From Bacillota bacterium (lineage in GTDB: Bacteria; Bacillota; Clostridia; Christensenellales; UBA1242), in NCBI GenBank assembly GCA_009784185.1, contig WRCD01000001.1, positions 129,698 through 193,697 on the forward strand: a stretch of DNA of 64,000 nt, written 5' to 3'. Position numbers and translations under genes: made by a program. Within the stretch, counting starts at the first letter, position 1. The number at the start of each line of letters is the position of its first letter. Shown one piece after another: positions 1 to 64,000 of this stretch. Under the pieces are notes generated by a model. The model saw nothing but the letters and a program-made list of their open reading frames with translations, was not told the origin of the DNA and ran no database searches.

Positions 1-1
1 T

Positions 2-1861
2 GATGTTGCGTACTCTAATTATGATTCAAGCTACTTGCCGGATATAGGGGTATATGTTAACTACACAAAGCGGGCAAGCGTTGCCGAAGGCAAAGGACAA
101 TTCGTGCTGGAAGGTCCTGATTTTCCTGTATTTAGTGAACATTCCGACGGGGTGGTTGTATACAAGTCTCTCGTGTACTATTCTTACTACATTCAGGCAA
201 TGGGCACACAAGGTGACGACAACACTTCCGGATTTGTAAACTCAAACATAAGCGATGAGCGCGGTGCATACAAAATGCCGCAGCTGCAAAGTATTACCAT
301 AGGTGCGGAAGAATTGTTTCTGACCTGGCAGGGGCCGGACGATATAGAACTGCCGGAAGACATTTTGGCTGATATGTTTGTTGTATCATACAGAATATCA
401 AACAAGTTTAGACTTGAAGACGGGGACGGGGATGATGTGGGAGAAAAGACAATAATCGGCACAAATAAAATGCCGTTTTGGACATTGGGCACATATGACC
501 TCAGTATTTCGGCGGCCATGAGCAATGACTCGGTATTCCGTTCGGACGCATTGCCTGCAGGCAACAGTTTTGTGTTTAACAAGTTCCAGAGCGGTAACGG
601 AAGCAAGGATAAACCATTTATTATAAACGACAAAACCCCTGTAAACGAAACAGCTGCAGGCAGTGAGGTAGCTAAGCTTGATTATATCAGGCACATACCA
701 ATGTGCTGGTTTGAACTGGGTCAGGATATAGAGCTGCCCGCCCTTGGCAATCAAGGCACAAATTTTATAAGTATCGGCACAGCAGCCGAGCCGTTTACGG
801 GCGGACTTAACGGAAAAAAATTCAGCATAAGCAATTATAGAACCAACAACCAAAAAACTGCTGCGTTGTTTAACTATATAGACGGCGGAACTGTTAAAAA
901 CCTGAATTTAAAAGATGTTGATATTTACGGCGGGCCTAATGCGCCAGAAGTTGAGGCCGCTGCTATTGCAAGATATAATAACGGCACCATATACAACTGT
1001 CATGTGCTTGCTACCGTGGCAGGCAGCAGAATATATAATAATGCCACAAACAACAATAATTCGCGTGCCGGCGGGCTGGTTGTGTTTAACGAACCCATGG
1101 GCGTTATAAGCAACAGCTCAAGCAATATGACCATTACGCTTGAATGCAACGTTCCGGTTACATACGCCGGCGGTATTGCGGCAGAAAACAAAGGAAAGAT
1201 AGAAAAAAGCGCAAACAAGGGCATAATAACGGCAAATTACGCAGGCGGAATAGTTGCAAGCAATATATTCGGCGGAAATGTTGTTGTGTGTAAAAACGAA
1301 GGCGCTGTTAATGGCGAAGGAAAAAATACGGGCGGTTATGCATCTAACGGGCAGGCGGGAGGAATTGCCGGGCTTAACAACGGTGATATTCTGCTATGCT
1401 ACAATACAGCCGATATCACCAGCGAAAACTTTTCCGGTGAGACCTGGATAGTTTATGCCGGCGGAATCGTTGGCGAAAACCAGAGTAGCGGCAAAATAAA
1501 CAATTGCTACAGCAGCGGCTGGATCAAACTCTTAGAACGGCCAAACACCAATTTTAAAGGCGGGATTGTAGGATACAACTGGGCCCCACATTCGGAATTA
1601 TTAAACAATGTGTTTTATCAGGGAGAGGGACCAGTGTTTGACGGCTTTACCGGAGCCGGAACCCAGGCCCTTGCCGGATATAGTAGGGGGGTATTAATAC
1701 CTAGCAGCTATACTGATGCCGGTGCTTACAAAACTATGTCAGAACTAAAAACAGATTCCGCAGTAGTAGTCAGGTTAAACAACGGATACGAGGCGTTTAA
1801 TGGTGGTTTGGGGGCGTTTAATGGTGGTTCGGGCGCGTTACCGACACTTTGGTGGGAATAA
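2..1861 (+). CDS. GLUG-motif repeat surface protein, 5'-truncated by window edge
   Basis: The frame is open from the window edge, with no stop upstream of the ORF-track start at 35. Repeated (Y)AGG[IL][AV]..N.G.I motifs (AGGLVVFN, YAGGIAAEN, YAGGIVASN, AGGIAGLN, YAGGIVGEN, KGGIVGYN) are typical of GLUG/beta-helix repeats. The gene ends 16 nt before the giant ORF. Confidence 0.6.
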   Translation, partial: DVAYSNYDSSYLPDIGVYVNYTKRASVAEGKGQFVLEGPDFPVFSEHSDGVVVYKSLVYYSYYIQAMGTQGDDNTSGFVNSNISDERGAYKMPQLQSITIGAEELFLTWQGPDDIELPEDILADMFVVSYRISNKFRLEDGDGDDVGEKTIIGTNKMPFWTLGTYDLSISAAMSNDSVFRSDALPAGNSFVFNKFQSGNGSKDKPFIINDKTPVNETAAGSEVAKLDYIRHIPMCWFELGQDIELPALGNQGTNFISIGTAAEPFTGGLNGKKFSISNYRTNNQKTAALFNYIDGGTVKNLNLKDVDIYGGPNAPEVEAAAIARYNNGTIYNCHVLATVAGSRIYNNATNNNNSRAGGLVVFNEPMGVISNSSSNMTITLECNVPVTYAGGIAAENKGKIEKSANKGIITANYAGGIVASNIFGGNVVVCKNEGAVNGEGKNTGGYASNGQAGGIAGLNNGDILLCYNTADITSENFSGETWIVYAGGIVGENQSSGKINNCYSSGWIKLLERPNTNFKGGIVGYNWAPHSELLNNVFYQGEGPVFDGFTGAGTQALAGYSRGVLIPSSYTDAGAYKTMSELKTDSAVVVRLNNGYEAFNGGLGAFNGGSGALPTLWWE

Positions 1862-1877
1862 ACAGAAGAGGTAAACT

Positions 1878-4800
1878 ATGAGTTATAGTTACGGGCAGAA
1901 GAGCGGCAAGAAGCGGACATGGATATACATAGTATCGGCAGTTGCCGTTGTTTTGGCAGCCGCTATTGTTACGCTTGTAATTACGCTAAGGCCGGGTAAT
2001 GTACCGGAGCCGGAGTACAAGCTCAGCGCGCCAAGCAATTTGGTGGTAGTGGTTGAAAATGGGCGGCATCTGGTTAAATTCGGGGCTGTTACAAATGCCA
2101 AGAGTTATGACCTTCTTATAGACGAGTCCAGAGTTACAATATACGGCAGCGACCTGCCGCTGGTTGAGTTTGATATAACCAATTGGATGACAGACTATAA
2201 GCAATATGCAATAAGCGTAAAGGCAAGAGCTGCAAATTCCGAATTTGATTCGGATTATACCACTAATATACCTCACAACAACACAACCCGGCTTGCTTCG
2301 CCTCAGTTGGAGGTTGATTTAACAGGGTCGGTTTTAATGTGGAACAGCGTACCAAGGGCTGATATGTACAAGGTAACTATTGATACGGTGGATTTTCTTA
2401 CCTCGCGCCTGGTTTTTGATATTGCTGCAAACTTGCCGGCAATTGCGCATTTAGGCATTGGAAGCTACGACATGAAGGTTGCGGCACACAACAGCAACAG
2501 TGCGTTTGTTTTAGATTCGCTGCCCAGTAATATCTTAAAGTATGTTATAAACACGGAGCTGTCTGCGCCCGCCAACCTAAGGATAGATGATATGGGCGGC
2601 AGTTTGATAGTAAGCTGGAGTCCGGTAAGCGGTGCCAGCTGTTATGAGCTGGAACTTTTACATGGCGGCACATCAACCGAACTGGGATATACAAACGACC
2701 TGGCATTTGATATAACAAGCCTGGTAAGCAACCCGCTTGAGTACGCCGTAAGAGTAAGGGCAATAGGAGCGCCTTTTGTTGCAACCAGTCCGTTTACCGA
2801 GCCGGTTGTGTATCAGAAGTTTGTAACACATGCCGCTCCTGCAGGTCTTGCCGCGGTTAAAGAAGGAAATCAGCTGATTATCACCTGGGATGCCGTTCCC
2901 GGTGCGTTAAGTTATAACCTTGTGGTTGGAACCGACCTTGGTTTTCCGTTTGTCAGCGGAGACTCAATTTCCATTACTGCAACACGGGCGGTTGTTCCGC
3001 TAAGCTCGTCGGACGACGGAATTTATAATATAAAAGTCAGGGTAAATGCGGGGCCGGCCTTTTACAATGCTTCGGAGTTTTGTGAGCCTATAAGGGTAGA
3101 TGTAAATACGCAGCTTGACACGCCTGTTGGCTTGGCAGTAGGCGGGGCGGCGGGTGCGGAATTTTTAACCTGGCAGCATATTCCGTATGCTACAAACGGA
3201 TATCTGGTAAGGGCATACAGCGGCGGTTCGGTTGTAGCCAGCGCAACGGTTAAAGACAACTGGGCTGCCCTTGGCAGCTTGGTATCCGTTTCGGGAGAAT
3301 ACAGGCTTACCGTACAGGCCATAGGCTACAAATTTTATGCTGCATCGGCAGAAAGCGCAAGCCTGCTGTATGTTATTAAATATGTGCTGCCGGCTCCGGT
3401 GCTTTTTAAGGTAGAGGTAAAAGAGGTAGAAGCAGAAGAGGAAACCGATACAAGCTCCGAAGAGGAAGTGATTAACTATCGCGAATATCTGGTTTGGACG
3501 AAAGTAGGTCAGCCTGCATCACAAATTTACTATAGCATATGGTTCAGCGGTCTGGGAGTATCGGGCTGGGTAACGGATATTGACGGCAAAAGGGTTAATA
3601 TACGTCAGGATTCGGAAAGCTTTATGCGCACGGACCCGGTTTTGGGGTTGGTTGAAGTGTTTATTTATGATATAACCGACTTTTTAGATGCCGGCAACTT
3701 GCCGTATGTATTCAGAGTAAAAGCATTTCCCGAGCCGGGCAATAACGTGGAATTGGAATCAGTGTTTTCAAATGAGCAGGCATACGGCCCAATCACGCCT
3801 TTCGGTACTCCTGACAATGTAGGTGTTGATTCGGCGTTTGTGCTGACATGGGAGCGTGTTCCGGGTACACGTAACGGATATTATGTAATGCTTAACGGCA
3901 AGCTGATAAATTCTGATGAGGGGACAACAACCCATTTTGTAAATTCTTTTAACCTGATTAATCACTTAAGGCCGGGTGAAAATACCGTAAGCGTATGTGC
4001 GGCCGGCTACGGAAGGTTTTTACAGTCTCCGTTCAGCGCTCCTATAACGGTTAATTACACCGTCATTAAACTGGCGGCGGTTACCGACTTTAATGTATCG
4101 GCCAGGATTGTGGGCGGCACAATACGGTATCAGGCAAACTTTAACAGCGTACGTCATGCCACACATTACATTATTGTTGTTGAAGATGACGAGGGCAATT
4201 CCATAATTGTTAAGCGTCCTGTTCCGCTTGGATTAAGTCTGTTGATTTCAATTGAAATACCGGAGGACCTGATTGAGAAAAGCGGCACAACAATGTTCAG
4301 TATTGTGGCAGCGTATCTGCACGAACATGCACTTCCGGGCAGCGAAGATTACACAGGCTGGATAATAAACTCGAATAAATTTGAATATTATTACCACGAT
4401 TTAGCCGTGCTTGCAACTCCGGTGCCTGTTATTAGCGAAGATGCTTTCGGCAGGTGGTGGGTCAGCTGGGGTGCAATAGACAGAGCCACAGGCTATGCTT
4501 TCAGCGTTTCGGTGCAAAATGCCGTAAGCACTCCAATTTCGCTTACGCTTAGCGGAGGAACAACCGCCTACGAGCTTACCGATTATTTTGCCGCAAACGG
4601 CGGAGCAAAGTATCAGATTGTTGTCCGGGCAATCGGAAACAACTTACTGATAGCAAACAGTGCGGCTGCTATGTTAATTTATGACAGAAAGCTTCAGCTT
4701 GCAACTCCCGATATCAGCGTTGAGGTGCGCAACGGCCGCCATGAGGTTGTGTGGGAGGTTGTGCCGTACGCTACGGTTTACAACGTGCGCGTTTACAAGG

Positions 4801-7800
4801 ATTATGCAATAAATGGCACTTCAGTGACTGTGGTTAACCAAAACACCAGTTTCTTAGGCAGCCCCGACAACAAAGTCAGGCTTGATATTGAACCGCAGCT
4901 GTCGGCCGCATTTCCGGGAATATACACTGTTGTAGTTACGGCAATCGGGCATAAACAGATACCGGATGAGGCAATAGGAGAATATTATTATCAGGCCAGT
5001 TTGGAGGCGGAACTGCTGTATACATACAGTCCGCCGTTAAGCAGTCCCAATTTTAGAACCGTGACCAGCGGTGAAACAATTACGGTAGAGATTATTGCTG
5101 TCCAGAATGCGGTTAGCTATGAAGTTTACGCTTCCAGAACCGGCTGGAATGCCGGACAGCTGAGTCTGGCTGAGCTGGTTGAAAGCGGAACAAGTTTATC
5201 TTACAATATTTCCGGCTGGTTTTATCCCAGCTCCACAGCGTTTTTTGGGAGCCCGGGTGAAGTGTATTTTGGTGTGCGCGCAATAGCAAGCCCAACAATT
5301 CCGAGCGGGTCTACAGTCTGGTATCAAGACTCGCTTTGCCCATCATCACAAATTTATGTTCATTACGGCAAGCTGGATATGGTTTCAAATGTTGAAATTA
5401 TTCAGTTGTTTAATCATCCGCAAAGCACTGATGACTACGGAATTGTGTTTGTATCATGGCAGGCTCCGGCAAACTCGTTGGATTTTGAAATTAAGGTAAC
5501 CGGCAGTGCAGCAATAGACGTTCCAAGCAACATGATTACAGATTTAGGCGGCGGCAGATTCGGCGCATATTTAAACTCAGGTTACTTCTCGAAGATTCCA
5601 CAACAGAACAGCTATACCATTGAAATCAGGGCTTCCGATAATCTGGCGGCATTTTATCTTGCGTCAAACTGGAACCGTCATGACTTTACGTATTGCCTTC
5701 AGTTTGAAACTGCTAACGTAAGTTTTGTAGGCGGAAGCAAGGTTCTTGAGGCAACACAAAGCCTGCTGGAAATTGTGTTTGAACGGCCCAACCTGGCAGC
5801 CAGAAGCTTTGCGATACACGTAACAGACAGGCTTAATAACATAGTATTAACGCCTATTACGTTTACTCCTTCAGCGGGCCTTAACCCAATAAGCTACAGT
5901 CTTACTAATTTCAGTGAGATTACTACAAAAGCCGGAGTATACGAGGTAAGGGTAGAGGTTTTGGGCTCGGGCGTTTGGGCAAACAGTCCGCTCAGCACGC
6001 CGGTATATTGTATCCGGCACGAGAAGCTTGCGGCAACGCAGGACTTGTTTATTGTAAAGGTGGAGTCTGCAGCAGAGCTTCGTTTTACGCCTGTAGCAAA
6101 CAGCGAGACATATACTCTGGAGTTTTTTAGAGAGGATTGGCCGCTGGAAACTATAGTTATAACGCGCGGGGAATGTGTTCCTTCCGGAAGCCGCTTAGTG
6201 TATTCCATACCAACAAATCTTGTAGATGTTGCAACCAGTTATAAATATACGGTTAAGCTGTACAGCAATGATGTAACAGCTTCCGTAACTATTCCGTCCG
6301 AGTTTACGGGCATCTTACCAAACGGCTACACATACCTTGCGTATCTTAAGTCTGATGCAGCTGAAACCAATTACGAGGCGGATGGCGCGTTAAGCCCTCC
6401 AGCCTATTTGGAGCTTGTAGTTATTGAAGGCGTAAGGTATTTAACCTGGACTCAGGTCTGGACTCAGGTAACGTATCCGAGCAGCGGCTTGCCGGTTGAC
6501 TCCTATAGGCTTGCGTATGTGCTTAGAGACGCCAACGGCATCTATTTCATGCCGGACGGCACGGTTGTTCCGTGGGAGGAAGACACATATTTTGATGAAA
6601 GCGTGGGTGACTGGGTCACCAGATATTATCAGAGACACAATGATTATTTATTAGCGGAGTTGTCCGCGGTGCTTACAAGCGCTAATGTAATTGTTGGGCA
6701 AAACGGAGTTTATGTGGACGATGGAAGAGTATATTATCCGCTTACGGATACCTTAACCACCGCAAATCTCCACCTCACATATTATTACGCAATTGCATTG
6801 CTTGCAGAAGGCAATAATGAGCACGGCAACAGTGATGTTGTACTTGCTACTCTGCTGCCGGCGCCAAGGGACGCGCCCGAAATTGTTTTGGCCGACCCGG
6901 CACTCTCTCCCGATTTTTACATAAATAAAACCGGCGGAACAATTACATTGAGTTTTAAAAACGAGCTGTCAAGCCAGCTTGGGCTGTACACAGAAGACGG
7001 AAAGCCGCGCTGGGAAAATATATATTCGCTTAGTATTAACGGCAAAGAACAATGGGCCATTAACGATGATAACGCAAGTTTTAATGCGGTAACGAGTATT
7101 ATAACTATAGACTCCGTGTGGCTTGCAGAAAAGCTGAGGGGCGAATACGAGCTGGTTAAAGACCATCATAATTTTAACCGATACTTTAGTATCAAGCTGT
7201 ATGCGCATGCGGTTAACGGAGTTATACTGACAGAGGTAAAAGAGGACCCAGCTCCAAACTACGATATTCCAAACGGAAGTTTTGAGCAGATAATTTACGG
7301 CAATGCGGTTATGTATGAGGAACGCATCATTGAATTAAACTGGCTGGCGCCGTACTTGTACGATGAGCCTATAATAATAACAAGCGTGGAGGATGATGCC
7401 AGCAACAATTATGTTATAAACTTCAGCGGTGACCTAAGACATGCAACCGGGTTTGTTATAGAGGTTTGCGATATAAACGGAGACCCGAATAGTCCTGCAA
7501 CGGTGCTGACAATTAAGATTGGCACGCCCGGTCAAAGCAGCTATAGTCTGGACTTTACCAGTGTACTTGCCGGTTTAAGCCCTATGGAGTATACCGTAAG
7601 GCTATATGTCTACAGCGATACATGTAAAAGGGTATACGGCCAGCGTTCCAGTTCTGACCAACCATATTATAAATCATTTAGAAGATATGCCCTTGAAAAT
7701 ACGGTTGATGTTTTCAGCATATCGGGAGGCTTAAGCAATATACTTAGCTTTGATGCTCCTGCAGGCTACACCATCAACAATTCATTTGAGCTTGAAATAG

Positions 7801-10800
7801 GCAGAAACGTAGGCGGCCAGATTAAGTTTGGCGAAGAGGGCAGAACCTTTACTCTTGGTGGACCGGGCGGGATTGCACTCAGCACATCCGGCGGCGCATT
7901 GACAGCAGACTTAACGGGGCACTTAATAGAACTGGAGGGCGATTATTTATATGCCCGCATACGTATGCTATCACGAGGCACATACTACAAAGATTCACTA
8001 TGGTCGGCGTATGCCGGATTCAGTCATCAGATTAAACTTGTTATATCCGGTCTTAAAGTAAGCATTACACCGGATTTGCCGGCAGATTTGACCAGTCAGG
8101 AGTTTAACGTAAAACGTTTGGAGTTAACCGGCTTTGTGCGCGGCGCTGATATGTTTACAATAGACATTAAACCATCTTCAGGCACAGAGTGGCAGTCCTT
8201 TACGTATTTCATGTATGCCGGGGCTATTGACGTTTCGGGTGTGATACTTCAGCCGGGCGAGTATGATGTGAGATTTACGGCGCTTAATAACGGCGAATAT
8301 TATTTGGGCGGCAATACTGAAACAGTAAAAATTGAGGTTTGGTTTATGCATGCAGAGCCGACCAATGTTACACACACGGTAAAATACGCAATGGGAGCAA
8401 CCCAAGCCGAAGACGAATATAACCCAACAAGCGTGATTGTTAATTTTGGCAATGCTATTATTAACAAGACGTATAACATAAGGCTGTTGGACCCTCTGAG
8501 CTTAACTGAGTTGCATATTTCCGGGATAATTTATGGGGTAGGCGGATTTGAAATTATAGATATATTAAATCAGTTGCCGCCAAGAAGTTATATTATAAGC
8601 GTAAGTGCTCCCGCCAGCGGATATTTCTTAGAATCGAAGCAAGTATTTTCTTCGAGCGGCAGCGGAGTTTATAAGCATCAGTATAGGATGCCGCAGGCGG
8701 AAGAAGCGGCGCTTACGCATATTATGGAGTACGATGCTCCCGAGCCTTACACCGGTTTTGTGCGGGCGCACGGATATATTTATTTTACACATTCCAGCCA
8801 GCTGCCCGGTCACGGGCTGCCGTTTGACGCGTTTAACGGTGAGAGTTATGTCCCGGTTTATGCAGGCTACAACGTATGGGTCAGGGACAATAAAGGAAAC
8901 AGCGCGAACTACAACTGCTTTGTCGGCAAAAATGAATCGGGCTTCTTTATAAAATCCGGTGCCGATGGGTTTACAATTAATCCGTTAACAGGCGAAATAA
9001 GGTTTGATATCTCCGTCTTTGCATATTCAACCGGACGGATTAATAATCCATATATTTCCGGATATTACTATTATACAATCACCACATTGGTGCCCGGCGA
9101 GTTTACGTCTAACATGGATGTGCGTGCAAGCCCTCCGCTGTATCAAGACTACAGTATGGGCGGCAGAATGTTCAACTTTTTAATAAAATACCCATACCGT
9201 CCGGAGGAGCTGACGCTTATGAACGGCGAAACAATCGGCAAAAACACCTGGCTGTATTGGACGCTGGCGGGGCCGGAGGCCGCAGCCGGCAACGTACGGT
9301 TTGTGGTATCTATTAACGGCAAAGAACATTTAATTAATTTAATAGGCGCGCCAACGTCTGCTCCCGGCATATACAGTTATAGCCTGTTTAGCATAGATGG
9401 CCTTATAATGGACTATCTGCGCGGCGGTGACAACCGGATAAGAGTGGCAGTTGAAGCAATGCCCGACAAGCATTTTTCGCGCGGTGACTGGAGTGATGAA
9501 ATACCGGTAAACGGCTACCAGGTAGTGCTTCCTGCGCCAAACGTAAACTGGGGCAGCAATAATGTTGTTTCATGGAACAACCAGCTTAACAGCAACTGGG
9601 ACAACATAGATACAGTATGGTATGAAGTTATAGTTGCATACGACACAGACTCGACTGCAGAGAAAAACGGCAGCGGGTATGAGGATATTCACACCTGGAC
9701 AATGCCCAGAAGTCCGAATCCGGAAATGAGCTTTAATTTGTATGATATGCTGTGGGGGACGGATTATTTAAATGGCCTATCACTGAAAAACGGAGCATAC
9801 CGGTTAACTATTAAAATTATAAGTTCAAACTCAGCCTATACTCCTTCGGAGGCTGCCGTTTGGCGGCAGTTTAAAGACCCGTTTGCCATGCCGGCGGATG
9901 TAGCTGTAGTGGTAACGGTTAACGGCAGCACTTTGCTGGCGGACGACAAAGAAGCTTATACTAGCAACGAAACCGAAACAAAAATTAATGTAAGCTGGCT
10001 TAGAGTTGAAATGGAAATGTCCGACAGCACTAAGGTATATCCAAAAAAATACATGATACAGGTATTTCTTTCTGTCGGCACCAACAGTGAAATAATAAAA
10101 GGTGAATATGAAATCTGCCTTGACACCAACGACGAGCGCCTGACATATGACTCGGTTACAAATAAGTATACATATGACATCTGGGCAGATTTCAAAAATC
10201 AGCGTGGAGGCGGAGACTATGTTGTATATGTAATAGCCATAGGCGAGTCCAGCGACCTCTTCAGTTCAAGCCCAAGGAGTAACAAAACCCCGGCCGCTCA
10301 GTTCAAGCATTATGTAAAGCTTCCTGTGCCGCAATTGCCTGCAACTTTAAGTTTAGACTTCACCGGCGAGGGCTGGTCAATATCGTGGAATGCTTATGAG
10401 GCTGATGGAGTATTGGGATACGAACTTAGCGTGGTTGAAATTAATGGTTTTGCACTAGAAGAGCATAAAATTAGAATAACTACAACATCAAACCGGCACT
10501 TTGCAAGCAGCAACAATACCTCAGGCGGCAATTTTTACTTAGACCAGGGCGCCTGGAACACGGTTAGGTTAAGGGCTATAGGAAATCCGGACTTTTATGT
10601 AAATTCCGACTACTCGCAAGTTGTGTATTATAATCTGCCCAAAGCTTTTCCACCGAGAGATTTTGCCGTGTTAACAAACCAGCCTGGCCGGGTTGAGGTA
10701 AACGAAACAACCGTCAGGGCCCAAACCGCCGAAGTGACCTTAACGTGGAGCTTTTTAAACCAGAACGATGCAGAACACTACATGTTGCTGGTTATGGACG

Positions 10801-13800
10801 AAAGCGGAATAAGCCATTGCAACACATTATACTTTTGTGTGGACAGGGAGAGTTTGCGCCGGAACATTTACTTGTGTAATTCAGAAGGCAAACGCATAGA
10901 TTTTGCCGGTACCCTCGGCGGCAATGCGCTGCTGGGCAGCCTGGATGGTGACCTTACCGGAAGCTTTGTAATTAATATTCCTGCGTGGGTGCTGTTTGGC
11001 GACTATGAACAAAGCACCGGCCCTGGCAGGTACAAGATTCTTCTTAGCGGCTATAATCCGAATCTGCAGGAATTAGGCGTCTATGGCCCGAGTCCGTTTC
11101 AGTTTATCTACAGAATCAGGCTGGATAGCCCGGTTGTGGAAATAGTTACAAATTTGGGGCCAGGATTGGATTATATTACAGCGCAGCAGGTACATGAGCG
11201 CAGTTTTGAGTTTACGGTTAATGTCAGCAATATGTCACACAATGCAAAAAGCTTTACATTAACGCTGGAGGTTTATAATAATAACAACGGATGGGTGCCT
11301 TTACCAAATGGTGCCACGACAATAGTTGAAATTAAGCGTGGTGAAGAAGACGGCAAGTGCAGTGTAGTGATAAGTAAAGAAAGTTACAGCGGTCTTTTTG
11401 ATCAGCTTATGTTGTACGCGCCCGCTACGTTCAGAGTGGTTGTTCAGGCAAAGGCTGAGGACACCTTGTATACAGACAGCTACCAAAGAACAGAAAGCCA
11501 ACAGATAAACCGCCAGATGGTTGCGCCCACATTTGAGCTGCTGATAGATGATATATTTGAAAGAAGCAACCTGAAATCAGGGGAAATAGATGACAAGAAT
11601 CGGCTTACAAACCTTAACACCAACGGTACTGCGTGCGACCTTTATGTGAAAGACGACAATGAAGGCCGTCAGGGCAGCGAATATGATGCTATAGGGCAAT
11701 ATCAGCTGGTTGGCAGGCTGAACGGAGTTGGAAGCTGGAGTGATATTGGCGACCCCATATTAGGCGGAAACTTTAAAAATCCTGCTGCTAATGAGGGCAC
11801 TTACACTATAGCAGGCCTCGGTTCCATATACCAAATGCTCCGTACCTGGCTGTGGGAGAAACATAGTCAAACAGGAGGAGGAATTGTTGAGCTTGCGCTT
11901 ATAGCTGTACCGGATGCATTATCAGGATGGAAAAACAGCCCTATGCCCGAAGGTGATTTGAATGCAAAAACACAGACAATTGCGTTTTATGTACGCTCTG
12001 GGGTTGTGGATACGGTATCGGTTGATGATTTACGGGCGGACATAGACTATTCCAACACCGGACCAAATATGAAACATACAACATACGACGCGTATATCCC
12101 AACTACTATAAGGCTTAATTGGAATGTCCATGAATCCAACAGTACAAACTACCGCGTTACGGTTGCGCCGTTTAACAGAAAGGACAAGACTCCAAATATG
12201 CCGTGGGGAGAATCCGGTTTTTCCATGCCGCAAGCCGGAGTAAAGACTATTGGCGGCCTTGGCGGTACGGGGCTTCAATCAAACCAAAACATTGCAAGCG
12301 GGTTTAACAATAATTTTAATTATAGCAATTTTGATGTTTATCACGGCGGAGTGGGCTATAATGCAAGCAAAGAGGCGGGCGGAGTTGGCTGGTGGGAGGT
12401 TTATGTTGAAGCAATAAAACCGAATGATGGCGGTGAGTTTATGGGCGCAGGATATCCGAGTGAGGCGTATCAGTTCAGGATTATGCTAAAGCTGCGGTCA
12501 ACCCAAATCGACGACCCAAACAAACAGGGTCTTTCAATCAGTGCCGGTGCAGTAAACGGAGTGGTGCCCGGGCAAAATTATATATTTGACGAAACTAAGA
12601 GAGTGAATATAAATAGTCTTACATCCCCTTCTGTATATTACCTGGTTAAGGCGCATGATCTTCAAACAATTAATCCAGACACAGCCAAAAGAATGGGACC
12701 GCTGTTAAAGGTTGACAGATTCAGAGTAGAAACAAATGTCGGCACAAACGGAAGCATAGGCGTATCTAGCTTGTTTGCCGATGATGTGGAGGGCGGAAGT
12801 TACGGGTATTCTGTAACCGCGCTTGACCCAAGCGGCGGGATAGTGTTTTTTGACTCAAATCCGGTGGCGGTTGCCGCCGGCCATGAATATGCGTACAACC
12901 ATGTTGCCAGAATAAACTATACCAACCGGACCACCGGCGGCGTAATTTATAATTACAACACCGGCGAACAAGCATATGGCAACAACAACGGCATATACAA
13001 CAGCGTTATTGCAGAAGTAAAAACGGTTCTTACAACAACCCCACCCAACAACAGGCTGGATATTACATACAATAATCATCCGTTTGCAACTCATTACGCC
13101 ACATATTATGTTCAGGCAATAGGGGAGACTTCTTCTGCGTGGGTGCGGGCAACACAACTAGAAGGCTCTTCTGCAGCACCTGGTCAATCAACCGCAATTC
13201 CTACGGACCGCCCGGCCAACTTTACGCGAAACTTTAACTTCGCTCCGGCATTTTTTGGAGTAAATGTTGATAAAAACATTAACGACACTAGCGCTAATAT
13301 AGCCAATTATCTGGCAGGTTGGGTGAGCAGCAATACATTTGGAGGGTACTTGCAGCCGGGCGAAGGAATGTTTGTGGTAGTGGCCTGGAACGCTCTAAAG
13401 TCAAACGAAGTTTTTATCGACAAGCGTCATGCAAACTTTATAACCTACAACTACAACTTTGAAGATAAGCAAAATACCAGTACAGGACAAAACACAAGCT
13501 TTACAGTTGGGCACAACGCGTACAGTTCAAGCTCCAGCCACTGTGAGTACATGAGTATGTCCCCCAAAAACTACTGGGTTACACCGGCTAATCTTAGTTT
13601 TGCGCCCTCCAACGCCCTTCCGCAGCTTGAGCCCAAGCTGTATATTGAGGCGGTAAAGTTTAATGTTAGAAACTTTACACAAGCCGACCTTAATGCTCCC
13701 AACCTGCAAACAAAAAGAGGCAACGGCCAGGCAGGCGGTAATGCCGGTAAAATTACGGAGTTTAGTTGGAGAAGTATTCCGGGCGCAATCGGGTACTCAA

Positions 13801-14486
13801 TAGAAATGACCGAGACATCGGGCCTTGGTTATGATATATTTAAGTACAGCACGCCGAACGGTGCCATAAGCAATGTTTTTAATGGTACTACCGGTGACAG
13901 ACTTGTATTGCAAGAAAGTATAAGGTGTATTTTAGGCTCTGAGGCATTAAGCAAACTGACCAGTTTGGCAAAATACCCCAGCAAAGATAAGGCCGACGGC
14001 AAAGACAGTGACACGGCAAGAGTCAGGATAGAATCGCATATCCGTGCCGGCACCGGCCAGTACTTTATAACCGCTGCGGTCGAAGACATTTGGCTTATCG
14101 GTTATCAGAGGCTGTATTTTACAAGGCTTGATTGGTTTAGCCAGAACGGTAACCTTGTTCCCTTTTTTGGATATGACCCGTTGTTTTGGTGCAACTTTTA
14201 TTGGGACCCTGTAATTGTGGGAAATCCTAACATGTCTGCTTGGGTTAGAATAGAGGCCAACATAACGACCGCTCAAAGTTCTGGAAAACTGTACTCAAGA
14301 GAATACAGAGAAACAAGTTCTTATACTTCTGTAAGCGGACTGAATCGTGGTGGTCTTCGCTTGCAGGAGTCTGCCTGGAGTGCGGGAGCTAACATGAGAA
14401 ACATGAAGCTGATATGGAGCCTTATTGACAACTCCGGCATTTACGGCAGTTATACAGGTGAAGAAAAGAAGACCACACACGGTTAA
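1878..14486 (+). CDS. Giant (4202 aa) N-terminally anchored surface protein built of FN3/Ig-like modules
   Basis: Single 12.6-kb ORF with a GAGGT SD about 6 nt upstream of the ATG. The N-terminus has a basic stretch plus a hydrophobic helix (WIYIVSAVAVVLAAAIVTLVITL). Dozens of ~90-110 aa modules follow, each with a W..V..A..Y.(V/L) signature (LIVSWSPVSGASCYELEL, LIITWDAVPGALSYNLVV, VLTWERVPGTRNGYYVML, EFSWRSIPGAIGYSIEM). No LPXTG-type C-terminal signal was seen. Confidence 0.85.
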   Translation: MSYSYGQKSGKKRTWIYIVSAVAVVLAAAIVTLVITLRPGNVPEPEYKLSAPSNLVVVVENGRHLVKFGAVTNAKSYDLLIDESRVTIYGSDLPLVEFDITNWMTDYKQYAISVKARAANSEFDSDYTTNIPHNNTTRLASPQLEVDLTGSVLMWNSVPRADMYKVTIDTVDFLTSRLVFDIAANLPAIAHLGIGSYDMKVAAHNSNSAFVLDSLPSNILKYVINTELSAPANLRIDDMGGSLIVSWSPVSGASCYELELLHGGTSTELGYTNDLAFDITSLVSNPLEYAVRVRAIGAPFVATSPFTEPVVYQKFVTHAAPAGLAAVKEGNQLIITWDAVPGALSYNLVVGTDLGFPFVSGDSISITATRAVVPLSSSDDGIYNIKVRVNAGPAFYNASEFCEPIRVDVNTQLDTPVGLAVGGAAGAEFLTWQHIPYATNGYLVRAYSGGSVVASATVKDNWAALGSLVSVSGEYRLTVQAIGYKFYAASAESASLLYVIKYVLPAPVLFKVEVKEVEAEEETDTSSEEEVINYREYLVWTKVGQPASQIYYSIWFSGLGVSGWVTDIDGKRVNIRQDSESFMRTDPVLGLVEVFIYDITDFLDAGNLPYVFRVKAFPEPGNNVELESVFSNEQAYGPITPFGTPDNVGVDSAFVLTWERVPGTRNGYYVMLNGKLINSDEGTTTHFVNSFNLINHLRPGENTVSVCAAGYGRFLQSPFSAPITVNYTVIKLAAVTDFNVSARIVGGTIRYQANFNSVRHATHYIIVVEDDEGNSIIVKRPVPLGLSLLISIEIPEDLIEKSGTTMFSIVAAYLHEHALPGSEDYTGWIINSNKFEYYYHDLAVLATPVPVISEDAFGRWWVSWGAIDRATGYAFSVSVQNAVSTPISLTLSGGTTAYELTDYFAANGGAKYQIVVRAIGNNLLIANSAAAMLIYDRKLQLATPDISVEVRNGRHEVVWEVVPYATVYNVRVYKDYAINGTSVTVVNQNTSFLGSPDNKVRLDIEPQLSAAFPGIYTVVVTAIGHKQIPDEAIGEYYYQASLEAELLYTYSPPLSSPNFRTVTSGETITVEIIAVQNAVSYEVYASRTGWNAGQLSLAELVESGTSLSYNISGWFYPSSTAFFGSPGEVYFGVRAIASPTIPSGSTVWYQDSLCPSSQIYVHYGKLDMVSNVEIIQLFNHPQSTDDYGIVFVSWQAPANSLDFEIKVTGSAAIDVPSNMITDLGGGRFGAYLNSGYFSKIPQQNSYTIEIRASDNLAAFYLASNWNRHDFTYCLQFETANVSFVGGSKVLEATQSLLEIVFERPNLAARSFAIHVTDRLNNIVLTPITFTPSAGLNPISYSLTNFSEITTKAGVYEVRVEVLGSGVWANSPLSTPVYCIRHEKLAATQDLFIVKVESAAELRFTPVANSETYTLEFFREDWPLETIVITRGECVPSGSRLVYSIPTNLVDVATSYKYTVKLYSNDVTASVTIPSEFTGILPNGYTYLAYLKSDAAETNYEADGALSPPAYLELVVIEGVRYLTWTQVWTQVTYPSSGLPVDSYRLAYVLRDANGIYFMPDGTVVPWEEDTYFDESVGDWVTRYYQRHNDYLLAELSAVLTSANVIVGQNGVYVDDGRVYYPLTDTLTTANLHLTYYYAIALLAEGNNEHGNSDVVLATLLPAPRDAPEIVLADPALSPDFYINKTGGTITLSFKNELSSQLGLYTEDGKPRWENIYSLSINGKEQWAINDDNASFNAVTSIITIDSVWLAEKLRGEYELVKDHHNFNRYFSIKLYAHAVNGVILTEVKEDPAPNYDIPNGSFEQIIYGNAVMYEERIIELNWLAPYLYDEPIIITSVEDDASNNYVINFSGDLRHATGFVIEVCDINGDPNSPATVLTIKIGTPGQSSYSLDFTSVLAGLSPMEYTVRLYVYSDTCKRVYGQRSSSDQPYYKSFRRYALENTVDVFSISGGLSNILSFDAPAGYTINNSFELEIGRNVGGQIKFGEEGRTFTLGGPGGIALSTSGGALTADLTGHLIELEGDYLYARIRMLSRGTYYKDSLWSAYAGFSHQIKLVISGLKVSITPDLPADLTSQEFNVKRLELTGFVRGADMFTIDIKPSSGTEWQSFTYFMYAGAIDVSGVILQPGEYDVRFTALNNGEYYLGGNTETVKIEVWFMHAEPTNVTHTVKYAMGATQAEDEYNPTSVIVNFGNAIINKTYNIRLLDPLSLTELHISGIIYGVGGFEIIDILNQLPPRSYIISVSAPASGYFLESKQVFSSSGSGVYKHQYRMPQAEEAALTHIMEYDAPEPYTGFVRAHGYIYFTHSSQLPGHGLPFDAFNGESYVPVYAGYNVWVRDNKGNSANYNCFVGKNESGFFIKSGADGFTINPLTGEIRFDISVFAYSTGRINNPYISGYYYYTITTLVPGEFTSNMDVRASPPLYQDYSMGGRMFNFLIKYPYRPEELTLMNGETIGKNTWLYWTLAGPEAAAGNVRFVVSINGKEHLINLIGAPTSAPGIYSYSLFSIDGLIMDYLRGGDNRIRVAVEAMPDKHFSRGDWSDEIPVNGYQVVLPAPNVNWGSNNVVSWNNQLNSNWDNIDTVWYEVIVAYDTDSTAEKNGSGYEDIHTWTMPRSPNPEMSFNLYDMLWGTDYLNGLSLKNGAYRLTIKIISSNSAYTPSEAAVWRQFKDPFAMPADVAVVVTVNGSTLLADDKEAYTSNETETKINVSWLRVEMEMSDSTKVYPKKYMIQVFLSVGTNSEIIKGEYEICLDTNDERLTYDSVTNKYTYDIWADFKNQRGGGDYVVYVIAIGESSDLFSSSPRSNKTPAAQFKHYVKLPVPQLPATLSLDFTGEGWSISWNAYEADGVLGYELSVVEINGFALEEHKIRITTTSNRHFASSNNTSGGNFYLDQGAWNTVRLRAIGNPDFYVNSDYSQVVYYNLPKAFPPRDFAVLTNQPGRVEVNETTVRAQTAEVTLTWSFLNQNDAEHYMLLVMDESGISHCNTLYFCVDRESLRRNIYLCNSEGKRIDFAGTLGGNALLGSLDGDLTGSFVINIPAWVLFGDYEQSTGPGRYKILLSGYNPNLQELGVYGPSPFQFIYRIRLDSPVVEIVTNLGPGLDYITAQQVHERSFEFTVNVSNMSHNAKSFTLTLEVYNNNNGWVPLPNGATTIVEIKRGEEDGKCSVVISKESYSGLFDQLMLYAPATFRVVVQAKAEDTLYTDSYQRTESQQINRQMVAPTFELLIDDIFERSNLKSGEIDDKNRLTNLNTNGTACDLYVKDDNEGRQGSEYDAIGQYQLVGRLNGVGSWSDIGDPILGGNFKNPAANEGTYTIAGLGSIYQMLRTWLWEKHSQTGGGIVELALIAVPDALSGWKNSPMPEGDLNAKTQTIAFYVRSGVVDTVSVDDLRADIDYSNTGPNMKHTTYDAYIPTTIRLNWNVHESNSTNYRVTVAPFNRKDKTPNMPWGESGFSMPQAGVKTIGGLGGTGLQSNQNIASGFNNNFNYSNFDVYHGGVGYNASKEAGGVGWWEVYVEAIKPNDGGEFMGAGYPSEAYQFRIMLKLRSTQIDDPNKQGLSISAGAVNGVVPGQNYIFDETKRVNINSLTSPSVYYLVKAHDLQTINPDTAKRMGPLLKVDRFRVETNVGTNGSIGVSSLFADDVEGGSYGYSVTALDPSGGIVFFDSNPVAVAAGHEYAYNHVARINYTNRTTGGVIYNYNTGEQAYGNNNGIYNSVIAEVKTVLTTTPPNNRLDITYNNHPFATHYATYYVQAIGETSSAWVRATQLEGSSAAPGQSTAIPTDRPANFTRNFNFAPAFFGVNVDKNINDTSANIANYLAGWVSSNTFGGYLQPGEGMFVVVAWNALKSNEVFIDKRHANFITYNYNFEDKQNTSTGQNTSFTVGHNAYSSSSSHCEYMSMSPKNYWVTPANLSFAPSNALPQLEPKLYIEAVKFNVRNFTQADLNAPNLQTKRGNGQAGGNAGKITEFSWRSIPGAIGYSIEMTETSGLGYDIFKYSTPNGAISNVFNGTTGDRLVLQESIRCILGSEALSKLTSLAKYPSKDKADGKDSDTARVRIESHIRAGTGQYFITAAVEDIWLIGYQRLYFTRLDWFSQNGNLVPFFGYDPLFWCNFYWDPVIVGNPNMSAWVRIEANITTAQSSGKLYSREYRETSSYTSVSGLNRGGLRLQESAWSAGANMRNMKLIWSLIDNSGIYGSYTGEEKKTTHG

Positions 14487-14511
14487 AAAACAGGCATGGG
14501 CCTGTTTTTTA
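14485..14511 (+). terminator. Rho-independent terminator after the giant gene
   Basis: AAAAAACAGGC-ATGG-GCCTGTTTTTT hairpin plus T-run directly after the TAA at 14484-14486. Confidence 0.8.
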
Positions 14512-14561
14512 ATTGAAGCAGGAGAATTGACTTTTATGTTAAGTTTATGTAAACTGAATGT

Positions 14562-15654
14562 ATGGATATAAATGAAGCAAGGCAGCGGCTTGCGGCTATA
14601 GAAGAGCTGATGGAAACTATACGAGGTCATCTTTGACCAGGGAGAGCTTAAGTCCAGGCGTGACAGCCTGGAAGCTGCTCAAATGCAGCCCGATTTTTTT
14701 GCCGATTCCGAAAACGCCAAAAAGGTGCTGAAAGGCCTTAAGGCTGTTAACAACAGGATAGAAGAACTGTTTTTGCTTGAATCCGGTTTAGAGAACCTTA
14801 AGTTTTTAATTGAACTGGCCGAGCATGACGAAACCGAGCTTATAGACGGTTCTGCGGAAAGCTTTAAAGAAATTGAAAACAGGGCCGAGGCCTCTTATTT
14901 AAAAGCGCTTTTGCGCGGTAAGTATGATAAAAACGATGCTGTGCTTAACATTCAGGCAGGCGCCGGCGGAACCGAGGCTCAGGATTGGGCCGAAATGCTC
15001 AGCCGCATGTATATGCGGTATGCGGACAGCGCCGAAATGGACGTTTCTGTTTTGGATTCCAGCCCCGGTGACGGTGCAGGCATTAAAAGCATAAGCATAT
15101 CTGTTTCGGGCGAAAACGCTTATGGCTTTTTGCGTGCCGAGGCCGGAGTGCACAGGCTGGTGCGCATATCTCCGTTTGACAGCAACGCACGCAGGCACAC
15201 AAGCTTTGCGGCGGTTGAGGTTGTTCCTGTAATTGAAGCCGAGGCCAATGTGGAAATAAGGCCGGATGATTTAAAAATTGATACGTATAAAAGCGGCGGT
15301 GCCGGCGGCCAGCATGTAAACACATCTGACTCTGCGGTGCGTATTAAACATATACCCACAGGAATTGTGGTCAGCTGTCAAAATGAGCGCAGCCAGCTGC
15401 AGAATAAAGAAACGGCTATGCGCGTATTAAAAAGTAAGCTGCTGGAGCTTGCAGAGCAGCAGAACGCAGACAGCATTAACGCTGTTAAAGGCGTTCAGAA
15501 AAAAATAGAATGGGGCAGTCAGATAAGGAGTTATGTGTTTTGCCCGTATACAATGGTAAAAGACCACCGTACGGAGTTTGAAACAGCAAATGTTGCCGCG
15601 GTTATGGACGGCGACATTCAGGGCTTTATAAATGAGTTTTTAAGGAAAGGGTAA
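14562..15654 (+). CDS. prfB: Peptide chain release factor 2, with programmed +1 frameshift at 14631-14637
   Basis: Frame-0 ORF MDINEARQRLAAIEELMETIRGHL ends at CTT TGA C (14631-14637), the canonical RF2 shift site. A GAGGT SD-like element lies 3 nt upstream. The +1 frame is continuous with ORF 14683..15654, which carries SPF (ISPFDS) and GGQ (GGAGGQH) motifs. Confidence 0.95.
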
Positions 15655-15657
15655 ACA

Positions 15658-16716
15658 ATGTATTACAAAAAGGCTTCAGCGCAAGCCGGAAAACTAAAAA
15701 GCAAAGAGAAAGTAACGATTCTTGCTGTTGAAACCAGCTGCGACGAAACATCTGCCGCGGTTGTTGTTAACGGACGCACAGTGCTTAGCAATGTGGTTGC
15801 AAGCCAGATTGAGGTGCACAAGCGTTTTGGCGGAGTGGTGCCGGAGGTGGCAAGCCGCAACCATATTATGTGTATAAATAATGTGGTTGATGAGGCTATA
15901 GTAAAAGCGGGCATTAAGTTAAACGATATAGACGCAATTGCCGTTACATATGGTGCCGGTCTGGTTGGTGCGCTGCTGGTTGGGGTTAGTACGGCTAAAG
16001 CCTTTGCGTATGCGCTGGGCGTTCCGCTTATTGCCGTAAATCACATAAAAGCGCACATAGCGGCTAATTATGTAGAGCATAGCGGGCTTAAACCGCCGTT
16101 TATCTGTCTTGTTGTAAGCGGAGGGCATACAGCAATTGTTAAGGTAACCAGCCCCACCCACTTTGAGTTGTTAGGCCAGACACAGGACGATGCTATTGGC
16201 GAATGCTACGACAAGGTGGCGCGCGTATTGGGTTTAGGGTATCCCGGAGGACCGATTATTGAACGGACTGCCGCAGGCGGTGCGGGGGACATTGTGTTTG
16301 TAAGGCAGGACAGCTTCGGCAAAAGCTGCGACACAAGTTTCAGCGGACTTAAAACAGCTGTAATAAATTATATAAACTCTAAGCGGCAGGCGGGCGCTGA
16401 GCTGGATATGGCTAACATCTGTGCCAGTTTTCAGGCGGCAGCCTGCAACGGCCTGATAGAAAAAACCGTAAAGGCTGCCAAAGATTACGGGTTAAAAACC
16501 ATCTGCCTTGCCGGCGGTGTTGCGGCAAACAAGTATTTACGAAACGGCTTGGCCGAACGTGCGGCAAAAGAAGGGATAGAAGTGCTTGCTCCTACTATGG
16601 CAATGTGTACCGACAATGCTGCAATGATAGGTGCGCTGGGGTACTTTAACTTACTGGCAGGCGTGGGCATAAGCGAGTTAAGCCTAAAAGCCGAGCCTAA
16701 TATAGAATTAAAATAA
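15658..16716 (+). CDS. tsaD: tRNA N6-adenosine threonylcarbamoyltransferase TsaD (Kae1/Gcp family)
   Basis: ILAVETSCDETSAAVV N-terminus, HIKAHIAAN and SGGHT motifs. Length is 352 aa. Confidence 0.9.
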   Translation: MYYKKASAQAGKLKSKEKVTILAVETSCDETSAAVVVNGRTVLSNVVASQIEVHKRFGGVVPEVASRNHIMCINNVVDEAIVKAGIKLNDIDAIAVTYGAGLVGALLVGVSTAKAFAYALGVPLIAVNHIKAHIAANYVEHSGLKPPFICLVVSGGHTAIVKVTSPTHFELLGQTQDDAIGECYDKVARVLGLGYPGGPIIERTAAGGAGDIVFVRQDSFGKSCDTSFSGLKTAVINYINSKRQAGAELDMANICASFQAAACNGLIEKTVKAAKDYGLKTICLAGGVAANKYLRNGLAERAAKEGIEVLAPTMAMCTDNAAMIGALGYFNLLAGVGISELSLKAEPNIELK

Positions 16717-16795
16717 AGGGCGACACTTTGCAACGTGGTCTGTTACGTGCCTTAGCAAAACACATCCCCCGTTCAAAGTGTCACCCTTGTTGTTT

Positions 16796-17503
16796 TTACA
16801 GTTCTTCTGTCGTTAAATTAAAGAAATGCATAATGCCCAGAAACATTTGATAGGCAAGTTTGTTTTGATAGTCTGCGGTTTGCAACAGCCGCTCTTCTTC
16901 CGGGTTAGATAAAAAACCGCACTCAATTAAAACAGTTGGAATATTGCTGCAGTCTAATATATAAAAATTGCGCGGTTTTGGAATCGGCCTTGTGTGTGGC
17001 AGATTTTTAATAAACAGCTGTTGTATGTCGGCTGCTAATGCCCTGCTTGTTTCACTGTCCGGACTGTAAAACACCTGTGCACCCTGTACGTTTGGGTTGT
17101 GAAGTATGTTCATATGGATTGAAACAACCAGGTCTGCGCCGGAGTTTTGTATAATTCTTTTCCGTTCGCTCATGTCTTTCCGTTTAAAGCCGGCGGCAAA
17201 CGTGCCGTATAGGCCATCTTCGGTTTTTCTGGTCTGGATTACGCCAACGCCCATACTTTTAAGGTGTGTTTCCAGCTTCCGGCTTATGCTTAGGTTTAGG
17301 TCGGACTCCTTAACGCCTGTGGTTCTGCCGACACTGCCGCCGTCAATCCCGCCATGCCCGGCATCAATCACCACCGTGTACTGCGGCACCGGCCTGCCTA
17401 TGGCAATTGTTTCTGTAATAAACAAATGAGACAAAATTAAAACGGCAATTCCAACCAGCACCAAACCAGATTTCATCCACTTTTTAGAAACTAATAAAAG
17501 CAA
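16796..17503 (-). CDS. N-acetylmuramoyl-L-alanine amidase (Amidase_3), CwlD-like
   Basis: N-terminal TM helix, then VVIDAGHGGIDGGSVG ... ADLVVSIHMN ... GAQVFY, the Amidase_3 zinc-site pattern. Size and architecture resemble CwlD. The start is uncertain: TTG at 17503 or ATG at 17476. Confidence 0.8.
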   Translation of the reverse strand: MLLLVSKKWMKSGLVLVGIAVLILSHLFITETIAIGRPVPQYTVVIDAGHGGIDGGSVGRTTGVKESDLNLSISRKLETHLKSMGVGVIQTRKTEDGLYGTFAAGFKRKDMSERKRIIQNSGADLVVSIHMNILHNPNVQGAQVFYSPDSETSRALAADIQQLFIKNLPHTRPIPKPRNFYILDCSNIPTVLIECGFLSNPEEERLLQTADYQNKLAYQMFLGIMHFFNLTTEEL

Positions 17504-17510
17504 ACTAAAA

Positions 17511-17554
17511 CCACCCCGCCACTATGTGGCACCCCTCCAGGGAGGGGAATTTTT
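17511..17554. repeat. GGGGAATT-family nested-hairpin repeat, single unit
   Basis: CCACCCCGCC-[GCCAC-tat-GTGGC]-A-[CCCCTCC-ag-GGAGGGG]-AATTTTT. Confidence 0.85.
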
Positions 17555-17604
17555 ACCTTATTATTCTATTGTTATTTACTCTGCAAATATGCTATACTTA
17601 ACAT

Positions 17605-17994
17605 ATGATATCGGAATCCGAACTAAAGAAGTATTCATCAACCGCACTTGCTTTTGTAGGCGATGCTGTTTTTACATTGGCCGTAAGGGCGCGTCTTACA
17701 AGCTGCAGTTTGGCCAAAAGCGGAAAGCTGCACGAGGAAAGCAATAAGTATATTAATGCTGTAAACCAAAGCCGGCTGCTGACGGAGCTTGAAGAAATGC
17801 TTACAACGGCGGAGCAGGAGGTAGTAAGAAGGGGCAGAAATGCTTATACAAACAACAAAGCAAAGGCGGCCGGTCTTGGTGAGTATGCGGATTCAACCGC
17901 ATATGAGGCATTGCTTGGATATTTGTATTTATCGGGAAACGAAAACAGGCTGAACGAGCTTCTTGGGCTTGCCTTAAAGGGGGCAAGAGTATGA
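17605..17994 (+). CDS. mrnC: Mini-ribonuclease III
   Basis: ALAFVGDAVFTLAVR motif, 129 aa. It lies immediately upstream of rlmB-sigH, as in Bacillus (yazC-yacO-sigH synteny). Confidence 0.85.
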   Translation: MISESELKKYSSTALAFVGDAVFTLAVRARLTSCSLAKSGKLHEESNKYINAVNQSRLLTELEEMLTTAEQEVVRRGRNAYTNNKAKAAGLGEYADSTAYEALLGYLYLSGNENRLNELLGLALKGARV

Positions 17995-18719
17995 AAATAG
18001 AAGGCAAAAACGCTGTGTACGAAAATCTGGCTGCCGGCAAGGCCGTTTATAAGATTTATTTAAGCAAAGCCGCCAACCAGGCGCAGTACAAAGACATTTT
18101 AGACCTGGCCAGAAAGGCAAACGTAAAGGTAGAACTGCTGGAGCGGCAGGAATTGGATAAAATAAGCCTGACCAAAAACAACCAGGGCGTGCTAGCCGAA
18201 ATGCAGGATTTTGTTTATAGCAGTGTAGAAGATATTTTGGCGGTTGCAGGTGTAAGGAACGAACCGGCGTTTGTTGTTGCGCTTGACGGCGTTGAGGACC
18301 CGCATAATTTAGGAAGCATAATAAGGGTTTGCGATTGCTCGGGTGTGCACGGCATAATTATTCCTAAGCACAATGCCTGCCCGGTAAACGAGACTGTGGC
18401 AAAAGTAAGCGCGGGGGCAATTTCTCATGTAAAAATTGCAAAAGTAACTAATTTAAACCAGGCTTTAGAAGAGCTGAAACAAAAAGGTGTTTGGGTTTAT
18501 GCGGCAGAACTTGGCGGTGCCAGTATTTATGAGCAGAACCTGACCGGCGCAATATGCCTGGTTGTTGGCGGAGAAGGCAAGGGTGTAAGTCAGCTTACTA
18601 AAAAGGTTTGTGACGGGGTTGTAACTTTGCCGATGCGCGGAGGTGTAAATTCGTTAAACGCCAGTGTTGCGTGCGGAATTACGGTATATGAGGCTTTAAG
18701 GCAGCGAGGTGCAAAATGA
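17991..18719 (+). CDS. rlmB: 23S rRNA (guanosine-2'-O)-methyltransferase, SpoU/TrmH family (RlmB/YacO-like)
   Basis: SpoU-type motifs (LDGVEDPHNLGSIIR, LVVGGEGKGV, LNASVA). Its start overlaps the mrnC stop by 4 nt. Confidence 0.85.
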   Translation: MKIEGKNAVYENLAAGKAVYKIYLSKAANQAQYKDILDLARKANVKVELLERQELDKISLTKNNQGVLAEMQDFVYSSVEDILAVAGVRNEPAFVVALDGVEDPHNLGSIIRVCDCSGVHGIIIPKHNACPVNETVAKVSAGAISHVKIAKVTNLNQALEELKQKGVWVYAAELGGASIYEQNLTGAICLVVGGEGKGVSQLTKKVCDGVVTLPMRGGVNSLNASVACGITVYEALRQRGAK

Positions 18720-19327
18720 TTTTGGACAGCGAGCTTTTAAAGCGGGCCGCAAGCGGTGAAACCGATTGTTTGGAGCAGCTTTTGGAGCGCTACAAAGCGC
18801 TTACGTCTGGAATAGCGCGAGGGTACTTCTTAATAGGCGGAGACACAGACGACCTGATTCAGGAAGGCATGATTGGGCTGTACAAGGCTATACTTGGTTA
18901 CAAAGAAGGAAACGACACAACCTTTAAAACGTTTGCAGCGCTTTGTGTGCGCAGGCAGATACAAACTGCTATTAAGCAGGATGGGCGGCTTAAAAACCGG
19001 CCGCTTAACAACAGTGTTGGGCTTAACGGTCAGGGCATGCTTATTGTTCCTAACCCGGAGTCTGAATCGGATGAAGACGAAGATGTTGGTGTATATGTTG
19101 TAAGCAGTGAGCTTACGCCTGAGCAGCTGCTGCTTAACAGGGAACAGTTAAAAGATGTTACGTGCCAGATACATAAATCTTTAAGCGATTATGAATACAG
19201 GGTGCTGGCATTATATGTAAAGGGATTAAACTACACCCAGATTGCGGAAAAAACCAACAGCAATATTAAAGCTATAGATAACGCACTAAGCAGGATAAAA
19301 ACCAAACTCAGCTATTTAGCGGTTTAG
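18716..19327 (+). CDS. sigH: RNA polymerase sigma factor, SigH-like
   Basis: Region 2 DLIQEGMIGLYKAILGY...FKTFAALCVRRQIQTAIK closely matches the SigH pattern. There is a C-terminal HTH (YTQIAEKTNSNIKAIDNALSRIK). Synteny with mrnC-rlmB supports the call. Confidence 0.8.
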   Translation: MILDSELLKRAASGETDCLEQLLERYKALTSGIARGYFLIGGDTDDLIQEGMIGLYKAILGYKEGNDTTFKTFAALCVRRQIQTAIKQDGRLKNRPLNNSVGLNGQGMLIVPNPESESDEDEDVGVYVVSSELTPEQLLLNREQLKDVTCQIHKSLSDYEYRVLALYVKGLNYTQIAEKTNSNIKAIDNALSRIKTKLSYLAV

Positions 19328-19481
19328 TAATTTGTGATGCTACGGCGCTGGCTTCGCTGCTCTGCAGCTGCAGAGGCGCTCTCCGCAATCACAAATTACT
19401 AAACTTGGCGGATTGTAAAGCTACGGCGCTGGCTTCGCCACTAAAGTGGCTGCAGAGGCGCTCTTAGCACTTACAATCCGC
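19326..19481. repeat. Two tandem ~75-nt long hairpins with conserved cores and covarying outer stems
   Basis: Unit 1 (19326-19400) has the stem AGTAATTTGTGAT/ATCACAAATTACT. Unit 2 (19408-19481) has the stem GGCGGATTGTAAA/CTTACAATCCGCC. Both enclose the identical core flanks GCTACGGCGCTGGCTTCGC and CTGCAGAGGCGCTCT. Confidence 0.8.
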
Positions 19482-19508
19482 CATAAATCAATCGTTAAGG
19501 AGGATGCA

Positions 19509-21083
19509 ATGTATTTAGCATTATACCGTAAATACCGGCCGGAGGTCTTTGAGGATTTAATCGGGCAGGAGCATATTACAAAAACGCTGGTTAATCAAAT
19601 AGCCATGGGTCAGGTCGGGCACGCCTATTTGTTTTGCGGAAGCCGCGGTACCGGCAAAACTACGGCAGCAAAGGTGTTTAGCAGGGCAATTAACTGCCAG
19701 AGCCCAAAATCGGGCAGCCCTTGCGGCAAATGTGCGGCGTGCAAAGCTTTAAGTGACCCGAGCAACATGGACATTATTGAGATTGACGCTGCCAGCAACA
19801 ACAGGGTAGACGAGGTGCGGGATATCCGCGAAAAGGCTAAATATCCTCCGGTGTCCGGAAAGTACAAGGTGTATATTATAGACGAAGTGCATATGCTTAC
19901 CGAAAGCGCTTTTAATGCTTTGCTTAAAACGCTGGAAGAGCCTCCAAAGCATGCTGTGTTTATTTTGGCAACAACCGAAGCACATAAGCTGCCGTCCACA
20001 ATTTTAAGCAGAGTGCTCAGGTTTGATTTTAAGCTGCTGGCGCGCACAGATATTGAAAAGCTGCTTAAAAAAGTGTTTAAGTCTGCGGGCATAACCTGTG
20101 ACGAGGCGGCGCTTAGTGCAATAGCTGTTGCTGGCGAAGGCTCGGTACGGGATGCGCTGTCTGTAGCCGATATGGTGGCCGCCTATAGCAACAACAACAT
20201 TACTTACAATGCCGTGCTGGAGGTGCTTGGCTCAGGCGACAAAAACACGATAATTGATATCAGCCGTGCAATTTTAGGCGGGAATGTAGCCGGCTTTGTA
20301 GACTTAGTTAATGTTTATAATTCCGCAGGCAGAAATCTGCAGGCACTGGTTAAGGACCTGACGGCACATTTTTATCAGCTGATTATGATAAAAACCTTGC
20401 CGGAAGCTAACAAAACATTGCTGCTGCCTAAAGAGGTTTTTGTGGAAATGCAGAAAGATTGTGCAGCGGATGCGGCATTGCTTAATGAGTGTATGCAGAC
20501 ATTTAATAAAGCCGGGCTGGAACTGAAGTTTGCGCCGGACCCGCTGCTTTGTTTAACTGCCGCAGGGCTGGGAATTATGCTTGGCGGCGATAAAAAAAAA
20601 CGGGTGATTGATAATTCCCCTCTTGAGAGGGGTGTCGGCAAAGCCGACGGGGTGTGTTTAAACAAAGTTTCTGCGCCGCCTTTGGCGGCGACTACCCCGT
20701 CTGCTTCGCTTTGCTCGCATCCACCCCTTCGCGAGCAAAGGGGAATTGGTTTGGCGGAGGCCAATGGTGACGCTCGCAAGATTTGGGGGCAGGTGTTGCA
20801 GGAGCTGGACAAAAAGCAATGTATGCTGCTTTACCCCATTTGCGGAAAGATTAGTAACGTGTATATAAACGGCAATAATTTTGTTGTTGCAGCAGGAAGC
20901 GCTGCCGAGCAGAAACTGCTAAAAAAAGAGCAAAACTACAACGATTTGGTAGCAGCTTTTGCCGGAATCGGATATAATTACAATATCGTGATTGAAGTTG
21001 GGCTAAATATAAAGACTCAAACCAAAAACACCGAAGACATATTAAAAGAAAAGTTAGGCGATATATTAAAAATAAAGGAGTAA
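19509..21083 (+). CDS. dnaX: DNA polymerase III subunit gamma/tau
   Basis: Start is MYLALYRKYRPEVFEDLIGQEH, with an AAGGAGGA SD. Walker A GSRGTGKTT, zinc module CGKCAAC, DEVHML and SRV motifs are present. The ORF-track start at 19446 is an unsupported extension. Confidence 0.92.
   Translation: MYLALYRKYRPEVFEDLIGQEHITKTLVNQIAMGQVGHAYLFCGSRGTGKTTAAKVFSRAINCQSPKSGSPCGKCAACKALSDPSNMDIIEIDAASNNRVDEVRDIREKAKYPPVSGKYKVYIIDEVHMLTESAFNALLKTLEEPPKHAVFILATTEAHKLPSTILSRVLRFDFKLLARTDIEKLLKKVFKSAGITCDEAALSAIAVAGEGSVRDALSVADMVAAYSNNNITYNAVLEVLGSGDKNTIIDISRAILGGNVAGFVDLVNVYNSAGRNLQALVKDLTAHFYQLIMIKTLPEANKTLLLPKEVFVEMQKDCAADAALLNECMQTFNKAGLELKFAPDPLLCLTAAGLGIMLGGDKKKRVIDNSPLERGVGKADGVCLNKVSAPPLAATTPSASLCSHPPLREQRGIGLAEANGDARKIWGQVLQELDKKQCMLLYPICGKISNVYINGNNFVVAAGSAAEQKLLKKEQNYNDLVAAFAGIGYNYNIVIEVGLNIKTQTKNTEDILKEKLGDILKIKE
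20613..20747. repeat. GGGGAATT-family repeat, inverted pair, embedded in-frame in dnaX
   Basis: AATTCCCCTCttgaGAGGGGT-GTCGGCaaaGCCGAC-GGGGTGTG ... CCCCGTC...CCACCCCTTcgcgagcaAAGGGGAATT. The architecture matches the intergenic copies. Confidence 0.8.
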
Positions 21084-21087
21084 ACTT

Positions 21088-21402
21088 ATGTTTAACGGAG
21101 CAAATATGCAGCAATTAATGAAGCAGGCAAGAGCAATGCAGGAGCAGATGGAGCGCGACAAGCAGGAGCTGGAAGAGAGTGAGGTTACCGGTACCGCAGG
21201 CGGCGGGGCGGTTTCTGTAAAGATAAACGGCAGAAGAGAGGCCCTTGAGGTTAAAATTAAGCCCGAGGTGGTGTCGGGTGACGATGTTGAAATGCTTGAG
21301 GATTTGGTTATGGCTGCGGTTAATGATGCAAATGCGCAGATTGATGAAATTGCCGAGAGACTATCGCCAAAGCTTCCCGGCGGAATGAATATACCGTTTT
21401 AA
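21088..21402 (+). CDS. ybaB: YbaB/EbfC family nucleoid-associated protein
   Basis: 104 aa with MQQLMKQARAMQEQM...GGGAVSVKINGRREALEVKI, in the conserved dnaX-ybaB-recR order. Confidence 0.9.
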   Translation: MFNGANMQQLMKQARAMQEQMERDKQELEESEVTGTAGGGAVSVKINGRREALEVKIKPEVVSGDDVEMLEDLVMAAVNDANAQIDEIAERLSPKLPGGMNIPF

Positions 21403-21410
21403 GGCAGGAC

Positions 21411-22004
21411 ATGAAAAACTTTGTTGAGCCGATTGAGCGGCTGATAAATGAATTTAGCAAGCTTCCCGGTGTTGGAACCAAAACGGCGGGGCGGTTTGCG
21501 TATAGTATTATTAACCGCACGGATACGGAGGTGCGGGAGTTTGCTAAAGCGCTTACAGACGCCAAAACCAAGGTTAGGTATTGCAATATCTGCGGCAATT
21601 TTACAGATAAAGAAACCTGCAGCGTCTGTGTTGCCAGAGACCATAGTATTATATGTGTTGTGGCAGAACCCAAAGATGTGCTGGCACTTGAAAAGGTGCG
21701 CAGCTACAACGGCAGTTATCATGTGCTTCATGGCGTGCTTAGTCCGCTAGACGGCAAGGGCGCAGATGACATAAGGCTTAAAGAATTGCTGGCAAGGCTA
21801 AACGGCGGCAAAACGCAAGAGATTGTGCTGGCAACGCCTACTAATGTAGAAGGCGAAGCAACCGCAATGTATATAGCAAAGCTTATTAAGCCGCTGGGGA
21901 TAAAGGTAACCAGAATTGCCCAGGGTATATCCTTAGGCACCGAGCTGGAATACGCCGACGAGGTTACGCTGACCAGAGCGCTGAGCGATAGGAGAGAGAT
22001 TTAG
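21411..22004 (+). CDS. recR: Recombination protein RecR
   Basis: LPGVGTKTAGRFAY HhH motif, a C4 zinc finger (CNICGN...CSVC) and a Toprim region (VVAEPKDVLALE). Confidence 0.92.
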   Translation: MKNFVEPIERLINEFSKLPGVGTKTAGRFAYSIINRTDTEVREFAKALTDAKTKVRYCNICGNFTDKETCSVCVARDHSIICVVAEPKDVLALEKVRSYNGSYHVLHGVLSPLDGKGADDIRLKELLARLNGGKTQEIVLATPTNVEGEATAMYIAKLIKPLGIKVTRIAQGISLGTELEYADEVTLTRALSDRREI

Positions 22005-22060
22005 TAAGATTCCCCTTTTTTGTTGCCCAAAACTTTTTTGAAAAACTTTTGATTTTGGTA

Positions 22061-22091
22061 TTGACAAATGCGTAGGGGGGGGGGCTATAAT
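22061..22091 (+). promoter_or_regulatory. Sigma-70-type promoter with a G10 tract in a 19-bp spacer
   Basis: TTGACA (22061-22066), 19 bp containing G10 (22075-22084), then TATAAT (22086-22091). An AAAGGAGA SD and the ATG at 22122 follow. Confidence 0.7.
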
Positions 22092-22121
22092 AGACACATA
22101 GACCAAAAGGAGAAACAAAAT

Positions 22122-22745
22122 ATGATTAAAGAATTGATTTTTATAATTGACACTTCTAGTGATTCGGGGAGCAGGGCTAGAGAAGTAATGACGGCGGAAA
22201 CGGTTAATGTGGCTATGAGCATGGTCTGTAAAGACTTAGCTGATTTTTCAGGCTCAGTTCATCCGGAGGTGGAGCCGCGGCTTTCTATTTACCACAGTGT
22301 GTGGGATATGGAGCCACTGAGAAGCAAGGTCAACAATTGTCCATGGGCGGCGGCACCTGAGGCTGCCGAGAGAAATAAGTTTAACAAAGCGAAAATTAAT
22401 TTTGTAGGAAATCCAATGCTTGACGGTGCAATATTGGCGCTTGCAGAAAAACTTGAGGAAAAAGCAAACGCAGGCGGTTACGATTCAGGCATATGCGCGC
22501 CCGAAATTTTTGTGCTTGCCGGTGAGGCAGTAAACATGGATATGTTTTTTAGAACTGTTGAAAAGGCTGCGGAAAGAAGCCGCTTGATTAAACACTCAAG
22601 GGTTAGCGCAGTTTATATAGGCAACGATGCAGGTGCTCTGTATAAACAGATAGGCACAGGCACTAAGAAATGGAAAGACAAGTGGGCAGGAAAGGCAACA
22701 GCAATTGAGCCGCAAGGCGGCGCCGGAACCATGGACAAGAAATAA
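22122..22745 (+). CDS. Hypothetical protein, vWA/TerY-like fold with a degenerate MIDAS (tentative)
   Basis: The SD sits 8 nt upstream. LIFIIDTSSDSGS ... PRLSIYHSVWD ... GNPMLDGAILALAEKL ... PEIFVLAGEAVNMD ... VSAVYIGNDAG follows the vWA beta-alpha-beta order, but the metal-binding residues are replaced. Confidence 0.45.
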   Translation: MIKELIFIIDTSSDSGSRAREVMTAETVNVAMSMVCKDLADFSGSVHPEVEPRLSIYHSVWDMEPLRSKVNNCPWAAAPEAAERNKFNKAKINFVGNPMLDGAILALAEKLEEKANAGGYDSGICAPEIFVLAGEAVNMDMFFRTVEKAAERSRLIKHSRVSAVYIGNDAGALYKQIGTGTKKWKDKWAGKATAIEPQGGAGTMDKK

Positions 22746-22753
22746 TTTTTAAA

Positions 22754-22797
22754 CCGCCCCGGCGCTATGCGCCACCCCTCCAAGGAGGGGAATTTTT
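22754..22797. repeat. GGGGAATT-family repeat, single unit (terminator-like)
   Basis: CCGCCCC-[GGCGC-tat-GCGCC]-A-[CCCCTCC-aa-GGAGGGG]-AATTTTT, directly after the stop at 22745. Confidence 0.85.
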
Positions 22798-22858
22798 ATT
22801 TTACACATATTTTTTGCATAAAGCATATACATTGTTAAGTTTTGTTACAGGAGTGCAA

Positions 22859-23386
22859 GTGTTGGAGAGTTACAACGACTTTTTGCTGTTAGACAATAAT
22901 ACATATTCTCAAATGGAGCGGGCATATGCGCAGAGCATAGCTCCGCAAAGCGTAGTTCCGCCAATTGTTTCAAAAGTGGTCCCGGTTATTGCCTGGGAGG
23001 CGCTGCGCCTTATTTTTTATGGGCTGAAGCACACGCATTTTAATTTAAATCAGTTAACCAGGTTTGCGGGCCGCGGCACCACCAAAGAAAAGATTTTATT
23101 AAATGTGATTAAAATTGAACGGCAGCTTGCTATGCTCCATAGGTTGTATCACCAAAAAACCGGCACGGAATGCGTGTTTAATTTTATTGCTCCAAAGCAG
23201 GCACCAAATAATTGCACTGCATTACGGGCGGCAATAGATACTCAACTGGACGTGTTTAAAACCATGTTTGAGCTATACAAAAACGAAACAAACGCTGAAT
23301 CTAAAGCTATGCTGGAATCCGGCATAACCGAAGCGCATGAAGTGCTGAAAAATTTAACCAGTATGGTTTGTGCGGTAAGGTATTAA
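22859..23386 (+). CDS. Hypothetical protein (helical, no recognised domain)
   Basis: GTG start with a GGAG SD 6 nt upstream; the ORF-track TTG at 22814 has no SD. No motif was recognised. Confidence 0.5.
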   Translation: MLESYNDFLLLDNNTYSQMERAYAQSIAPQSVVPPIVSKVVPVIAWEALRLIFYGLKHTHFNLNQLTRFAGRGTTKEKILLNVIKIERQLAMLHRLYHQKTGTECVFNFIAPKQAPNNCTALRAAIDTQLDVFKTMFELYKNETNAESKAMLESGITEAHEVLKNLTSMVCAVRY

Positions 23387-23402
23387 GGTTGTTGTCGTCG
23401 CT

Positions 23403-23528
23403 AAAATTCCCCTCTATAAGAGGGGTGGCAATCACGAAGTGATTGACGGGGTGTGGATAACGAAAAGTCTGTATGACAACCACACCCCGCCTCGCAGGCT
23501 CGGCACCCCTCTTATAGAGGGGAATTTT
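23403..23528. repeat. GGGGAATT-family repeat, complete inverted pair
   Basis: AAAATTCCCCTCTataAGAGGGGT-GCAATCACgaaGTGATTGAC-GGGGTGTGG ... CCACACCCC-GCCTCGcagGCTCGGC-ACCCCTCTtatAGAGGGGAATTTT. Confidence 0.9.
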
Positions 23529-23580
23529 ATATGGCAAATCATTAGGAGCAAAACTTTTTTAAAAACTTTTGATTTTAGTA

Positions 23581-23611
23581 TTGACAAGTTCGGGGGGGGG
23601 GGCGCTATAAT
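23581..23611 (+). promoter_or_regulatory. Sigma-70-type promoter with a G11 tract in a 19-bp spacer (duplicate of the 22061 module)
   Basis: TTGACA (23581-23586), 19 bp containing G11 (23592-23602), then TATAAT (23606-23611). About 40 bp upstream and the 5'UTR are near-identical to the 22028-22124 module. Confidence 0.7.
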
Positions 23612-23641
23612 GGATGTATAAACCAAAAGGAGAAAAATAAA

Positions 23642-24214
23642 ATGAATATAGAACAAAGAGCGGACAGAATTATTGAAACCAGCAATAAGTATGTTGTAAG
23701 GCCTTCTGACCCGGATAGTTTTGGCAAGTTTAGTATCACAGATAAAAAAACCGGAGTTGATATGTCTGCAAAACTGGACAAGGACAGCAAGCGAGAGATA
23801 GTTTATAATGATATGATTAGAAACTTGTGCAGCGTAAAGAAATATTCTACAGATGGAACTCAAGATAGTTATGACAAAATTATGCTAGAAAATATGTTGC
23901 CTAATTTTGACGTATTGGCTGCAATGATTAACAAAGATTTAGGCAATGGCTCAATAGACACACAACCCATATTTAAGTATTTTGACGAGTGTAAATTTAA
24001 ATACACAGATGAATTAATACGAGGAATGTTCACTTCATCAATCTCGTATGGGCCGGAAAGGTTTTTGATTTTTGCAAATTACCATAACAATAATCCGGAC
24101 ATAAAACGAGTTTCAGATGCAAGTTGTAAAGGTCCGTCCGGCATTATACCCAACCCAACCAGAGTGAATTTTAAGGTGGAGAGAGCGCCTGCGGCCAAAG
24201 TTAAACTTCCTTAA
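23642..24214 (+). CDS. Hypothetical protein
   Basis: An AAAGGAGA SD precedes the ATG. 190 aa, no recognised motif. Confidence 0.55.
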   Translation: MNIEQRADRIIETSNKYVVRPSDPDSFGKFSITDKKTGVDMSAKLDKDSKREIVYNDMIRNLCSVKKYSTDGTQDSYDKIMLENMLPNFDVLAAMINKDLGNGSIDTQPIFKYFDECKFKYTDELIRGMFTSSISYGPERFLIFANYHNNNPDIKRVSDASCKGPSGIIPNPTRVNFKVERAPAAKVKLP

Positions 24215-24216
24215 AC

Positions 24217-24259
24217 CACCCCGCCCTTCGGGCACCCCTCCAAGGAGGGGAATTTTTTT
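24217..24259. repeat. GGGGAATT-family repeat, single unit (terminator-like)
   Basis: CCACCCC-[GCCC-ttc-GGGC]-A-[CCCCTCC-aa-GGAGGGG]-AATTTTTTT, immediately after the stop at 24214. Confidence 0.85.
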
Positions 24260-24296
24260 GAGTTCTATCCAGGGGGTTGCCAGCAATGATAACTGG

Positions 24297-25175
24297 CTAG
24301 CCCGGCAAAAATACTTTCAGTCCGCCTGCAACAACTTTTGCTTCAAACGGTGCGTTGTCGTATAGTTCGCCGTCGGTTTCAAGCAGCTCCGGGCTGCCAA
24401 GGGTTTTTATGCTTACAGTTTTGCACATAACTTCTTCTGCCCAATCTTCTCCAAGATGTTTGCCGCGCAAAAGCTTAAGCAATAAAAGCGGGATGCGTAT
24501 TTTCTTAATCTTTTTTATCATAACCAGATTAATTAAGCCATCGGTAATATCGGAGCGCGGGCTAACGGGGATTCCTCCTCCAAACCCGCTGCCGTTGCAG
24601 CACGCGGCCAAAACGTATTCGCCTTTATATTCTTTGTCGTCTGCTTTAATATGAAATTTGTAAAACTTAAAACACAGCAATGTAATTAGCAGTGCCAGCA
24701 TATAAGCAATCTTGCCGCGGAATACTTTAGCGTTGTTGTATTTAATTAACACCTCGGTATCCAAGCCGGTTGAAACTACATTAATGCTTTTCAGCTTGCC
24801 GCATTCAATGTAGTCTATGCTTCCGGTTTTGGCTTTTAATATGTCTTCAAAGGCTGCTACAGCCTCAAGCTTTAAACCCATCATTTTGGCAAAATCATTG
24901 CCGCTGCCGCTCGGCACAAACCCGACCGTAGTGTTTTTAAAGTCGGCAATACCTGCCAGCGCTTCGTTAAAGGTGCCGTCCCCGCCCATTACAACCAGGT
25001 TGCATGATTTGCCGCCGGAAGTGAGCTTAGCTGCAATATCGGTCATATGTTTGCTTTTTTCTGAAAAGTACATACGGTGTTCAATGCCGTTTTCTTTTAA
25101 ATAGTTATAAAGCAGAGCAATCTGCTTCCGGCTTTTTCTGCCGCCCGCTTTGGGGTTGATGACTATGTGGTACAT
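24297..25175 (-). CDS. Diacylglycerol/lipid kinase family protein (YegS/DagK-like)
   Basis: MYHIVINPKAGG N-terminus, the GGDGT motif (VVMGGDGTFNEA) and GSGNDFA. Confidence 0.85.
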   Translation of the reverse strand: MYHIVINPKAGGRKSRKQIALLYNYLKENGIEHRMYFSEKSKHMTDIAAKLTSGGKSCNLVVMGGDGTFNEALAGIADFKNTTVGFVPSGSGNDFAKMMGLKLEAVAAFEDILKAKTGSIDYIECGKLKSINVVSTGLDTEVLIKYNNAKVFRGKIAYMLALLITLLCFKFYKFHIKADDKEYKGEYVLAACCNGSGFGGGIPVSPRSDITDGLINLVMIKKIKKIRIPLLLLKLLRGKHLGEDWAEEVMCKTVSIKTLGSPELLETDGELYDNAPFEAKVVAGGLKVFLPG

Positions 25176-25195
25176 GGGCTTGCTCCTAGTATAAT

Positions 25196-25242
25196 AATTC
25201 CCCTCTATAAGAGGGGTGCCGAGTTTACGAGGCGGGGTGTGG
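25196..25242. repeat. GGGGAATT-family repeat, single unit (opposite orientation)
   Basis: AATTCCCCTCTataAGAGGGGT-GCCGAGtttaCGAGGC-GGGGTGTGG, between divergent genes. Confidence 0.85.
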
Positions 25243-25328
25243 TTGCCATTTAATGGAGGCCAACTTAATTCTACAACAAACGCTTAAAATTTACTACTGT
25301 TTTTAATTCATTGTGATATAATTAAGGC

Positions 25329-26648
25329 ATGAAAATGGTTATATCGCCTACATTAAACAGGCTTGCAGAAGTTTTTGACGGAATCAATGCTCCGCTATAT
25401 ATTGTAGGAGGTTATGTTCGTAATGCAGCCCTTGGATTTGTTGATACCGATGTTGACATATGCAGCAGCCTTAGGCCGGAGCAGGTAAAGAGTTTGCTGA
25501 AAGGTACGGGATTTACTTCAACCGTTGTGCACGCTAAGCTGGGTACGCTGCTCATTAAAAGCAGGTTTGCGCCCGAGAGTTATGAGTATACGCCGTTCAG
25601 AGCTGAGGATTATCCTGAGGGCGGATGTCATATGCCCGATAAGGTTGAATTTATAACAGACGTCACCGAGGACGCAAAGCGGCGTGATTTTACTTCTAAT
25701 TGCATTTATTACGAGATTAAGTACGGAGTAATAGTTGACCCATACGGCGGATTGGCGGACATAAAGAGCCGCCTGTTAAAGTGTATAGAGAAGCCGGAAT
25801 TTGTGTTTAAGAGTGACGGGCTTAGAATACTGCGGTTGTTGCGTATGGGTGCGGAGCTCGGTTTTGACTTGGAAGAAAACTCTTTTAGGGTGGCTAAAAA
25901 ATTGGTGTCTCAACTAAAAGACATTACCCGCGAGCGGTTTCATAAAGAAGTGCTTGGTATGCTATATGCAGATTACAGGTATACGGGGCTGTCTAAAAAA
26001 TTTGCTCATTTTACGGCCATGCAGAATGTAACTGCGCTTGGCGCATGGAGTTATGTGCTGCCGGAGCTTTTAAAGTACGACGGCATTAAACGCGCTAAGA
26101 ATAACCCGAATGAAATTAAATTAGCTAAGGATGCCTTTGTAACGCTTAAACAGGCACCGCCGGAATTGCGGCTTTCTGCCTTGGTTTATGACTTGTCGGT
26201 TGCGCTTGGCAACTTAAGAGTAAACTACCAGTTTATAGATGATGTTTTGGGGCTTAAGGGCCTGATGATTAAAAAGGACGAAATAAAGGCTGCAACCGAC
26301 CTGCTGCGTGCAAGCAGACAGGCCAAAACCGGGTTTGCCAGTCCGCGCGACGAAACGATTTTTATTGCCAAAAACTATAAGTTAATGCCGAAGCTGCTGG
26401 AGTGGCAGCGTATAAGGGGGATACCCAGCAACCTTGCGGTAAGGTATAATATTATGGTGGTTGAATCGGCTCCCATGACCTTAAAAGACCTGGCCATAAA
26501 CGGCAACGACATAAAAGAACACTTTCCGTTAATGAAGCCGAGGCTATATTCGTTTTTCCTAAATATGTGTCTGGAGGTGGCAGCAGCCAGGCCGGAACTG
26601 AATACAAAGAAAAATCTGATAAAATTTATAAAGGATAACAACCTGTAA
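25329..26648 (+). CDS. cca: CCA-adding enzyme / poly(A) polymerase family tRNA nucleotidyltransferase
   Basis: Motifs GGYVRN, DTDVDI and RRDFTSN of class II nucleotidyltransferases. Confidence 0.8.
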   Translation: MKMVISPTLNRLAEVFDGINAPLYIVGGYVRNAALGFVDTDVDICSSLRPEQVKSLLKGTGFTSTVVHAKLGTLLIKSRFAPESYEYTPFRAEDYPEGGCHMPDKVEFITDVTEDAKRRDFTSNCIYYEIKYGVIVDPYGGLADIKSRLLKCIEKPEFVFKSDGLRILRLLRMGAELGFDLEENSFRVAKKLVSQLKDITRERFHKEVLGMLYADYRYTGLSKKFAHFTAMQNVTALGAWSYVLPELLKYDGIKRAKNNPNEIKLAKDAFVTLKQAPPELRLSALVYDLSVALGNLRVNYQFIDDVLGLKGLMIKKDEIKAATDLLRASRQAKTGFASPRDETIFIAKNYKLMPKLLEWQRIRGIPSNLAVRYNIMVVESAPMTLKDLAINGNDIKEHFPLMKPRLYSFFLNMCLEVAAARPELNTKKNLIKFIKDNNL

Positions 26649-27934
26649 TGGATGCAGTTTTAATTTTAGTAATTATATCTGTAATAATGTCCGGTATTTG
26701 TGCGCTGCTTTTGGCGGCGCAATATCTTATTAAACCAAGACGCAATATGGATATAGGGGATGCAGTTAAAAAAACAGAACAGCAGTTTAGCCAACTGCTT
26801 GGAATGGTAGAGCGTGAAAACGAGCATATGCTGCGGATATACCGCGAGAGTAATGCTCTGCTGGCGGAGAGAATCAGCCAGTATAATACTGAAGTTAGTA
26901 AAAGCGTGGAGAATGCGGGCAAGTTTCAGCGTGAGGCTTTTGAGGGCGTGGAAAACAGATTAAAAGAGGTGCTTAGCAGCAATGAGACCAGGTTGGAGCG
27001 TATAAACAAAAACGTAACCGAAAACTTAAGCAAAATGCAGCAGACGGTAGACGAAAAGCTGAACGAGACGCTGGAGAAGAGGCTGAACCAGAGTCTGCTT
27101 GGAATAAGTGAGCGGCTGGAGTCTGTGTTTAAGGGGCTGGGTGAAATGCAGCAGCTGGCGGCCGGCGTGGGTGACCTTAAAAAAGTGCTCTCAAATGTAA
27201 AGGTGCGCGGCACCTGGGGCGAGGTTCAGCTTGGCAACCTGTTGGAGCAGATGCTTGCGCCCAATCAATATGCGGCACAGGTTAAGCTTGGCAAAGACGA
27301 AAATAGCAGGGTAGACTATGCTGTGGTTATGCCCGGCAAGGATGACGGCGTGGTATATCTGCCGCTGGACTCTAAATTCCCTATGGACAGTTATGAGCGG
27401 CTGGTGCTGGCAAGCGAGGCGGGTGATATAGCCGCAATTGAAAAAGCCGCAAAAGAAATAGAGTCAAGAGTTAAGAACGAGGCAAAGAAAATATCCGCGG
27501 CATATATTAAAACGCCTGTTACAACCGATTTTGCAATAATGTATATTCCTATAGAAGGGTTGTTTGCCGAGGTTGTAAAAAAGCAGGGGCTGATAGAACA
27601 GCTGCAATCCGAGTACAGGATAATGGTATGCGGGCCCACTACGCTATCTGCGTTGCTAAACAGTTTGCAAATGGGCTTTAGAACTATGGCAATTGAGCAG
27701 AGAAGCAGTGAGATTTGGGCGCTTCTATCTATGTTTAGAAGCGAGTTTGGCAAGTTTACCGATTTGCTGGCTAAAACCCAAAAGAAGTTATCGGAAGCAA
27801 GTAGCACAATTGAAGATGCAACTAAAAAGACCGCTAAAATAAGCAAGGGACTTGCCGCCGTACAAACCTTTGAGCCAAAAGGAAACGAGAGTTTTAATTT
27901 AGTCAACTTTGGGGATGACGAGAAAGAAGAATAA
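26648..27934 (+). CDS. rmuC: DNA recombination protein RmuC
   Basis: N-terminal TM helix, a long coiled coil and a C-terminal RmuC-type region (VDYAVVMPG...YLPLDSKFP...MYIPIEG). The start overlaps the cca stop. Confidence 0.8.
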   Translation: MDAVLILVIISVIMSGICALLLAAQYLIKPRRNMDIGDAVKKTEQQFSQLLGMVERENEHMLRIYRESNALLAERISQYNTEVSKSVENAGKFQREAFEGVENRLKEVLSSNETRLERINKNVTENLSKMQQTVDEKLNETLEKRLNQSLLGISERLESVFKGLGEMQQLAAGVGDLKKVLSNVKVRGTWGEVQLGNLLEQMLAPNQYAAQVKLGKDENSRVDYAVVMPGKDDGVVYLPLDSKFPMDSYERLVLASEAGDIAAIEKAAKEIESRVKNEAKKISAAYIKTPVTTDFAIMYIPIEGLFAEVVKKQGLIEQLQSEYRIMVCGPTTLSALLNSLQMGFRTMAIEQRSSEIWALLSMFRSEFGKFTDLLAKTQKKLSEASSTIEDATKKTAKISKGLAAVQTFEPKGNESFNLVNFGDDEKEE

Positions 27935-27978
27935 GTATATATAGTGTAACTTTGCGTAATCTAATTTAGGCGCTTTAT

Positions 27979-28028
27979 CACATACCCCGTCGGCTTCGCC
28001 GCCACCCCTTTATCTTAAAGGGGAATTT
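27979..28028. repeat. GGGGAATT-family repeat, single unit
   Basis: CACATACCCC-[GTCGGC-ttc-GCCGCC]-A-[CCCCTTT-atctt-AAAGGGG]-AATTT. The hairpin B stem carries compensatory changes. Confidence 0.8.
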
Positions 28029-28058
28029 ATCTGGGGTAGCGTTGCAGGGTGGTTTAGA

Positions 28059-29405
28059 TTGTACTTTAAAGGTTACGCTTTTTTGTTTAGTTTAGTTGTG
28101 CTCGTATTGTTTACGGGTTTTTCAGGCTTTAGTTCGGTTGGGGCAAGCAACGAGCCGCATGAGGATTTTGTTTTAAGATACGACGGCAAAAAGCATATAT
28201 ACGATGTAGCTAAAAACGAGCCCAAGAGCAGCATCCATACCATTGAGCACCGGTATCAGAGGTTTGGCAAAAAAGGAACTCCTGCCGAGCGTGCGGAACT
28301 GCTGGGGAGGGTAATGGAACTGGGATTCGGCTATGAAGAGGCATTTAAATATGTATTTAAAAACTTTGATGTATTTGTTGCGGGGGTAATTAAAGGCGTT
28401 AGCCGCCCAAGCAAGGACTCTAAGATTTCTTTCTATCCCAACAGGAGCGATATGTTTGATATATCCCGGGAGCAGGTTGGTTTTGTGGTAAACAAGGAGC
28501 AGCTTTACAAAAAAATGTACATAGAATACTGTAAGACCGGCAAAATTGATATAGAAATTATTCCGCAAGTATTGGAGCCGCGGTACACATATGACGAGCT
28601 GAGTGCGGTAGACAACCTAAAGGCAAAGTTTGGCACATATTACGGAAGCAGCGGAGCGGACAGGCGGCACAACATTAACCTGGCTCTCAGGCAGCTTAAC
28701 GGTATGCGGATAGAGCCGAATGAAGAATACTCATTTAACAAAATCACCGGCAGACGGACAGAAGCCAACGGATACAGAAAAGCAAATATAATTATCAACG
28801 ACGAATATGTAGAAGGGTACGGCGGCGGGGTTTGCCAGGTGAGCACTACCCTATATAACGCATTGCTTCTTTCAGGCGCAGATATAACCGAGGTAAGGCG
28901 GCATTCGTTGCCCAGCAGTTATGTAGCGCTTGGGTTTGATGCAATGGTATCTCACGGCACAAGTGACCTTAAGTTTATAAACCGCAGCAGCCTGCCTATG
29001 TTTATAAAAGCATACAGCACTCAAAACAATATCTACATTGAAGTATACGGCGCTTCAAGCGAACCTGATTTTAAAATTAAACGCATTACCGAGATAATAA
29101 GAAAAATATCTCCTGCGCCGAGTAAAACCATTATTGATACAGCCGGAGAACATTCTGGCCTTGTAAACTATACAGACGAAACAGCAGTGCTGCATTACGC
29201 AAAGGACGGATATGAGGTAAACGCGTATCTGGAGTATTACATTGGCAGTACAATGGTAGGCAGAAAATTAATCCGGCATGAAACATACAAGCCGCAGCAA
29301 GGAGTGTACGTGCGCGGGGCTAAGAAGCGTCCTTTGCCACCACTGGAATCGGAGCCGCTAACTCAAATAATTCCCCTCTTAGAAAGAGGGGTGGCAGGCG
29401 TTTAG
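28059..29405 (+). CDS. VanW family protein
   Basis: N-terminal signal/TM and the VanW core (EPNEEYSFNKITGRRT...GYGGGVCQVSTTLYNA). The last ~12 codons (IIPLLERGVAGV) are encoded by a repeat element. Confidence 0.85.
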   Translation: MYFKGYAFLFSLVVLVLFTGFSGFSSVGASNEPHEDFVLRYDGKKHIYDVAKNEPKSSIHTIEHRYQRFGKKGTPAERAELLGRVMELGFGYEEAFKYVFKNFDVFVAGVIKGVSRPSKDSKISFYPNRSDMFDISREQVGFVVNKEQLYKKMYIEYCKTGKIDIEIIPQVLEPRYTYDELSAVDNLKAKFGTYYGSSGADRRHNINLALRQLNGMRIEPNEEYSFNKITGRRTEANGYRKANIIINDEYVEGYGGGVCQVSTTLYNALLLSGADITEVRRHSLPSSYVALGFDAMVSHGTSDLKFINRSSLPMFIKAYSTQNNIYIEVYGASSEPDFKIKRITEIIRKISPAPSKTIIDTAGEHSGLVNYTDETAVLHYAKDGYEVNAYLEYYIGSTMVGRKLIRHETYKPQQGVYVRGAKKRPLPPLESEPLTQIIPLLERGVAGV

Positions 29406-29512
29406 CCTCGCCGGGGTGTATGATTAATAACTATATACGCCTTCGGCGGCTACCCTGTCTGACTTCGCCACGAATGGCTCGTCATCCACCCCTTCGGAGA
29501 AGGGGAATTTTT
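29369..29512. repeat. GGGGAATT-family repeat, inverted pair overlapping the vanW 3' end
   Basis: AATTCCCCTCTtagaaAGAGGGGT-GGCAGGCgtttaGCCTCGCC-GGGGTGTA ... ACCCTGTC...CCACCCCTTCggaGAAGGGGAATTTTT. Confidence 0.8.
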
Positions 29513-29617
29513 ACTAAGGCGGTCTCTAAAGTTATTCACACGCGCTGCAAATACGACACACACTCTCCCAAAACCGGAATATTTACTCATGTAATTTGTG
29601 AATAAGTCTAACACGGT

Positions 29618-29746
29618 TGTGGAAAAGTGGACAACTCTTGTGTAATTATGCACCCATTTGATTAATTATGCACCCTATACACGGTTATGCAAGAATATTT
29701 ATAATTATGCGCGTGTGCATATGTGGATAACTTATAATTATGCAAT
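29618..29746. promoter_or_regulatory. Cluster of DnaA-box-like 9-mers / AATTATGC direct repeats in an AT-rich non-coding gap
   Basis: TGTGGAAAA 29618; AGTGGACAA 29626; TTATGCACC 29646 and 29666; TGTGCATAT 29714; TGTGGATAA 29722 (exact reverse complement of TTATCCACA). AATTATGC also occurs at 29644, 29664, 29703 and 29736. Confidence 0.45.
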
Positions 29747-29839
29747 CCGCATTGCATTATACGAAATCCGGCATGAATAATATGCATGCATAAAATTACA
29801 TAGCGTGTATAATAAGTACGGAAAATGTTGTATATACGA

Positions 29840-29968
29840 AATTCCCCTCTATAAGAGGGGTGCCGAGCTTGCGAGGCGGGGTGTGGAAAACACTATAGCT
29901 AGTTTTATCTCCACACCCCGTCTGTCTGCGTTATCGCTTGACATCCACCCCTCTTGTAGAGGGGAATC
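29840..29968. repeat. GGGGAATT-family repeat, inverted pair
   Basis: AATTCCCCTCTataAGAGGGGT-GCCGAGcttgCGAGGC-GGGGTGTGG ... CCACACCCCGTC...CCACCCCTCTtgtAGAGGGGAATC. Confidence 0.85.
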
Positions 29969-29972
29969 TTTT

Positions 29973-30022
29973 GGAGCGAAAGCGACCCGTAGTTGTTACC
30001 TGTTACCTGTTCACTGTTCCCT
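29973..30022. repeat. Heptamer-arm repeat family, right half (core + 4 x 7 bp)
   Basis: GGAGCGAAAGCGACC-CGTAGTT-(GTTACCT)(GTTACCT)(GTTCACT)(GTTCCCT). Confidence 0.8.
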
Positions 30023-30293
30023 GAAACTTTGGGTGGCAGTTATATTCGTTTACCAGCACTTTAATTGTTTCGTCATTTGCGTCAGGCACCGTAATATAAT
30101 ACCAGCCTTTCTTTATTCCTTTAAATATTGCCTTGCCCTGGCGGTTGGATTTTAAAAAATAAACTTGTCCCGTCTGGTCGTCTTTCATATATACGGCCTT
30201 ACCGCAGGCGGGGCATCCGCTTTTATGTTTGAGGTTTATTCTAATGCAATACGGAATGTTGTTTTTATCCCGTCCTGGTTGGGGATAGCTCAT
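30003..30293 (-). CDS. Small hypothetical protein with a possible beta-sandwich (Cna-B/carboxypeptidase-regulatory-like) segment
   Basis: 96 aa. QGKAIFKGIKKGWYYITVPDAN resembles the G.Y.V motif of such domains. There is no strong SD, and the C-terminal codons are supplied by the heptamer repeat. Confidence 0.45.
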   Translation of the reverse strand: MSYPQPGRDKNNIPYCIRINLKHKSGCPACGKAVYMKDDQTGQVYFLKSNRQGKAIFKGIKKGWYYITVPDANDETIKVLVNEYNCHPKFQGTVNR

Positions 30294-30462
30294 ACTGCAT
30301 TCTATGCTGATAAAAATTGTATGGCTACTGTTTAAAATAATGCGGGATAACAGCCAAAAGATTAATTTACAAACAAATTGTTTAAAAGGTATTTACTTTT
30401 TTTTGTGTATGTGTTATGATAGGGCAACCATAGGAAATTCGGGACAATAAGGAGAGAGTTTA

Positions 30463-31191
30463 ATGGCTAATTTAAAAAAGACAAACGGTATGTTGCTGGT
30501 AACTGAATACAGTAATGGACTGGACACAAAAGCAGATACTGTATACGATGTAATAAAAATGCACATAAATTTTGGCGGTCATATTGGAGCCACAAGGGTG
30601 GCAAAAAAATTTGAAGACGGCTCATTTGTTTTTGCGTTTCCAAAAGAGAAAGAGGGAATGTACGACACGACCATTAAGCTTGCCGACACTGAACCGGGCG
30701 CTGCGGTTTGGCTTAGTCTTTTTGGTCTGGACAACCCAAAACTAAAAGCTGAAATGATTATGGCTGCAACAGCTAAGGTGCTGGAACCCGAATTTGCAGT
30801 GCTTATAGCTAAGCGAACGGCGGCAGAGGGTAAACTGGACTATGACATGTCGTTGGAAGGCATTAAGCGGGTTATCGGTACTGTTGAGACCGAGATGAAA
30901 AGTAAAACGCCGTCTGTTAAAGCAATAAACAAAGCTTTTGAGTTGGACAAGATTGCTTTCGGCAGCAGGGCAAGTGATTTTATTGAAAAAGCGGGTAATC
31001 ATTGTACCATGGTTGTTCTTGAAGCCGGGATATTGGTGGACCACAACATAGCAAACCTGAAGCCGGACGGAAAAAGTTTTAAGGATTTAACAAAAAATCA
31101 AGTTAACACAAAAAACTTTGTTATTGCTTCAGCGGATATTGCTGACTTTATGCAAAAAACAAACAAGGGCACTCCTGTTGCTACAAAGTAA
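30463..31191 (+). CDS. Hypothetical protein
   Basis: AAGGAGAG SD, 242 aa, no recognised motif. A hairpin terminator (AAACTACCC-aat-GGGTAGTTT) follows. Confidence 0.6.
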   Translation: MANLKKTNGMLLVTEYSNGLDTKADTVYDVIKMHINFGGHIGATRVAKKFEDGSFVFAFPKEKEGMYDTTIKLADTEPGAAVWLSLFGLDNPKLKAEMIMAATAKVLEPEFAVLIAKRTAAEGKLDYDMSLEGIKRVIGTVETEMKSKTPSVKAINKAFELDKIAFGSRASDFIEKAGNHCTMVVLEAGILVDHNIANLKPDGKSFKDLTKNQVNTKNFVIASADIADFMQKTNKGTPVATK

Positions 31192-31284
31192 CAATGAAAA
31201 CTAAACTACCCAATGGGTAGTTTTTGTTTGCCAAAATAGGCGTAAATATTCTATAATTAAACAGAATATAAGTTGGGGATACAA

Positions 31285-31650
31285 ATGGGAGTTTTTGATT
31301 ACCTGGATAAAGAAGAGTTTAATGCAAATCTTCAGATTAAGTTTTACTTAATCTGGGGCAGGCTTAGTTTTTACATTGCGCTTGGCGGGCTGGTGATTTT
31401 TCTGGTTAACATCCTTCTTTATTTTACTATTCCGGGACTTGCCGGCAACAATATTCCGATTTTAATTCCGTCTATGTTTGCACTTGCTGCGGGAATTACG
31501 GGCATGGTGTTTGCTCAGTTCGGCGCCAAGGGAGCCAAAGAGCGCAAGGTTAAATGTGCAATTATAGGTGCCGGAAGGGCGCTTAGCATATTGGTGATGC
31601 TCTACAGCCTGACTTTGGTGCTTGCGGGTATTTTAGTGGCGGTACTGTAA
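31285..31650 (+). CDS. Small integral membrane protein (3-4 TM helices)
   Basis: The ATG at 31285 is preceded by GGGGA. Hydrophobic segments include LSFYIALGGLVIFLVNILLYFTI, ILIPSMFALAAGITGMVFAQF and ALSILVMLYSLTLVLAGILVAVL. Confidence 0.6.
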   Translation: MGVFDYLDKEEFNANLQIKFYLIWGRLSFYIALGGLVIFLVNILLYFTIPGLAGNNIPILIPSMFALAAGITGMVFAQFGAKGAKERKVKCAIIGAGRALSILVMLYSLTLVLAGILVAVL

Positions 31651-31653
31651 GCG

Positions 31654-31684
31654 GGGAACAGGGAGCAGGGAACAGGTAACAACG
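31654..31684. repeat. Heptamer-arm repeat family, left arm only (4 x 7 bp)
   Basis: (GGGAACA)(GGGAGCA)(GGGAACA)(GGTAACA)ACG. This is the reverse complement of the arm at 29995-30022. Confidence 0.75.
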
Positions 31685-31714
31685 AATTTAAAAATATTTA
31701 AGGGGTAAAAAACG

Positions 31715-32011
31715 ATGGCACAATTTGTTTTTCCGGCGGTATTGTATAAAGATGGGGATAGAGCAGGCTACACAATAGTGTTGCATGATATTGATGTATT
31801 TACCGAGGGGGCAACCGTAGAAGAGGCGTTTCTGCGTGCCAAGGAATTTTTACTGACATATTGCCAATGCGCACTGGATTACAACGGTGAGGTGCCAATG
31901 GCAACCAGTTTTGCAGATGTTAACGAAGGTATTAATATCAAAATTCTGGTAGATGCCGAGCTTGAGGCCGGGGAGTATAAAGCAAAAAGAGCAGTCTTCA
32001 GTTTAGATTAG
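31715..32011 (+). CDS. HicB-like antitoxin-fold protein (UPF0150), no DNA-binding extension
   Basis: FVFPAVLYKDGDRAGYTIVLHDIDVFTEGATVEEAFLRAKEFLL...GEVPMATS matches the HicB N-terminal domain pattern (Y.FPA....DGGY.V.FPD....T.G.T.EEA...A.E.L). Confidence 0.6.
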   Translation: MAQFVFPAVLYKDGDRAGYTIVLHDIDVFTEGATVEEAFLRAKEFLLTYCQCALDYNGEVPMATSFADVNEGINIKILVDAELEAGEYKAKRAVFSLD

Positions 32012-32038
32012 ACCAATGTTTTGGAGGAGTGCTAAATT

Positions 32039-32653
32039 ATGATAAGCAGAGCGTTTACAAACGAACAGGCCAGACAACACATATGCTATAGCATAACCTG
32101 TGGCTTTGAGTTTGAAAAGTTTATATGCGGTAAAGGCCTGTACGGCAACCGGGTATCCCTTATGCGCAACAAAGACCCGTCCGCAGTTTATAAGCAGCAG
32201 GCTGAATTTAAGACCAGTGTTTTTCATGCAATAGAAGGACTGAAGCCGTTGGAGTACGGGGCCACAATTACTTTTGCCAGAAACAAGATAGAAGCAATAA
32301 TAAGAGACAAGGAAAGCATGCGTGATTATTTTAAAAATAATTCCGGCGGCTTTGTTACGGCAAATGATTTGGAATCCACACTTAATGCATGGTATACCAA
32401 GGTGTCGCGCAAGCTGATTACAAACAGCTATTCGGATTTTAAGGCGCTGGATGATTTTGTAATAAATGCAATTATGTTGATTCTGCCAATATCCGAACAG
32501 GAGCTGATAGGAACATTCAGGGCTAAACAATTAAACCGGCTGGTTAAGGAAGGGGTGCTTGAAAAAGGCTATGCCGATGAGAGGATACAAGCGCTGCCGG
32601 GAGAGCTTGACAAGCTGATAGCGCTAAAGCAGAAACTACTGAGCAAAAAATAA
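32039..32653 (+). CDS. Hypothetical protein
   Basis: GGAGGAG SD, starting 27 nt after the HicB-like gene. 204 aa, no recognised motif. Preferred over the Cys-rich antisense ORF 32003..32530. Confidence 0.55.
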   Translation: MISRAFTNEQARQHICYSITCGFEFEKFICGKGLYGNRVSLMRNKDPSAVYKQQAEFKTSVFHAIEGLKPLEYGATITFARNKIEAIIRDKESMRDYFKNNSGGFVTANDLESTLNAWYTKVSRKLITNSYSDFKALDDFVINAIMLILPISEQELIGTFRAKQLNRLVKEGVLEKGYADERIQALPGELDKLIALKQKLLSKK

Positions 32654-32654
32654 A

Positions 32655-32761
32655 AATTCCCCTCTAGAGAGGGGTGGCACGGAGTGCCTGGGTGTGTTAT
32701 GTGTGCTTTTCACATACCCCGCCTCGCAAGCTCGGCACCCACAATATCCTAAAGGGGAATA
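32655..32761. repeat. GGGGAATT-family repeat, inverted pair (right half degenerate)
   Basis: AATTCCCCTCTagAGAGGGGT-GGCACGGagTGCCTGG-GTGTGTT ... CACATACCCC-GCCTCGcaaGCTCGGC-ACCC...AAAGGGGAAT. Confidence 0.8.
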
Positions 32762-32781
32762 TAATTGAGGAGATAGTGTAA

Positions 32782-33807
32782 ATGATAAAAAAACTTTTGG
32801 GTTTATGCTGCAGTTTTGCAATAATTGCAATTGCGTTTTTTGTGTTTTCGGGCTGCGATGCAAAATTGGCCAAAATTGAGCTGGAATTTTTACCAAACAA
32901 GATAGTGTATGTTATTAACAGTTCGCCCGATTTAACGGGCAATAGCATAATTGCCTCTTTTAGTGACGGCAGCACCGACGGGGTGTATTTAGGTTCCACG
33001 TCGGTTACAATCACGCCGTCAACGTTTACGCAGCTGGGCAAGCAGCAGGTTAATGTAACTTATTCTTTTAACGGAATTTCAAAATCAACCTGCTTTGATG
33101 TGATAGTGATATCTGAAGAGCAGCAGGCATTAAATGAAGCCAAACTTGCTGCAATTCTGCAGCTGGATTCCATAATGAGTTCTCTAAACAAAGACCATTA
33201 CCCGGCACAGAGGTGGCTTAACATAGAAGCATATTATTACGGTGCGCTTTACAACATAGATAATTCTTTGGTTGTGGAAGAGCCCGAAACATATCTCTAT
33301 TGGGCGGAGTACGGTATCAGTCAGGTTGACACATATGCAGCTGCCGGCGAACTGATTGTTTTAAACGCGCCGGGCGGGCAGGGCTACAAAACTTTTGCCG
33401 GGGCAATAGCTGCTGCGCAGGCCGGCGATACGCTGATTCTTTACGGCAATATTAATCTGGGATACAACGACGATTACGAGACGGAATTTAACGGGCTTGT
33501 AAATATTAATAAGGACATAACAATAAAATCATATGGCAGTCTGCTGTTTAAAATCAGCGGCATAATGAACTGGACTCCCGGGTATGACGGAGGATACGGT
33601 CCGTTTGCTTCTGCTCCTGCCTTGTTTGGCATAGAACCGGGTGTAACTCTTACGCTTATAAACATAATTCTTGACATGGAAATAACCGAAGGAGTAACGG
33701 ATGTGTATCTTATTTATGTGTCTGACGGTGCGGAACTGATAATGCCAAACGTTTTGTACAACAGTGAAGTAATAGATAATGGCCATCCGTTGATTTATTT
33801 TGAGTAG
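32782..33807 (+). CDS. Lipoprotein with an N-terminal bacterial Ig-like (Big_3-type) domain
   Basis: Signal peptide with a lipobox (FVFSGC). IELEFLPNKIVYVINSSPDLTGNSIIASFSDGSTDGV...GKQQVNVTYSFNGISKSTCFDV fits the Big_3-like pattern. Confidence 0.7.
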   Translation: MIKKLLGLCCSFAIIAIAFFVFSGCDAKLAKIELEFLPNKIVYVINSSPDLTGNSIIASFSDGSTDGVYLGSTSVTITPSTFTQLGKQQVNVTYSFNGISKSTCFDVIVISEEQQALNEAKLAAILQLDSIMSSLNKDHYPAQRWLNIEAYYYGALYNIDNSLVVEEPETYLYWAEYGISQVDTYAAAGELIVLNAPGGQGYKTFAGAIAAAQAGDTLILYGNINLGYNDDYETEFNGLVNINKDITIKSYGSLLFKISGIMNWTPGYDGGYGPFASAPALFGIEPGVTLTLINIILDMEITEGVTDVYLIYVSDGAELIMPNVLYNSEVIDNGHPLIYFE

Positions 33808-33908
33808 CGGGCAGCAAAAAACCTTTCCGGCGGAGAGGTTCTTTTGTTTTTTGGTTGACAAGTATACCTAGTCGGGAGTAATATACTATTATTACATAAA
33901 AAGGTCTC

Positions 33909-36164
33909 GTGTGTTTTGAAGTGGGCATAATTTTAAAGTATCTCAAAAAGTTTTGGCCGGCATTAGTTATATGTCTGGTATTGTTGTTTGGTCAGGCCAT
34001 GTGCGACCTTTTTTTGCCTAATTACATGGGGCAGATTGTAAATGTGGGTATTCAGCAAGGCGGAATAGAAAGAAGCACGCCTGAGGCGCTTAGTGAGGAC
34101 GGCTACGATTTTTTATCTGAATTTATGACGGCAGAACAAAAGCTTGTGACGGCGGACAATTACACGCTGGTGTTAAGCGGTATGGAAACCGCGGAGCAGC
34201 TTGATAAATATCCTGCCTTAAGCAATAAAAATGTTTATGTGTTAAACACGGTGTTAACCATATCCGAAACCGAACTGGATGTTATGTTTGGGCAGGCGTG
34301 TTTTACATTTGTGCTGTGGCTGCAAAGTACGGAGTTTGCAGATTTTCTTGTGTTTAACGGTTTTGAGCTGCCCGAAACCGGCGGCTCGGCTGTATTGGAT
34401 ATAGCCGAGATGTATGGTCCGATGATGGGGTTAATTACCTTATATAAAATGCAAACTGCCGGCTTTGGGCAGTTTCAGGCGGCGGCCGGCAACATAGACG
34501 CTGTTATGCTTAACACGACCGGTGCAAGCTTTACAAAGATGCTGTATCGGGAGCTGGGTATTGATGTAGGGGCAATTCAGACCAACTACATTTTGCTGAA
34601 AGGACTGGTTATGCTGCTTATCAGCCTTGCGGGCGGGGCTGCAAGCATATTGGTCGGATTCTTTTCAAGCAGGCTGGCTGCGGGTTTTGCCAAAAAACTC
34701 AGAGCCGATTTGTTTACAAAAGTGCAGAGTTTTGGCAATGCCGAATTTGACAAGTTTAGCACAGCAAGCTTAATTACCCGCACCACAAACGATATTACTC
34801 AGATACAGTTTGCGCTGGTGCTGGGGGTGAGGTTTTTATTATATGCACCGGTGCTTGGAATAGGGGCCATAATAATGGCGCTCAGTAAATCGATTGGTAT
34901 GGGATGGATAGTGGCCGTTGCGCTAGGAGCACTGCTGATACTTATGGCAGGGCTTTTGCTTATAGCACTGCCAAAGTTTAAAATAATGCAAAAGCTTGTA
35001 GACAAAGTTAATCTGGTAGCAAGAGAGAACTTAAGCGGCTTACTTGTAGTACGTGCATTCAGCACTCAGCCAAGAGAAGCCGGCAGATTTGAAGACGCCA
35101 ACTATAATCTGACCAAAACCATGCGGTTTACTCAGCGCACAATGGCACTTTTTATGCCTGCGCTAATGCTTTTAATGAACCTGCTTGCAGTAGTTACAAT
35201 CTGGGTGGGAGCACATCAGGTAGCGGCAAGCAGTATTCAGGTTGGAGACATGATGGCGTTTATGCAATATGCAATGCTGGTTGTTATGGCGTTTATTATG
35301 GTGGCGGCAATATTTATTATGATACCGCGGGCACTGGTCAGCAGCAAGCGTATTGCCGAAGTGTTGAATACGCCGCTCAGCGTAATTGACCCGGCAGAGC
35401 CCGTAAGCTTTGATAACAGTAAAACAGGCGTGGTTGAGTTTAAAGGTGTGGGTTTCAGGTATTCCGGAGCGGAATCGGAGGTTTTGTCTGATATAAGTTT
35501 TGTGGCGGAGCGCGGCAAAACAACAGCAGTTGTTGGCGGAACAGGTTCGGGCAAGTCCACTTTAATAAACCTGATACCGCGCTTTTATGATGTTACGGCA
35601 GGGCAAGTGCTGGTAAACGGTGTGGATGTACGCAAAGTGCTTCAGCATGATTTGCGCAACAGCATTGGTTATGTGCCTCAAAAAGGGATGCTGCTTTCAG
35701 GAACGGTTGAGTCTAATTTAAAATACGGAAGAACGGATGCCGGCAACGAAATTGTTGATACGGCACTTGAAATTGCTCAGGGTGCGGAGTTTGTAAACAA
35801 GCTGCCTCACAAAACAGAAGCACCTGTTGCGGCCGGAGGCACAAATTTTTCGGGCGGGCAGAAGCAGCGTCTGTCAATTGCCAGAGCGCTTGTGAAGGAG
35901 GCTCCGATTTATATATTTGATGATAGTTTTTCGGCGCTGGATTACAAAACCGATGCGGCACTTAGAGAGGCATTAGCAGAAAATGCAAAGGGCAGCACTG
36001 TTATTATTGTGGCACAAAGAGTGGCTACAATCAGAAATGCCGACCAGATTATTGTGCTGGATAAGGGTAAGCTAGTGGGCAAGGGCACACACAAGCAGCT
36101 TATTAAAAACTGCAGCGTATACAAAGAAATTGCACTGTCACAGTTAAATAAGGAGGAGTTGTAA
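33909..36164 (+). CDS. ABC exporter, fused permease/ATPase (heterodimer partner 1) with a long extracytoplasmic loop after TM1
   Basis: Six-TM ABC_membrane region plus an NBD (Walker A GGTGSGKST, signature FSGGQKQR, Walker B IYIFDDSFS). About 170 aa are inserted between TM1 and TM2. The start is GTG at 33909 or 33921. Confidence 0.85.
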   Translation: MCFEVGIILKYLKKFWPALVICLVLLFGQAMCDLFLPNYMGQIVNVGIQQGGIERSTPEALSEDGYDFLSEFMTAEQKLVTADNYTLVLSGMETAEQLDKYPALSNKNVYVLNTVLTISETELDVMFGQACFTFVLWLQSTEFADFLVFNGFELPETGGSAVLDIAEMYGPMMGLITLYKMQTAGFGQFQAAAGNIDAVMLNTTGASFTKMLYRELGIDVGAIQTNYILLKGLVMLLISLAGGAASILVGFFSSRLAAGFAKKLRADLFTKVQSFGNAEFDKFSTASLITRTTNDITQIQFALVLGVRFLLYAPVLGIGAIIMALSKSIGMGWIVAVALGALLILMAGLLLIALPKFKIMQKLVDKVNLVARENLSGLLVVRAFSTQPREAGRFEDANYNLTKTMRFTQRTMALFMPALMLLMNLLAVVTIWVGAHQVAASSIQVGDMMAFMQYAMLVVMAFIMVAAIFIMIPRALVSSKRIAEVLNTPLSVIDPAEPVSFDNSKTGVVEFKGVGFRYSGAESEVLSDISFVAERGKTTAVVGGTGSGKSTLINLIPRFYDVTAGQVLVNGVDVRKVLQHDLRNSIGYVPQKGMLLSGTVESNLKYGRTDAGNEIVDTALEIAQGAEFVNKLPHKTEAPVAAGGTNFSGGQKQRLSIARALVKEAPIYIFDDSFSALDYKTDAALREALAENAKGSTVIIVAQRVATIRNADQIIVLDKGKLVGKGTHKQLIKNCSVYKEIALSQLNKEEL

Positions 36165-38000
36165 ATGAGTAAAGCTCCTCAGAGACCGGGCGGCAGAGCC
36201 CCAAACACCGGCGAAAAGCCGAAAGATTTTAAAGGCACTGCTAAAAAGCTGATAAAAATACTGGGCGAATATAAGTTTACGCTTATGATAGTATTTTCGT
36301 TTGCCGTGCTGTCTACCGTATTTGCAATAGTTGGACCTAAAATTCTGGGAATGGCCACAACCCGGCTGTTTGAAGATATAATGGGCATGATAGCGGGAAC
36401 TGCAACCGGCATAGACTTTGGCTATATCGGGCAGATTATTTTAATTTTAATCGGGCTGTATATTGTAAGCGCAACGTTTTCGTATATCCAGGGTTACCTA
36501 ATGGCTGGTGTAGCTATGAAAATAACACACAAATTACGTGAGCGCATATTTGATAAGATTCACAAATTGCCCATAGGGTATTATGATAAAAAAAGCCATG
36601 GAGATGTGCTAAGCCACCTGACTAACGATGTGGATGCCGTAAGCCAGAGTTTGAGCAACAGCATAACTCAGATAATAACCAGTGTAACCATGCTTTTGGG
36701 TATCACGATTATGATGTTTACAATCAGTTGGGAAATTACCCTGGTTACATTGGCTACGCTTCCAATTTCGTTTCTGATACTGGCATTTATAATGAAGCGC
36801 AGCCAGAAGCATTTTGTAGCGCAACAAAAACATCTTGGGCTTGTTAACGGGCTTGTAGAAGAGATGTACGGCAACCATACGCTGGTAAAGGCGTTTAACG
36901 GGCAGGCTCAGGCCAGGCAGGAGTTTGACGAGAAAAACAATGTACTGTACAAATCCGCGTGGAAAAGTCAGTTCTTTACCGGGCTAATGATGCCGATTAT
37001 GCTTTTTATAGGTAACATCAGTTATGTAATAGTCTGTATTATGGGCGGCAGTTTTGCGGCAGCCGGCAGGATTGCGGTTGGAGATATTCAGGCGTTTATA
37101 CAATACGTTCAGCAATTTCATCAGCCGGTGGCGCAGGTTGCCAATATCGGAAATGTGCTTCAGCAGACGCTGGCGGCAAGTGAGCGCGTGTTTACCTTTT
37201 TAGAGGAAAAAGACGAGAGCGTTGAAACAGCCGAAAGCAAAAAGCCCGAAAAGCTTTCAGGTGGAGTTGAGTTCAGGCAGGTTAAATTCGGCTATACGCC
37301 GGACAAAGAAATAATACATAACTTTTCCGTTAAAGTTAAGCCCGGGCAGAAGGTAGCAATAGTCGGTCCTACAGGCGCCGGCAAAACTACTCTTGTAAAA
37401 CTGCTTATGAGATTTTACGATATAAACAGCGGTGAGATACTGGTTGACGGTGTTAACATAAACGACTATAAACGAAACGATTTGCGGGCAAACTTTGGCA
37501 TGGTGCTGCAGGATGCGTGGCTGTATAACGACACGATTTGTAACAACATAAAGTACGGCAGACCCGATGCCGATAAAGAAATGGTGCTTGCGGCCAGTGC
37601 GGCCGCTCAGAGCGACCATTTTATACGAACCTTACCGGACGGATACAATATGATACTTAATGAAGAAAGCAGCAACGTAAGCGCAGGTGAGCGGCAGTTG
37701 CTAACAATTGCACGCGCGCTGATTACCGACCCAAAGATTATGATATTGGATGAAGCCACAAGCAGCGTTGATACCAGAACCGAACTGTTAATTCAGAAAG
37801 CTATGGATAATCTTATAAAGAACCGCACCAGCTTTATAATAGCTCACCGGCTTAGCACAATCCGCAACGCAGATGTAATATTAGTGCTTAATGAAGGTGA
37901 TATAGTTGAGCAGGGCACACATGATGAACTTTTAGCAAAAGGCGGATTTTACGCCGAGTTATACAACAGTCAGTTTAAACATGGAATAATAGAAGAGTAA
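36165..38000 (+). CDS. ABC exporter, fused permease/ATPase (heterodimer partner 2)
   Basis: Walker A GPTGAGKTT, signature VSAGERQ, Walker B IMILDEATSS. It directly abuts the previous gene. Confidence 0.88.
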   Translation: MSKAPQRPGGRAPNTGEKPKDFKGTAKKLIKILGEYKFTLMIVFSFAVLSTVFAIVGPKILGMATTRLFEDIMGMIAGTATGIDFGYIGQIILILIGLYIVSATFSYIQGYLMAGVAMKITHKLRERIFDKIHKLPIGYYDKKSHGDVLSHLTNDVDAVSQSLSNSITQIITSVTMLLGITIMMFTISWEITLVTLATLPISFLILAFIMKRSQKHFVAQQKHLGLVNGLVEEMYGNHTLVKAFNGQAQARQEFDEKNNVLYKSAWKSQFFTGLMMPIMLFIGNISYVIVCIMGGSFAAAGRIAVGDIQAFIQYVQQFHQPVAQVANIGNVLQQTLAASERVFTFLEEKDESVETAESKKPEKLSGGVEFRQVKFGYTPDKEIIHNFSVKVKPGQKVAIVGPTGAGKTTLVKLLMRFYDINSGEILVDGVNINDYKRNDLRANFGMVLQDAWLYNDTICNNIKYGRPDADKEMVLAASAAAQSDHFIRTLPDGYNMILNEESSNVSAGERQLLTIARALITDPKIMILDEATSSVDTRTELLIQKAMDNLIKNRTSFIIAHRLSTIRNADVILVLNEGDIVEQGTHDELLAKGGFYAELYNSQFKHGIIEE

Positions 38001-38006
38001 AAAAAC

Positions 38007-38033
38007 AAAACCACGGGTAATCCGTGGTTTTTT
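38007..38033. terminator. Bidirectional hairpin terminator between convergent genes
   Basis: AAAACCACGG-gtaat-CCGTGGTTTTTT, between the stops at 38000 (+) and 38042 (-). Confidence 0.8.
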
Positions 38034-38041
38034 GTGCGGTG

Positions 38042-40537
38042 TTAAGCCTTAATGTTTGGTTGCTGCGGCAAATTTGGCGGGGCTTCGTTTCTGGTATGCA
38101 TTGGTTTTTTAAATACCAGATACAGGAAGCTGAACTGAACCATTATGATTGTAAACAATATTGCGGGCTGTCCAAGCGGGACGTATCCAAAGAAGTCCTG
38201 CGGTATGCTGAGCAGTGCTATTGTACAGCCCAGTGCCATTGAGCAGAATAATATTCCGCGGAACATATCCAGCGGCCTGCAGATTGCAAGCAGCATTATG
38301 AGGCCGGTAAACGCAACCGCGTAACTGCCCATGGTTTCGTACTGCCACCCGGTGCCAAGATAAATATCAAACAGGAAACAACCGAGGAAGGCTAAGAAGA
38401 ATATTGCTCCGCCGGGCAGGGCATTTTTAAAGATGGTTGCTAAAAACTTTCCTTTAATAGGAACGCTGCTTGGCTGGAGAGCTAAGAAGAAGCTTGGTAT
38501 TCCGATTGCAAAAATTTCTAACAGCATTAAGTGGTTTGGCGCAAACGGAAAGCTTATACCACGGTCGCCCGAGAACTGAGATATAATTACAAAACCTACA
38601 AGCGACATAATAAATATGGTTTTCATTAAGAACAGTGATGATGATTTGGTAATGTTGTTTACAACCCGCCGGCCCTCTGCAACAACGCTAGGTAAGGATT
38701 GAAAGTTGCTGTCCATTAATACCAGGTGGCTGACGTTTCTTGCTGCTTCACTTCCGCTTGCCATGGCTATGCTGCAGTCGGCGTCTTTAAGAGCCAAAAT
38801 GTCGTTTACTCCGTCGCCCGTCATGGCTACCTTGTAGTTGCTTGCTTTAAGCGCGCGCACCAGCACCGCTTTCTGTTCCGGACTGACCCGGCCGAACACA
38901 GTATACTTATCTGCTGCATCAATTACCTGCTGGTCTGAGAGGCCCGCAAGGCTGATATATTTATCGGCATCCGGAACTCCGCACCTCCGGCTTACTTCGC
39001 TTACGGTTATCGGGTTGTCACCAGATATTATTCGCACTTTAACATCGTTGCCCACAAACCACTTAATTGTAGCGGGGGCGTCTTCTCTTATGTGGTCTTG
39101 AATAACAATCAGCGCAACCGGTTTCATGCTGGCCGGCAGTTTTTCGCCCGATATTGCGGCGGCCGAATGCGTAACCAGCAATACTCTTTGCCCCTGTGCA
39201 CTATACTCTTTTACCAGCTTGTTTATTGCAATATCGTCTTCCTTAAGCAAAAAGTCCGGTGCCCCAAATGCGTAGGTGCCTGCTTCCTTAAGAGTTACGG
39301 CGCTGTATTTTCTTTCACTGCTGAACGGTATTTTTTTTGTTGCAGGGTATCTTGTATTTACGCCAAAATGAAGTTCAAGCGCCTGAGAGGTTTGATTTTT
39401 ATTGTCCAGTGCTTTAAGAATGCTTCCAAAAACAGTTTTAAACTTTTCCTCGTTGTAGCTGTTGTTTAATTTTACTACGCTGGTTACCTTCATTGTGCCG
39501 TCTGTTAGCGTACCGGTTTTATCAAGGCAAAGCATATTAACACGTGCCAGCATTTCAATTCCGTACAAGTCCTGAACGTAAGCGCGCTTGTTGGCAAGCT
39601 TAACCGCTCCAACCGCCAGGGCTACGCTGGTAAGTAAGAACATTCCCGCAGGTATCATTCCGATTATTGCGCCTGCGGTTTTAACCACAACGTCGCTGGT
39701 GCTTGGTAAAAAGGTGTAGTTAATGTAAAACATTACCACCCCAAGCGGAATAACCAGTGCGCCAATTACTTTAATAATCAGGCGCAAGCTATACATAAGC
39801 TCGGATTTAGCCTTTGCGTACCGCTTGGCTTTTTCGGCTAACGATACCGAGTAGCACGCACTTGCAACTTTCTCAACTCTTGCCACACAGTTTCCGCTGG
39901 ATACAAAGCTGCCGCCGTATAACATATCGCCCGTCTTTTTCTTAATTGCGTTTGGTTCACCGGTAAGCAGGCTTTCGTTTGCCTCCAGCTCGCCGGACAC
40001 AACCACGCAATCGGCGCTTATCTGATTACCATGTGTAAACAACACTATGTCATCTACAACCAGCTGGTTAACTGCCACAACCGTTTTTACGCCGTTTCTG
40101 ATAACCGTGGCGGTTGGTGCAGTGATTAACGAAATTTTGTCTATCTTGCGCTTTGCTCTAAACTCCTGCACAATACCGATAACCATGTTTGAGCATATTA
40201 TAAGTAAAAAGAACAGATTGGCGGCGGCACCCACCGCAATAAGCGCACCTGCCACAAAAAAACACAGCAGGTTAAAAAACGTGCATACGTTTTGGATTAC
40301 TATGCCAAGATATGTCTTTTTATTTTTGTTTACGGTAACATTTACAAAGCCGCCCAAAGTTCTGGCGGAGACCTGCTCATCGTTCAGCCCTATGCCGGGG
40401 TCAGCACTGATTCGTTCCAGTGCGTCCCAGCTCCAGCCTTTTTTGCGGCGCGCGCGCTTGGCGGCTCCTGCAGCCTTGCTGCTAAGGCGCGGTGCCATAA
40501 CCGGCTTAGCCTCTGCAACTACTTTGTTCTCTTCCAC
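38042..40537 (-). CDS. Cation-translocating P-type ATPase (E1-E2, HAD superfamily)
   Basis: TGEP (LLTGEPNAI), the phosphorylation site CLDKTGTLT, MTGDGVNDILALKDAD and about 10 TM segments. Confidence 0.88.
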   Translation of the reverse strand: MEENKVVAEAKPVMAPRLSSKAAGAAKRARRKKGWSWDALERISADPGIGLNDEQVSARTLGGFVNVTVNKNKKTYLGIVIQNVCTFFNLLCFFVAGALIAVGAAANLFFLLIICSNMVIGIVQEFRAKRKIDKISLITAPTATVIRNGVKTVVAVNQLVVDDIVLFTHGNQISADCVVVSGELEANESLLTGEPNAIKKKTGDMLYGGSFVSSGNCVARVEKVASACYSVSLAEKAKRYAKAKSELMYSLRLIIKVIGALVIPLGVVMFYINYTFLPSTSDVVVKTAGAIIGMIPAGMFLLTSVALAVGAVKLANKRAYVQDLYGIEMLARVNMLCLDKTGTLTDGTMKVTSVVKLNNSYNEEKFKTVFGSILKALDNKNQTSQALELHFGVNTRYPATKKIPFSSERKYSAVTLKEAGTYAFGAPDFLLKEDDIAINKLVKEYSAQGQRVLLVTHSAAAISGEKLPASMKPVALIVIQDHIREDAPATIKWFVGNDVKVRIISGDNPITVSEVSRRCGVPDADKYISLAGLSDQQVIDAADKYTVFGRVSPEQKAVLVRALKASNYKVAMTGDGVNDILALKDADCSIAMASGSEAARNVSHLVLMDSNFQSLPSVVAEGRRVVNNITKSSSLFLMKTIFIMSLVGFVIISQFSGDRGISFPFAPNHLMLLEIFAIGIPSFFLALQPSSVPIKGKFLATIFKNALPGGAIFFLAFLGCFLFDIYLGTGWQYETMGSYAVAFTGLIMLLAICRPLDMFRGILFCSMALGCTIALLSIPQDFFGYVPLGQPAILFTIIMVQFSFLYLVFKKPMHTRNEAPPNLPQQPNIKA

Positions 40538-40714
40538 TGGTATTCCCTTTTCAAGTAATAAGCAATTATATCATATTGTACCAACCCGCCGCAAACAAAT
40601 GCGACAAGCACATATTAAGAAAGTATTGAATTTTTACAAGCCAGGTGTTGATAAACTAACTTAAACATAGAGAAAATTAGCCACAGAATTCTTCTTTTAA
40701 CCTAGTAAAATCTA

Positions 40715-40745
40715 TTGACTTTTTGGCAGGGGGGGGGGGTATACT
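40715..40745 (+). promoter_or_regulatory. Sigma-70-type promoter with a G11 tract in a 19-bp spacer
   Basis: TTGACT (40715-40720), 19 bp containing G11 (40729-40739), then TATACT (40740-40745). The methyltransferase start lies 18-24 nt downstream. Confidence 0.65.
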
Positions 40746-40762
40746 GGTTAGAAGATTGGAGA

Positions 40763-41851
40763 ATGTTTGTGGAAAAACAAAGGAAAGTGGTAACGAAAAT
40801 CAAATATGAAAGTGGCAAGGTTACTCCTCTTGGCACAGAGCCAAATGATGAATGCTATACTGCAATGCAGGATATTGTAAACGAGTTAGCACAATATGGA
40901 CATGATGGCCGGTTTAGGGGCAAGGACATTATATGTCCGTGTGATTGGGATATTTTAGAAGATGAGGAAGTCTACTCACTTCGTGTTGATTTTGACGAAG
41001 ACATCCATGCGCACACTAACGATGTTAAACTAATTAGTTATGAGAAGCAAAATGGTGCGTTACATAATGTCAGAGTTGAGAAAGAGGAAATAGACAAGTT
41101 TTTAAGAGAAAGAACCAGGTGTAACTTTCTACGAACCCTGATTGAGAACGCAAACACATGGGGAATAAAAAGTGTGTCTGTAAGTGGCTATAATCCGGCA
41201 ACAGGAAAAGGTAAAAAGTTTCAGGATGTTGATTATTCACAATATGATATTTGTATCACCAATCCGCCATTTTCGCGGTATGCCGAATTTATTGAAACCT
41301 TAGTAAAAACTGAAATTGACTTCATAATTCTTGCTCCATTCCTAAACAGGGTAAATCCTTGTGTTGGTATTCCATTATTACTAAAACAATGCTACCTTGG
41401 ATACGGAAGAAAATTAAGAATGAATTTTTTCAACCCCACGATTGACAATGAATACAACACAAAACTAGTTGCTTGTGATTGGATAACAACATTCTATGAC
41501 GCACAGGAGGCGGTAGACAAATCAAGATTGTTAAACGGTATCAAGTACGAGGACTATGAAGACGAGTATATGGTAATGGAAAACATGACAATGAAGGATG
41601 GCACTCATCCAATAAGAGTGAACAACTTTAGAGCAATTCCGGACGACTACTATGGATGGATGTTCTGCTCCATAGGAGTGCTTGATATATTGAGCAACGA
41701 AGAATTTGAATGGTACGGCACAGGGTTCAAGGGCTATTTAAATACAAACAGGCACATCAGTCCGTTTGAGCACAGAGCTTCAAATGAAATGGTGTCAAAT
41801 GCAAACACCAAAGGGTTTCACGGTGTAGTGATAAGACGAAGGAGAATATGA
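40763..41851 (+). CDS. N6-adenine DNA methyltransferase, EcoRI-methylase-like family
   Basis: NDECYTAMQDIVNEL...FRGKDIICPCDWD and DICITNPPFSRYAEFIETLVK...DFIILAP. NPPF is motif IV of amino-methyltransferases, and the layout matches my recollection of the PF13651 family. The start is ATG 40763 or GTG 40769 (GGAG at 40758). Confidence 0.65.
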   Translation: MFVEKQRKVVTKIKYESGKVTPLGTEPNDECYTAMQDIVNELAQYGHDGRFRGKDIICPCDWDILEDEEVYSLRVDFDEDIHAHTNDVKLISYEKQNGALHNVRVEKEEIDKFLRERTRCNFLRTLIENANTWGIKSVSVSGYNPATGKGKKFQDVDYSQYDICITNPPFSRYAEFIETLVKTEIDFIILAPFLNRVNPCVGIPLLLKQCYLGYGRKLRMNFFNPTIDNEYNTKLVACDWITTFYDAQEAVDKSRLLNGIKYEDYEDEYMVMENMTMKDGTHPIRVNNFRAIPDDYYGWMFCSIGVLDILSNEEFEWYGTGFKGYLNTNRHISPFEHRASNEMVSNANTKGFHGVVIRRRRI

Positions 41852-42963
41852 AAATGAAGCTAACGGTAAAGGCAATAATTGAAATGCTTGAAAGCGGCAA
41901 ATTGCAAACTGAGCAAACAACGCAAAGGCAATTCATTTATAACTCTATAACTAAAAAATTAGAAGATGGAGAAATTACAAAGGCCGGCAATGTTTTAAAA
42001 TCAATATTGCAGTATAAAATTCAATTGCCTGCACTATATTTTTGGGAGCGAGACGGCAAGTATAATGTTCATGATGGCAAGCAAAGAATTTTAAGCATCC
42101 GTTATTTTGTTAAGCCGACAAGAGAGATTAATGTTATAACAAGAATAAATGGCAGAGAAGCCAGCTATATAAGTCTGTCGGAAGAACAAAGGAAGGAGCT
42201 GCTAGAGTATGAGTTTGATATCGTTGTTGCGGCCGGCGAACAGGAGAAAGAAGAAACAACGTTTGATTTGATAAACACGAACGCTGTGCCACTAACAGAA
42301 TACGAAAGTTTGCGCGGTATGTTTTACGGCACATTTTTATACGAGTTTGAGCAATATATAGAATCCAAATCTAAAGTTGTTGATGCTGTAAAAGGTGTAG
42401 GCAGAGGCGAGCAGGCAAAACTGTTCTTGTATAACTGTTTTGAGTTGTTGGGGGAAAAAGTAGCAGACAGGAAAATTAGGACACTGCTGAGACATGTTAG
42501 AAATTCATCGTTTGATGCAAAGACATACAAGATGGAAGAAACAATAGCAGTGTTTAGTGAAGTGTCAAAAATATTAGGTGTTAGTGACGAGAAGGCACTG
42601 GGCGTTGCTGCCTTTATAGTTGGAAAGGGATACGACAAGGACATGGTCTGTGATTATTTTAGGCGAATAGTACGCAAAAAAAATGACGTAAAAAGCTGGG
42701 ATGTATATGAGCACTTTAGGGTTGCCATAAACAATTTAATAAACAACAATATTGAGTGCGACGGCAAAAGGAAATTTGCATCGGAAGATAAAGATGTTTT
42801 ATATGGAAGGTCGCAAAAATGTGCGGGCTTAAACTGTAAAGAAACAAATTACAAAAAGCTGGAAGTTGACCACATAAAGAAATGGAGTGAAGGTGGCCCA
42901 ACGGTGCTGGACAATGCTAGACTTCTCTGCAAGTCGTGCAATGCAAGTGAAAAATATAATTAA
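41848..42963 (+). CDS. DUF262 (ParB-like NTPase, DGQQR motif) fused to a C-terminal HNH nuclease
   Basis: TTQRQF...LPALYFWERDGKYNVHDGKQRILSIRYF...TFDLINTNAVPLTEYE is the DUF262 pattern. The C-terminus CAGLNC...LEVDHIKKWSEGGPTVLDNARLLCKSCN is a Cys4 HNH. The ATG overlaps the methyltransferase TGA (ATGA). Confidence 0.7.
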   Translation: MKMKLTVKAIIEMLESGKLQTEQTTQRQFIYNSITKKLEDGEITKAGNVLKSILQYKIQLPALYFWERDGKYNVHDGKQRILSIRYFVKPTREINVITRINGREASYISLSEEQRKELLEYEFDIVVAAGEQEKEETTFDLINTNAVPLTEYESLRGMFYGTFLYEFEQYIESKSKVVDAVKGVGRGEQAKLFLYNCFELLGEKVADRKIRTLLRHVRNSSFDAKTYKMEETIAVFSEVSKILGVSDEKALGVAAFIVGKGYDKDMVCDYFRRIVRKKNDVKSWDVYEHFRVAINNLINNNIECDGKRKFASEDKDVLYGRSQKCAGLNCKETNYKKLEVDHIKKWSEGGPTVLDNARLLCKSCNASEKYN

Positions 42964-42964
42964 C

Positions 42965-42993
42965 AAAAAGCAGCTGGTTAATAGCTGCTTTTT
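42965..42993. terminator. Bidirectional hairpin terminator
   Basis: AAAAAGCAGCT-ggttaat-AGCTGCTTTTT, between the stops at 42963 (+) and 42997 (-). Confidence 0.8.
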
Positions 42994-42996
42994 AAT

Positions 42997-45870
42997 TTAC
43001 TGTGCTTCTGCTCGTATTACTTCCACCGGCTGCTTGCGGGCTATCCTTAATATCGGCAATGTTATGGAAATTGCTACACCTGCAACGGTTACGGCGGCCA
43101 TCAGCAATACCTGCCGTACGCTGAATGCAACTATGCTGTACATCTCGGCAATCTGCCCCAGCTGTGACACAAAGAATTCGTTAAGGAAGAAGTAGCCTAG
43201 ATAGCATGAGACACTTGCAAGGATTATCATAATTAGTGCAATAAACGCGCCCTCGGTTATAAATATACCTGCAATATCTTTCTGGCGGGCGCCGAGGCTG
43301 CGTAATATACCAATGTCTTTTTTCCTTGCATTAATAGAGGCCGCTATAAACGAATAGGTCAGCAGAACCGAAAACAGTGTAAATACTATTGCGGACAAAC
43401 TGAATACGCCTACAAACAAACTGAACATATTGTTAAGAAAATAAATTTCCTGTGCGCTGCTGCTCCATATTACAAAACTGAAAATCCTGTCCGGGGCATC
43501 CTGTTCCTGGCTTGGTGTTGTAAACTTGCCGCTGCTGTTTAAAGTGTTTAGCAGCTGCATACGCTCCTGATATGTATCTGCCGGCACCAGGATATTGCCT
43601 ATAGGATAAATAATAAGCCGGTCATAAAAGTTTTGGGTTGCGTAAAAACACGGACCCAAATCGAGGTAGACTGCTACAATTTCATAACCACTGAGCTCTG
43701 CTTGTAAATTAACACCGCCGATATTGCGGTCTACCTTAAAGTTTATGTAGGCTCCGCCGCTGCTTATTCCCAATTCATCCATAATAGCAGCAAAGTCAAC
43801 AGTATTAATATTGCTGCTGTCCACAGTATATAAGGCCTGAAGCTCGCTTGGCAATAAATCAAGAAGCAACCTTACATCCACCACTACTTGTTTCTTGTTG
43901 TAGCCGGGTTCGTTCGGGTTATATGGGGCAAGGTCTGCCTCGGTAAATCCGTTTATAGGAATTGTATTTGTATACCAATACGGATATAGTCCGTCCGACC
44001 TGAAAAAGCTATCCATAGCGGTGTGGTTGGGTGCGTGAGTTACTGTTTGCCCTGTGGTTGAACTCTGGCCGGGCAAGGTGAGGGATAATTCAATTCCGGT
44101 TTGCAGATACAGCTTGCTGCTGTGCCTCATTAAATTGTGATAATAACCGGGCAGTGCATAATAATTGTTGAGGTATGTACTCCATGCGTTTGCTGCCTGC
44201 GGCCATACAGCTTTTTGTTCAGATGTGGCGGGAGTGGTCTGGCGCACAGTAGGCATCAGGAGCGCATATGGGCTAAGGTCAAAATCTATCATGCCCACAA
44301 TACGCATTGTACGCCACCGGGTGTGGTCATCGTTAGAGTTTGGAAACTGATGTTCGGCCCAGGAAGTGCCGCCTCTGTCATAGCCTTCCCAAATGGCGCG
44401 TTCATAAATTTGTGAAAACTCGGTCAGTTTTGTAACGCTTCCCGGCGTGCCTGCCGGCGTAACTACTCCATATAGTCTTTCTATGCTGGTTGTTCCGTCT
44501 ATAATCAGTTCAATGCCGTATCGCAGATACCGCTCAAACATAAAGTTGGTTATAACAACCTCATTAAAGTTAGCCGGCCATCTGCCTGCGGATAGTGTTA
44601 GCCCCAGGGCTTCGGGAGAGTCGGTTTCAACAACGCCCTGCACAACGGTGCCCAAAAAATTGTAATACGGAATTAATGTGGGCTGAAAAACATGGTTGGG
44701 GTTGGCGCCGTTAAACGGCAGCTGATATTTTACCGCGTGCGGCAGATTAAGTTTTTTAAATTCGTCAAGATGCTCCGGCTCAATTATGCGGCGCTCCTGG
44801 CTTGGCACGAATCCTTCTTCCTTGGTTTCCATCATTGCAAGCGGCACAAACGGCAGGCCCGACCGCTCAATTTCCTGCTGCATTACATTGTTTACATTAA
44901 ATTGAGCCACCATGTCGGCAAAACCGAAAAACGCAATTGCAAACATAGACAGGCATATTGTAAACAGCACCCGCACCCATTTAGCGCGCATGCTCATCAG
45001 CGACAGTTTAAACGAAGACTTAAACGGCAGTTTTACTTTTGTGTCCAGGTTGATTGGGGCAGCGGCTGCCGGCCTAAGGGCTGCAGGTTTTGGCTTTGTG
45101 TTTTTAACCAGAACAACTTTTTTACCGGCGTTAAGAAGTTTGTCCAACTCTTTTTTATTAACCTTGTCAACGGATAATTTAACGGTTTCGTTTGTGCCGT
45201 CACCGTGATAGGCGGCTGATATTTTTCCGTCAGACAGTTCAATAATCCGGTCTGCATAAGTATGAGCAGAATCCAGGTCGTGACTGATAACTATAACCAG
45301 ATTTGTTTTTGATAACTGCTGTAAAAGATTGAATATTTCTTTGCTGGTTACACTGTCCAGGTTTCCGGTGGGCTCATCCGCTAAGATTATTTTAGGGTTT
45401 TTAATTAGCGCACGTGCAATTGCAACACGCTGCTTCTGTCCGCCCGATACACCTCTGGCGTAGCGGTTTTCAAAGCCGGCCAGCCCAACCTTATCTAATG
45501 CTGCCGCAATCTGTGCTGCTGCGGCCTCCTGCTGCCCGATTTCAAGTGCAAGGCTCAGGTTCTGCCCGATAGTGTATTTCTCAATTATATGAAATTCCTG
45601 AAACACAAAGCCGATATTCAAAGCGCGGTATGCGTCACGCTCATTAGCGGAAAAATCTTTGGTTGACTTACCATTGACCTTAAGCTCTCCGCTGTCGTAG
45701 CTATCCAACAGACCAAGCATGTTTAATAAGGTAGACTTTCCGCTGCCGGATTTGCCCACAATAAAAACTAAGCCGGTTTCAGGCAAACTAAAACTAACAC
45801 CCTTAAGCGCGTCAACGTTGCGCCCGGTTTTACTAACGTATGATTTATGTAAATTGATAAACTCAATCAT
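42997..45870 (-). CDS. MacB-like ABC transporter, fused ATPase + FtsX-type permease with a large extracytoplasmic domain
   Basis: N-terminal NBD (GKSGSGKST, VSGGQKQR, ILADEPT). C-terminal FtsX region (RKKDIGILRSLGARQKDI plus TM helices). Confidence 0.85.
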   Translation of the reverse strand: MIEFINLHKSYVSKTGRNVDALKGVSFSLPETGLVFIVGKSGSGKSTLLNMLGLLDSYDSGELKVNGKSTKDFSANERDAYRALNIGFVFQEFHIIEKYTIGQNLSLALEIGQQEAAAAQIAAALDKVGLAGFENRYARGVSGGQKQRVAIARALIKNPKIILADEPTGNLDSVTSKEIFNLLQQLSKTNLVIVISHDLDSAHTYADRIIELSDGKISAAYHGDGTNETVKLSVDKVNKKELDKLLNAGKKVVLVKNTKPKPAALRPAAAAPINLDTKVKLPFKSSFKLSLMSMRAKWVRVLFTICLSMFAIAFFGFADMVAQFNVNNVMQQEIERSGLPFVPLAMMETKEEGFVPSQERRIIEPEHLDEFKKLNLPHAVKYQLPFNGANPNHVFQPTLIPYYNFLGTVVQGVVETDSPEALGLTLSAGRWPANFNEVVITNFMFERYLRYGIELIIDGTTSIERLYGVVTPAGTPGSVTKLTEFSQIYERAIWEGYDRGGTSWAEHQFPNSNDDHTRWRTMRIVGMIDFDLSPYALLMPTVRQTTPATSEQKAVWPQAANAWSTYLNNYYALPGYYHNLMRHSSKLYLQTGIELSLTLPGQSSTTGQTVTHAPNHTAMDSFFRSDGLYPYWYTNTIPINGFTEADLAPYNPNEPGYNKKQVVVDVRLLLDLLPSELQALYTVDSSNINTVDFAAIMDELGISSGGAYINFKVDRNIGGVNLQAELSGYEIVAVYLDLGPCFYATQNFYDRLIIYPIGNILVPADTYQERMQLLNTLNSSGKFTTPSQEQDAPDRIFSFVIWSSSAQEIYFLNNMFSLFVGVFSLSAIVFTLFSVLLTYSFIAASINARKKDIGILRSLGARQKDIAGIFITEGAFIALIMIILASVSCYLGYFFLNEFFVSQLGQIAEMYSIVAFSVRQVLLMAAVTVAGVAISITLPILRIARKQPVEVIRAEAQ

Positions 45871-45980
45871 AACTGTATTATATCATGCAAGAAGCTAAAA
45901 AACAAAATATTAAAAATGTATAGTTTTCAATTTTCCGCTTGCAAGTTTGCAGTAAGTGTTGTATAATAGGGGAACCATTT

Positions 45981-46067
45981 GGAGAGGTACCGAAGCGGTC
46001 ATAACGGGGCGGTCTTGAAAACCGTTAGACGTAAGTCACGGGGGTTCGAATCCCTCCCTCTCCGCCA
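45981..46067 (+). tRNA. tRNA-Ser (anticodon UGA), CCA-encoded
   Basis: Acceptor stem GGAGAGG/CCTCTCC and anticodon loop CTTGAAA (TGA at 46016-46018). It has a long variable arm, a T-loop GGTTCGAATCC and a 3' GCCA. TTGCAA/TATAAT lie upstream. Confidence 0.9.
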
Positions 46068-46157
46068 ATGGCGACAGAGTTTGAACACCCGGGTTCAAAC
46101 GCAATTACCACCAGCCCGCCAAACTACATGGTGATAAAAATAAAAAGGAGAATAAAA

Positions 46158-46916
46158 ATGGCAGACAAAAAACTGGAAACAGAAATCAAAAAAGCCTTTG
46201 CTTTTATGGACGAAGGGAAAATTGATGAGGCAAAGGAAATTCTCTTAAACCTATGGGACGATAAAGAAAAGGAAAATGTAAAAATTCTGTGGGGGCTGGC
46301 TTGCACGTTTACGCCGGGTGTTGGAGTTAAATCATTTACCGATATAATCCAAAGCAAATCCCAAAGCATTTCCGCAGAAGAAAAGGAGCTTTACGACCAG
46401 CTGGGAACAACAAAATACTCTATGATTTTTGCAAGCATACTTATAAAGGACTACGAGCGTCTTGAATATTTTTGCGCAAACTTTAACAACAACATGAAAA
46501 CCCCTGTAAAAGAATTTCTTGACGTAACGGTAACAATTGGCGACAAACCGTTTACATATCTTGCGGCGGCAACAAACAACAATGATGAAATAGCAGTTAA
46601 AATACTGCTAAAGTACGGTGCATCTCCGCTAACACAGCACAACAACCGTCCGGCTGTGGTTACGGCAATTATGAGCGAAAAACTAGGCATTGCAGGGTTA
46701 ATGATGGAAGTGCCGGGTGTAGAAGACTTTGTGTTGAGTTATGCCGTTACCACGTATCCTATCAGGCAGGGCTTAATGGAGAGTGCTATTTATCAGTGCA
46801 GCGGAGCAACAGCCAAGTTTTTGTTAGACTATGGTGCGGACAAAAAAGCTGCGCTTGCTTATGCTAAGTCTAACAAGCACAAAAATATGTTTAAGTTTAT
46901 CAGGAATTTAAAATGA
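46158..46916 (+). CDS. Ankyrin-repeat protein
   Basis: The start has an AAAAGGAGA SD; the ORF-track start at 46068 abuts the tRNA and is rejected. ANK-like repeats: TYLAAATNNNDEIAVKILLKYGASPLTQHN and ESAIYQCSGATAKFLLDYGADK. Confidence 0.65.
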   Translation: MADKKLETEIKKAFAFMDEGKIDEAKEILLNLWDDKEKENVKILWGLACTFTPGVGVKSFTDIIQSKSQSISAEEKELYDQLGTTKYSMIFASILIKDYERLEYFCANFNNNMKTPVKEFLDVTVTIGDKPFTYLAAATNNNDEIAVKILLKYGASPLTQHNNRPAVVTAIMSEKLGIAGLMMEVPGVEDFVLSYAVTTYPIRQGLMESAIYQCSGATAKFLLDYGADKKAALAYAKSNKHKNMFKFIRNLK

Positions 46917-47620
46917 GCGTGTTCAGACGGATTGCAGAATATATCCCTCTGGCCGTTGCGGCAGCAGCGCTTGCGCTGTTCTTTGTTTTTGGCGGGCTTA
47001 GCGGCATAGATATTATTCTGTATACTGCCGTATTATGGCTGTGCCCGGCATTGTTGTTTATTTTTGCCGTTTACAATAAGTCAATGTTTGAAACTCCCCG
47101 GTTTATTATTTATCTGGTGGGCGGCATATTAACTGCGGTGTTTGTAATTACAATGTACGTAATACACGCCATAAGTGCCGACATCCTTGCGGATTTATGG
47201 TGGCATATTGCCAATATGCTGCTGTTTTTTGTAAGCGGACCGATTGCCATGATTATTATGGCGGTAAGAGATACGGAAACCAAGAAAGCCTTGCCGCTTG
47301 CAATATTTATTCCGCCTATTGCCGTTTTTGTTCTTTTGGGCTATCTGCTTATGCTTGCGGGCGTTATTGCGGGGTCATCAGGCTCAAACACTAAGTCAGG
47401 CGGCAGCAGAAGCGTGTCACCTGCATCAGGCACCGGCGGGGCAACAAATGTTGGGGATGACGCAGTGTGTATTGAAAAAGCGGGGCTGCTGCATCAGTAC
47501 CTTATATTAAAAGACGGCCGCAGAATTCAGCTTTATGATTACAACGGCGCAACCGGTATGGCAACAGATTATCACGGCAACAAATATTCCGGGCTATCCA
47601 AAACGCCTATTAGAGAATAA
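46913..47620 (+). CDS. Integral membrane protein with a Gly/Ser linker and a small C-terminal soluble domain
   Basis: ATGA overlap with the ankyrin gene. About 5 hydrophobic helices. No recognised motif. Confidence 0.6.
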   Translation: MSVFRRIAEYIPLAVAAAALALFFVFGGLSGIDIILYTAVLWLCPALLFIFAVYNKSMFETPRFIIYLVGGILTAVFVITMYVIHAISADILADLWWHIANMLLFFVSGPIAMIIMAVRDTETKKALPLAIFIPPIAVFVLLGYLLMLAGVIAGSSGSNTKSGGSRSVSPASGTGGATNVGDDAVCIEKAGLLHQYLILKDGRRIQLYDYNGATGMATDYHGNKYSGLSKTPIRE

Positions 47621-47622
47621 AC

Positions 47623-47646
47623 AACAGGCGTTTAGCCTGTTTTTCT
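47623..47646 (+). terminator. Rho-independent terminator
   Basis: ACAGGC-gttta-GCCTGT followed by TTTT. Confidence 0.7.
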
Positions 47647-47705
47647 TTGGTTTATACTCTTGTTTTGTGGTATAATAAGTTTATTATCAATAGGGGATAC
47701 AAAAG

Positions 47706-48791
47706 ATGATGGCGAATGAGAAAATAGAACACACCCCGCCTTCGGCACCCCTCTCAAGAGGGGAATTATTGGCAGGAACGGGTAATGACAGGGTGGGAAT
47801 AAAGCAAAGGATTGTTACGTGCGTGCTGGTGCCGGTTATGGTGCTTGCGCTTGTGCTTGCAGTTTTTGGTGCGTATCTGCTTGCTCCGCTAAAGGGCGAG
47901 GTGCGTGGGTATTACTGGAATGAATTCACGCCGTTTAGTTTAGCACACGGGCAGAGCATAGATGTTGGCGGCGAGGACTACAACATATTGCTGCTTACCG
48001 ATTTTCATTATCCGCTGTCGGGTGCTAAAACAGATGCGCTTATAAAAACAATGGTGGAAGAGAATAATCCGGACCTGATTGTGCTGGTGGGGGACCAGGT
48101 TTTTAGTCCGTTTAACCATTTCAGTTACCGGCATTTAATCAACCTTTTTGATTCGTTTAAAGTGCCTTGGGCACCGGTGTTTGGCAACCATGACGAAGAA
48201 GGCAAGGCAGATAAGCAATACTTAGCCAATATGCTTGAAGAAAGCGAGTACTGTATGTTTCAGTACGGCCCCAGAATTACAGGTGCCGGCAATTATTTTA
48301 TAAACCTGACTAACGGAGCAGATATTATTTACACCTTGTTCTTTTTAGATTCGTTCAGTTCGTTTTGGGAAAGCGGATACAGGCCATATACTGCCGACCA
48401 GGTAAGCTGGCTGAAATGGGCTGCTAGCGGGATAGCAGCGGAAGCAGGCAAAAAGGTGCCGTCGGTTGTGTATGGGCATATACCTGTGCCGGAGTTTACT
48501 CCTGCTTTTAATGAAGCGTTTGCCTCGGGCACAGTTATTCACGGGCAGCAGCTTGAGCCAAACGGACACAGCAATATTAACAACGGCTTGTTTGCCGCCA
48601 TAAAAGATATAGGTGCCGAGTATATGTTTTGCGGGCATGAGCACGTAAACGATTTTATGGTAGAGTATCAGGGCGTTAAGCTGGCTTATGTATTATCCGG
48701 CGGGGTGGGCGGCTACGGCAACATCTTGGGCGGAACGATGTTTACCGTAAAGCCGGATGCAAGCACAACAGTGGTTAACAAACCGTATTAA
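47706..48791 (+). CDS. Calcineurin-like metallophosphoesterase with an N-terminal TM anchor
   Basis: Motifs DFHY, GDQV, GNHDEEG, GHIP and GHEH. A GGGGA SD lies 9 nt before the ATG. Codons ~9-22 derive from a repeat unit. Confidence 0.8.
   Translation: MMANEKIEHTPPSAPLSRGELLAGTGNDRVGIKQRIVTCVLVPVMVLALVLAVFGAYLLAPLKGEVRGYYWNEFTPFSLAHGQSIDVGGEDYNILLLTDFHYPLSGAKTDALIKTMVEENNPDLIVLVGDQVFSPFNHFSYRHLINLFDSFKVPWAPVFGNHDEEGKADKQYLANMLEESEYCMFQYGPRITGAGNYFINLTNGADIIYTLFFLDSFSSFWESGYRPYTADQVSWLKWAASGIAAEAGKKVPSVVYGHIPVPEFTPAFNEAFASGTVIHGQQLEPNGHSNINNGLFAAIKDIGAEYMFCGHEHVNDFMVEYQGVKLAYVLSGGVGGYGNILGGTMFTVKPDASTTVVNKPY
47729..47768. repeat. GGGGAATT-family repeat, single unit inside the 5' end of a CDS
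   Basis: ACACACCCC-[GCC-ttc-GGC]-A-[CCCCTCT-ca-AGAGGGG]-AATTATT. Confidence 0.8.
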
Positions 48792-48887
48792 TTCCCCCTT
48801 TAGCAAAGGGGTGCCGGCTGAGCGAACGGGGTTCCACCATAATTCCCCTCTAGAGAGGGGTGTCGGGCGAAGCCTGACGGGGTGTGT
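48790..48887. repeat. GGGGAATT-family repeat, two tandem same-orientation units
   Basis: AATTCCCCCTTTagcAAAGGGGT-GCCGGCtgagcgaAC-GGGGTTCC, then AATTCCCCTCTagAGAGGGGT-GTCGGGCgaaGCCTGAC-GGGGTGTG. The first unit starts in the stop codon at 48789-48791. Confidence 0.85.
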
Positions 48888-48899
48888 TTGCGTTAAAGT

Positions 48900-49049
48900 T
48901 TGTTTAAATACAAAAACGATGATTTGCCCTATAACCCAAAACTAAAACAGTATGCGTCAAAGCTGCGTAAGGCGGGTAATCTGTCTGAGGTTTTGCTGTG
49001 GCAACAGTTAAAGAGAAAGCAATTGAATGGCTTTTTCTTTAGTAGATAA
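48900..49049 (+). pseudogene. Truncated DUF559 (Vsr-like endonuclease domain) gene remnant
   Basis: The frame encodes ...DDLPYNPKLKQYASKLRKAGNLSEVLLWQQLKRKQLNGFFFSR*. This matches the conserved N-terminal leader of DUF559 proteins but stops before the nuclease core. A repeat unit abuts the break. Confidence 0.55.
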
Positions 49050-49054
49050 AAGGT

Positions 49055-49106
49055 CACAACCCCCGTCGGCTCCGCCGACACCCCCTTGGCTCAAGGGGGA
49101 ATTTTA
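49055..49106. repeat. GGGGAATT-family repeat, single unit
   Basis: CACAACCCCC-[GTCGGC-tcc-GCCGAC]-A-[CCCCCTTG-gct-CAAGGGGG]-AATTTTATTT. Confidence 0.85.
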
Positions 49107-49109
49107 TTT

Positions 49110-49159
49110 GGAGCGAAAGCGACCTATAATTATTAAGTATTCAATATTCATTATTCATT
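49110..49159. repeat. Heptamer-arm repeat family, right half
   Basis: GGAGCGAAAGCGACC-TATAATT-(ATTAAGT)(ATTCAAT)(ATTCATT)(ATTCATT). The core is identical to the copy at 29973. Confidence 0.8.
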
Positions 49160-49171
49160 AAAAAGAGCCGT

Positions 49172-49804
49172 TTACGGCTCTTTTTGTACCATTTCTTTTA
49201 CTTTCATCAGGCGCACGCGGCTGCCGCGCTCGTTTTCCTCCAGCTTCATGCCAATGTACTTAATTGTTTCATGCAGGTCGGGAATCACCACGTGCTCAAG
49301 CGCGTTTATCCGCCGGCGGTTTTTTTCTATTTCAGCCGCCAGCAACACACAGGTTTTTTCTGTTGCTGCCAGCTGGATAATTTTTATCAGCAATCTGCTT
49401 ATTGTGCTTACGGCATAGTCCAGCTGACTTGAGGTGGTTAAAAAGCTATATGGAAGTGCGCCGGTGTTTTTAACCTCTATATCAAAAAATTCCGGCACGT
49501 CCAGGCCCATAATTGTGGTTTTGCTAGGGACGAAGCTGTAACTCATAACCGGAGTGCTGAGCGCCTCCTCAATGGCCTTTGGAGGCATGGCGGCACGCGC
49601 CATACTAAACGCCCGCTGCGCCTGCTCCAGTTCATGTTCCAGTTCTTCACGTATTTTTTTGTTCTCAAAAATGTAATTCATAAACTGACGAATCATTTCG
49701 TCACTTTTGTCTTTTAACAGTTTATGCCCCCTTACCGCCATTTTGCGCCGCGCTTTAAGTTTGCGCTGCTCCATACGGGTGGAGTTTACATTTAACTTGG
49801 CCAT
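49172..49804 (-). CDS. ntpD: V-type ATPase subunit D
   Basis: 210 aa coiled-coil protein starting MAKLNVNSTRMEQRKLKARRKMAVRGHKLLKDK. It is the last gene of the operon, and the terminator hairpin AAAAAGAGCCG-ttta-CGGCTCTTTTT spans its stop. Confidence 0.88.
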   Translation of the reverse strand: MAKLNVNSTRMEQRKLKARRKMAVRGHKLLKDKSDEMIRQFMNYIFENKKIREELEHELEQAQRAFSMARAAMPPKAIEEALSTPVMSYSFVPSKTTIMGLDVPEFFDIEVKNTGALPYSFLTTSSQLDYAVSTISRLLIKIIQLAATEKTCVLLAAEIEKNRRRINALEHVVIPDLHETIKYIGMKLEENERGSRVRLMKVKEMVQKEP

Positions 49805-49821
49805 GAGTCTCCTTTGGAGAC

Positions 49822-49935
49822 AGGTAACAGGTAACAGGTAACAGGTAACAACTGCGGGTCACTTCGTTCCCAAAAAACACATATCGGAGCGTTAGCGACC
49901 AATCATTGTTAAGTGTTAAGTGTTAAGTGTTAAGT
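49822..49935. repeat. Heptamer-arm repeat family, complete element (between ntpB and ntpD)
   Basis: (AGGTAAC)x4 - GGGTCACTTCGTTCCC - 14 nt - GGAGCGTTAGCGACC - AATCATT - (GTTAAGT)x4. The last heptamer overlaps the ntpB stop. Confidence 0.85.
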
Positions 49936-51306
49936 GTCAGTCGGGTAGTATTTGTCTAAGATTTCAACCTTAATTCGTTTCAGTTCCGCTCTTGGCAGCA
50001 TTTTTAACAGCTTCCAGCCGAGGTCAAGTGTTTCATCAATATCACGGTTGGTATAAAAGCCTTGTGCAATATACTCTTTTTCAAAAGTATCCGCAAACTT
50101 GGCGTATAGCTTATCCAGGTCGGTAAGTGCCGCCTCGCCTAAAATGGCCGACAGTTCTTTGCTGTCTTTTCCGCGCGCATATGCCGCAAACAACTGGTTC
50201 ATAGTTCCGCTGTGGTCTTCACGCGTTTTGCCGGCACCAATGCCTTTGTCTTTAAGTCTTGACAAACTCGGCAGCACGTCAATCGGCGGAGTAATTTTTG
50301 CCTTGGTCAGCTCGCGCGAAAGCATAATTTGGCCTTCGGTAATATATCCGGTAAGGTCGGGTATGGGGTGAGTTTTGTCGTCCTCGGGCATGGTTAATAT
50401 CGGCATAAGCGTAATGCTGCCGGGCACTGCTTTTATTATTCCCGCACGCTCGTAAAGAGAGGCTAAGTCTGTATACATATAGCCTGGGTATCCGCGTCTG
50501 CCGGGCACTTCTTTTCTTGCCGCAGATACTTCACGCAATGCTTCTGCGTAGTTTGTTATATCGGTGATAATTACCAGCACGTGCATTCCCAATTCAAAAG
50601 CCAGATACTCGGCGCAGGTAAGTGCAAGGCGCGGAGTAGCAATACGCTCCAGCGCAGGGTCGTTAGCAAGGTTCATAAACAGTACCGCGCGCTCAATTGC
50701 GCCGGTTTTTCTAAAGTCCTGAGTAAAGTAATCAAATTCTTCATATGTAATTCCAACCGCCGCAAAAACAACCGCAAACCGGGTGTCCTGACTCAGCACT
50801 TTTGCCTGCCGTGCAACCTGAGCCGCAAGCTGGGCGTGCGGCAGACCGCTCATGCTGAATACCGGCAGCTTCTGCCCGCGCACCAATGTGTTAAGCCCGT
50901 CTATGGCAGACACGCCTGTCTGTATAAATTCGTTCGGGTGCTGCCTTGCTGTAGGATTGATAGGTAAACCGTTTACGTCCAGGTTCTTATCCGGGATTAC
51001 ATCTCTGCCGCCGTCTCTCGGGCGCCCAAGTCCGTCAAACACCCGCCCAAGCATATCCCGTGACACTTTAAGCTCTAAGCCCTTGCCAAGAAAGCGCGCT
51101 TTGCTTGTGGCAATTTCCAGCCCCTGGCTGGACTCGAACAGCTGAACAACCGCATTGCTGCCGTTAACTTCCAGCACTTTTCCAAGGCGCACTTCGCCGC
51201 TGCTTTGCACAATTTCCACCAGTTCGTTGTACTTAACCCCTTCCACATTTTGCACCAGCATTAACGGGCCAACAACTTCTTTAAGTGTTTTATATTCTCT
51301 CAGCAT
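49930..51306 (-). CDS. ntpB: V-type ATPase subunit B
   Basis: 458 aa with conserved V1-B sequence ([31 protein letters not shown]). Confidence 0.93.
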
Positions 51307-53066
51307 CAGTCATCCTCCCCTGAAAGCGCTTCCATTTCGTTTATAAGTTCACGCCCAATCAGGTCCAGTTTGGTCAGCTCTGACTCCGGCACATGCTTAG
51401 CCCTTCCTATATTTTCTGCGGTTTTGATATATAGTATTTTATTAATGTCAATGTCTCTGTCGATTGCAGCCAAACCAAGCTCATAATAATCAATTATCAG
51501 TTTTAAAATCTTAAATTGCTTTTTAAGGCTTGCGTAGTTATCTACATCGCTGAATGCGTCCTGGTGCAAAAAGTCTTCTCTCAGCATTTTTGCCGTCTCC
51601 AAAACCAGCCGGTCCTTACTGGAAAGCGAGTCCATACCAACCAGGCGCACCATTTCTTCCAGCACTGCTTCTTCCGATAGCAGTCCGATAGCCTGACTGC
51701 GGTACTTACTAAATTCGTTGCTTACATTGTTGTTAAACCAGTCGGTTAAACCGTCTGCGTATAACGAATAGCTTATGTTCCAATCAATTGCGGGGAAGTG
51801 GCGCCTATATGCAAGGTTTGCCGACAGCCCCCAAAATACCTTTACAATTCTGAGTGTGCCTTGTGCTACGGGCTCAGCCAGGTCGCCGCCGGGGGGAGAC
51901 ACCGCTCCAATGGCTGTTATGCTGCCTGTACGGCTGTTGCTTCCCAGTGTTTTTACAATTCCGGCGCGCTCGTAAAAGTCGGCCAGCCGGCTGGAAAGAT
52001 ATGCAGGATACCCTTCTTCGCCGGGCATTTCTTCAAGCCTTCCGCTCATTTCACGCAAAGCTTCGGCCCAGCGGCTGGTACTGTCTGCCATAATGGCTAC
52101 GTTGTAGCCCATGTCTCTAAAGTATTCGGCTATAGTAATTCCGGTGTATATACTGGCCTCACGCGCCGCAACCGGCATATCGGAAGTGTTGGCAATTAAA
52201 ATTGTACGCTTCATAAGCGCCTCACCGGTTTTAGGGTCTTTAAGGGTAGGGAAGTCGGTCAGTACGTCTGTCATTTCGTTGCCGCGCTCACCGCAGCCAA
52301 CGTAGACTACAATCTCGGCATCCGCCCACTTGGCCAGCTGATGCTGAAACACGGTTTTACCGCTTCCAAACGGACCGGGGATAGTAGCCGCTCCTCCGCG
52401 CGCAATCGGGAAAAGCGTATCAATAATACGCTGGCCGGTTATCATAGGTAATTTTGGTGACAGCTTTTCTTTATACGGCCGGCCTTTCCGCACGGGCCAT
52501 TTCTGCATCATAGTTAGGTTTATTGTTTTGCCGTCGTCGGTTTTAAGTTTGGCTACGGTGTCCGTTATTGCTGCTTCGCCTGATTTTATTTCGGTTATTG
52601 TGCCGGCAGCTCCAAACGGCACCATAATTTTGTGCTCTACTATTTTGGTTTCGGCAACTGTGCCGATTATATCTCCTGCCTTTACATGGTCACCTTTTTT
52701 TGCGGTTGGTACAAAATTCCATTTTTTATCTCTGTCCAGGCTGGGGGCGGTTATGCCGCCCTCAATCCTGTCGCCGCTTTTTTGTCTGAGCAAATCAAGC
52801 GGGCGCTGAATGCCATCATATATTCCGCCTATTATTCCAGGCCCCAGTTCAACCGAAAGCGGTGCGCCCGTGCTTATGCAGTCGTCACCCGGCCCAAGCC
52901 CGCTGGTTTCTTCGTATACCTGAACAGAGGCGCGTGCACCTCTCAGCTCAATTATTTCGCCTATAAGCCCTTTGCTGCCAACCTTAACCACGTCAAACAA
53001 CTTAACGTTAGCCATATTGTCGGCTACAATCAGCGGGCCTGATACCTTCACAATTTTTCCGTTCAT
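51306..53066 (-). CDS. ntpA: V-type ATPase catalytic subunit A
   Basis: 586 aa. Walker [10 protein letters not shown], then [12 protein letters not shown] and [10 protein letters not shown]. Confidence 0.95.
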
Positions 53067-53404
53067 AATTCTATTTTTTCCTTGTTGAATATTGAGTCTG
53101 CCGGCACTCCGAGTGCACGTTCTACATTAGCCTTTATCTGCTGCATACCGTAGCCGCTTGACCCCAGGCTGCTTGGTATTGGAATAATAATAGGGTATGT
53201 GTTTGAATTATGCTTTTTAATTACATCATCATTTGCTTTGTAAAGTTCTTCTGTTATCAAAACTATAGCGTATTTTTCCTCAGACAGCTTTTTGAGAGTT
53301 TGTTTTATCTGTTCACCTTGGAAAACCTCACAGCCTGCTGCCTTAAACGCCAGCACGGAGTCTTTATCACCTATTATTGCAATTTTATTGTTTGTCTGAT
53401 ACAT
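53063..53404 (-). CDS. V-type ATPase subunit F
   Basis: 113 aa starting [22 protein letters not shown]. Its position between C and A matches the Thermus/Enterococcus operon order. Confidence 0.8.
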
Positions 53405-53416
53405 GGTACTCCTTAT

Positions 53417-53443
53417 AATTCCCCTCTATAAGAGGGGATTTTT
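53417..53443. repeat. GGGGAATT-family hairpin B only, intra-operonic
   Basis: AATTCCCCTCTataAGAGGGGATTTTT, between the subunit C and subunit F genes. Confidence 0.75.
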
Positions 53444-53447
53444 AGTC

Positions 53448-54428
53448 TTACGTTTTATAATACTTTAGTTTTGGTTCAATCACGCCGGGCGCTAATCCAA
53501 GCTTCTTTGAAATCAGCACCAGTTTAATCGTTTTAAGCTCTTCCTTTTTGCGTATATACCAGTTAAACAACGGGTCCAGCTTAAATGCGTTGTTCTTTTC
53601 TTTGGCAGATAGCTCAAGCAGGTAGCCCCACATATTGTGTTCGCAATCGGCCAGACTGTTGTTTTTAATGCCTGAGCTGAGGTCTTGCATAAACTTATAA
53701 TACGGTGTGTTAATAAACTTTTCGGAAAACTTTTGAGGCGGCAGGGTAATTATGGTTTCAACAAGCTCTTTTTTAAGCGTGCCGCCCGCAACAAAATAAT
53801 CATGTGCAAGACGGGTGGGCAGGTCCATTACCCGGGTTCTGGCAAAACTAAGAATGTTTTGAATATCTATCTCTGCCGTAAAATATGCTTTTATGGTTTT
53901 GCTTTTTATCTTTTTAAGCAGCTCGCTAAATTCGGAATACATGGCTTTATCAAGCTTAAGTTCAATTTCGGCAGATGTAACTTTATTTTCTTTTGCAAAT
54001 GTATCCAGCTCATGCAATGCCGTCTGCATATGTGCGGTTAGCAGGTAGCGCTGTTTTTCGGTTAGTGCTGCTTTCATGTCCTTTACAGCAATATTGCCAA
54101 ACGGATAAAGCAGGGTGTCATCGGAATCTTTATATACAGATTTAAGGTTGTGGTAGTCGTAGCGTAAAAGCACGAGCCGCAACAGGCTTGAATCAGCGCA
54201 AAGCCCGCTAAACACTTTAATTGTTTTTTCGTGTTCGTTTGCTATTAATGAGTCAATGCTTTCGGGGTTGTTTTGTATTAGTCCAACATCATATCCGCAC
54301 TCGTATAGTATTTTTATTGCTTCAATCAGCGTTGGGGCACTTAGCATACGTTTAACTTGCTGCAGGCGCAGCAGCTTGCCCTCTTTGCAGGCAATTATTG
54401 AGTTTGCGTATATAACGCTGCCTTTCAT
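53448..54428 (-). CDS. ntpC: V-type ATPase subunit C (d-like)
   Basis: 326 aa helical protein. The call rests on its position in the operon and its size. Confidence 0.75.
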   Translation of the reverse strand: MKGSVIYANSIIACKEGKLLRLQQVKRMLSAPTLIEAIKILYECGYDVGLIQNNPESIDSLIANEHEKTIKVFSGLCADSSLLRLVLLRYDYHNLKSVYKDSDDTLLYPFGNIAVKDMKAALTEKQRYLLTAHMQTALHELDTFAKENKVTSAEIELKLDKAMYSEFSELLKKIKSKTIKAYFTAEIDIQNILSFARTRVMDLPTRLAHDYFVAGGTLKKELVETIITLPPQKFSEKFINTPYYKFMQDLSSGIKNNSLADCEHNMWGYLLELSAKEKNNAFKLDPLFNWYIRKKEELKTIKLVLISKKLGLAPGVIEPKLKYYKT

Positions 54429-54437
54429 GTTTGTCTC

Positions 54438-55025
54438 CTAATTGTTAAACAAAATATCAGCCACCTGCGTTTCAATCTTTTTGCGCAGTTCTGCTAAAAT
54501 ATTGTCAAGCGTAAAATCCCGGTCAAAGGTCTTTCCCATTATTTTTATGCCGCCCTTAAAATCTGACACAACACTGTAGCCAAGTTTAATTTTGCCAGCC
54601 TTTGCTGCTTCGGCCACAAATGTGGATGTAATGCGTTTTTCGTCATGTTTTGATACAATTATTACATCACCGTTGTTTGCGTTCTTTAAAATAATTGCCT
54701 TAATAACCTCCAGATACTTCTTGTCGTTTAGTTTAAGGATGTCTTGTTTGGCCAAATCAAAGGCAAAACCGGTAAGCTCGGACTTAAAATTAAGCTCATT
54801 GCGTTTAACATCTATGTTAGACAGCAGCAGCCGGTGTTTGTTTGCGTCCAGTGCCTTGCCGGTTGCTTTTTTTACGGCTTCGGCACGAACTTCTTTGAGC
54901 TCGGCTTTTACGGCATCAAACTGAGCAGCGCTGGTTTTTGCGGTGTCGGCTAAAAGAGCCTCGGCTTTGGCTTTTGCGTCGGCTATGATTTTTTCAACCA
55001 CTATGTTTTCCTGGACTTCAACCAC
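54438..55025 (-). CDS. ntpE: V-type ATPase subunit E
   Basis: 195 aa with an N-terminal Ala/Lys-rich coiled coil and a C-terminal globular part. Operon position supports the call. Confidence 0.75.
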   Translation of the reverse strand: MVEVQENIVVEKIIADAKAKAEALLADTAKTSAAQFDAVKAELKEVRAEAVKKATGKALDANKHRLLLSNIDVKRNELNFKSELTGFAFDLAKQDILKLNDKKYLEVIKAIILKNANNGDVIIVSKHDEKRITSTFVAEAAKAGKIKLGYSVVSDFKGGIKIMGKTFDRDFTLDNILAELRKKIETQVADILFNN

Positions 55026-55474
55026 TATAATACTCCTAATACCGATACTATTAATGCAATTAACGCAAACAGCTCTGAGAAAATAATCATGGTTGCGGCT
55101 TTGCCGGCCAGTTCAGGCTTTTTACCTACCATATTTATGGTTGCTACTGCCACTTTTCCTTGAAAGATTGAAGTAACCATGCCCACTATTGCAATCGGCA
55201 GGCAATACAGCATAAGCATAAGGCCTTGGTCAAGTGTATATGCAACCCCGTCTGTAATAATTGGCAGAACTACCAAAAACGCAATAACAAACCCGTACAG
55301 GGCCTGAGAAGACGGGAAAAGCTGAAGCAGCATGGTTTTACCAAATTTTTCCGGGTCCTCGCTTATTACTCCCGCTGCCGCCTGACTGGCTGTTGTTACA
55401 CCGATAGTTGAACCAATGCCGGTTAGTCCGGCAGCCAGCACTGCACCAACTATGGCTAAAATTGTACCGTCCAT
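55025..55474 (-). CDS. ntpK: V-type ATPase proteolipid subunit K (4-TM, 16-kDa type)
   Basis: 149 aa with duplicated hairpins and a carboxylate in the last helix (IIFSELFAL). PSSQALYGF and IFQGKV resemble the Na+-site residues of Enterococcus NtpK. Confidence 0.85.
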   Translation of the reverse strand: MDGTILAIVGAVLAAGLTGIGSTIGVTTASQAAAGVISEDPEKFGKTMLLQLFPSSQALYGFVIAFLVVLPIITDGVAYTLDQGLMLMLYCLPIAIVGMVTSIFQGKVAVATINMVGKKPELAGKAATMIIFSELFALIALIVSVLGVL

Positions 55475-57546
55475 TATTTATTCTCCTTTATTATCTTTTT
55501 ATTTTTTAAAATTACATATTTTGTATTGGTGCCCATAGGCGCAAACGGAGTGCCCTCACCGGTGTAGAATTTACCGAAGAATTCCACAAACTGCAAACGC
55601 GCATTGTGTACGTACGCTCCAAGTACGGCAAGCCCAACGTTGAAGCTGTGAAACACAACCGCAACCAATATTCCAAGCGGAATTCCCACGCCGGGAATAT
55701 CAAACACCATAACTCCCATTCTGTTTGCTACAGTTGCTATTACCGCTCCAACCAAGCCGATAGCAAACAGCCTTGCATAACTTAAAATGTCACCCGCGTA
55801 GTTTACCAAGCTGTAAACTCCGGCAATCCCGCCCGTTATTTTACCAAAGAAGCCTTTGTTTTTGCGGCCGTTGGTAAACATAATTAACACAACGGATGCA
55901 ATTGCCATGTACAGGCCGATATCTGCTACAATGCCGGTTGGTGTAATAAGGTTTGATACAAACATAACTATACCCAGCAGCATGGTCAGCCTGATACCGG
56001 CATCAAGTATTGCGTCCAGCCACCGTTTTTGTTTAAGCAGTGCCACCATTTTAAGCGTTATGCCAAACATAATATGAATCATGCCAAGTGCCAGAGACAA
56101 TCCCAGAAACAATATTGCATCATTAACGGGGTCCAACAGTCCGGGTATTATGGATACGGCCTTGCCGCCGGCACCAACAGTCTGCAGCCCCAGCCAGCCC
56201 CCAAACACAAGCCCCCAGATAATTGCGGATACGCCGCCCATACATATAATGGCAATCAAACTTTTGGTGCCGCGCTCCATTTTACAAAACATTAGTACCG
56301 CAAGGGTTGCTATAAACAGAATTATTCCGTAACCCACATCGCCTACCATTATGCCGAAAAACAGAAAGAAGAATATTCCCACAAAAATGTTGGGGTCACG
56401 CTCGCGGCTGCTGGGGTAGCTGTACATATTGGTTATGCTTTCGTACGGCCGTACTATTGCGCTGTTTTTTGTATATGTCGGAACCTTTTCATCCGGAGCC
56501 GGGTCGGTAAACTGTACAAACACGTCGGTACTTACCTGATTAATCAGTGCGGTTACATTCTGCTGCTGATGCTCGGGAACCCAGCCGGTTAATACAAACG
56601 TGCGGTTGGTGGATAATATGCGGTCGCCTATGTTTACGCCTTCCAGTTCAAGATTCAGCCAGTCGTGATAAACTTTCAGCTTTTGTTCCATGTCAGCGTT
56701 GGTGGCGGCATATTTCAGAAGGTCTAAAATTTTGTAGCGTATTCCTACGTTGGTGGCTTCAAGTTCATCTATTTTCTGTTGTGCCGTAACGGGGAAGCTA
56801 TAGCTGCATTTGTTTAGCCCGTATTTGTAAATCTCGTTTAAAAACACCTCGTTGTCTTTGTGGCAGAACAATGCCACACAACACATATTGCCTTTAGTTA
56901 CTTTTTCAATTACAAGATTTGTAGTATCGCATTCTGCCATAAAGGCGTTAAAACTGCGTTCCTGTATTGTACCTACAATCCGCACGGACTTATTGTTGTT
57001 TGTAAACTGGTCCAGCGGTACGGTAAGTTTTGCGTACGGTTTTAGTTCACGGCGTATCAGATTGTTGTTGTTCATCTCGTTTTTCAGTTCCGGTATCAGC
57101 TGGTTGATTTGTTCCAGTTCATGAATATGGCTTAAAATTTTTTCTTCGTACTTTGATATTGACTTAAACTCGGCGTAGTCTATCTCGTTTCTGTAAAAGA
57201 ACATTGGGGATTTTGGTTTTTTATACTTGTGACTATTTGTTTGTTCCAGCGCAAACTTGTATAGCTCCGGTCTGCGTTTAGCTAAGTATTTTAAAAAGCT
57301 TTTGTTATTGATAAGTGTGTTAAGGTAACCGGTATGACTTTTATCGGAAAATTCAATTGCAAACTTGGTGCGGGTAAGACTGGCCTGAATATGGTCGCGG
57401 CGCTGCTGGTCCGTAATAAATTCGCTGCCCGTAAGTTTTTCTAATTTACCCATTTCAAAACTGGAGCTGACGCGCAATGCCTCTAAAATGGCGTTCAGTT
57501 CGCTCTTGAGTCCTATTAAGTTTATTTTTTTCATGCGTTCAATCAT
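55474..57546 (-). CDS. ntpI: V-type ATPase subunit I (a-like stator/channel)
   Basis: 690 aa. Soluble N-terminal half plus a multi-TM C-terminal half with the conserved Arg region (LSYARLFAIGL). Confidence 0.88.
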   Translation of the reverse strand: MIERMKKINLIGLKSELNAILEALRVSSSFEMGKLEKLTGSEFITDQQRRDHIQASLTRTKFAIEFSDKSHTGYLNTLINNKSFLKYLAKRRPELYKFALEQTNSHKYKKPKSPMFFYRNEIDYAEFKSISKYEEKILSHIHELEQINQLIPELKNEMNNNNLIRRELKPYAKLTVPLDQFTNNNKSVRIVGTIQERSFNAFMAECDTTNLVIEKVTKGNMCCVALFCHKDNEVFLNEIYKYGLNKCSYSFPVTAQQKIDELEATNVGIRYKILDLLKYAATNADMEQKLKVYHDWLNLELEGVNIGDRILSTNRTFVLTGWVPEHQQQNVTALINQVSTDVFVQFTDPAPDEKVPTYTKNSAIVRPYESITNMYSYPSSRERDPNIFVGIFFFLFFGIMVGDVGYGIILFIATLAVLMFCKMERGTKSLIAIICMGGVSAIIWGLVFGGWLGLQTVGAGGKAVSIIPGLLDPVNDAILFLGLSLALGMIHIMFGITLKMVALLKQKRWLDAILDAGIRLTMLLGIVMFVSNLITPTGIVADIGLYMAIASVVLIMFTNGRKNKGFFGKITGGIAGVYSLVNYAGDILSYARLFAIGLVGAVIATVANRMGVMVFDIPGVGIPLGILVAVVFHSFNVGLAVLGAYVHNARLQFVEFFGKFYTGEGTPFAPMGTNTKYVILKNKKIIKENK

Positions 57547-57863
57547 AAAAACTCTTTATTAAACTCATCCAATATTAGTTTTTTGACCCGGTCTGCATTT
57601 TTTTCGTAAGCTATTTTCAGTTTTTCATGATGCCGGTTGTGGTCGTCAAAAAAAGCAGCGAGTTCGGCGTCGCTGATAGTTTTATATTTTTCCTCAAGCT
57701 CTGATATTTCGGCACGCAGCTTGCCTAAAAACTCATCGCGGTACTCGTCGGTTTCAAGCTGGATTTTTAACGCCAGCTGTTTTGCCTTTTCCGCAGCATC
57801 CGCCTCAATAAGCGCGGCGGTATTTTCGGCTTCCACAATATCAGAAACAACCTGGTCTAACAT
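57543..57863 (-). CDS. V-type ATPase peripheral-stalk subunit (G/H-like, NtpF-like)
   Basis: Coiled-coil ~106 aa and the first gene of the operon, with an ATGA overlap with subunit I. The ATG at 57863 is preferred because GGGGA lies 5 nt upstream; the ORF track gives 57893. Confidence 0.55.
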   Translation of the reverse strand: MLDQVVSDIVEAENTAALIEADAAEKAKQLALKIQLETDEYRDEFLGKLRAEISELEEKYKTISDAELAAFFDDHNRHHEKLKIAYEKNADRVKKLILDEFNKEFL

Positions 57864-57978
57864 AATTTCCCCTTTCAAACCATAATACAACATTATTATA
57901 CGCCTTTTTTGTATATATACAAAATGATTTATGCAACTTACTATGTAATTTACGGTATGGTTTTATGTTGTAAATGCT

Positions 57979-58007
57979 TTGACATTTAAAACTGTTTTGG
58001 CTATATT
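57979..58007 (+). promoter_or_regulatory. Sigma-70-type promoter for the PPC-domain gene
   Basis: TTGACA - 17 bp - TATATT. A GGAG SD and the GTG start at 58031 follow. Confidence 0.6.
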
Positions 58008-58030
58008 ATTAGCATAGGAGTAGGGGAAGC

Positions 58031-58612
58031 GTGAAAACACTGGCGGTAAGGTTAACAGGCGGCAGCGATTTAAAGCTGGAAATTATCAGGGTGGCCATTG
58101 AGAACAAAATACAGGCAGCCGTTGTTTTGTCGTCGGCAGGCAGTTTGAAAAAAGCCGATATACGCTTAGCCGGAGCCGAGCTTAACCTTTGCAAACAGGA
58201 GCCGCTTGAAATAATTAGTATTAACGGAACAATAGCAAAAGACGGCCTTCATCTGCATCTGGCTTTCAGCGACCTGATGGGCAACGTTTACGGGGGACAT
58301 ATGCAAAACGGCTGCATTATAGACACTACCTGCGAACTGGTAATTGGCATATTAGACGAATATGAGTTCAGCAGGGTGGTAGACGATGATACCGGCTATA
58401 AGGAACTGGCAATAAGCCCCAAAGGGGCTGCAAAAAAAGAGGCTCCGGTACCCGAGCGGAAGATTGCGGCGGATGTTCCCGAAAAGAAACCCGTAACTCC
58501 GGTTCCGATAAAGAAGCCTGTGCCCGCAGCCGCAGCAAAGAAGCGTGCGGCTATTGTAACCAACAAGAAGCTTACTTTACCAAACGCAGAAGAACAGCCG
58601 CAACACGAATAA
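58031..58612 (+). CDS. PPC (DUF296) domain protein with a Lys/Pro/Ala-rich basic tail
   Basis: AVRLTGGSDLKLEI...SAGSLKKADIRL...ISINGTIAKDGLHLHLAFSD..G.VYGGHM fits the PPC/DUF296 pattern. The tail is KKEAPVPERKIAADVPEKKPVTPVPIKKPVPAAAAKKRAA. Confidence 0.65.
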   Translation: MKTLAVRLTGGSDLKLEIIRVAIENKIQAAVVLSSAGSLKKADIRLAGAELNLCKQEPLEIISINGTIAKDGLHLHLAFSDLMGNVYGGHMQNGCIIDTTCELVIGILDEYEFSRVVDDDTGYKELAISPKGAAKKEAPVPERKIAADVPEKKPVTPVPIKKPVPAAAAKKRAAIVTNKKLTLPNAEEQPQHE

Positions 58613-58646
58613 CCGGAACCGGGACAATCATGGATACAATGTAAAA

Positions 58647-58675
58647 CAAAAACACCCATATGGGTGTTTTTTTTG
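58647..58675. terminator. Bidirectional hairpin terminator
   Basis: AAAAACACCCA-ta-TGGGTGTTTTTTTT, between convergent genes. Confidence 0.8.
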
Positions 58676-58685
58676 TGCGTTTTGT

Positions 58686-59597
58686 TTATAATGCTAATGT
58701 TCTGATTACAAGGCTTTGCTGCAGGACGGTATCAACGTGTATTTCGTATGTGCCGGCAATTAAGCGTACAACAAACTTGTATCTGGTATCTGCCTGCAGT
58801 CCGTCAAACACATTGCTGGCCTGCCAAACCAGTTCAACCGGCTCGGTTCCGTTGGGGTTGCCAACTTCCGCGTACCAGCAGATAGCGTATTCGGCGTTCC
58901 ATATTTCAGTTAAGGTAATTGTATCCGTAGTTGGCGGTGCAGCCGGGTCTGCAACGGGGGCCGGTAATGAGTTTGGAATACGGTGAATAATATCTGTCTC
59001 AGATGAGGTTACATGGCCCGAGTTTCCGCGCAGGGCAGTTGCAACAACCCGCACCTTGGTAGCAAACTGATAAACCGGCATAAGCTGTTTGCTGTTAGCG
59101 CCGGCAATATCCTGCCAGCCGTTGGTTGCATGCCATTCCTGCCATTGCAGGCTTACATTGGCGCCCGCGGGCGAAACCACTGCTTCCAGAAAGTCGTATG
59201 TAACAATATAGTCCTCTACAACAGGAAACGGTTGAGTAATGGCCACCGAAACCAGCGGAACAATCGGGCTGTATGTAACATTAAAGCTGGTTTGGGCCGG
59301 TTTGTTGTTTAAAGTGTACGTAATCACAATCTGGTATGTGCCTGCGGCGTCCTTGTTTACCTGGGTTGTGTTAAGCATATTTGCGGTTAACGGCACATCT
59401 GCTTTGCTGCCGTCTACAAAGGTTGCTTCCAATACTCCGCCGGCAACTGATATGTCTTCACCTATAAAATATTGCGTCATAGGGGCAGTCTTGATGTCTA
59501 TGCGTGACAACTCGGGCGGAGTTTCGCAGGCAGAAAACACTGCAACGCCAATTGCAAAGCAGAAACATATAGATAATGCTTTAAATAGCCTGGTCAT
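58686..59597 (-). CDS. Lipoprotein with an N-terminal Big_3-type Ig-like domain
   Basis: Lipobox VFSAC. IDIKTAPMTQYFIGEDISVAGGVLEATFVDGSKADVPL...AGTYQIVITYTLNNKPAQTSFNVTY. Same architecture as 32782..33807. Confidence 0.7.
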   Translation of the reverse strand: MTRLFKALSICFCFAIGVAVFSACETPPELSRIDIKTAPMTQYFIGEDISVAGGVLEATFVDGSKADVPLTANMLNTTQVNKDAAGTYQIVITYTLNNKPAQTSFNVTYSPIVPLVSVAITQPFPVVEDYIVTYDFLEAVVSPAGANVSLQWQEWHATNGWQDIAGANSKQLMPVYQFATKVRVVATALRGNSGHVTSSETDIIHRIPNSLPAPVADPAAPPTTDTITLTEIWNAEYAICWYAEVGNPNGTEPVELVWQASNVFDGLQADTRYKFVVRLIAGTYEIHVDTVLQQSLVIRTLAL

Positions 59598-59687
59598 TCT
59601 GCCACCCCCGAATTATTGTAGTCATATTCTAACAAAATACTACTTATAAAAGCAAACGAAAAATACTAATATATTTTTGATATTGTG

Positions 59688-59716
59688 TTGACAAACACGG
59701 CCGGGTTTGATATAAT
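59688..59716 (+). promoter_or_regulatory. Strong sigma-70-type promoter of the str operon (extended -10)
   Basis: TTGACA - 17 bp - TGaTATAAT, followed by a ~195-nt leader before rpsL. Confidence 0.7.
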
Positions 59717-59911
59717 CACACTCGTTGCATCTAATTGCAACCACATTTTTTATTAATTACTTTTTCACGGTGAACAAAAAGTAGTTGATGGCCTTAAAAT
59801 AATTCATGGTCCATTCCAGGCTTTGAATTGTGTCTGGGCAAAATACGCTGGCTGCTTATAGGGTTGTAAGCACTTAGCAAAATGCTTATTAAATAGAATT
59901 AGGAGAAAAAT

Positions 59912-60286
59912 ATGCCAACAATAAATCAATTGGTTAAGCGTGGCAGAAAGCAAGTGGTTAGGAAAAGCAAATCGCCTCTATTAGACGAATGTCCGCAGAA
60001 GCGTGCGGTATGTCTTTCGGTTACCACCACTACGCCAAAAAAGCCGAACTCTGCGTTGCGTAAGATTGCGCGTGTGCGTATGTCAAACGGCAGTGAGAGC
60101 ACGGTATATATTCCCGGCGTTGGTCACAACCTGCAGGAGCACTCGGTAGTACTTGTGCGCGGCGGGCGTGTTAAGGACCTTGTTGGTGTGCGCTACCACA
60201 TTGTGCGCGGCACTATGGACACTGCCGGAACCGCAAAGCGGAACCAGGGCAGAAGTAAATACGGCACTAAGAAAAACAAAAAGTAA
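59912..60286 (+). CDS. rpsL: 30S ribosomal protein S12
   Basis: [13 protein letters not shown]...[10 protein letters not shown]...[15 protein letters not shown]. Confidence 0.98.
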
Positions 60287-60304
60287 TAAAAAGGAAGATA
60301 AAAT

Positions 60305-60775
60305 ATGCCTAGAAGGAGTGGAATTCCGGCCAAACCCATTTTGCCGGATCCAAAATATAACAGCAAAGTAATTGCTAAGCTGGTGAATCAGGTTATGCAG
60401 GACGGCAAAAAAGGTATAGCACAGGGCATTGTTTGGAAGGCGCTTGATATAGTTGCCGAAAAAACCAGTGTGCCCGCAATGGATGCTTTTGAAAAGGCGC
60501 TTGAAAATGCTATGCCGCTGCTTGAAACCAAAGCCCGTAAGCTTGGCGGCGCAACCTATCAGGTTCCGGTTGAAATAAGACCGGTACGCAGACAGACGCT
60601 TGCAATAAGATGGATAGTTAAGTTTGCCACAAAGCGCGGTGAGCGCGGAATGGAAATGCGCCTAGCCGGAGAGATAGTAGATGCGTTTAACGGAACGGGT
60701 GCAACAATAAAGCGTAAAGATGAAATGCACCGTATGGCTGAAGCTAACAAGGCTTTTGCACATTATAAATGGTAG
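60305..60775 (+). CDS. rpsG: 30S ribosomal protein S7
   Basis: MPRRSGIPAKPILPDPKYNS...GGATYQVPVEIRP...MAEANKAFAHYKW. Confidence 0.98.
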   Translation: MPRRSGIPAKPILPDPKYNSKVIAKLVNQVMQDGKKGIAQGIVWKALDIVAEKTSVPAMDAFEKALENAMPLLETKARKLGGATYQVPVEIRPVRRQTLAIRWIVKFATKRGERGMEMRLAGEIVDAFNGTGATIKRKDEMHRMAEANKAFAHYKW

Positions 60776-60780
60776 AAGGC

Positions 60781-60891
60781 AGGGAACAAGGAACAGGGAA
60801 CAACGAACAACGACGGGTCGCGTTGCTCCAAATAACTATCTCGGAGCGCAGCGACCAATAGTTGTTACCTGTTACCTGTTCACTGTTACTT
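60781..60891. repeat. Heptamer-arm repeat family, complete palindromic element (rpsG-fusA spacer)
   Basis: (AGGGAAC)(AAGGAAC)(AGGGAAC)(AACGAAC) - GGGTCGCGTTGCTCC - 13 nt - GGAGCGCAGCGACC - AATAGTT - (GTTACCT)(GTTACCT)(GTTCACT)(GTTACTT). The arms and the cores are mutually reverse-complementary. Confidence 0.88.
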
Positions 60892-60915
60892 GAAAAAGAA
60901 GAGAGGATAATTAAA

Positions 60916-62985
60916 ATGGCGAGAGCAGTTCCGCTGGAAAAAATAAGAAACATTGGTATCATGGCACACATTGATGCCGGAAAAACAACCACAACCGAGC
61001 GTATATTATATTACACCGGTTTGGTTCATAAAATTGGCGAAGTGCACGAAGGCGGCGCTACAATGGACTGGATGGTTCAGGAGCAGGAGCGTGGCATTAC
61101 AATTACAAGTGCGGCAACAACCACAACCTGGAAGGGCCACACTATAAACGTAATTGATACTCCCGGTCACGTGGACTTTACAATTGAAGTAGAACGCAGC
61201 TTAAAGGTGCTTGACGGGGCCGTAGCGGTGTTTTGCGCGCGCGGCGGAGTTCAGCCGCAATCCGAAACCGTTTGGCGTCAGGCCAACAAATACGGCGTAC
61301 CGAGAATGGCGTATATCAACAAAATGGATATAAACGGAGCAGACTTTTACCGTGATATCCAGATGATGAAAGACCGCCTGAGAGCAAACGCTGTGCCGAT
61401 TCAGCTTCCGATTGGGGCAAGCGAAACATTTTGCGGTATTGTTGACCTTGTTGAGATGAATGCCACATATTATAAGGATGACATGGGCAAGGAAATGGAA
61501 GTTAAAGAAATTCCTGCCGACATGATGGACAAGGCTAAAGAGTATAGGGCGAAACTGATTGAAGCGGTTGCCGAAACAGACGACGTACTGCTTGAAAAGT
61601 TTATTATGGGAGAGGAATTTACCAAAGACGAACTTAAAAAGGGTATCCGAAACGCAACCATAGCCCTGAAAATGAATCCGGTTACTTGCGGCACAAGCTA
61701 CAAAAACAAGGGCGTTCAGTTAATGCTTGATGCGGTTGTGGACTATATGCCAAGCCCGCTGGACATTCCCGCAATTAAAGGCGTGCTTCCAAACGGAGAG
61801 GATTCCGAGCGTCACACAAGCGATGAAGAACCGTTTAGTGCATTAGCGTTTAAGGTAGCAACCGACCCGTACGGAAGGCTGACATATTTCAGAGTTTATA
61901 GTGGTGTATTAACCACAGGAAGCTATGTGTATAACAGCACCAAGGACAAAAAAGAACGCGTTGCAAGGCTTATAAGAATGCACAGTAATGAGCGCAAAGA
62001 AATTGAAGAAGTACGTGCAGGAGATATTGCGGCAATAGTAGGCTTAAAAGACACCACAACCGGGGACACATTATGCGACGAAAAGAAACCGATTATCCTT
62101 GAGAGCATAAATTTCCCGGACCCGGTTATTAAAATTGCAATAGAACCAAAGACCAAGCAAGGGCAAGACAAGATGATGCAGGCTTTACTCAAGTTTGTAG
62201 AAGAAGACCCAAGCTTTAAAACTTACACCGACCAGGAAACAGGCCAGACAATTATAGCCGGCATGGGCGAGCTTCATCTGGATATATATGTAGACAGGCT
62301 GAGACGCGAGTTTAATGTAGAAGCCAATATAGGCAAACCGCAGGTTGCATATAAAGAAACAATCCGCGGAAGCGCACGTATGGAAGGCAAGTACATCAGG
62401 CAGTCCGGCGGAAAGGGTCAATACGGACACTGTGTTATTGAAATGGAACCATTAGAACCGGGCAAGGGCTATGAGTTTGTAGACAAGATTGTTGGAGGCG
62501 CAATACCCAAAGAGTTTATTCAGCCTATCAACAACGGTATTACGGAAGCTAAACAAAACGGTGTGCTGGCGGGCTACGAGATGGTAGACTTTAAGGTAAC
62601 ACTTGTTGACGGAACGTTCCATGATGTTGACTCAAGCGAAATGGCGTTTAAAATTGCGGGAAGTATGGCTTACAAAGATGCTGCAAAGGCCTGTCGTCCG
62701 GTGCTGCTGGAGCCTATCATGAAAGTTTCGGTAGAAATGCCCGACCAATACCTGGGTGACGTTATGGGCGACCTTAACAGACGAAGAGGACAAATCAGGG
62801 AATCCGAAATTAAAGACGGTCAGCAAACGATTAACGCAAATGTTCCGCTATCCGAAATGTTTGGTTATGCAACTGACCTCAGAAGTTTGACACAAGGGCG
62901 CGGATCGTTTATAATGGAGTTGAGTCACTTTGACGAGGTTCCGAAATATGTGGCTGATAAAATTATCGGGGATAGAAGTAAGTAA
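60916..62985 (+). CDS. fusA: Elongation factor G
   Basis: [40 protein letters not shown]. The GAGAGG SD supports the ATG at 60916; the ORF-track start at 60862 lies in the repeat. Confidence 0.97.
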
Positions 62986-63003
62986 TATTGAACACCCGAA
63001 CAA

Positions 63004-63151
63004 AATTCTCCTTTAAGATAAAGGAGTACCCCGCTTGCGGGGGGAGGTATGTGAAACAGTTGGATAAGCAATAAGACTGGATTTATCACATACCCCGTCA
63101 AGCCTGACGGCTTGCCACCCCAATACCCTTAAAGGGGAATTAAAACGCTAA
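63004..63151. repeat. GGGGAATT-family repeat, divergent inverted pair (fusA-tuf spacer)
   Basis: AATTCTCCTTTaagaTAAAGGAGTA-CCCCGCttgcGGGGGG ... CACATACCCC-GTCAAGCctgacGGCTTGC-CACCCCaatacccttaaAGGGGAATT. In the left half, hairpin B has the compensatory stem CTCCTTT/AAAGGAG. Confidence 0.75.
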
Positions 63152-63198
63152 TCAAAAAATAAAAAAAATAAAAACAAAAAAACAAGGAGATTTAAAAA

Positions 63199-64000
63199 AT
63201 GGCTAAAGCTAAATTTGAAAGAAACAAACCACACTTTAACCTTGGTACTATCGGACACGTAGACCACGGTAAAACCACCCTTACAGCTGCTATTACAAGC
63301 ACGCTTGCTAAAAAGGGCTGGGCACAGGCGCGAGACTATGCGTCTATTGACAACACCCCTGAAGAAAAGGCAAGGGGAATTACTATTAACACAAGTCACG
63401 TAGAATACGAAAGTGCTAAGAGGCACTACGCACACGTAGACTGCCCCGGACACGCCGACTATGTTAAAAACATGATTACAGGCGCTGCTCAAATGGACGG
63501 AGCTATTCTTGTAGTATCCGCTACAGACGGACTTATGCCGCAGACTCGTGAGCACATCCTGCTTGCGCGTCAGGTTGGCGTACCGTATATTGTTGTATTT
63601 ATGAACAAGGTTGACCAGCTGCCGGCTGAAGACAAAGACCTTATGACAGAAATGGTAGAAGAAGAAATCCGCGGATTGCTTAATGAATACAAGTTCCCCG
63701 GTGACAAGACTCCTATTATTAAGGGTTCTGCGCTTAAAGCGCTTGAAGCTGCTACCAAGGGCGACATTGACGGCCCGGACAGCAAGCCGATTTTTGAGCT
63801 TGTAGAAGCTATTGACAGCTACTTCCCGGACCCGGTGCGTGCTATCGACAAGCCGTTCCTGATGCCGGTTGAAGACGTGTTTACCATTACCGGAAGAGGC
63901 ACAGTTGCTACAGGACGTGTTGAGCGTGGTGTAGTTAAAGTGGGCGACACAATTGAAATGGTTGGTATGGGAGCTACTAAGGCAACCGTAGTTACCGGCG
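63199..64000 (+). CDS. tuf: Elongation factor Tu, 3'-truncated by the window end
   Basis: Absent from the ORF track because there is no stop in the window. It translates as [33 protein letters not shown]...[26 protein letters not shown]...NKVD, with an AAGGAGA SD. Confidence 0.97.

Follow-up and report, generated by a model that had tools for sequence, protein, structure and literature searches.

The window analyzed here, a stretch of 64,000 nt taken as a whole, contains three consecutive genes on the plus strand, orfA (22122..22745), orfB (22859..23386), and orfC (23642..24214), at the positions and in the orientation given by the original prediction. They are bordered on the left by recR (21411..22004, plus strand), which encodes RecR Pfam domains and is the last gene of a dnaX-ybaB-recR unit, and on the right by a lipid kinase gene on the minus strand (24297..25175; Pfam DAGK_cat/YegS_C, E = 1e-25 and 2e-24). 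All three products are soluble orphans, of 207 aa and pI 6.8 (orfA, with host-typical codon usage), 175 aa counted from a GTG start and predicted all-alpha (orfB), and 190 aa and pI 8.6 (orfC), and no paralogues were found among the three or elsewhere in the window. RecR is 57 to 66% identical to its counterparts in 80 Christensenellales-like MAGs, and by this similarity the source, an uncultured member of the Clostridia from the termite gut, is Christensenellales-like. The dnaX-ybaB-recR order is kept in 76 to 80 of these 80 MAGs, and synteny with the relatives stops at the recR stop codon; none of their recR loci contains orfA, orfB, or orfC, nor dagK, pcnB, or rmuC as neighbors. The proposed check for a defense island found no sign of one around the block, its neighbors being housekeeping genes.

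As had been proposed, orfA and orfC each possess their own poly-G promoter, and reading of the sequence gave a 19-nt spacer in both. The first promoter/5' untranslated region (UTR) module (22030..22121, plus strand) consists of an A/T-rich upstream part followed by the promoter and a Shine-Dalgarno site, and drives orfA; it is composed of a -35 hexamer TTGACA (22061-22066), a tract of 10 G (22075-22084), a -10 hexamer TATAAT (22086-22091), and AAGGAG (22107-22112). The second module (23550..23641, plus strand) precedes orfC with the same elements, namely, TTGACA (23581-23586), 11 G (23592-23602), TATAAT (23606-23611), and AAGGAG (23627-23632). Between recognizable -35 and -10 hexamers, both promoters of the block thus have a homopolymer above the minimum of 8 to 9 nt that defines simple-repeat spacer promoters of the porA/opc type, and a pattern search for this promoter returned 2 matches against 0.11 expected. 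The modules form a 104-nt direct repeat with 82% identity, the second copy of which spans 23550-23653. In the source sequencing run (X1), additional near-identical copies of the first module exist at other places with a similar read depth, and diverged copies of the second were found on other contigs. Breaks of Logan contigs at the G tracts were considered as length variants and rejected, since they correspond to other copies of the promoter module. Only three runs of at least 7 G exist in the 64 kb, all of them within 19-nt spacers between near-consensus hexamers, and no further poly-G promoter was found in the 10 kb past either end of the window.

Each gene had also been predicted to end in a hairpin of the GGGGAATT family. 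Terminator-like hairpins were indeed found after all three, although they are not specific to the block. Downstream of orfA, a REP-type double hairpin with a T-run (22751..22803, plus strand; repeat family D4) is the likely intrinsic terminator, with its stem at 22775-22790 followed by AATTTTTATT in the terminator scan. A second element of the same family (24211..24263, plus strand), which faces the 3' end of the lipid kinase gene, likely terminates orfC (stem at 24235-24250, then AATTTTTTTG, in the same scan), and three termite-gut runs each contain it on more than 1,000 unrelated contigs. The hairpins 3' of orfB are the two ends (23405-23425, minus strand; 23506-23526, plus strand) of a MITE-like inverted-repeat element of about 130 nt between orfB and orfC (23398..23532, no strand assigned), which has alignable copies at 20606-20754, 29362-29516, and 29833-29975, and whose hairpin ends are predicted to act as a two-way terminator. 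A 60-aa open reading frame (ORF) at 23439-23621 crosses this element, ends inside the second promoter module, and is probably spurious. The GGGGAATT hairpins constitute a window-wide repeat family (23 matches versus 3.2 expected) and are a genome-wide REP/MITE family rather than a feature particular to the block. They resemble known REP/MITE intergenic terminators in their G+C-rich hairpins with T-runs after each gene and in their occurrence both as multicopy single hairpins and as inverted-repeat elements of about 130 to 150 nt, whereas Rfam has no counterpart of their sequence family, CCCCTC..GAGGGGAATT, which appears to be confined to a termite-gut lineage. An Rfam search of the block itself likewise gave no match (best E = 0.3). 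One copy of the CCCCTC..GAGGGGAATT family lies in frame within dnaX.

The same regulatory design recurs outside the block, 17 kb away, where the third poly-G promoter and its cargo occupy 40715..42963 on the plus strand. This promoter comprises TTGACT (40715-40720), a 19-nt spacer with 11 G (40729-40739), and TATACT (40740-45), and is followed by genes for an EcoRI-like adenine methyltransferase (40763-41851, plus strand; PF13651, E = 1e-19) and an HNH/GmrSD_N nuclease (41848-42963, plus strand; PF01844, E = 3e-10), with GC contents of 38 to 39%. The pair is restriction-modification (R-M)-like and shows that intracellular defense-type genes are placed under the same predicted switch in this organism. 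Moreover, at least 117 loci with the poly-G-spacer promoter architecture were detected in gut metagenomes. Orthologous promoters among them vary in G length between samples, from G9 to G14 in one family (family 0, n = 29) and from G10 to G14 in another (family 1, n = 14), with spacers of 15 to 22 nt; these distributions are truncated at their low end by a search pattern that required at least 9 G, and assemblers also miscount homopolymers. Three of the metagenome loci were considered as relatives and rejected: L106 and L111 have similar promoter flanks, but their cargo, cytoplasmic proteins without a Pfam family, shows no significant similarity to orfC, and L093 has a 34-nt core in common with the methyltransferase promoter while being unrelated in flanks and cargo. 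In the literature searched, promoters of this class are not described for gut Clostridia.

On balance, our preferred reading, which we regard as evenly poised, is that the block may consist of phase-variable, lineage-specific contingency genes encoding soluble cytoplasmic proteins. According to this reading, which is built from sequence, orfA, orfB, and orfC would be real genes restricted to the lineage and located at the synteny break after dnaX-ybaB-recR, and a portable promoter/5' UTR module of about 100 nt carries a tract of 10 or 11 G filling the spacer between the -35 and -10 hexamers. Slipped-strand mispairing at the tract would shift the spacer length and, with it, the strength of the sigma-A promoter. 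The 19-nt spacers of the assembly are predicted to be weak or off, and the loss of one or two G would restore the optimal 17 to 18 nt. orfA and orfC would each be switched stochastically and independently within the population, thereby acting as contingency loci, while orfB would have no switch and be expressed from its own weak promoter or by read-through. The view of the block as independently switchable cassettes therefore holds in part: orfA and orfC each form a promoter-ORF-terminator unit of their own, but orfB has no poly-G promoter. Support for switching comes from the third promoter of the same geometry, because it drives an R-M-like pair, from the variable G length of the orthologous gut promoters, and from the signal-peptide, lipoprotein, or pilin-type products of 32 of 46 genes behind promoters of this architecture, such products being classic phase-variation cargo.

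Alternatively, the poly-G tract may not be a switch at all, and the G-filled spacer of 19 nt may be a fixed design, for instance, a site bound or a structure recognized by a regulator or by an alternative sigma factor, which would make the three genes ordinary lineage-specific genes under conditional regulation. That all three tracts in the window give exactly 19 nt, despite differing G and flank lengths, counts against the preferred reading, since 19 nt could be such a fixed and functional geometry and not the off state. In addition, 19 nt is the commonest spacer in the metagenomes (47 of 117 matches), and no G-length indel variants were present at the tracts among the contigs of run X1, the one public run with the sequence, an absence that says little since contigs drop rare variants. 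A fixed geometry, in turn, would not tolerate the range of G lengths and spacers seen at the orthologous gut promoters, and tracts of at least 9 G are intrinsically unstable. We consider the fixed spacer possible but unlikely.

A second alternative is that some or all of the three ORFs yield no functional protein and are young proto-genes or decaying remnants 3' of duplicated promoter modules. The promoters in their predicted weak state, the low-confidence structure models of orfA and orfB, and the lack of homologues fit this explanation. The original prediction had recognized no family for the proteins, and this was borne out, with Pfam, NCBIfam, PHROGs, and PADLOC giving nothing credible at E ≤ 1 for orfA, orfB, or orfC, but noise such as GPAT_N (E = 0.045); the profile searches it had named as a way to overturn it placed none of them in a housekeeping family. 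The PADLOC-DB v2 defense models gave no match at E ≤ 1, and a word-indexed search of 5.8 billion proteins retrieved each protein only as itself, as did a full HMMER scan of 1.84 billion representatives with orfA. Likewise, tblastn against plasmids (orfA only) and phages (all three) gave nothing below E = 2, the three were absent from the viral contig scans, and none of the RNA runs searched contains the stretch.

The coding evidence points the other way. Three ORFs of at least 175 aa in 2,292 nt were obtained in 0 of 2,000 Markov-1 resamplings, of which just 0.9% had a longest ORF of at least 175 aa, and together orfA, orfB, and orfC cover 75% of the region, all on one strand. Each ORF is framed precisely by a Shine-Dalgarno site (AAGGAG or AGGAG, 5 to 9 nt 5' of the start) and a terminator. 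The start of orfB has two candidates, the GTG at 22859, which has AGGAG 5 nt before it, and a TTG at 22814 that would give 190 aa; a weak candidate promoter upstream (TTGCAT, 16 nt, TGTTAAGTT) was recognized by eye. A codon-usage score trained on the genes of the window (mean 0.337, standard deviation 0.058) placed the annotated frame at the top of the six for orfA (0.33, fully host-typical), orfB (0.23), and orfC (0.19). The latter two values are below the typical level, and this would be in line with the proto-gene explanation; however, they fit a foreign origin rather than a noncoding one, because the clearly functional methyltransferase scores lower still (0.135). orfC also has a GC content of 36.6% versus 45%, which together with its atypical codon usage suggests a foreign or recent origin, and it resembles the methyltransferase/HNH genes in both respects. 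Nonfunctional ORFs are thus quite unlikely.

The original prediction had further assigned orfA, tentatively, a vWA/TerY-like topology with replaced metal-binding residues. The quoted motifs are present (DTSSDS at aa 10-15, GNPM at 95-98, and AGE at 133-135), whereas the fold was not supported by profile, pairwise, or structure comparison. In its fullest form, this idea would make orfA a vWA/TerY-like protein that has degenerated and whose MIDAS is inactivated; it would mediate interactions independently of metal, and orfB and orfC may be its partners. Its N terminus (ELIFIIDTSSDS) is in register with beta1-DxSxS of the vWA profile, and the same segment matches YegL in the best local alignment; like E. 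coli YegL of the YegI-PphC-YegL triad, orfA is of similar size (207 versus 219 aa) and has an N-terminal hydrophobic strand followed by D-x-S-x-(S/D). The single-sequence AlphaFold model of orfA (pLDDT 39, pTM 0.39; residues 47-98 unmodeled) has a beta-alpha-beta pattern, and its low-confidence elements (E5-10, H25-46, H99-117, E128-134, H139-152, and E160-167) would fit an alpha/beta Rossmann-like layout in which GNPM and AGE may sit at the places of GGT and TDG.

By contrast, no significant sequence or profile similarity to vWA/TerY-like proteins extends past 12 residues. No vWA-clan Pfam match at E ≤ 1 and no PADLOC TerY match were obtained, hhalign against a YegL/ViaA/YfbK profile aligned 12 N-terminal columns only (probability, 1.1%), and Smith-Waterman z scores against the genuine vWA domains of E. 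coli YegL, ViaA, and YfbK were -0.66, -0.83, and 0.77, with the orfB and orfC controls behaving alike. The MIDAS pattern DxSxS...T...D is incomplete, orfA showing D10-T-S12-S-D14, GNPM, and AGE, with a register that is a candidate one beyond the first motif. The Foldseek comparison of AlphaFold models that had been proposed as a check returned nothing at E < 0.6 in the PDB for orfA, with no vWA match, and no significant match for orfB. A TerY-P triad was rejected because the neighbors are recR, two orphans, and the lipid kinase, so that no PP2C or Ser/Thr kinase, and no kinase or phosphatase partner in general, lies near orfA, and PADLOC gave no match. A degenerate vWA protein is therefore improbable. 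Two other fold readings were also discarded. For orfB, whose single-sequence model is all-alpha (pLDDT 47), a ferritin-like four-helix bundle had no Pfam match, and the top Foldseek matches (Dps, bacterioferritin, and YciF) had E values of at least 0.5 and TM scores of 0.2 to 0.35. For the C terminus of orfA, a PQQ-like beta-propeller was reduced to a single blade-like stretch (aa 147-199) with no Pfam PQQ match; in the PDB sequence search, which otherwise found nothing, this stretch weakly matched designed "Cake" propellers with single-stretch E values of 2 to 8 and the two-blade Cake2 at E = 0.046, the low whole-protein E values being due to repeats in the target.

Finally, the proteins might be surface or host-interaction factors leaving the cell by nonclassical export, comparable to the majority of proteins encoded behind poly-G promoters in gut Firmicutes (32 of 46 downstream metagenome genes encode signal-like N termini of signal-peptide, lipoprotein, or pilin-type products, including 14 with lipoboxes and 2 prepilins), but this is very improbable, as all three lack a signal peptide, a lipobox, and any hydrophobic segment (maximum KD19, 0.72 to 1.46) and no secretion genes are adjacent. 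The lack of obvious signal peptides had been noted from the outset, and no transmembrane segment was found either. Exported and surface proteins are the classic cargo of phase variation, and the difference between the largely exported cargo elsewhere and the nonexported products of orfA, orfB, and orfC speaks against the preferred reading. Returning to that reading, our best guess is that the three proteins may take part, inside the cell, in conflicts with phages or mobile elements, because the only recognizable cargo of the same promoter type in the window is the methyltransferase/HNH pair and because the proteins are not exported. A more far-reaching version, which we hold to be rather doubtful, is that the module of about 100 nt could be a portable "plug-in switch" placed before newly acquired or newly born genes, with orfA, orfB, and orfC encoding effectors of a kind not seen before, active inside the cell in conflicts with phages or mobile elements, and kept as stochastic contingency genes.

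The closest known parallels are the promoters of Neisseria meningitidis porA (poly-G) and opc (poly-C), in which changes in the length of the spacer homopolymer alter expression (van der Ende 1995 and Sarkari 1994, as cited in PMC5084427). In such promoters, about 9 to 14 G or C lie between near-consensus -35 and -10 hexamers, and the tracts of 10 to 11 G described here fall within that range. The systems differ in their host, a Gram-positive-type member of the Clostridia from the termite gut versus a proteobacterial pathogen, in the organization of the promoter and 5' UTR as a duplicated portable module, and in their cargo, cytoplasmic orphans instead of outer-membrane proteins; furthermore, the present case is read from the sequence of one assembly. 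There is also a likeness to phase-variable R-M systems (phasevarions), given that genes for an EcoRI-like methyltransferase and an HNH nuclease lie under the third poly-G promoter. The repeat of a classical phasevarion is usually located within the mod or hsdS coding sequence. Here it lies in the promoter spacer, and orfA, orfB, and orfC are unlike methyltransferases or nucleases.

As single-genome orphans without a fold, partners, or phenotype, the three proteins themselves add little at present. If the G tracts do switch, simple-repeat phase variation would occur outside the classical pathogens, and also in the wide set of gut Firmicutes that have the same pattern. One and the same switch would then control lipoproteins at the surface of other gut bacteria as well as intracellular genes in this organism, and the three orphans would become candidates for functions that are new and costly under some conditions, phage defense being one example. 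Should the module prove to be a plug-in switch, homopolymer phase variation would reach into the Clostridia, and its cargo would come to include cytoplasmic orphan proteins.

An ~100-nt promoter/5'UTR module precedes two of the three genes between recR and the lipid kinase, at 22030-22133 before orfA (22122-22745, + strand, 207 aa) and at 23550-23653 before orfC (23642-24214, + strand, 190 aa). The copies, 82% identical, begin in A/T-rich sequence, take in the Shine-Dalgarno site and reach the first four codons, and each supplies its gene with its own poly-G promoter, as originally predicted: TTGACA at 22061-22066, a 19-nt spacer with G10 at 22075-22084 and TATAAT at 22086-22091 for orfA, and TTGACA at 23581-23586, a 19-nt spacer with G11 at 23592-23602 and TATAAT at 23606-23611 for orfC. 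The block therefore contains two copies of a promoter module whose spacer is occupied by a long run of G. The intervening orfB (22859-23386, + strand; 175 aa with the GTG start, 190 aa if translation begins at TTG 22814) has no poly-G promoter and only a weak candidate found by eye (TTGCAT, 16 nt, TGTTAAGTT). Terminator-like hairpins lie 3' of each gene, and the block genes form monocistronic units.

Only three G runs of ≥7 occur in the 64-kb window, all in poly-G promoters, and C runs of ≥6 are absent from it. The third promoter (40715-40745; TTGACT, 19 nt with G11, TATACT) has the geometry of the orfA and orfC modules with unrelated flanks, and it precedes two successive, overlapping genes, the first for an EcoRI-like adenine methyltransferase (PF13651, E=1e-19) and the second for an HNH/GmrSD_N nuclease. 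This candidate phase-variable restriction-modification-like or defence operon (40715-42963 including the promoter) is driven by a promoter design common to orfA and orfC. The 10 kb flanking the window on each side contain no more poly-G promoters, while at least four more copies or relatives lie on other contigs at about equal depth (Logan contigs of the source run), where contig breaks at G tracts are branches into other module copies. A 34-nt core that matches the methyltransferase promoter at 97% identity (CTATTGACTTTTTGGC[A/T]G11TATACT) also stands, with dissimilar flanks, before a secreted-protein gene in an unrelated metagenome contig (L093 1086-1119, Ga0209278_1000045).

A metagenome contig scan with an exact pattern (TATTGAC, 7-11 nt, G≥9, 0-5 nt, TATAMT) returned the poly-G-spacer design at at least 117 loci, mostly from human gut (L082-L198, with listed tracts of G9-21 before TATAAT). 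Among the matches listed, orthologous promoters with identical flanks vary in G length between samples, one family (n=29) comprising G9 (3 copies), G10 (9), G11 (14), G12 (1) and G14 (2) and another (n=14) ranging from G10 to G14; gut bacteria other than the present one thus show length polymorphism in this design. Of the 46 families among these matches, 32 have a signal-like N-terminus encoded by the first gene behind the promoter, including 14 lipoboxes and 2 prepilins, and lipoprotein, prepilin or large surface-protein genes are frequent behind the listed promoters. Signal-peptide, lipoprotein and prepilin-type proteins are classic cargo of contingency loci. One poly-G-driven gene (L111 649-1330, - strand, Ga0123352_10000152) is interrupted by one in-frame TAG following codon 27, beyond which the frame stays open for ~197 codons more, and encodes a protein without a Pfam family; it could be a pseudogene, or the TAG could be read through or be an error in the sequence.

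For porA and opc of Neisseria meningitidis, it is long established that promoter strength depends on how long the spacer homopolymer is (van der Ende 1995; Sarkari 1994; PMC5084427), and a homopolymer is likewise present in the promoter spacer of the orfA and orfC modules. The regulatory principle is already known; the clade and cargo here are unusual. Length polymorphism, cargo and this precedent make good indirect evidence for a switch, and we infer that the G tracts would switch orfA and orfC independently as contingency genes, both promoters being in the predicted weak 19-nt state in this assembly. The spacer of exactly 19 nt common to all three window promoters leaves room for a fixed-geometry promoter instead of a switch, which we regard as unlikely; since the scan pattern demanded G≥9, short "on" alleles were invisible and the 19-nt spacer mode was biased.

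All three ORFs were present at the originally predicted coordinates, on the + strand. None of 2,000 composition-preserving resamplings gave three ORFs of ≥175 codons in 2,292 nt, the region of which orfA-C jointly occupy 75%. Moreover, the annotated frame had the top codon-usage score of six for each gene, and a Shine-Dalgarno site stands at the proper distance before each. The score of orfA (0.33) is host-typical (mean 0.337, SD 0.058), with 0.23 for orfB and 0.19 for orfC; orfC is AT-rich, its GC content of 36.6% (window, 45%) being the minimum over an 11-kb span, and resembles the window's methyltransferase and HNH genes, which are clearly functional yet look foreign (scores 0.135 and 0.26; both low in GC, 38-39%). 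All three are probably genuine genes, and it is quite unlikely that they are non-functional or proto-gene ORFs.

The products have no detectable relatives, in line with the original failure to recognise a family. Pfam, NCBIfam, PHROGs and PADLOC gave nothing credible at E≤1, each protein matched only itself among 5.8 billion sequences, as did orfA when HMMER was run without filters over 1.84 billion cluster representatives, and the window contains no paralogues. Searches with tblastn of 72,556 plasmids (orfA) and of 50,697 phages (orfA-C), together with IMG/VR contig scans, were empty or at noise level. With present data, orfA-C are uncharacterisable.

The original prediction tentatively read orfA as a vWA-like protein with altered metal-site residues; the quoted strings are present, and the N-terminal ELIFIIDTSSDS aligns with β1-DxSxS of genuine vWA domains, but no other part does. 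No vWA-clan Pfam model or PADLOC TerY model reported a match, and Smith-Waterman z values against the vWA domains of Escherichia coli YegL (a TerY-like stand-alone vWA protein), ViaA and YfbK (-0.66, -0.83 and 0.77) were no better than those of the orfB and orfC controls. With hhalign, orfA aligned to these three over 12 columns at 1.1% probability (orfC control, 0.1%). The proposed Foldseek check yielded nothing for orfA; the AlphaFold model, built from the single sequence, cannot be relied on (pLDDT 39), although its β-α-β order is compatible with a Rossmann-like fold. A degenerate vWA protein is accordingly improbable and is kept as a lead, not a finding. Resemblance of the orfA C-terminus to one PQQ-propeller blade fails in the same way, and a ferritin-like orfB was also rejected, its all-α bundle model (pLDDT 47) giving an insignificant Foldseek list topped by Dps, bacterioferritin and YciF. 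Finally, the products are predicted soluble, none with a lipobox, hydrophobic segment or, as already noticed originally, signal peptide, and unconventional surface proteins are highly improbable.

The hairpins after the genes do belong to one family, as predicted, but it is window-wide rather than block-specific: GAGGGGAATT (≤1 mismatch) occurs 23 times versus 3.2 expected, within a REP-like hairpin CCCCTC..GAGGGGAATT (for example, 17508-17560, 22751-22803, 24211-24263, 25196-25242, 29840-29886, 48841-48887 and 53417-53441). The element matches no Rfam family and does not occur at the recR loci of 80 related MAGs; three termite-gut runs, two of them without the present organism, each have it on >1,000 distinct contigs. 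Behind orfB, the two hairpins are the ends of an ~130-nt MITE-like inverted-repeat element (23398-23532), which aligns with copies at 29362-29516, 29833-29975 and 20606-20754, the last (family length, ~130-150 nt; ends AATTCCCCTC..GAGGGGTG and CACCCCT..AGGGGAATT) lying in frame in the variable linker of essential dnaX (19446-21083). A publicly annotated 60-aa gene (23439-23621) crosses this element, ends inside the poly-G promoter module and is probably spurious. Short arrays of GTTACCT/GGTAACA-like units (for example, GTTACCTGTTACCTGTTCACTG and its complement) also recur intergenically (29981-30026, 31654-31683, 49118-49163, 49823-49852, 49894-49939, 60782-60811 and 60850-60895).

The window's metagenome contig (ENA assembly ERZ27257304, k141_1238365, 207 kb) occurs in a single indexed public run, from termite gut at ~10-14x depth. 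The best RecR relatives among 185,579 species representatives are ≤66% identical and all from uncultured MAGs (Christensenellaceae, Clostridia, "Scatosoma" or "Borkfalkia"), indicating a poorly sampled Christensenellales-like lineage. The block, bordered by recR (21411-22004) and the convergent DAGK_cat/YegS_C lipid kinase gene (24297-25175, - strand), lies at a synteny breakpoint, since 80 relatives keep the order dnaX-ybaB-recR with differing genes thereafter (gpsA-like, spoVA and others) and have neither orfA-C nor the dagK/pcnB/rmuC neighbours within 8 kb. Elsewhere, a 4,202-aa ORF without a Pfam match (1878-14486) is preceded, just outside the window (upstream extension L204 955-9984, up to 10 kb), by a 2,171-aa Big_2/Peptidase_M26_N protein, several genes without a Pfam family and a ParM/ALP-like actin gene.

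As a guess, the cytoplasmic orfA-C products might act in phage or mobile-element conflict. We found no literature description of a poly-G-spacer promoter class in gut Firmicutes, where such promoters before lipoprotein genes are common and length-polymorphic and may outrank the three orphans in importance.

Follow-up and report, generated by a model that had tools for sequence, protein, structure and literature searches.

We report a promoter with a run of eleven G's (G11) in the spacer between its −35 and −10 hexamers, which lies upstream of a predicted two-gene Type II restriction-modification (R-M) operon of a Bacillota bacterium. It is located at positions 40715-40745 of the 64-kb stretch of DNA analysed here, which we refer to as the window. 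The feature is real and non-random. As assemblies that otherwise match vary in the length of the tract, we most likely deal with a mutational expression switch of a known kind that has found a new host and an unusual target. More specifically, we consider it probable (roughly 0.6) that slippage in the G tract makes this promoter phase-variable or graded, and that it controls the methyltransferase (M) and the nuclease (R) together.

According to this proposal, the element would be a sigma-A promoter (sigma-70-type) whose −35 and −10 hexamers are spaced by a G tract of hypermutable length. Slipped-strand mispairing at replication would gain or lose G's, yielding spacers of 19, 18, 17 bp and so on, and the changed spacing would alter the contact of RNA polymerase with both boxes, such that transcription is switched or graded. 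The target would be a Type II R-M operon with an EcoRI-family amino-methyltransferase as the first gene and a translationally coupled DUF262-HNH nuclease as the second, and a clonal population would hold cells with differing levels of restriction and methylation. The use of the element as the operon promoter, frequent and reversible switching, and a change of the methylome are inferred parts of this proposal.

Layout of the promoter

The promoter and the translation signal downstream of it comprise the following features, where L001 and L150 denote contigs from other assemblies of the same organism (see below):

40715-40720, plus strand: −35 hexamer TTGACT, identical to TTGACA at five of six positions
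40721-40739, plus strand: 19-bp spacer, consisting of TTTTGGCA and G11
40726, plus strand: polymorphic spacer base, G in the window, T in L001 and L150
40729-40739, plus strand: G11 homopolymer on the non-template strand, abutting the −10 hexamer
40740-40745, plus strand: −10 hexamer TATACT, identical to TATAAT at five of six positions
40758-40761, plus strand: Shine-Dalgarno sequence GGAG, read directly, 7 nt before the GTG at 40769

A direct reading of the window at 40715-40745 gives TTGACT, a 19-bp spacer and TATACT (full string atctaTTGACTttttggcaGGGGGGGGGGGTATACTggttagaagattGGAGaatgtttGTGgaaaaa), with the G11 tract abutting the −10 hexamer, exactly as a preliminary description of this DNA had stated. 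The tract thereby places a G at positions −13 and −14 of the promoter. The gap between the −10 hexamer and the start codon of the first gene measures 17 nt for an ATG at 40763 and 23 nt for a GTG at 40769, and the Shine-Dalgarno sequence and start sit 13-24 nt 3′ of TATACT. Spacer-type SSR phase-variable promoters are defined by a homopolymer of at least about 8-9 nt that separates a recognisable −35 from a recognisable −10 hexamer in front of a gene; this is the layout found here, with G11 between TTGACT and TATACT and a Shine-Dalgarno sequence and start codon downstream. Two other roles for the tract were considered and set aside: it is a single G11 run, which cannot make an intramolecular G-quadruplex, and its position before the expected start of transcription speaks against a role in the leader RNA.

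In the intergenic region (40538-40768), the TTGACT/TATACT pair is the top plus-strand promoter match among spacers of 15-20 bp, agreeing with the consensus at 10 of 12 positions, and the runner-up is TTGATA-18-GAAAAT at 40648-40677 with 9 of 12. It is conceivable that the operon is transcribed from another start such as this 9/12 match about 70 bp upstream, which would leave the poly-G run in the 5′ leader or make it irrelevant. We regard this as highly improbable, given that the −10 hexamer of the runner-up (GAAAAT) is poor, that the poly-G element scores higher (10/12) and shares its layout with two promoters of perfect consensus in the window, and that at least 118 loci elsewhere have this layout at promoter-like distances from start codons.

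Promoter spacers have an optimum of 17 bp and a canonical range of 16-18 bp. Spacers of 18 or 17 bp should consequently be stronger than one of 19 bp, so that transcription would be low or OFF with G11 (19 bp) and higher with G10 (18 bp). That 19 bp falls outside the canonical range counts against the proposal, as it would make the promoter weak or OFF in its consensus state.

The downstream restriction-modification operon

The promoter is followed by two co-oriented genes and a terminator, which are flanked by genes on the opposite strand:

38042-40537, minus strand: divergent P-type ATPase, flanking the operon
40769-41851, plus strand: EcoRI-family DNA methyltransferase, 360 aa, GTG start, NPPF catalytic motif
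41848-42963, plus strand: nuclease with a DUF262/GmrSD_N-like N-terminal and an HNH C-terminal domain
42965-42993: bidirectional intrinsic terminator hairpin with a 12-bp stem, closing the operon
42997-45870, minus strand: convergent ABC/FtsX gene, flanking the operon

The methylase matches PF13651 (EcoRI_methylase) with 71.5 bits (cutoff 26.4) and the PADLOC model MTase_II with an E-value of 9.5e-16. With these matches and its NPPF motif, it has the hallmarks by which Type II R-M methylases are recognized, that is, a SAM-dependent methyltransferase with a (D/N)PP(Y/F) motif; the family name and the motif also suggest m6A as its product. Its start is called at GTG 40769 (360 aa) in the NCBI, Logan and ENA annotations and at ATG 40763 (362 aa) in that of JGI, and its homologs start with MEK or MDK. 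The TTG at 40715, which appears as the start in the ORF track, is the beginning of the −35 hexamer; the preliminary description had already recognized this, and the gene calls and the homologs bear it out.

The nuclease shows an HNH domain (40.7 bits, cutoff 21.4), a weak DUF262/GmrSD_N match at its N-terminus and a full-length match to the PADLOC model REase_II (E 4.7e-11). It overlaps the methylase stop by 4 bp (ATGA), and other assemblies call it from an ATG at 41854 (369 aa). Its adjacent, co-oriented position, in a pair that is conserved in homologous loci, is likewise characteristic of Type II R-M systems, and the methyltransferase-nuclease pair that had been read from the translations is thus confirmed by PF13651, HNH/DUF262 and both PADLOC models. 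The 4-bp overlap between M and R and the terminator after the nuclease, which also serves the convergent ABC/FtsX gene, point to a compact M-then-R Type II R-M operon made up of methylase, nuclease and terminator. Like other Type II systems with an EcoRI-family (PF13651) methylase and an HNH nuclease, it combines Pfam and PADLOC matches above threshold, the NPPF motif and a conserved M-then-R pair; unlike them, its nuclease has a DUF262/GmrSD_N-like N-terminal domain.

The G+C content at 40-44 kb is 0.40-0.41, compared to a window mean of 0.45. No solved structures related by sequence to the R-M proteins were found, and a search of a phage collection for a phage origin gave no match. Just downstream of the ABC/FtsX gene, at 46068-46916, the window encodes an ankyrin-repeat protein, a type that is uncommon in bacteria.

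Several palindromes are rare in the window: GATC is extremely depleted (5 observed vs 93.7 expected), TCGA occurs 14 times where 58 are expected, and CTAG and GGCC are depleted as well. The loss of GATC points to long-term, GATC-specific restriction pressure that would have acted in the host lineage. For GAATTC, no significant depletion was found in the whole window (7 sites). Palindrome avoidance was therefore abandoned as a route to the recognition site, as GAATTC is not significantly depleted and the loss of GATC cannot be tied to the operon at 40769-42963. One of the seven GAATTC sites lies at 40686-40691, 24 bp upstream of the −35 hexamer of the EcoRI-family methylase promoter, which is either a coincidence or may be a site of self-methylation.

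Three poly-G promoters in the window

A homopolymer census of the 64-kb window yielded exactly three runs of ten or more G's (22075-22084, 23592-23602 and 40729-40739), and no runs of six or more C's on the plus strand. All three G tracts (3/3) match the pattern TTGAC-N(5-10)-G10-N(0-4)-TATAMT on the plus strand, for which 0.00 matches are expected by chance (100 dinucleotide-preserving shuffles). The other two represent a pair of twin promoters:

22061-22091, plus strand: first twin promoter, TTGACA-N8-G10-C-TATAAT, 19-bp spacer
23581-23611, plus strand: second twin promoter, TTGACA-N5-G11-CGC-TATAAT, 19-bp spacer

The twins have an upstream module of about 40 nt in common and drive small ORFs (22122-22745, 22814-23386 and 23642-24214), for which no Pfam, NCBIfam or PADLOC match was found. 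The promoter at 40715-40745 can be ruled out as a copy of these modules, as had been proposed before, since it has only the hexamers and the G run in common with them. Just upstream of the second twin promoter lies a perfect 26-nt inverted repeat (arms 23402-23427 and 23504-23529, 76 nt apart), each arm of which holds a palindrome, CCCCTCTATAAGAGGGG; candidate identities for the repeat are a large terminator, a MITE-like insert and an invertible segment. Elsewhere in the window, a single plus-strand ORF of 4202 aa (1878-14486) probably encodes a giant surface protein.

All three spacers measure exactly 19 bp despite their differing partitions (8+G10+1, 5+G11+3 and 8+G11+0). This constancy favours a reading in which the promoter is used, but the G tract is a structural element: about 19 bp would be the constitutive working state, in which the tract gives the spacer a shorter, A-like geometry and contributes half of an extended −10 through its G at −14, and length changes would be rare and neutral or mildly deleterious. 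We consider this unlikely, as a G at −14 takes one G and not eleven, and as tracts of G10-G19 are intrinsically slippery; the comparisons below add arguments on both sides.

Tract length in other assemblies

Other assemblies of the same organism were recovered by exact-protein look-ups, namely L001, an 11-kb Logan contig (SRR10512951), and L148-L150, which belong to a 207-kb ENA contig (ERZ27257304). Exact look-ups of the 362-aa (ATG) methylase product and of the 371-aa nuclease gave no match. L001 spans positions 34836-46009 of the window (11,174 bp) and L150 spans 26165-48001 (21,837 bp), each with one mismatch and one gap relative to the window. Both differences lie inside the spacer at 40721-40739, where G11 is replaced by G10 and the G at 40726 by T, such that L001 and L150 have an 18-bp spacer of TTTTGTCA and G10 in place of the 19-bp spacer of the window. 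L148 and L149, which cover window positions 18122-28214, show 100% identity, including the G10 and G11 tracts of the twin promoters. Over the approximately 29.9 kb compared in all, the chance that two random differences both land in the 19-bp spacer is about 4e-7. Since both do, the spacer is the single polymorphic spot between the assemblies.

The tract length thus differs between otherwise identical genomes, as is expected of an SSR promoter, with two alleles seen and a sequencing artefact being possible. That the sole polymorphism in about 30 kb falls in the spacer argues against the tract being a structural element of constant length. Conversely, the twin tracts are identical between assemblies, which is in line with a structural role and counts against a switch, as it means that such tracts are not visibly unstable everywhere. 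Furthermore, the length difference is linked to the substitution at 40726, 3 nt from the G run, and two alleles with a linked SNP fit two co-existing strains as well as they fit ongoing switching.

Short reads are known to suffer from miscalls in homopolymers and at adjacent bases, and the differences fall exactly where this chemistry errs. The tract might therefore be real but stable, with G11/G10 and the adjacent G/T being artefacts of sequencing or assembly. No more than two states are seen, the three assemblies may share samples or reads or stem from related samples, such that Logan and ENA may have assembled the same data, and a metagenome scan with the specific promoter pattern returned four unrelated promoters and no further alleles, and hence no more population data. 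We nevertheless hold an artefact to be quite improbable. Two different assemblers, each of which needs supporting k-mers for its output path, agree on T and G10; the assemblies agree exactly on the other G10 and G11 tracts and on an A9 run at 20592; and a substitution 3 nt from the run is atypical of a length-call error.

The heterogeneity in tract length on which the preliminary description had staked the switch is therefore upheld in part: G10 in two other assemblies stands against G11 in the window, but this amounts to two alleles with a linked SNP, from possibly shared reads and in an error-prone homopolymer.

Homologous restriction-modification modules

The methylase-HNH pair is conserved in the homologous loci L002-L011 and L145-L147. 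In L002-L011, which stem from other species, the module adjoins a phage-type integrase, and variable genes of a defence-like kind (SIR2, AAA_21/RloB, Fic, radical SAM) lie downstream as cargo; this arrangement hints at a mobile defence island in another species. A further methylase homolog with 73% identity, P0009, is an orphan methylase. No homopolymer was found upstream of the methylase in the homologous loci L002-L015 and L145-L147 (64-75% identity), and we thus reject the idea that the tract was inherited with the R-M module. Consequently, it arose in the host lineage or was contributed by it, and the poly-G promoter style is a trait of that lineage, as the twin promoters also indicate.

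The poly-G design in other genomes

One genome per species was scanned for a generic pattern of TTGACA, a spacer, ten or more G's and TATAAT. The pattern was found in at least 118 loci (L016-L133), with 123 matches among those listed. They come largely from metagenome-assembled genomes (MAGs) of many host-associated species (gut, rumen, termite gut); the matches listed include Christensenellaceae, Oscillospiraceae and other Clostridia, Bacilli/'Tenericutes' and Saccharibacteria, as well as Treponema, Selenomonadaceae, Streptobacillus/Sneathia and an isolate of Streptococcus infantis, together with an environmental minority, e.g. groundwater Chloroflexi, Dehalococcoidia and Planctomycetota. Some genomes have paralogous copies, for instance four in the Oscillospiraceae MAG CAZSIF01 and three within 8 kb in L096. 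In viral contigs, where matches were few, a G8 run abutting the −10 hexamer was found 7 times and a C8 run not once (0), and with a gap of 0-4 nt, G9 was found 11 times and C9 6 times.

Among the 123 matches listed, the tract abuts the −10 hexamer in 89 and places a G at −14 in 110, and the spacer measures 19 bp in 45, 20 bp in 28, 18 bp in 21 and 17 bp in 6. Both the usual position of the tract and the mode at 19 bp are what a structural element would lead one to expect. However, the scan pattern demanded at least ten G's, starting no more than 9 nt after the −35 hexamer; the most frequent combination (9 nt and G10) is a corner of the space so sampled, and the 19-bp mode may therefore partly be an ascertainment effect. 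The three 19-bp promoters of the window were not chosen by this pattern.

An ORF preceded by a Shine-Dalgarno sequence follows the promoter in 94 of the 123 matches listed, with a median start 55 nt after the −10 hexamer. An N-terminus resembling a signal peptide or transmembrane segment is present in 63 of these 94 ORFs (67%), compared to 171 of 725 control ORFs (24%) from the same loci (odds ratio 6.6, p 1.4e-16, for the matches listed). The Pfam families downstream of the matches listed comprise BspA-type LRR, DUF6273, Listeria-Bacteroides repeats, N-methyl pilins, camelysin and flagellin. Surface proteins, which make up the overwhelming majority of targets among the matches listed, are classic for phase variation and speak against a merely structural tract. 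A methyltransferase was found in none of 88 downstream genes among the matches listed, which makes the R-M operon an unusual target.

The poly-G spacer design thus recurs independently, together with classic targets of phase variation, which supports selection for the design. The same argument had been made from the window, and it gains strength from the at least 118 loci in which the design recurs across many species, with a preference for sites upstream of secreted proteins.

A more far-reaching reading, which we regard as doubtful, takes TTGACA-N(~9)-G(~10)-TATAAT as a distinct promoter class, widespread among the anaerobes of gut, rumen and termite gut, with a working geometry of about 19 bp, in which slippage by single G's grades the expression of surface-protein families and of a Type II R-M operon. 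A compact, A-like G tract that supplies the G at −14 would then make about 19 bp workable, and the class would span Clostridia, RF39-like Bacilli, Saccharibacteria, Treponema and Fusobacteria.

Relation to known systems and significance

Homopolymers in promoter spacers are a known cause of phase variation, as in Neisseria porA and opc or Mycoplasma vlp. The repeats are poly-G in Neisseria meningitidis porA, poly-C in opc, poly-A in Mycoplasma hyorhinis vlp and TA in Haemophilus influenzae hifA/B. As in these systems, the repeat described here lies between the −35 and −10 hexamers, where slippage would alter the spacing and hence transcription, and in the wider sample (matches listed) the targets are likewise mostly surface proteins. 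Unlike them, it is found in an uncultured Bacillota MAG rather than in a proteobacterial or mollicute pathogen, its spacer measures 19 bp (18 bp in the other allele) instead of 16-18 bp, its tract abuts the −10 hexamer, and its target is an R-M operon. To our knowledge, phase variation in gut commensals has been described mostly for invertible DNA segments and not for simple repeats.

Phase-variable R-M systems are widespread, and Type I and Type III systems with intragenic repeats have been described (PMC12707154). Our proposal resembles these phasevarions (Type III mod, Type I hsdS/hsdM) in that a hypermutable repeat is coupled to a DNA methyltransferase and heterogeneity of the methylome could follow (PMC12707154). 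It differs from them in that the repeat lies in the promoter and not in the reading frame, and in that the system is Type II-like with separate, co-transcribed M and R, both activities of which would vary together. Such joint switching could damage an unmethylated cell in which the operon is turned ON, an argument against the proposal. Another relative is the pilus of Bifidobacterium breve UCC2003, a Gram-positive gut commensal, for which a switch by poly-G slippage is reported (PMC9187656). Both cases would concern poly-G slippage in a gut Gram-positive; however, the B. breve tract is reported to be intragenic and to act by frameshift in the coding sequence (PMC9187656), whereas the one described here lies in a promoter spacer.

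For poly-G spacer promoters in gut Clostridia, we found no description in the literature searched, whose coverage was incomplete. What is new here is the uncultured Bacillota host, the proposed control of a complete Type II M-R operon at the level of its promoter and the recurrent 19-bp spacing, which is a concrete oddity of promoter geometry. Judging from the wider sample, the poly-G spacer design seems to be common among many uncultured host-associated bacteria, where it is mostly found upstream of surface proteins, and short-read metagenomes may hide a large and easily scored layer of repeat-based heterogeneity. If there is indeed a distinct promoter class, uncultured commensals would gain a layer of repeat-based phase variation for which descriptions to date come chiefly from pathogens. 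For the organism itself, if the tract switches, a whole R-M system would be varied at the promoter level in an uncultured gut Firmicute, giving rise to subpopulations that differ in their barriers to phages and DNA uptake and in their methylome.

Follow-up and report, generated by a model that had tools for sequence, protein, structure and literature searches.

A two-gene cassette of an EcoRI-family methyltransferase and a DUF262-HNH nuclease behind a poly-G-spaced, probably switching promoter in a gut Bacillota bacterium

The partner of the methylase M.EcoRI (PF13651) is a PD-(D/E)XK endonuclease. GmrSD, BrxU and SspE begin with a ParB/DUF262 domain, marked by QR and DG(Q/K)QR motifs, continue with a helical domain and end in a His-Me-finger nuclease of the DUF1524 type that is stimulated by nucleotides (PMC4619093, PMC12707154). 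The Menshen protein NsnA begins with a ParB-like domain and continues with a helical DNA-binding domain (PMC12065111); it carries no nuclease domain and works with the ATPase NsnB and the effector NsnC. PADLOC holds two Type II profiles, REase_II PDLC03418 and MTase_II PDLC03297, for a two-gene cassette in which a nuclease of about 360–390 aa (DUF262, helical domain and HNH) accompanies an EcoRI-family methylase. No named enzyme was found behind these profiles, and hundreds of homologues are called only 'HNH endonuclease' or 'DUF262 domain-containing protein'. The published PADLOC descriptions examined gave no account of how the Type II profiles were built, and our literature search (DUF262-HNH with methyltransferase, PF13651) returned no paper characterising the cassette and no biochemistry or methylome of any member.

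Phase-variable restriction-modification systems are well documented, as passages of PMC6789123 and PMC6321876 describe. In classical phasevarions the variable gene is Type III mod or Type I hsdS, with repeats or inversions within the coding region. Switching by a homopolymer in the promoter spacer is established for Neisseria porA and opc; in such promoters the distance from −35 to −10 depends on the length of an intervening G or C run. In the locus described here a whole Type II-like operon would, unlike the classical phasevarions, switch at its promoter; it is a candidate switch in an uncultured gut Bacillota organism. The window, i.e. the whole stretch of 64,000 nucleotides that was analysed, carries the two genes and the other features listed in Table 1.

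Table 1. Positions of the cassette, its promoter and associated elements in the window.
Feature	Position	Strand	Evidence or remark
Poly-G promoters, two further	22062-22091; 23581-23611
−35 hexamer TTGACT	40715..40720	+	5/6 matches to TTGACA
Poly-G tract, 11 G, candidate slipped-strand switch	40729..40739	+	3' part of promoter spacer
−10 hexamer TATACT	40740..40745	+	directly abuts G tract
Methylase ribosome-binding site GGAG	40758-40761	+
Methylase ORF 1, with alternative start	40763-41851	+	362 aa from ATG 40763
EcoRI-family N6-adenine DNA methyltransferase (predicted)	40769..41851	+	360 aa; PF13651, PADLOC MTase_II, homologue alignment
Nuclease ORF 2, with alternative start	41848-42963	+	from ATG 41848
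N-terminal ParB/DUF262 domain of nuclease, about aa 1-170	41854..42363	+	PADLOC NsnA, motifs, Foldseek; PF03235 below cut-off
All-helical middle domain of nuclease, about aa 171-300	42364..42753	+	AlphaFold model, Foldseek
C-terminal zinc-finger HNH of nuclease, about aa 301-369, with stop codon	42754..42963	+	PF01844
Bidirectional intrinsic terminator, predicted hairpin with 12-bp stem	42965..42993	both	flanking A run and T run

Judging from its sequence, gene 1 encodes a complete m6A methyltransferase of the EcoRI family. In a profile search it matched Pfam PF13651 (EcoRI_methylase) with E = 1e-19 and 71.5 bits, above the gathering cut-off of 26.4, and the alignment of residues 27–359 with profile positions 9–344 of 345 covered the full length. 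PADLOC MTase_II was matched with E = 1e-15 and 56 bits. The motifs NDECYT, ICPCDWD, ICITNPPFS and DFIILAP are present. Residues D27, E28, T31, D59 and TNPPFS (164–169) were invariant in 17 homologues, including copies about 25% identical, and the N6-adenine catalytic motif is intact. The EcoRI-methylase-like layout with an NPPF motif that the preliminary description had noticed in this gene was thus confirmed, as was the Pfam assignment that it had proposed to check. The GTG at 40769 was favoured as start over the ATG at 40763 by the ribosome-binding site and by alignment with homologues, which begin with MEKQ or MAKQ at this position. It is also the start called by NCBI, where the protein (MCL2539924.1) carries the name 'adenine-specific methyltransferase EcoRI family protein'. 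Entries MCL2539924.1 and MCL2539925.1 come from one MAG. The window methylase shares with M.EcoRI the full-length profile match, the N-terminal DE.YT and the catalytic TNPPFS, whereas its partner is a DUF262-HNH protein and not a PD-(D/E)XK enzyme. The 71-bit score indicates a distant subfamily of PF13651, so that the target need not be GAATTC.

Ribosome-binding sites and homologue alignments favoured ATG 41854, 2 nt past the methylase stop, as the start of the nuclease (369 aa; likewise NCBI's call). Gene 2 had been said to start in an ATGA overlap with gene 1; the overlap exists at 41848–41851, but the favoured start lies outside it. The motifs DGKQR and LEVDHI...N...CKSCN are present in ORF 2. 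Against GmrSD_N/DUF262 (PF03235) the nuclease scored 22.5 bits, below the cut-off of 33.2; distant full-length relatives exceeded it with 70–75 bits, and many homologues carry precomputed PF03235 matches. The best profile match to the N-terminal 160 residues was PADLOC NsnA, a DUF262 protein (E = 5e-11, 40 bits), a likeness limited to the DUF262 domain. Across the nuclease homologues the motifs QR, DGKQR and EE..F..IN.N were invariant (Q24-R25, D74-G-K-Q-R78, E133, E134, F137, I140, N141 and N143). Since these are nucleotide-binding motifs, their conservation suggests that the nuclease would be nucleotide-gated through its DUF262 domain.

The AlphaFold model of the nuclease (pLDDT 90) has a ParB-like fold at the N-terminus. 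This domain matched ParB/Noc CTP-binding proteins with a Foldseek probability of 0.96–0.98, all Foldseek matches of the nuclease being at the level of single domains (ParB/Noc, HNH) with E > 0.001. Seven helices are predicted between residues 160 and 298, and the alignments to ParB/Noc run on through the helix-turn-helix DNA-binding region of those proteins. The middle domain probably serves in DNA binding or recognition and may be compared with the ParBDB domain (PMC12065111). The C-terminal domain matched HNH PF01844 with E = 3e-10, and its Foldseek matches were the Gme HNH nickase 4h9d and the HNH domains of ScoMcrA and EcoKMcrA. C323, C328, D339-H340, N354, C359 and N363 were invariant with the zinc ligands kept, and the active site (D339-H340, N354, N363) is intact at the sequence level. 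The zinc finger had been described as a Cys4 type; cysteine as the fourth ligand occurs here and in the closest relative only, and most homologues have histidine. The combination of a DUF262-type domain with an HNH domain, also noted before, held for HNH by PF01844 itself and for DUF262, which fell below the Pfam cut-off, by NsnA, motifs and fold. Single-sequence and profile searches of the PDB found no significant relative of either protein.

The order of domains appears to be that of GmrSD, BrxU and SspE, but the window nuclease is shorter and ends in a zinc-finger HNH domain (PF01844) where these enzymes end in DUF1524. No DUF1524 match was found in a profile search of the window nuclease, and its relatives likewise have PF01844 zinc-finger HNH at the C-terminus. 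The layout of the N-terminal and helical parts is also that of NsnA, but NsnB and NsnC are absent from the window locus, where only two genes stand between transporter genes, and the locus is not a Menshen system. Membership in MADS, BREX or phosphorothioate systems was rejected, as the profile matches were negligible (E = 0.005–0.08, far below curated cut-offs).

The pairing of the two genes is conserved. In all relatives with enough flanking sequence around the nuclease to be informative (about 50 loci from at least five phyla, plasmids and phage-like contigs), an EcoRI-family methylase adjoined the nuclease. The genes usually abut or overlap and either order occurs: methylase then nuclease in L001–L015, L049, L053–L056, L061–L066, L078, L080, L081 and L086, and nuclease then methylase in 14 loci (L070–L077, L079, L082, L084, L123–L125). 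Among the related loci no full-length nuclease with adequate flanks was without an adjacent methylase gene; an orphan methylase without nuclease was found in L046. Copies about 25% identical were located on Enterococcus and Rhodococcus plasmids, on a Moraniibacteriota chromosome and on a contig resembling a mobilisable plasmid. Thus separate, adjacent methyltransferase and endonuclease genes inherited together, as in Type II systems, are seen in the window and in about 50 further loci, and the stand-alone state of GmrSD, BrxU and SspE, without a methyltransferase, is seen in none of the informative ones. The L007 copy has an intact nuclease ORF, its methylase gene being interrupted by an IS element. 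This would be awkward for a nuclease lethal to unmethylated hosts, unless IS polarity silences it.

The survey of co-occurrence that had been recommended accordingly linked DUF262-HNH and methylase in every informative locus, and the preliminary description of the pairing as atypical did not stand. Its statement that DUF262 nucleases normally have no cognate methylase applies with a known exception, SspABCD-SspE (PMC12707154, PMC12065111). The suggestion of a potentially novel R-M-like system was likewise not supported; the architecture is already contained in the PADLOC Type II restriction-enzyme and methylase profiles, with the two-gene cassette and domain order seen in the window. The E. 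dispar, E. faecium and Rhodococcus plasmid members matched PDLC03418 (E = 1e-84 to 1e-114) and PDLC03297 (E = 1e-81 to 1e-93) over their full length. The window proteins matched the same profiles over nearly the full length but are divergent, with 5e-11 for the nuclease and 1e-15 for the methylase; the window clade is about 25% identical to the plasmid copies, and the central, probably specificity-determining regions differ.

Upstream of the pair, the promoter spacer (40721–40739) is 19 bp long, of which 11 are G. This agrees with the earlier proposal of a poly-G promoter serving both genes: the 11-G run is placed precisely between the hexamers TTGACT and TATACT and makes a plausible slipped-strand switch. 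The promoter was absent from the promoter scan because the scan admitted spacers of 16–18 bp only. About 0.014 tracts of at least 11 G or C were expected by chance in the window; two were found, plus one tract of 10 G. All three fall in promoter spacers of 19 bp, and ATTGAC at −35 is common to the three promoters. A repeat of at least 9 G thus sits where its length could change expression, and with 19 bp between its hexamers the promoter is probably weak or off. The G tract lies 5' of both candidate methylase starts and no homologue has an N-terminal extension covering it, so that any effect would be on transcription. Translational phase variation, by way of a TTG-start ORF at 40715 enclosing the tract, was rejected, as homologues start at the MEKQ/MAKQ position (GTG 40769). 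An artefact of two-colour sequencing was rejected as well, the tracts being internal to a 279-kb contig and each bounded by promoter hexamers.

None of the closest relatives that were checked (60–76% identity; L001–L008, L053, L054, L056 and L061) has a poly-G tract, L049 and L055 being outside the check for want of upstream sequence; the tract is therefore specific to this host lineage. In a related cassette from Mycoplasmatales, the upstream regions of L011 and L012 are identical but for (GA)10 versus (GA)9, the only repeat-length polymorphism seen, and one that belongs to the related cassette and not to the window locus. L080 and L081 have a G8 tract at methylase codons 19–21; by our own estimate, about one such tract would arise by chance in the approximately 300 kb of related loci scanned. 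The G tract in the spacer, the two similar promoters and the repeats in relatives make it likely that the window operon is phase-variable. If a whole Type II-like operon is turned on after an off phase, its nuclease meets an unmethylated chromosome, which would be costly.

The pair looks horizontally acquired. Its GC content is 0.35–0.40 against 0.42–0.51 in the flanks, and relatives occupy unrelated neighbourhoods, including plasmids, phage-like contigs and a position next to a tmRNA gene. The appearance of an inserted island, which had been pointed out before, is supported by these features. The unrelated transporter neighbours were identified as a P-type ATPase and an ABC ATPase-FtsX fusion. 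The hairpin, also remarked on before, separates the nuclease gene from the ABC-transporter gene that converges on it and scores as a terminator on both strands. Marks of insertion in the form of flanking direct repeats or an integrase were absent from the locus, and no Rfam element was found between 38000 and 46000. The only tRNA near the pair is tRNA-Ser (45981–46067), 3 kb away.

We consider it fairly probable that the locus is a horizontally acquired two-gene restriction-modification cassette behind a poly-G-spaced promoter that probably switches. The methyltransferase would mark a specific sequence in host DNA, and the second protein would be the restriction subunit, in which nucleotide-binding ParB/DUF262, helical DNA-binding and zinc-finger HNH domains are combined and which most likely cuts DNA without the methylase's mark. 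As in GmrSD, BrxU and SspE, the HNH site of this protein would probably be gated by its DUF262 domain through the binding or hydrolysis of a nucleotide; given the invariant DUF262 motifs, the nuclease may not be nucleotide-independent, unlike Type II enzymes defined by a requirement for Mg2+ only. One promoter would transcribe both genes, and if the G tract slipped during replication, spacer length and with it promoter strength would change for both at once. The cassette would in this way probably switch on and off, giving subpopulations with and without restriction and methylation. It fits known restriction-modification logic and is thus not a new kind of system.

Because a cognate methylase is always adjacent, modification probably prevents cleavage by the window nuclease instead of being required for it. 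Alternatively, the nuclease might be licensed by self-modification as in Ssp systems, with DUF262 sensing host m6A and activating or positioning the nuclease against incoming DNA; without the methylase it would then be inert rather than lethal. SspE sets a precedent, being a nuclease with DUF262 whose action depends on modification of the host's DNA according to passages of PMC12707154, PMC12065111 and PMC9646914, and the invariant DUF262 motifs imply an active sensor or NTPase. L007 keeps an intact nuclease ORF behind its IS-split methylase, but IS polarity explains this equally well. The window nuclease also ends in a zinc-finger HNH domain and SspE in DUF1524, and a compact mobile two-gene cassette that occurs in either order, and beside which orphan methylases exist, conforms to the classical restriction-modification pattern. 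We regard licensing as improbable. That the nuclease is a modification-dependent Type IV enzyme of the GmrSD/BrxU kind, its neighbouring methylase being functionally unrelated or having another role, is hardly credible. Such dependence is a property of the characterised DUF262 nucleases GmrSD and BrxU (PMC4619093, PMC12707154), and UniRef names one relative 'GmrSD restriction endonuclease...'. However, a methylase was adjacent in about 50 of about 50 informative loci, across phyla, in both orders and mostly abutting or overlapping, it would be suicidal for a nuclease to attack what its own obligate partner produces, and the GmrSD-defining DUF1524 is absent.

The pair could also be a real restriction-modification system whose G tract is a fixed promoter feature or an assembly error, with constitutive or permanently weak expression. 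Homopolymer lengths are error-prone in metagenome assemblies, and the 19-bp spacer common to three of three poly-G promoters is perhaps the working geometry in this organism. Length variation was not seen at the window locus: exact-protein look-ups for both proteins (with either start where tried) gave no other copy and no G-tract length variant, and scanning the metagenome collection with a gapped DNA pattern gave no other copy of the locus. Against this, runs of 10–11 G are hypermutable in every system studied, as is generally held and as passages of PMC6321876 and PMC9187656 describe. Three tracts between good −35 and −10 hexamers, where so few were expected by chance, point to selection for a tunable element, and related cassettes contain other repeats, one of which varies by a single unit. 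We therefore think a fixed tract unlikely and retain the switching restriction-modification cassette as the preferred reading.

If this reading holds, nucleotide-gated DUF262/ParB nucleases are not solely modification-dependent Type IV enzymes but also the restriction subunit of a very common and apparently uncharacterised methylase–nuclease cassette, a useful target for enzymology and a possible source of new HNH restriction or nicking enzymes. We advance more tentatively, as possible although doubtful, the specific proposal that the DUF262/HNH nuclease is blocked by its partner's m6A and that the cassette is an uncharacterised, very widespread class of restriction-modification system, here poly-G-switched as a unit from a promoter of a design that recurs several times in this genome; this would reverse the polarity of every characterised DUF262 nuclease. 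The three tracts in 64 kb suggest that poly-G promoter spacers serve this organism as a switch of general use. Repeat-based phase variation, including that of DNA methylation, would then extend to a group where little of it has been documented. On the evidence of database sequences, the methylase–nuclease cassette is common across bacteria: the profile of the window's clade retrieved 599 cluster representatives at E ≤ 1e-10, and the broader DUF262-HNH family has at least 8,000 database matches.

The two genes lie on the same strand between two transporter genes of opposite orientation, encoding a P-type ATPase and an ABC ATPase-FtsX fusion (ORF reading of the window; see table). A hairpin scored as a terminator on both strands follows, so the transporter flanks and bidirectional terminator of the preliminary description were both recovered. 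The ATGA overlap reported there is present at 41848-41851, but the ribosome-binding sites favour starts at GTG 40769 and ATG 41854. We preferred these starts because they also agree with the homologue N-termini (MEKQ... for the methylase, MK(K/L)TV... for the nuclease) and are those called by NCBI, giving proteins of 360 aa (gene 1) and 369 aa (gene 2) and favouring a spacing of 2 nt.

Features of the window and of related loci (L-numbers: related loci from other genomes, plasmids or contigs)
Feature	Location	Strand	Details
Poly-G promoter	22062-22091		TTGACA-N19-TATAAT; 10-G run 22075-22084
Poly-G promoter	23581-23611		TTGACA-N19-TATAAT; 11-G run 23592-23602
P-type ATPase gene	38042-40537	opposite to pair	flank
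11-G tract	40729-40739		between TTGACT and TATACT; spacer 19 bp
GGAG ribosome-binding site, gene 1	40758-40761		7 nt ahead of GTG 40769
GGAG ribosome-binding site, gene 2	41841-41844		9 nt ahead of ATG 41854
Antisense promoter-like site	42568-42541	-	inside nuclease gene; TTGACA, 16 nt, TG-extended TATTGT
Hairpin	42965-42993		12-bp stem; terminator score on both strands
ABC ATPase-FtsX fusion gene	42997-45870	opposite to pair	flank
IS transposase gene	L007 2332-3363		343 aa; DDE/integrase-like by eye
(GA) repeat	L010 2769-2788
(GA) repeat	L011 2749-2768
(GA) repeat	L012 2751-2768
G8 tract in methylase 5' end	L080 677-684; L081 1949-1956		codons 19-21 (S-G-G-G); two metagenome contigs

The motifs NDECYT, ICPCDWD, ICITNPPFS and DFIILAP were read in gene 1, and the Pfam EcoRI_methylase profile matched its product over the full length (E = 1e-19; 71.5 bits, cut-off 26.4), bearing out the family assignment made earlier. 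PADLOC MTase_II, a Type II methylase profile, also matched. In an alignment of 17 homologues, which takes in copies of only about 25% identity, D27, E28, T31, D59 and TNPPFS were invariant. The full-length match and the invariant motifs suggest that the product is a functional N6-adenine DNA methyltransferase.

Gene 2 had been described as a DUF262 protein with a Cys4 HNH finger. DGKQR and LEVDHI...N...CKSCN were found, and the C-terminus matched HNH PF01844 (E = 3e-10). D339-H340, N354, N363 and the zinc ligands C323, C328 and C359 were invariant among homologues; residue 362 is Cys in the window protein but His in most relatives, so the fourth Cys is not general. The N-terminal 170 residues scored 22.5 bits against GmrSD_N/DUF262, under the Pfam cut-off of 33.2, and E = 5e-11 against the DUF262 profile of the Menshen protein NsnA; the QR, DGKQR and EE..F..IN.N motifs of this domain were invariant. 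No sequence relative of either protein was found among solved structures. In Foldseek searches with an AlphaFold model (23 input sequences; pLDDT 90), the N-terminal and helical parts matched ParB/Noc CTP-binding proteins (probability 0.96-0.98; E about 2e-3, all >0.001) and the C-terminus the Gme HNH nickase and the HNH domains of ScoMcrA and EcoKMcrA. The domain order, ParB-DUF262, helical domain and HNH, parallels the ParB-DUF262 + ParBDB arrangement reported for NsnA, GmrSD and SspE (PMC12065111), with a Zn-finger HNH in place of the DUF1524 of GmrSD and SspE.

Database searches returned at least 262 nuclease and at least 510 methylase homologues among limited sets of scored candidates, and many members of the two sets came from contigs of equal length. 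A methylase gene lay directly upstream in all 12 full-length nuclease relatives from species-representative genomes (Clostridia, Bacilli, Ca. Fimenecus, Mycoplasmatales/Ureaplasma and Parabacteroides distasonis), as in the closest relatives (L049, L053-L056, L061). The order was reversed in a subclade of 14 loci (L070-L077, L079, L082, L084, L123-L125), three of them phage-like contigs classed as viral in IMG/VR. That the linkage was kept through a swap of gene order gives good support for a functional pairing. The cassette was also kept in full-length relatives at about 25% identity; distant copies occurred on Enterococcus faecium megaplasmids, E. dispar plasmid pK205-4b-C, a Rhodococcus antarcticus plasmid, a Moraniibacteriota chromosome and a mobilisable-plasmid-like contig. 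In the E. dispar plasmid (L051 61-4699), optrA (oxazolidinone/phenicol resistance) is inserted between the two genes.

The nucleases of these distant members were matched end to end by PADLOC REase_II PDLC03418 (E = 1e-84 to 1e-114) and their methylases by MTase_II PDLC03297 (about 1e-81 to 1e-93); the nucleases also exceeded the Pfam cut-offs for both GmrSD_N and HNH. The broader DUF262-HNH family has at least 8,000 database matches, and a window-clade profile retrieved 49, 599 and 9,781 cluster representatives at E <= 1e-30, 1e-10 and 1e-3. Judged by this conserved pairing, the full-length PADLOC matches and the family size, the cassette is common, and a profile library already lists it under Type II restriction-modification. 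The proposal of an atypical or novel pairing was therefore not supported; on these comparisons the window pair is a divergent example of a known cassette type. We found no paper describing the cassette, and a 2025 survey of ParB-DUF262 systems covers only GmrSD, PD-T4-2, Dazbog, SspE and Menshen; of more interest is that the whole family appears biochemically uncharacterised.

Classical restriction-modification fits these sequences best: the methylase would mark and so protect host DNA, and the nuclease, probably gated by nucleotide binding or hydrolysis in its DUF262 domain, would cut DNA without the mark. This reading is preferred because the cassette is a compact, self-contained unit that moves horizontally, because a nuclease dependent on modification would kill its own host if coupled to a methylase of its own, and because the nuclease adjoins a methylase gene in every locus with adequate flanks, whereas orphan methylases exist. 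One such methylase (L046 4001-5237; 324 aa, 72% identical) has no nuclease partner and looks like a derivative of the cassette. The next ORF encodes 98 aa and shows a faint resemblance to helix-turn-helix proteins. The awkward case is L007, a long-read Bacilli MAG (1.0-Mb contig), in which an IS element interrupts the methylase just after NPPF and the downstream nuclease ORF is intact. Such a locus would fit a system in which the host mark licenses the nuclease, as phosphorothioate does with SspE; polarity from the insertion may instead silence this nuclease, and we consider licensing improbable.

Nucleotide binding or hydrolysis matters in GmrSD, BrxU and SspE (PMC4619093, PMC12707154), and the invariant DUF262 motifs argue that it matters here too. 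We infer a nucleotide-gated enzyme, unlike a textbook Type II enzyme. In this family, a nucleotide switch in the DUF262 domain may thus be combined with restriction that is blocked by methylation in the classical way. The restriction-modification character suggested earlier agrees with the domains and intact motifs of both proteins and their conserved pairing, and horizontal origin with a drop in GC content from 0.42-0.51 in the flanks to 0.35-0.40 within the pair, and with relatives on plasmids and phage-like contigs; the proposed poly-G switch is probable.

The window contains only three runs of at least 10 G or C (0.014 expected by chance for runs >=11), and all three fall between good -35 and -10 hexamers with a 19-bp spacer. 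Sequencing artefact was rejected because all of them lie in the interior of a 279-kb contig. The 11-G tract is not part of either coding sequence, so whatever effect a change in its length has would be transcriptional and shared by the two genes; on the + strand, the promoter scan showed no strong site within the pair that precedes the nuclease gene. The tract appears to have arisen in this host lineage, because the closest relatives examined had none. The promoter part of the earlier claim stood; no second copy of the locus, in which length variation could show, was found. Phase variation of the pair is nevertheless likely.

The other two poly-G promoters are near-identical cassettes of about 90 bp (AAAACTTTTTT.AAAAACTTTTGATTTT.GTATTGACA...). 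Small ORFs follow the first (22122-22745, then 22814-23386) and the second (23642-24214), none with a Pfam or PHROG match. Such promoters seem to serve the organism as a general switch. Between the two gene sets, an inverted hairpin-forming repeat pair (23403-23528; AAAATTCCCCTCTATAAGAGGGG, CCCCTCTTATAGAGGGGAATTTT) encloses about 80 bp with a further inverted repeat (GGGGTGTGG...CCACACCCC); it may represent paired terminators, a small mobile element or a segment capable of inversion.

In other lineages the cassette carries different repeats. In three Mycoplasmatales MAGs (L010, L011, L012), GCGCTC(GA)9-10GTAA precedes the methylase by 83-97 nt. The upstream regions of L011 and L012 are otherwise identical but one GA unit apart, and both cassettes lie about 100 nt downstream of a tmRNA gene. 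The G8 tracts of L080 and L081 give weak support, since chance alone would produce about one G8 in the DNA that was scanned; at the same position, the homologue of Parabacteroides distasonis (L014) lacks a G tract.

The antisense site inside the nuclease gene was the top-scoring promoter-like site of the region (10/12 matches). Antisense RNAs are described as regulating some restriction-modification systems, such as EcoRI (PMC3141266); the site could be due to chance (10 sites found, 6.7 expected). Elsewhere in the window, a single ORF of 4,202 aa occupies 1878-14486 of the + strand.

Follow-up and report, generated by a model that had tools for sequence, protein, structure and literature searches.

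A gene-less heptamer-array repeat in a clostridial V-ATPase operon as a likely derivative of an intervening-sequence-like four-helix-bundle cassette

Arrays of four tandem heptanucleotides at the boundaries of genes, known for decades from cyanobacteria, Xanthomonas, Geobacter and Beggiatoaceae, have lacked an accepted explanation. The cyanobacterial STRR are another family of four tandem heptanucleotides, and contiguous 7-bp units are also recognised by the omega repressor of inc18 plasmids (pSM19035), which places one dimer on each heptad of direct or inverted units. In Geobacter metallireducens, arrays of four heptanucleotides (Gmet_H4) lie between genes (PMC2700814). The GGGNATC arrays of Xanthomonas and Nostoc include 70-75 inverted pairs, and their preference for four units has been ascribed to G-quadruplex formation (PMC4692102). 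TAACTGA arrays occur in Beggiatoaceae, cyanobacteria and Bacteroidetes (PMC4679880).

Heptamers are also found in the intervening sequence (IVS) of the Coxiella burnetii 23S rRNA, which has a 28-bp stem with tandem GACAGAT heptamers, contains an S23p ORF and is cleaved by RNase III; such ORF-bearing 23S rRNA IVS, as in Coxiella and Leptospira, have been proposed to be mobile now or to have been so formerly (PMC4990558).

The repeat described here lies in a stretch of 64,000 nucleotides (C1:129698-193697, hereafter the window) from the metagenome-assembled genome (MAG) of an uncultured member of the Clostridia, which comprises 1.16 Mb in 19 contigs and is 94% complete. The relatives with which it was compared are at genus distance or farther. 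In this genome, gene-bearing and gene-less forms of the element are found side by side, tied together by a common non-repetitive core, and this shared core indicates that the gene-less arrays descend from, or travel with, a four-helix-bundle cassette.

The element between ntpB and ntpD

An earlier note on this DNA had described a palindromic repeat inside the V-ATPase operon, with four heptamers in each arm, which overlaps the stop codon of ntpB. The arrays, cores and spacer read as stated there, with a spacer of 15 nt and a right linker of 6 nt:

49822-49850, minus strand: left heptamer array, AGGTAAC four times at 49822-49849, which is TGTTACC four times in its own orientation
49851-49870, minus strand: left linker CGCAGT and variant core GGAACGAAGTGACC, a core variant exclusive to dimers (7 copies)
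49871-49885, no strand assigned: central spacer separating both cores, 15 nt, at the place where the full cassette has a gene of ~370 bp
49886-49906, plus strand: canonical core GGAGCGTTAGCGACC (49886-49900) and linker AATCAT, from the sequence and a pattern search
49907-49934, plus strand: right heptamer array, TGTTAAG four times, including the ntpB stop codon (TAA, minus strand, 49930-49932)

Tandem Repeats Finder gives both arrays a period of 7, 4.4 copies and 100% matches. The left core reads GGTCACTTCGTTCC at 49857-49870, with AACTGCG between it and the left array; in its own orientation it is a systematic variant, GGAACGAAGTGACC. The arms, of 28 nt each, are complementary at 20 of 28 positions and belong to two heptamer types, TGTTACC on the left and TGTTAAG on the right. 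There is no PF05635/TIGR02436 gene between them, only the 15 nt that separate the cores. The ends have the same core, linker, phase and orientation as those of the gene-bearing copies described below; because the gene is absent, we filed this copy as a derivative and not as a full member of the cassette family, although five sister copies have one.

The neighbouring genes were identified by Pfam as the B subunit (49930-51306, minus strand) and the D subunit (49172-49804, minus strand) of a V/A-type ATPase, so that the location in the operon is borne out, as is the overlap with ntpB, whose stop codon falls inside the last heptamer. The start codon of ntpD is 17 nt from the outer end of the left array, and this stretch contains the ribosome-binding site. 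At 49805-49821, right after the element, the ntpD ribosome-binding site is itself part of a small hairpin of the mRNA strand (GUCUCC-AAA-GGAGAC), whose formation is predicted by the MFE fold. No intrinsic terminator was predicted within 49805-49935 on the minus (mRNA) strand, and candidates for an intrinsic terminator or a promoter within the element were rejected as unconvincing. No Rfam family matched, either at the gathering score across the window or at E<=1 on the element.

The ntpB-ntpD spacer has 125 nt here versus about 0-20 non-coding nt at nine homologous junctions from eight related genomes, at several of which the stop codon abuts the start codon. None of the nine junctions in this comparison, which the earlier note had proposed, has an element-sized spacer, and the copy is an insertion relative to these relatives.

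Further copies are present in the window:

60782-60890, no strand assigned: second full dimer, in the rpsG-fusA spacer, with arrays at 60782-60809 and 60863-60890
60816-60829 and 60843-60856, no strand assigned: cores of the second dimer as read from the sequence, the left one (reverse complement) followed by a spacer and the other core
29973-30022, plus strand: solo half unit of core, linker and TGTTACC-type array, with a GGGGAAT hairpin repeat directly before it
31654-31684, minus strand: heptamer array of the same type without a core, from the array scan
49110-49158, plus strand: solo half unit of core, linker and TATTAAG/TATTCAT array, with a GGGGAATT hairpin repeat before it
49159-49186, no strand assigned: host bidirectional terminator-like hairpin AAAAAGAGCCG-TTTA-CGGCTCTTTTT, adjoining the 49110 array

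The copy at 60782-60890 has the same full layout as the ntpB-ntpD copy, as claimed, but its 14-nt core GGAGCGCAGCGACC has N2 instead of N3 at the centre, which explains why an exact N3 search gave only three cores in the window. Its arms, previously taken for reverse complements, are complementary at only 20 of 28 positions. Three half copies had been listed in the window; those at 29973 and 49110 were found as such, but the one at 31654 is an array without a core. The fusion of half copies to another repeat family was also found, both solo half units being preceded by hairpin repeats. In the hairpin at 49159-49186, the ntpD stop codon is in the loop and the last ntpD codons form the terminator stem. 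Gene blocks between inverted arrays (29973-31684, and ntpD between 49110 and 49822) were considered and rejected as cassettes: their cores are outside, opposite to the cassette orientation. About three such short-range cases were seen versus about two expected from a rough estimate based on unit density, and we take these brackets as chance clustering.

The repeat family and its gene-bearing cassettes

When the search for further copies was extended to the whole genome, as had been suggested, 46 exact cores of the form GGAGCG-N1-2-AGCGACC were found by pattern search, and a profile made from these 46 cores detected 70 units (nhmmer, E<0.01), so that chance can be dismissed as the source of the family. 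Its basic unit is a half unit, in which a core of 14-15 nt is joined by a 6-nt linker to about four TRTTMMN heptamers that keep a fixed phase. As position 9 of the core is A in 45 of the 46, the core, which had been called nearly invariant in the form GGAGCG-N3-GCGACC, keeps its conserved blocks but is really GGAGCG-N(1-2)-AGCGACC. In 43-45 of the 46 units, the bases at +22, +29, +36 and +43, counted from where the core begins, are T; the heptamers thus follow T-R-T-T-M-M-N with a periodic T, which puts the array in fixed phase with the core, and the periodicity is kept when more copies are aligned. A core-independent scan for period 7 gave 50 arrays, nearly all of the family type, 32 of which have a core at the fixed distance. 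The number of heptamers is four in 46 of the 70 units, five in 14 and three in 5, and the constant period and preferred copy number, claimed from a few copies with changing heptamers, therefore hold across the units. While the core blocks and TRTT are near-invariant, the one or two central bases of the core, the linker and MMN vary freely. In full dimers, two half units face each other head to head, with the cores on the inner side, 8-15 nt apart, and the arrays on the outer side; about ten such dimers and two partial ones were counted, ~10-12 of roughly 60 loci. The element had been described as a whole palindrome, but palindromes are a minority and the half is the basic unit.

In many bacterial genomes, heptanucleotides are the commonest class of 5-11-nt repeats, for which polymerase slippage has been proposed (summarised in PMC4679880). 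If replication had slipped on short AT-rich motifs at gene boundaries and thereby made each array where it stands, the family would not be mobile and the likeness of its loci would be due to convergence; some arrays are indeed perfectly homogeneous. We hold this to be very improbable: most arrays have a 14-15-nt non-repetitive core at a fixed distance and in a fixed phase, and this shared core largely refutes slippage. Moreover, the dimers have derived variants and spacers in common, inverted arms with matching unit order are paired around one gene family, and the pattern is absent from the 440 related genomes tested.

At three loci, the same head-to-head ends are separated by ~370 bp between the cores, with one interior ORF of 116-123 aa each. 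These ORFs belong to the large PF05635/TIGR02436 four-helix-bundle family, annotated as '23S rRNA intervening sequence protein' (E 1e-29 to 1e-33). Among the eight PF05635 genes of the genome, five are located between inverted arrays, in four cases together with the same core and linker; in three of the four cored cassettes the ORF crosses the 3' core and ends in ...SE(R/Q)SDQ*. The fifth armed gene is flanked by TTATAAT-type arrays without a core. The five comprise four arm types, represented by the genes at C1:67572, C3:47056, C5:98495 and C5:109782, and one gene-bearing cassette spans C5:98455-98942. For all five, fold prediction gave a terminal stem of 31-61 bp around the ORF with end-to-end pairing. 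The full cassette has about 480 bp, and this full-length form codes for a four-helix-bundle protein only, with no transposase. At C6:19478-19667, only the first codons of the gene are present between the cores, and this locus is an intermediate form.

In public genomes, the cassette proteins have 39 homologues with 46-62% identity, in Oscillospiraceae, Paludibacteraceae, Prevotella, Bacteroides, Saprospiraceae, Rickettsiales and others, including the CPR hosts Shapirobacteria, Gracilibacteria and SR1. Inverted 7-periodic arrays bracket 29 of the 34 closest homologues, i.e., those of the 39 with enough flanking sequence, versus none of 54 neighbouring ORFs at the same loci. The arm sequences are lineage-specific (CGTAATT, TTGACCA, AATGCAG, GCAGAGT, AGAGTTT and others). 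The family is thus not wholly of an unrecognised kind, as it had seemed from the window: PF05635 genes between such ends occur both here and across many phyla, and there are precedents in print.

Two further four-helix-bundle genes were noted on other contigs. At C13:230-880, such a gene (441-773), with a palindrome of GTGAAAC-type heptamers in front of it, is flanked by tRNA genes at 230-302 and 808-880; a comparable copy occurs in the genome of a sister genus, and the setting resembles an intervening sequence of an rRNA/tRNA operon. At C6:1-85, four AATATCATT boxes, 7-13 nt apart and not heptamer arrays, precede a four-helix-bundle gene at 86-418.

Seven dimers, including the ntpB-ntpD copy, consist of one canonical and one variant core (GGAACGAAGTGACC, two transitions; GGTCACTTCGTTCC on the other strand), and they have alike spacers (ATTAATAT, ATTATAT and the like) and alike right halves. 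The variant core was never found alone. This common derived variant traces the seven back to a single gene-less dimer, as opposed to seven independent deletions, and the gene-less dimer seems to have multiplied as one piece. Solo half units are more numerous than dimers, and simple deletion of the cassette gives no explanation for the solo halves.

The exact core-plus-heptamer pattern was not found in 40 relatives (24 sister genera) or in 400 further genomes of the class, and there are eight PF05635 genes here versus 0-1 in the 24 sister genera. However, 11 metagenome contigs with no other relation to the genome carry the same core with TATTCAT-type or other heptamers. Such a patchy occurrence is in line with DNA that moves horizontally. 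At the rpsG-fusA locus, identified by its S7 gene, the element has an identical sequence in two other assemblies, and the exact NtpD protein has no record elsewhere. The flanks of the aligned dimers have no target-site duplications or direct repeats. Matches to (GTTAAGT)4 on plasmids of Erwinia and Sodalis were judged unrelated: they are without the core, beside a ParA-like ATPase or in unannotated DNA. These perfect (TGTTAAG)4.4 arrays, on Erwinia persicina pEP1 and Sodalis praecaptivus pHS1, resemble partition-site iterons, and one of the two adjoins a small ORF and the ParA-like ATPase.

Arm complementarity differs between the two forms. In the three cassettes with both half units detected, the arms match at 25, 26 and 27 of 28 positions, and these well-matched cassettes differ in heptamer type (TGTTACC, TATTCAT and TATTAAG). 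Matching across differing types is covariation between paralogous cassettes. In gene-less dimers, 14-24 of 28 positions match, with a background of 17, and several of these dimers, the ntpB-ntpD copy included, are hybrids of two arm types. Pairing thus appears to be kept where the gene is present and to have decayed or been exchanged where it is absent, which suggests that selection maintains pairing only in the presence of the gene.

Transcription, genomic setting and recognition

Since the element is placed between the ntpB stop codon and the ntpD ribosome-binding site with no terminator predicted, we infer that it is transcribed with the ntp operon. On the mRNA strand its predicted fold has -41.3 kcal/mol (z -4.6) and consists of 5-bp helices broken by 2x2 internal loops; the rpsG-fusA copy reaches -51.7 kcal/mol (z -6.6). 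In place of the ~50-bp hairpin that had been proposed, an interrupted stem is predicted, and most gene-less copies pair imperfectly. The genome encodes an RNase III and the stem is probably cut by this enzyme, a step that is less sure in gene-less copies with their poorly complementary arms than in gene-bearing ones.

A hairpin in this position might have been selected by the host for RNA processing or stability, setting cistron ratios in ntpB-ntpD and rpsG-fusA as REP/BIME do in E. coli operons. Both operons are highly expressed, the element is found exactly between stop codon and ribosome-binding site, its folds are clearly stabler than shuffled sequence and the RNase III is encoded. However, the same operon in relatives does with about 0-20 non-coding nt between these genes, gene-less copies have decaying or mismatched arms, most units, being solo halves, are unable to form the hairpin and many are in untranscribed orientation behind terminators. 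We give this possibility little credence.

The genomic setting was analysed with simple longest-ORF gene calls, on which the following statistics rest. Between co-directional genes, 21 units are sense and 26 antisense; 13 are between convergent and 4 between divergent genes, and 6 are inside a called ORF. The outer array end is usually ~0-30 nt from a gene start or end. In 19 of the 70 units (27%), the array ends right at the foot of a host-specific hairpin, versus 6.5% of random intergenic positions (p = 8e-8). The hairpins are mostly bidirectional terminators with an A-run, a stem and a T-run, and three of 11 metagenome units, inspected by eye, likewise end at a hairpin.

On their core side, units often adjoin a GGGGAATT two-hairpin unit, whose distance varies, a member of a second hairpin family or a partner core. 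The second family, ttctatc..gG-GATTGCTTCG-N21-CTCGCAATGAC-AG, has 55 copies, of which 10 are followed by a core and heptamer half unit at a fixed 8-11 nt. In this family, with examples at C1:206138, C3:22811 and C14:2807, the central 21 nt vary like a covarying inner hairpin. In three half units (C2:59797, C5:27201 and C5:26329), the core follows a fourth small repeat, gctgacg.ggtctgttaggtgcc.tcgcaaatcacat.c.ccgtcacttcgc.gccac. On three unrelated metagenome contigs, a two-hairpin repeat of the CCCCTC...GAGGGG type is found before a core and heptamer half unit, so that the neighbourhood of both families recurs outside the genome.

As to mobility genes, the genome has a single IS200-like Y1 transposase, a single DGR-like reverse transcriptase accompanied by an Avd-like gene, and a DUF559 nuclease; none of them showed linkage to the units. 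The flanks of the single Y1_Tnp gene (C2:101419-102186) contain repeats of other kinds and neither a core nor a heptamer unit; a RAYT/REP model was rejected for the family, as this transposase is not flanked by its units. The Y1 protein has a C-terminal HTH and could be the RAYT of one hairpin family. Its gene has AATCAAA-rich repeats upstream and is followed by a ~35-nt tandem repeat (CACCCCCGTCCCCCTGACCATCCCC...) translated into the start of the next ORF. The DGR-like module at C1:275967-277479 consists of an Avd-like ORF (a weak bAvd match, below the Pfam cut-off) and, directly after it, a 343-aa reverse transcriptase with an LGNxxSQ motif; a GGGGAATT-type repeat is seemingly translated in the N-terminus of the Avd-like ORF. 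DGR-type adenine mutagenesis was rejected as the origin of the diversity among heptamers: variation does not fall on the A's, and the complementary strand keeps its A's unchanged. The DUF559 (Vsr-like) endonuclease gene is at C1:278886-279251, at the end of contig C1.

An invariant core and TRTT next to a free linker and MMN are not what neutral decay of recent copies would leave, and they point to sequence recognition. This conservation pattern fits sequence-specific recognition of the element, and it would also fit a binding site used by the host; it is the main evidence both for a protein-binding array and for recognition by the four-helix-bundle protein. In the first case, the core and four TRTT heptads would be a cooperative site, on DNA or RNA at gene boundaries, for a putative protein with sequence specificity, which might be a global regulator of the host or the four-helix-bundle protein of the cassette. 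GGAGCG, AGCGACC and T-R-T-T are fixed in contrast to the variable 1-2 nt of the core centre, the linker and MMN; phase is fixed with four units strongly preferred, and the core is kept on unrelated metagenome contigs with other heptamers. Regulator binding ('global regulator sites') has also been proposed for the four-heptanucleotide arrays of Geobacter (PMC2700814). Nevertheless, the neighbouring genes have no common function, both orientations are about equally frequent (26 versus 21), many units lie beyond terminators and the absence of the family from all 440 related genomes leaves no conserved regulon, so that we consider a binding array of this kind quite unlikely.

In the second case, which we consider unlikely, the half unit would be the cis-acting recognition module of a new transposase-less mobile element, whose Avd-like protein would read the heptads and core and direct copying or insertion next to hairpins. 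The heptads would be read in a 7-nt register, and the targets would be terminators, other hairpin repeats and rRNA helices. If this were true, it would explain together the 23S rRNA IVS, the STRR-like arrays in many phyla and the function of PF05635. The genome would offer a natural test bed for it, with five armed genes, four arm types and ~70 gene-less units.

Overall, we regard it as likely that the element between ntpB and ntpD is a gene-less, MITE-like selfish derivative of an IVS-like four-helix-bundle cassette, carried in operon transcripts. The full cassette is a PF05635/TIGR02436 (Avd-like) gene between two inverted core-linker-heptamer ends, and the gene-less dimer seems itself to have multiplied through the genome; outer ends are found preferentially against host hairpins (terminators) and gene boundaries. 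Transcribed in the ntp operon, this copy would form the interrupted hairpin (-41 kcal/mol), which RNase III would cut like the stems of the 23S rRNA IVS, splitting the operon transcript at little cost, and the element would persist as selfish or neutral DNA. It counts against this explanation that no movement was seen, the rpsG-fusA copy being the same in the two other assemblies, that there are neither target-site duplications nor a linked transposase, that the conservation pattern would also fit a binding site of the host, that the arms of gene-less dimers are poorly complementary and that solo halves are not accounted for by deletion. On balance, selfish DNA is the most likely nature of the repeat, as opposed to a dedicated regulator.

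Comparison with known systems

The heptad arrays of the omega repressor are likewise contiguous 7-bp units, and they illustrate that a 7-bp register can be a protein-binding ruler; they differ in being a plasmid regulatory or partition site, with no link to a four-helix-bundle gene and no interspersed copies.

MITEs, REPs and BIMEs resemble the family in being short, non-coding, multi-copy, palindromic and intergenic and in their relation to a gene-carrying element (PMC10969869, PMC3184786, PMC2817692), and they also form mosaics with other repeat families, often beside terminators. As in MITEs, there are terminal inverted repeats, a small size and many copies. In contrast to MITEs, the family has no target-site duplications and its full-length element has no transposase; its ends, unlike those of MITEs and REPs, are tandem arrays whose sequence changes between copies, and, unlike in the REP/RAYT system, its units do not flank the single Y1 gene.

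With the published heptanucleotide arrays the family shares period 7, the preference for four units, the occurrence of single and inverted-pair forms and a lineage-specific heptamer, as well as the location at gene boundaries and inside operons, including those for ribosomal proteins. The difference is that PMC2700814, PMC4692102 and PMC4679880 name no gene family and no conserved core. G-quadruplex formation was rejected here, the heptamers (TGTTACC, TATTCAT and TGTTAAG) having no G-tracts. A preference for four units in such heptamers argues against the explanation given in PMC4692102 and favours a ruler of ~28 bp, set by helix length or protein register; the change of heptamer while core, phase and the number four stay likewise speaks against G-quadruplexes and for a structural or protein ruler. 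Together with the shared core and the abutment of array ends against hairpins, this makes a descriptive puzzle experimentally testable.

A further related system is the ORF-bearing 23S rRNA IVS. The ntpB-ntpD copy differs from these IVS in being gene-less and in lying in an mRNA operon spacer between protein-coding genes and not in rRNA; on the contigs tested, which are small contigs of the assembly, no rRNA gene was found. The family as a whole differs by its conserved sub-terminal core, its ~70 units and its many solo halves. The gene-bearing copies, however, have exactly the build of the Coxiella IVS, with a PF05635 gene in a heptamer-bearing inverted-repeat stem.
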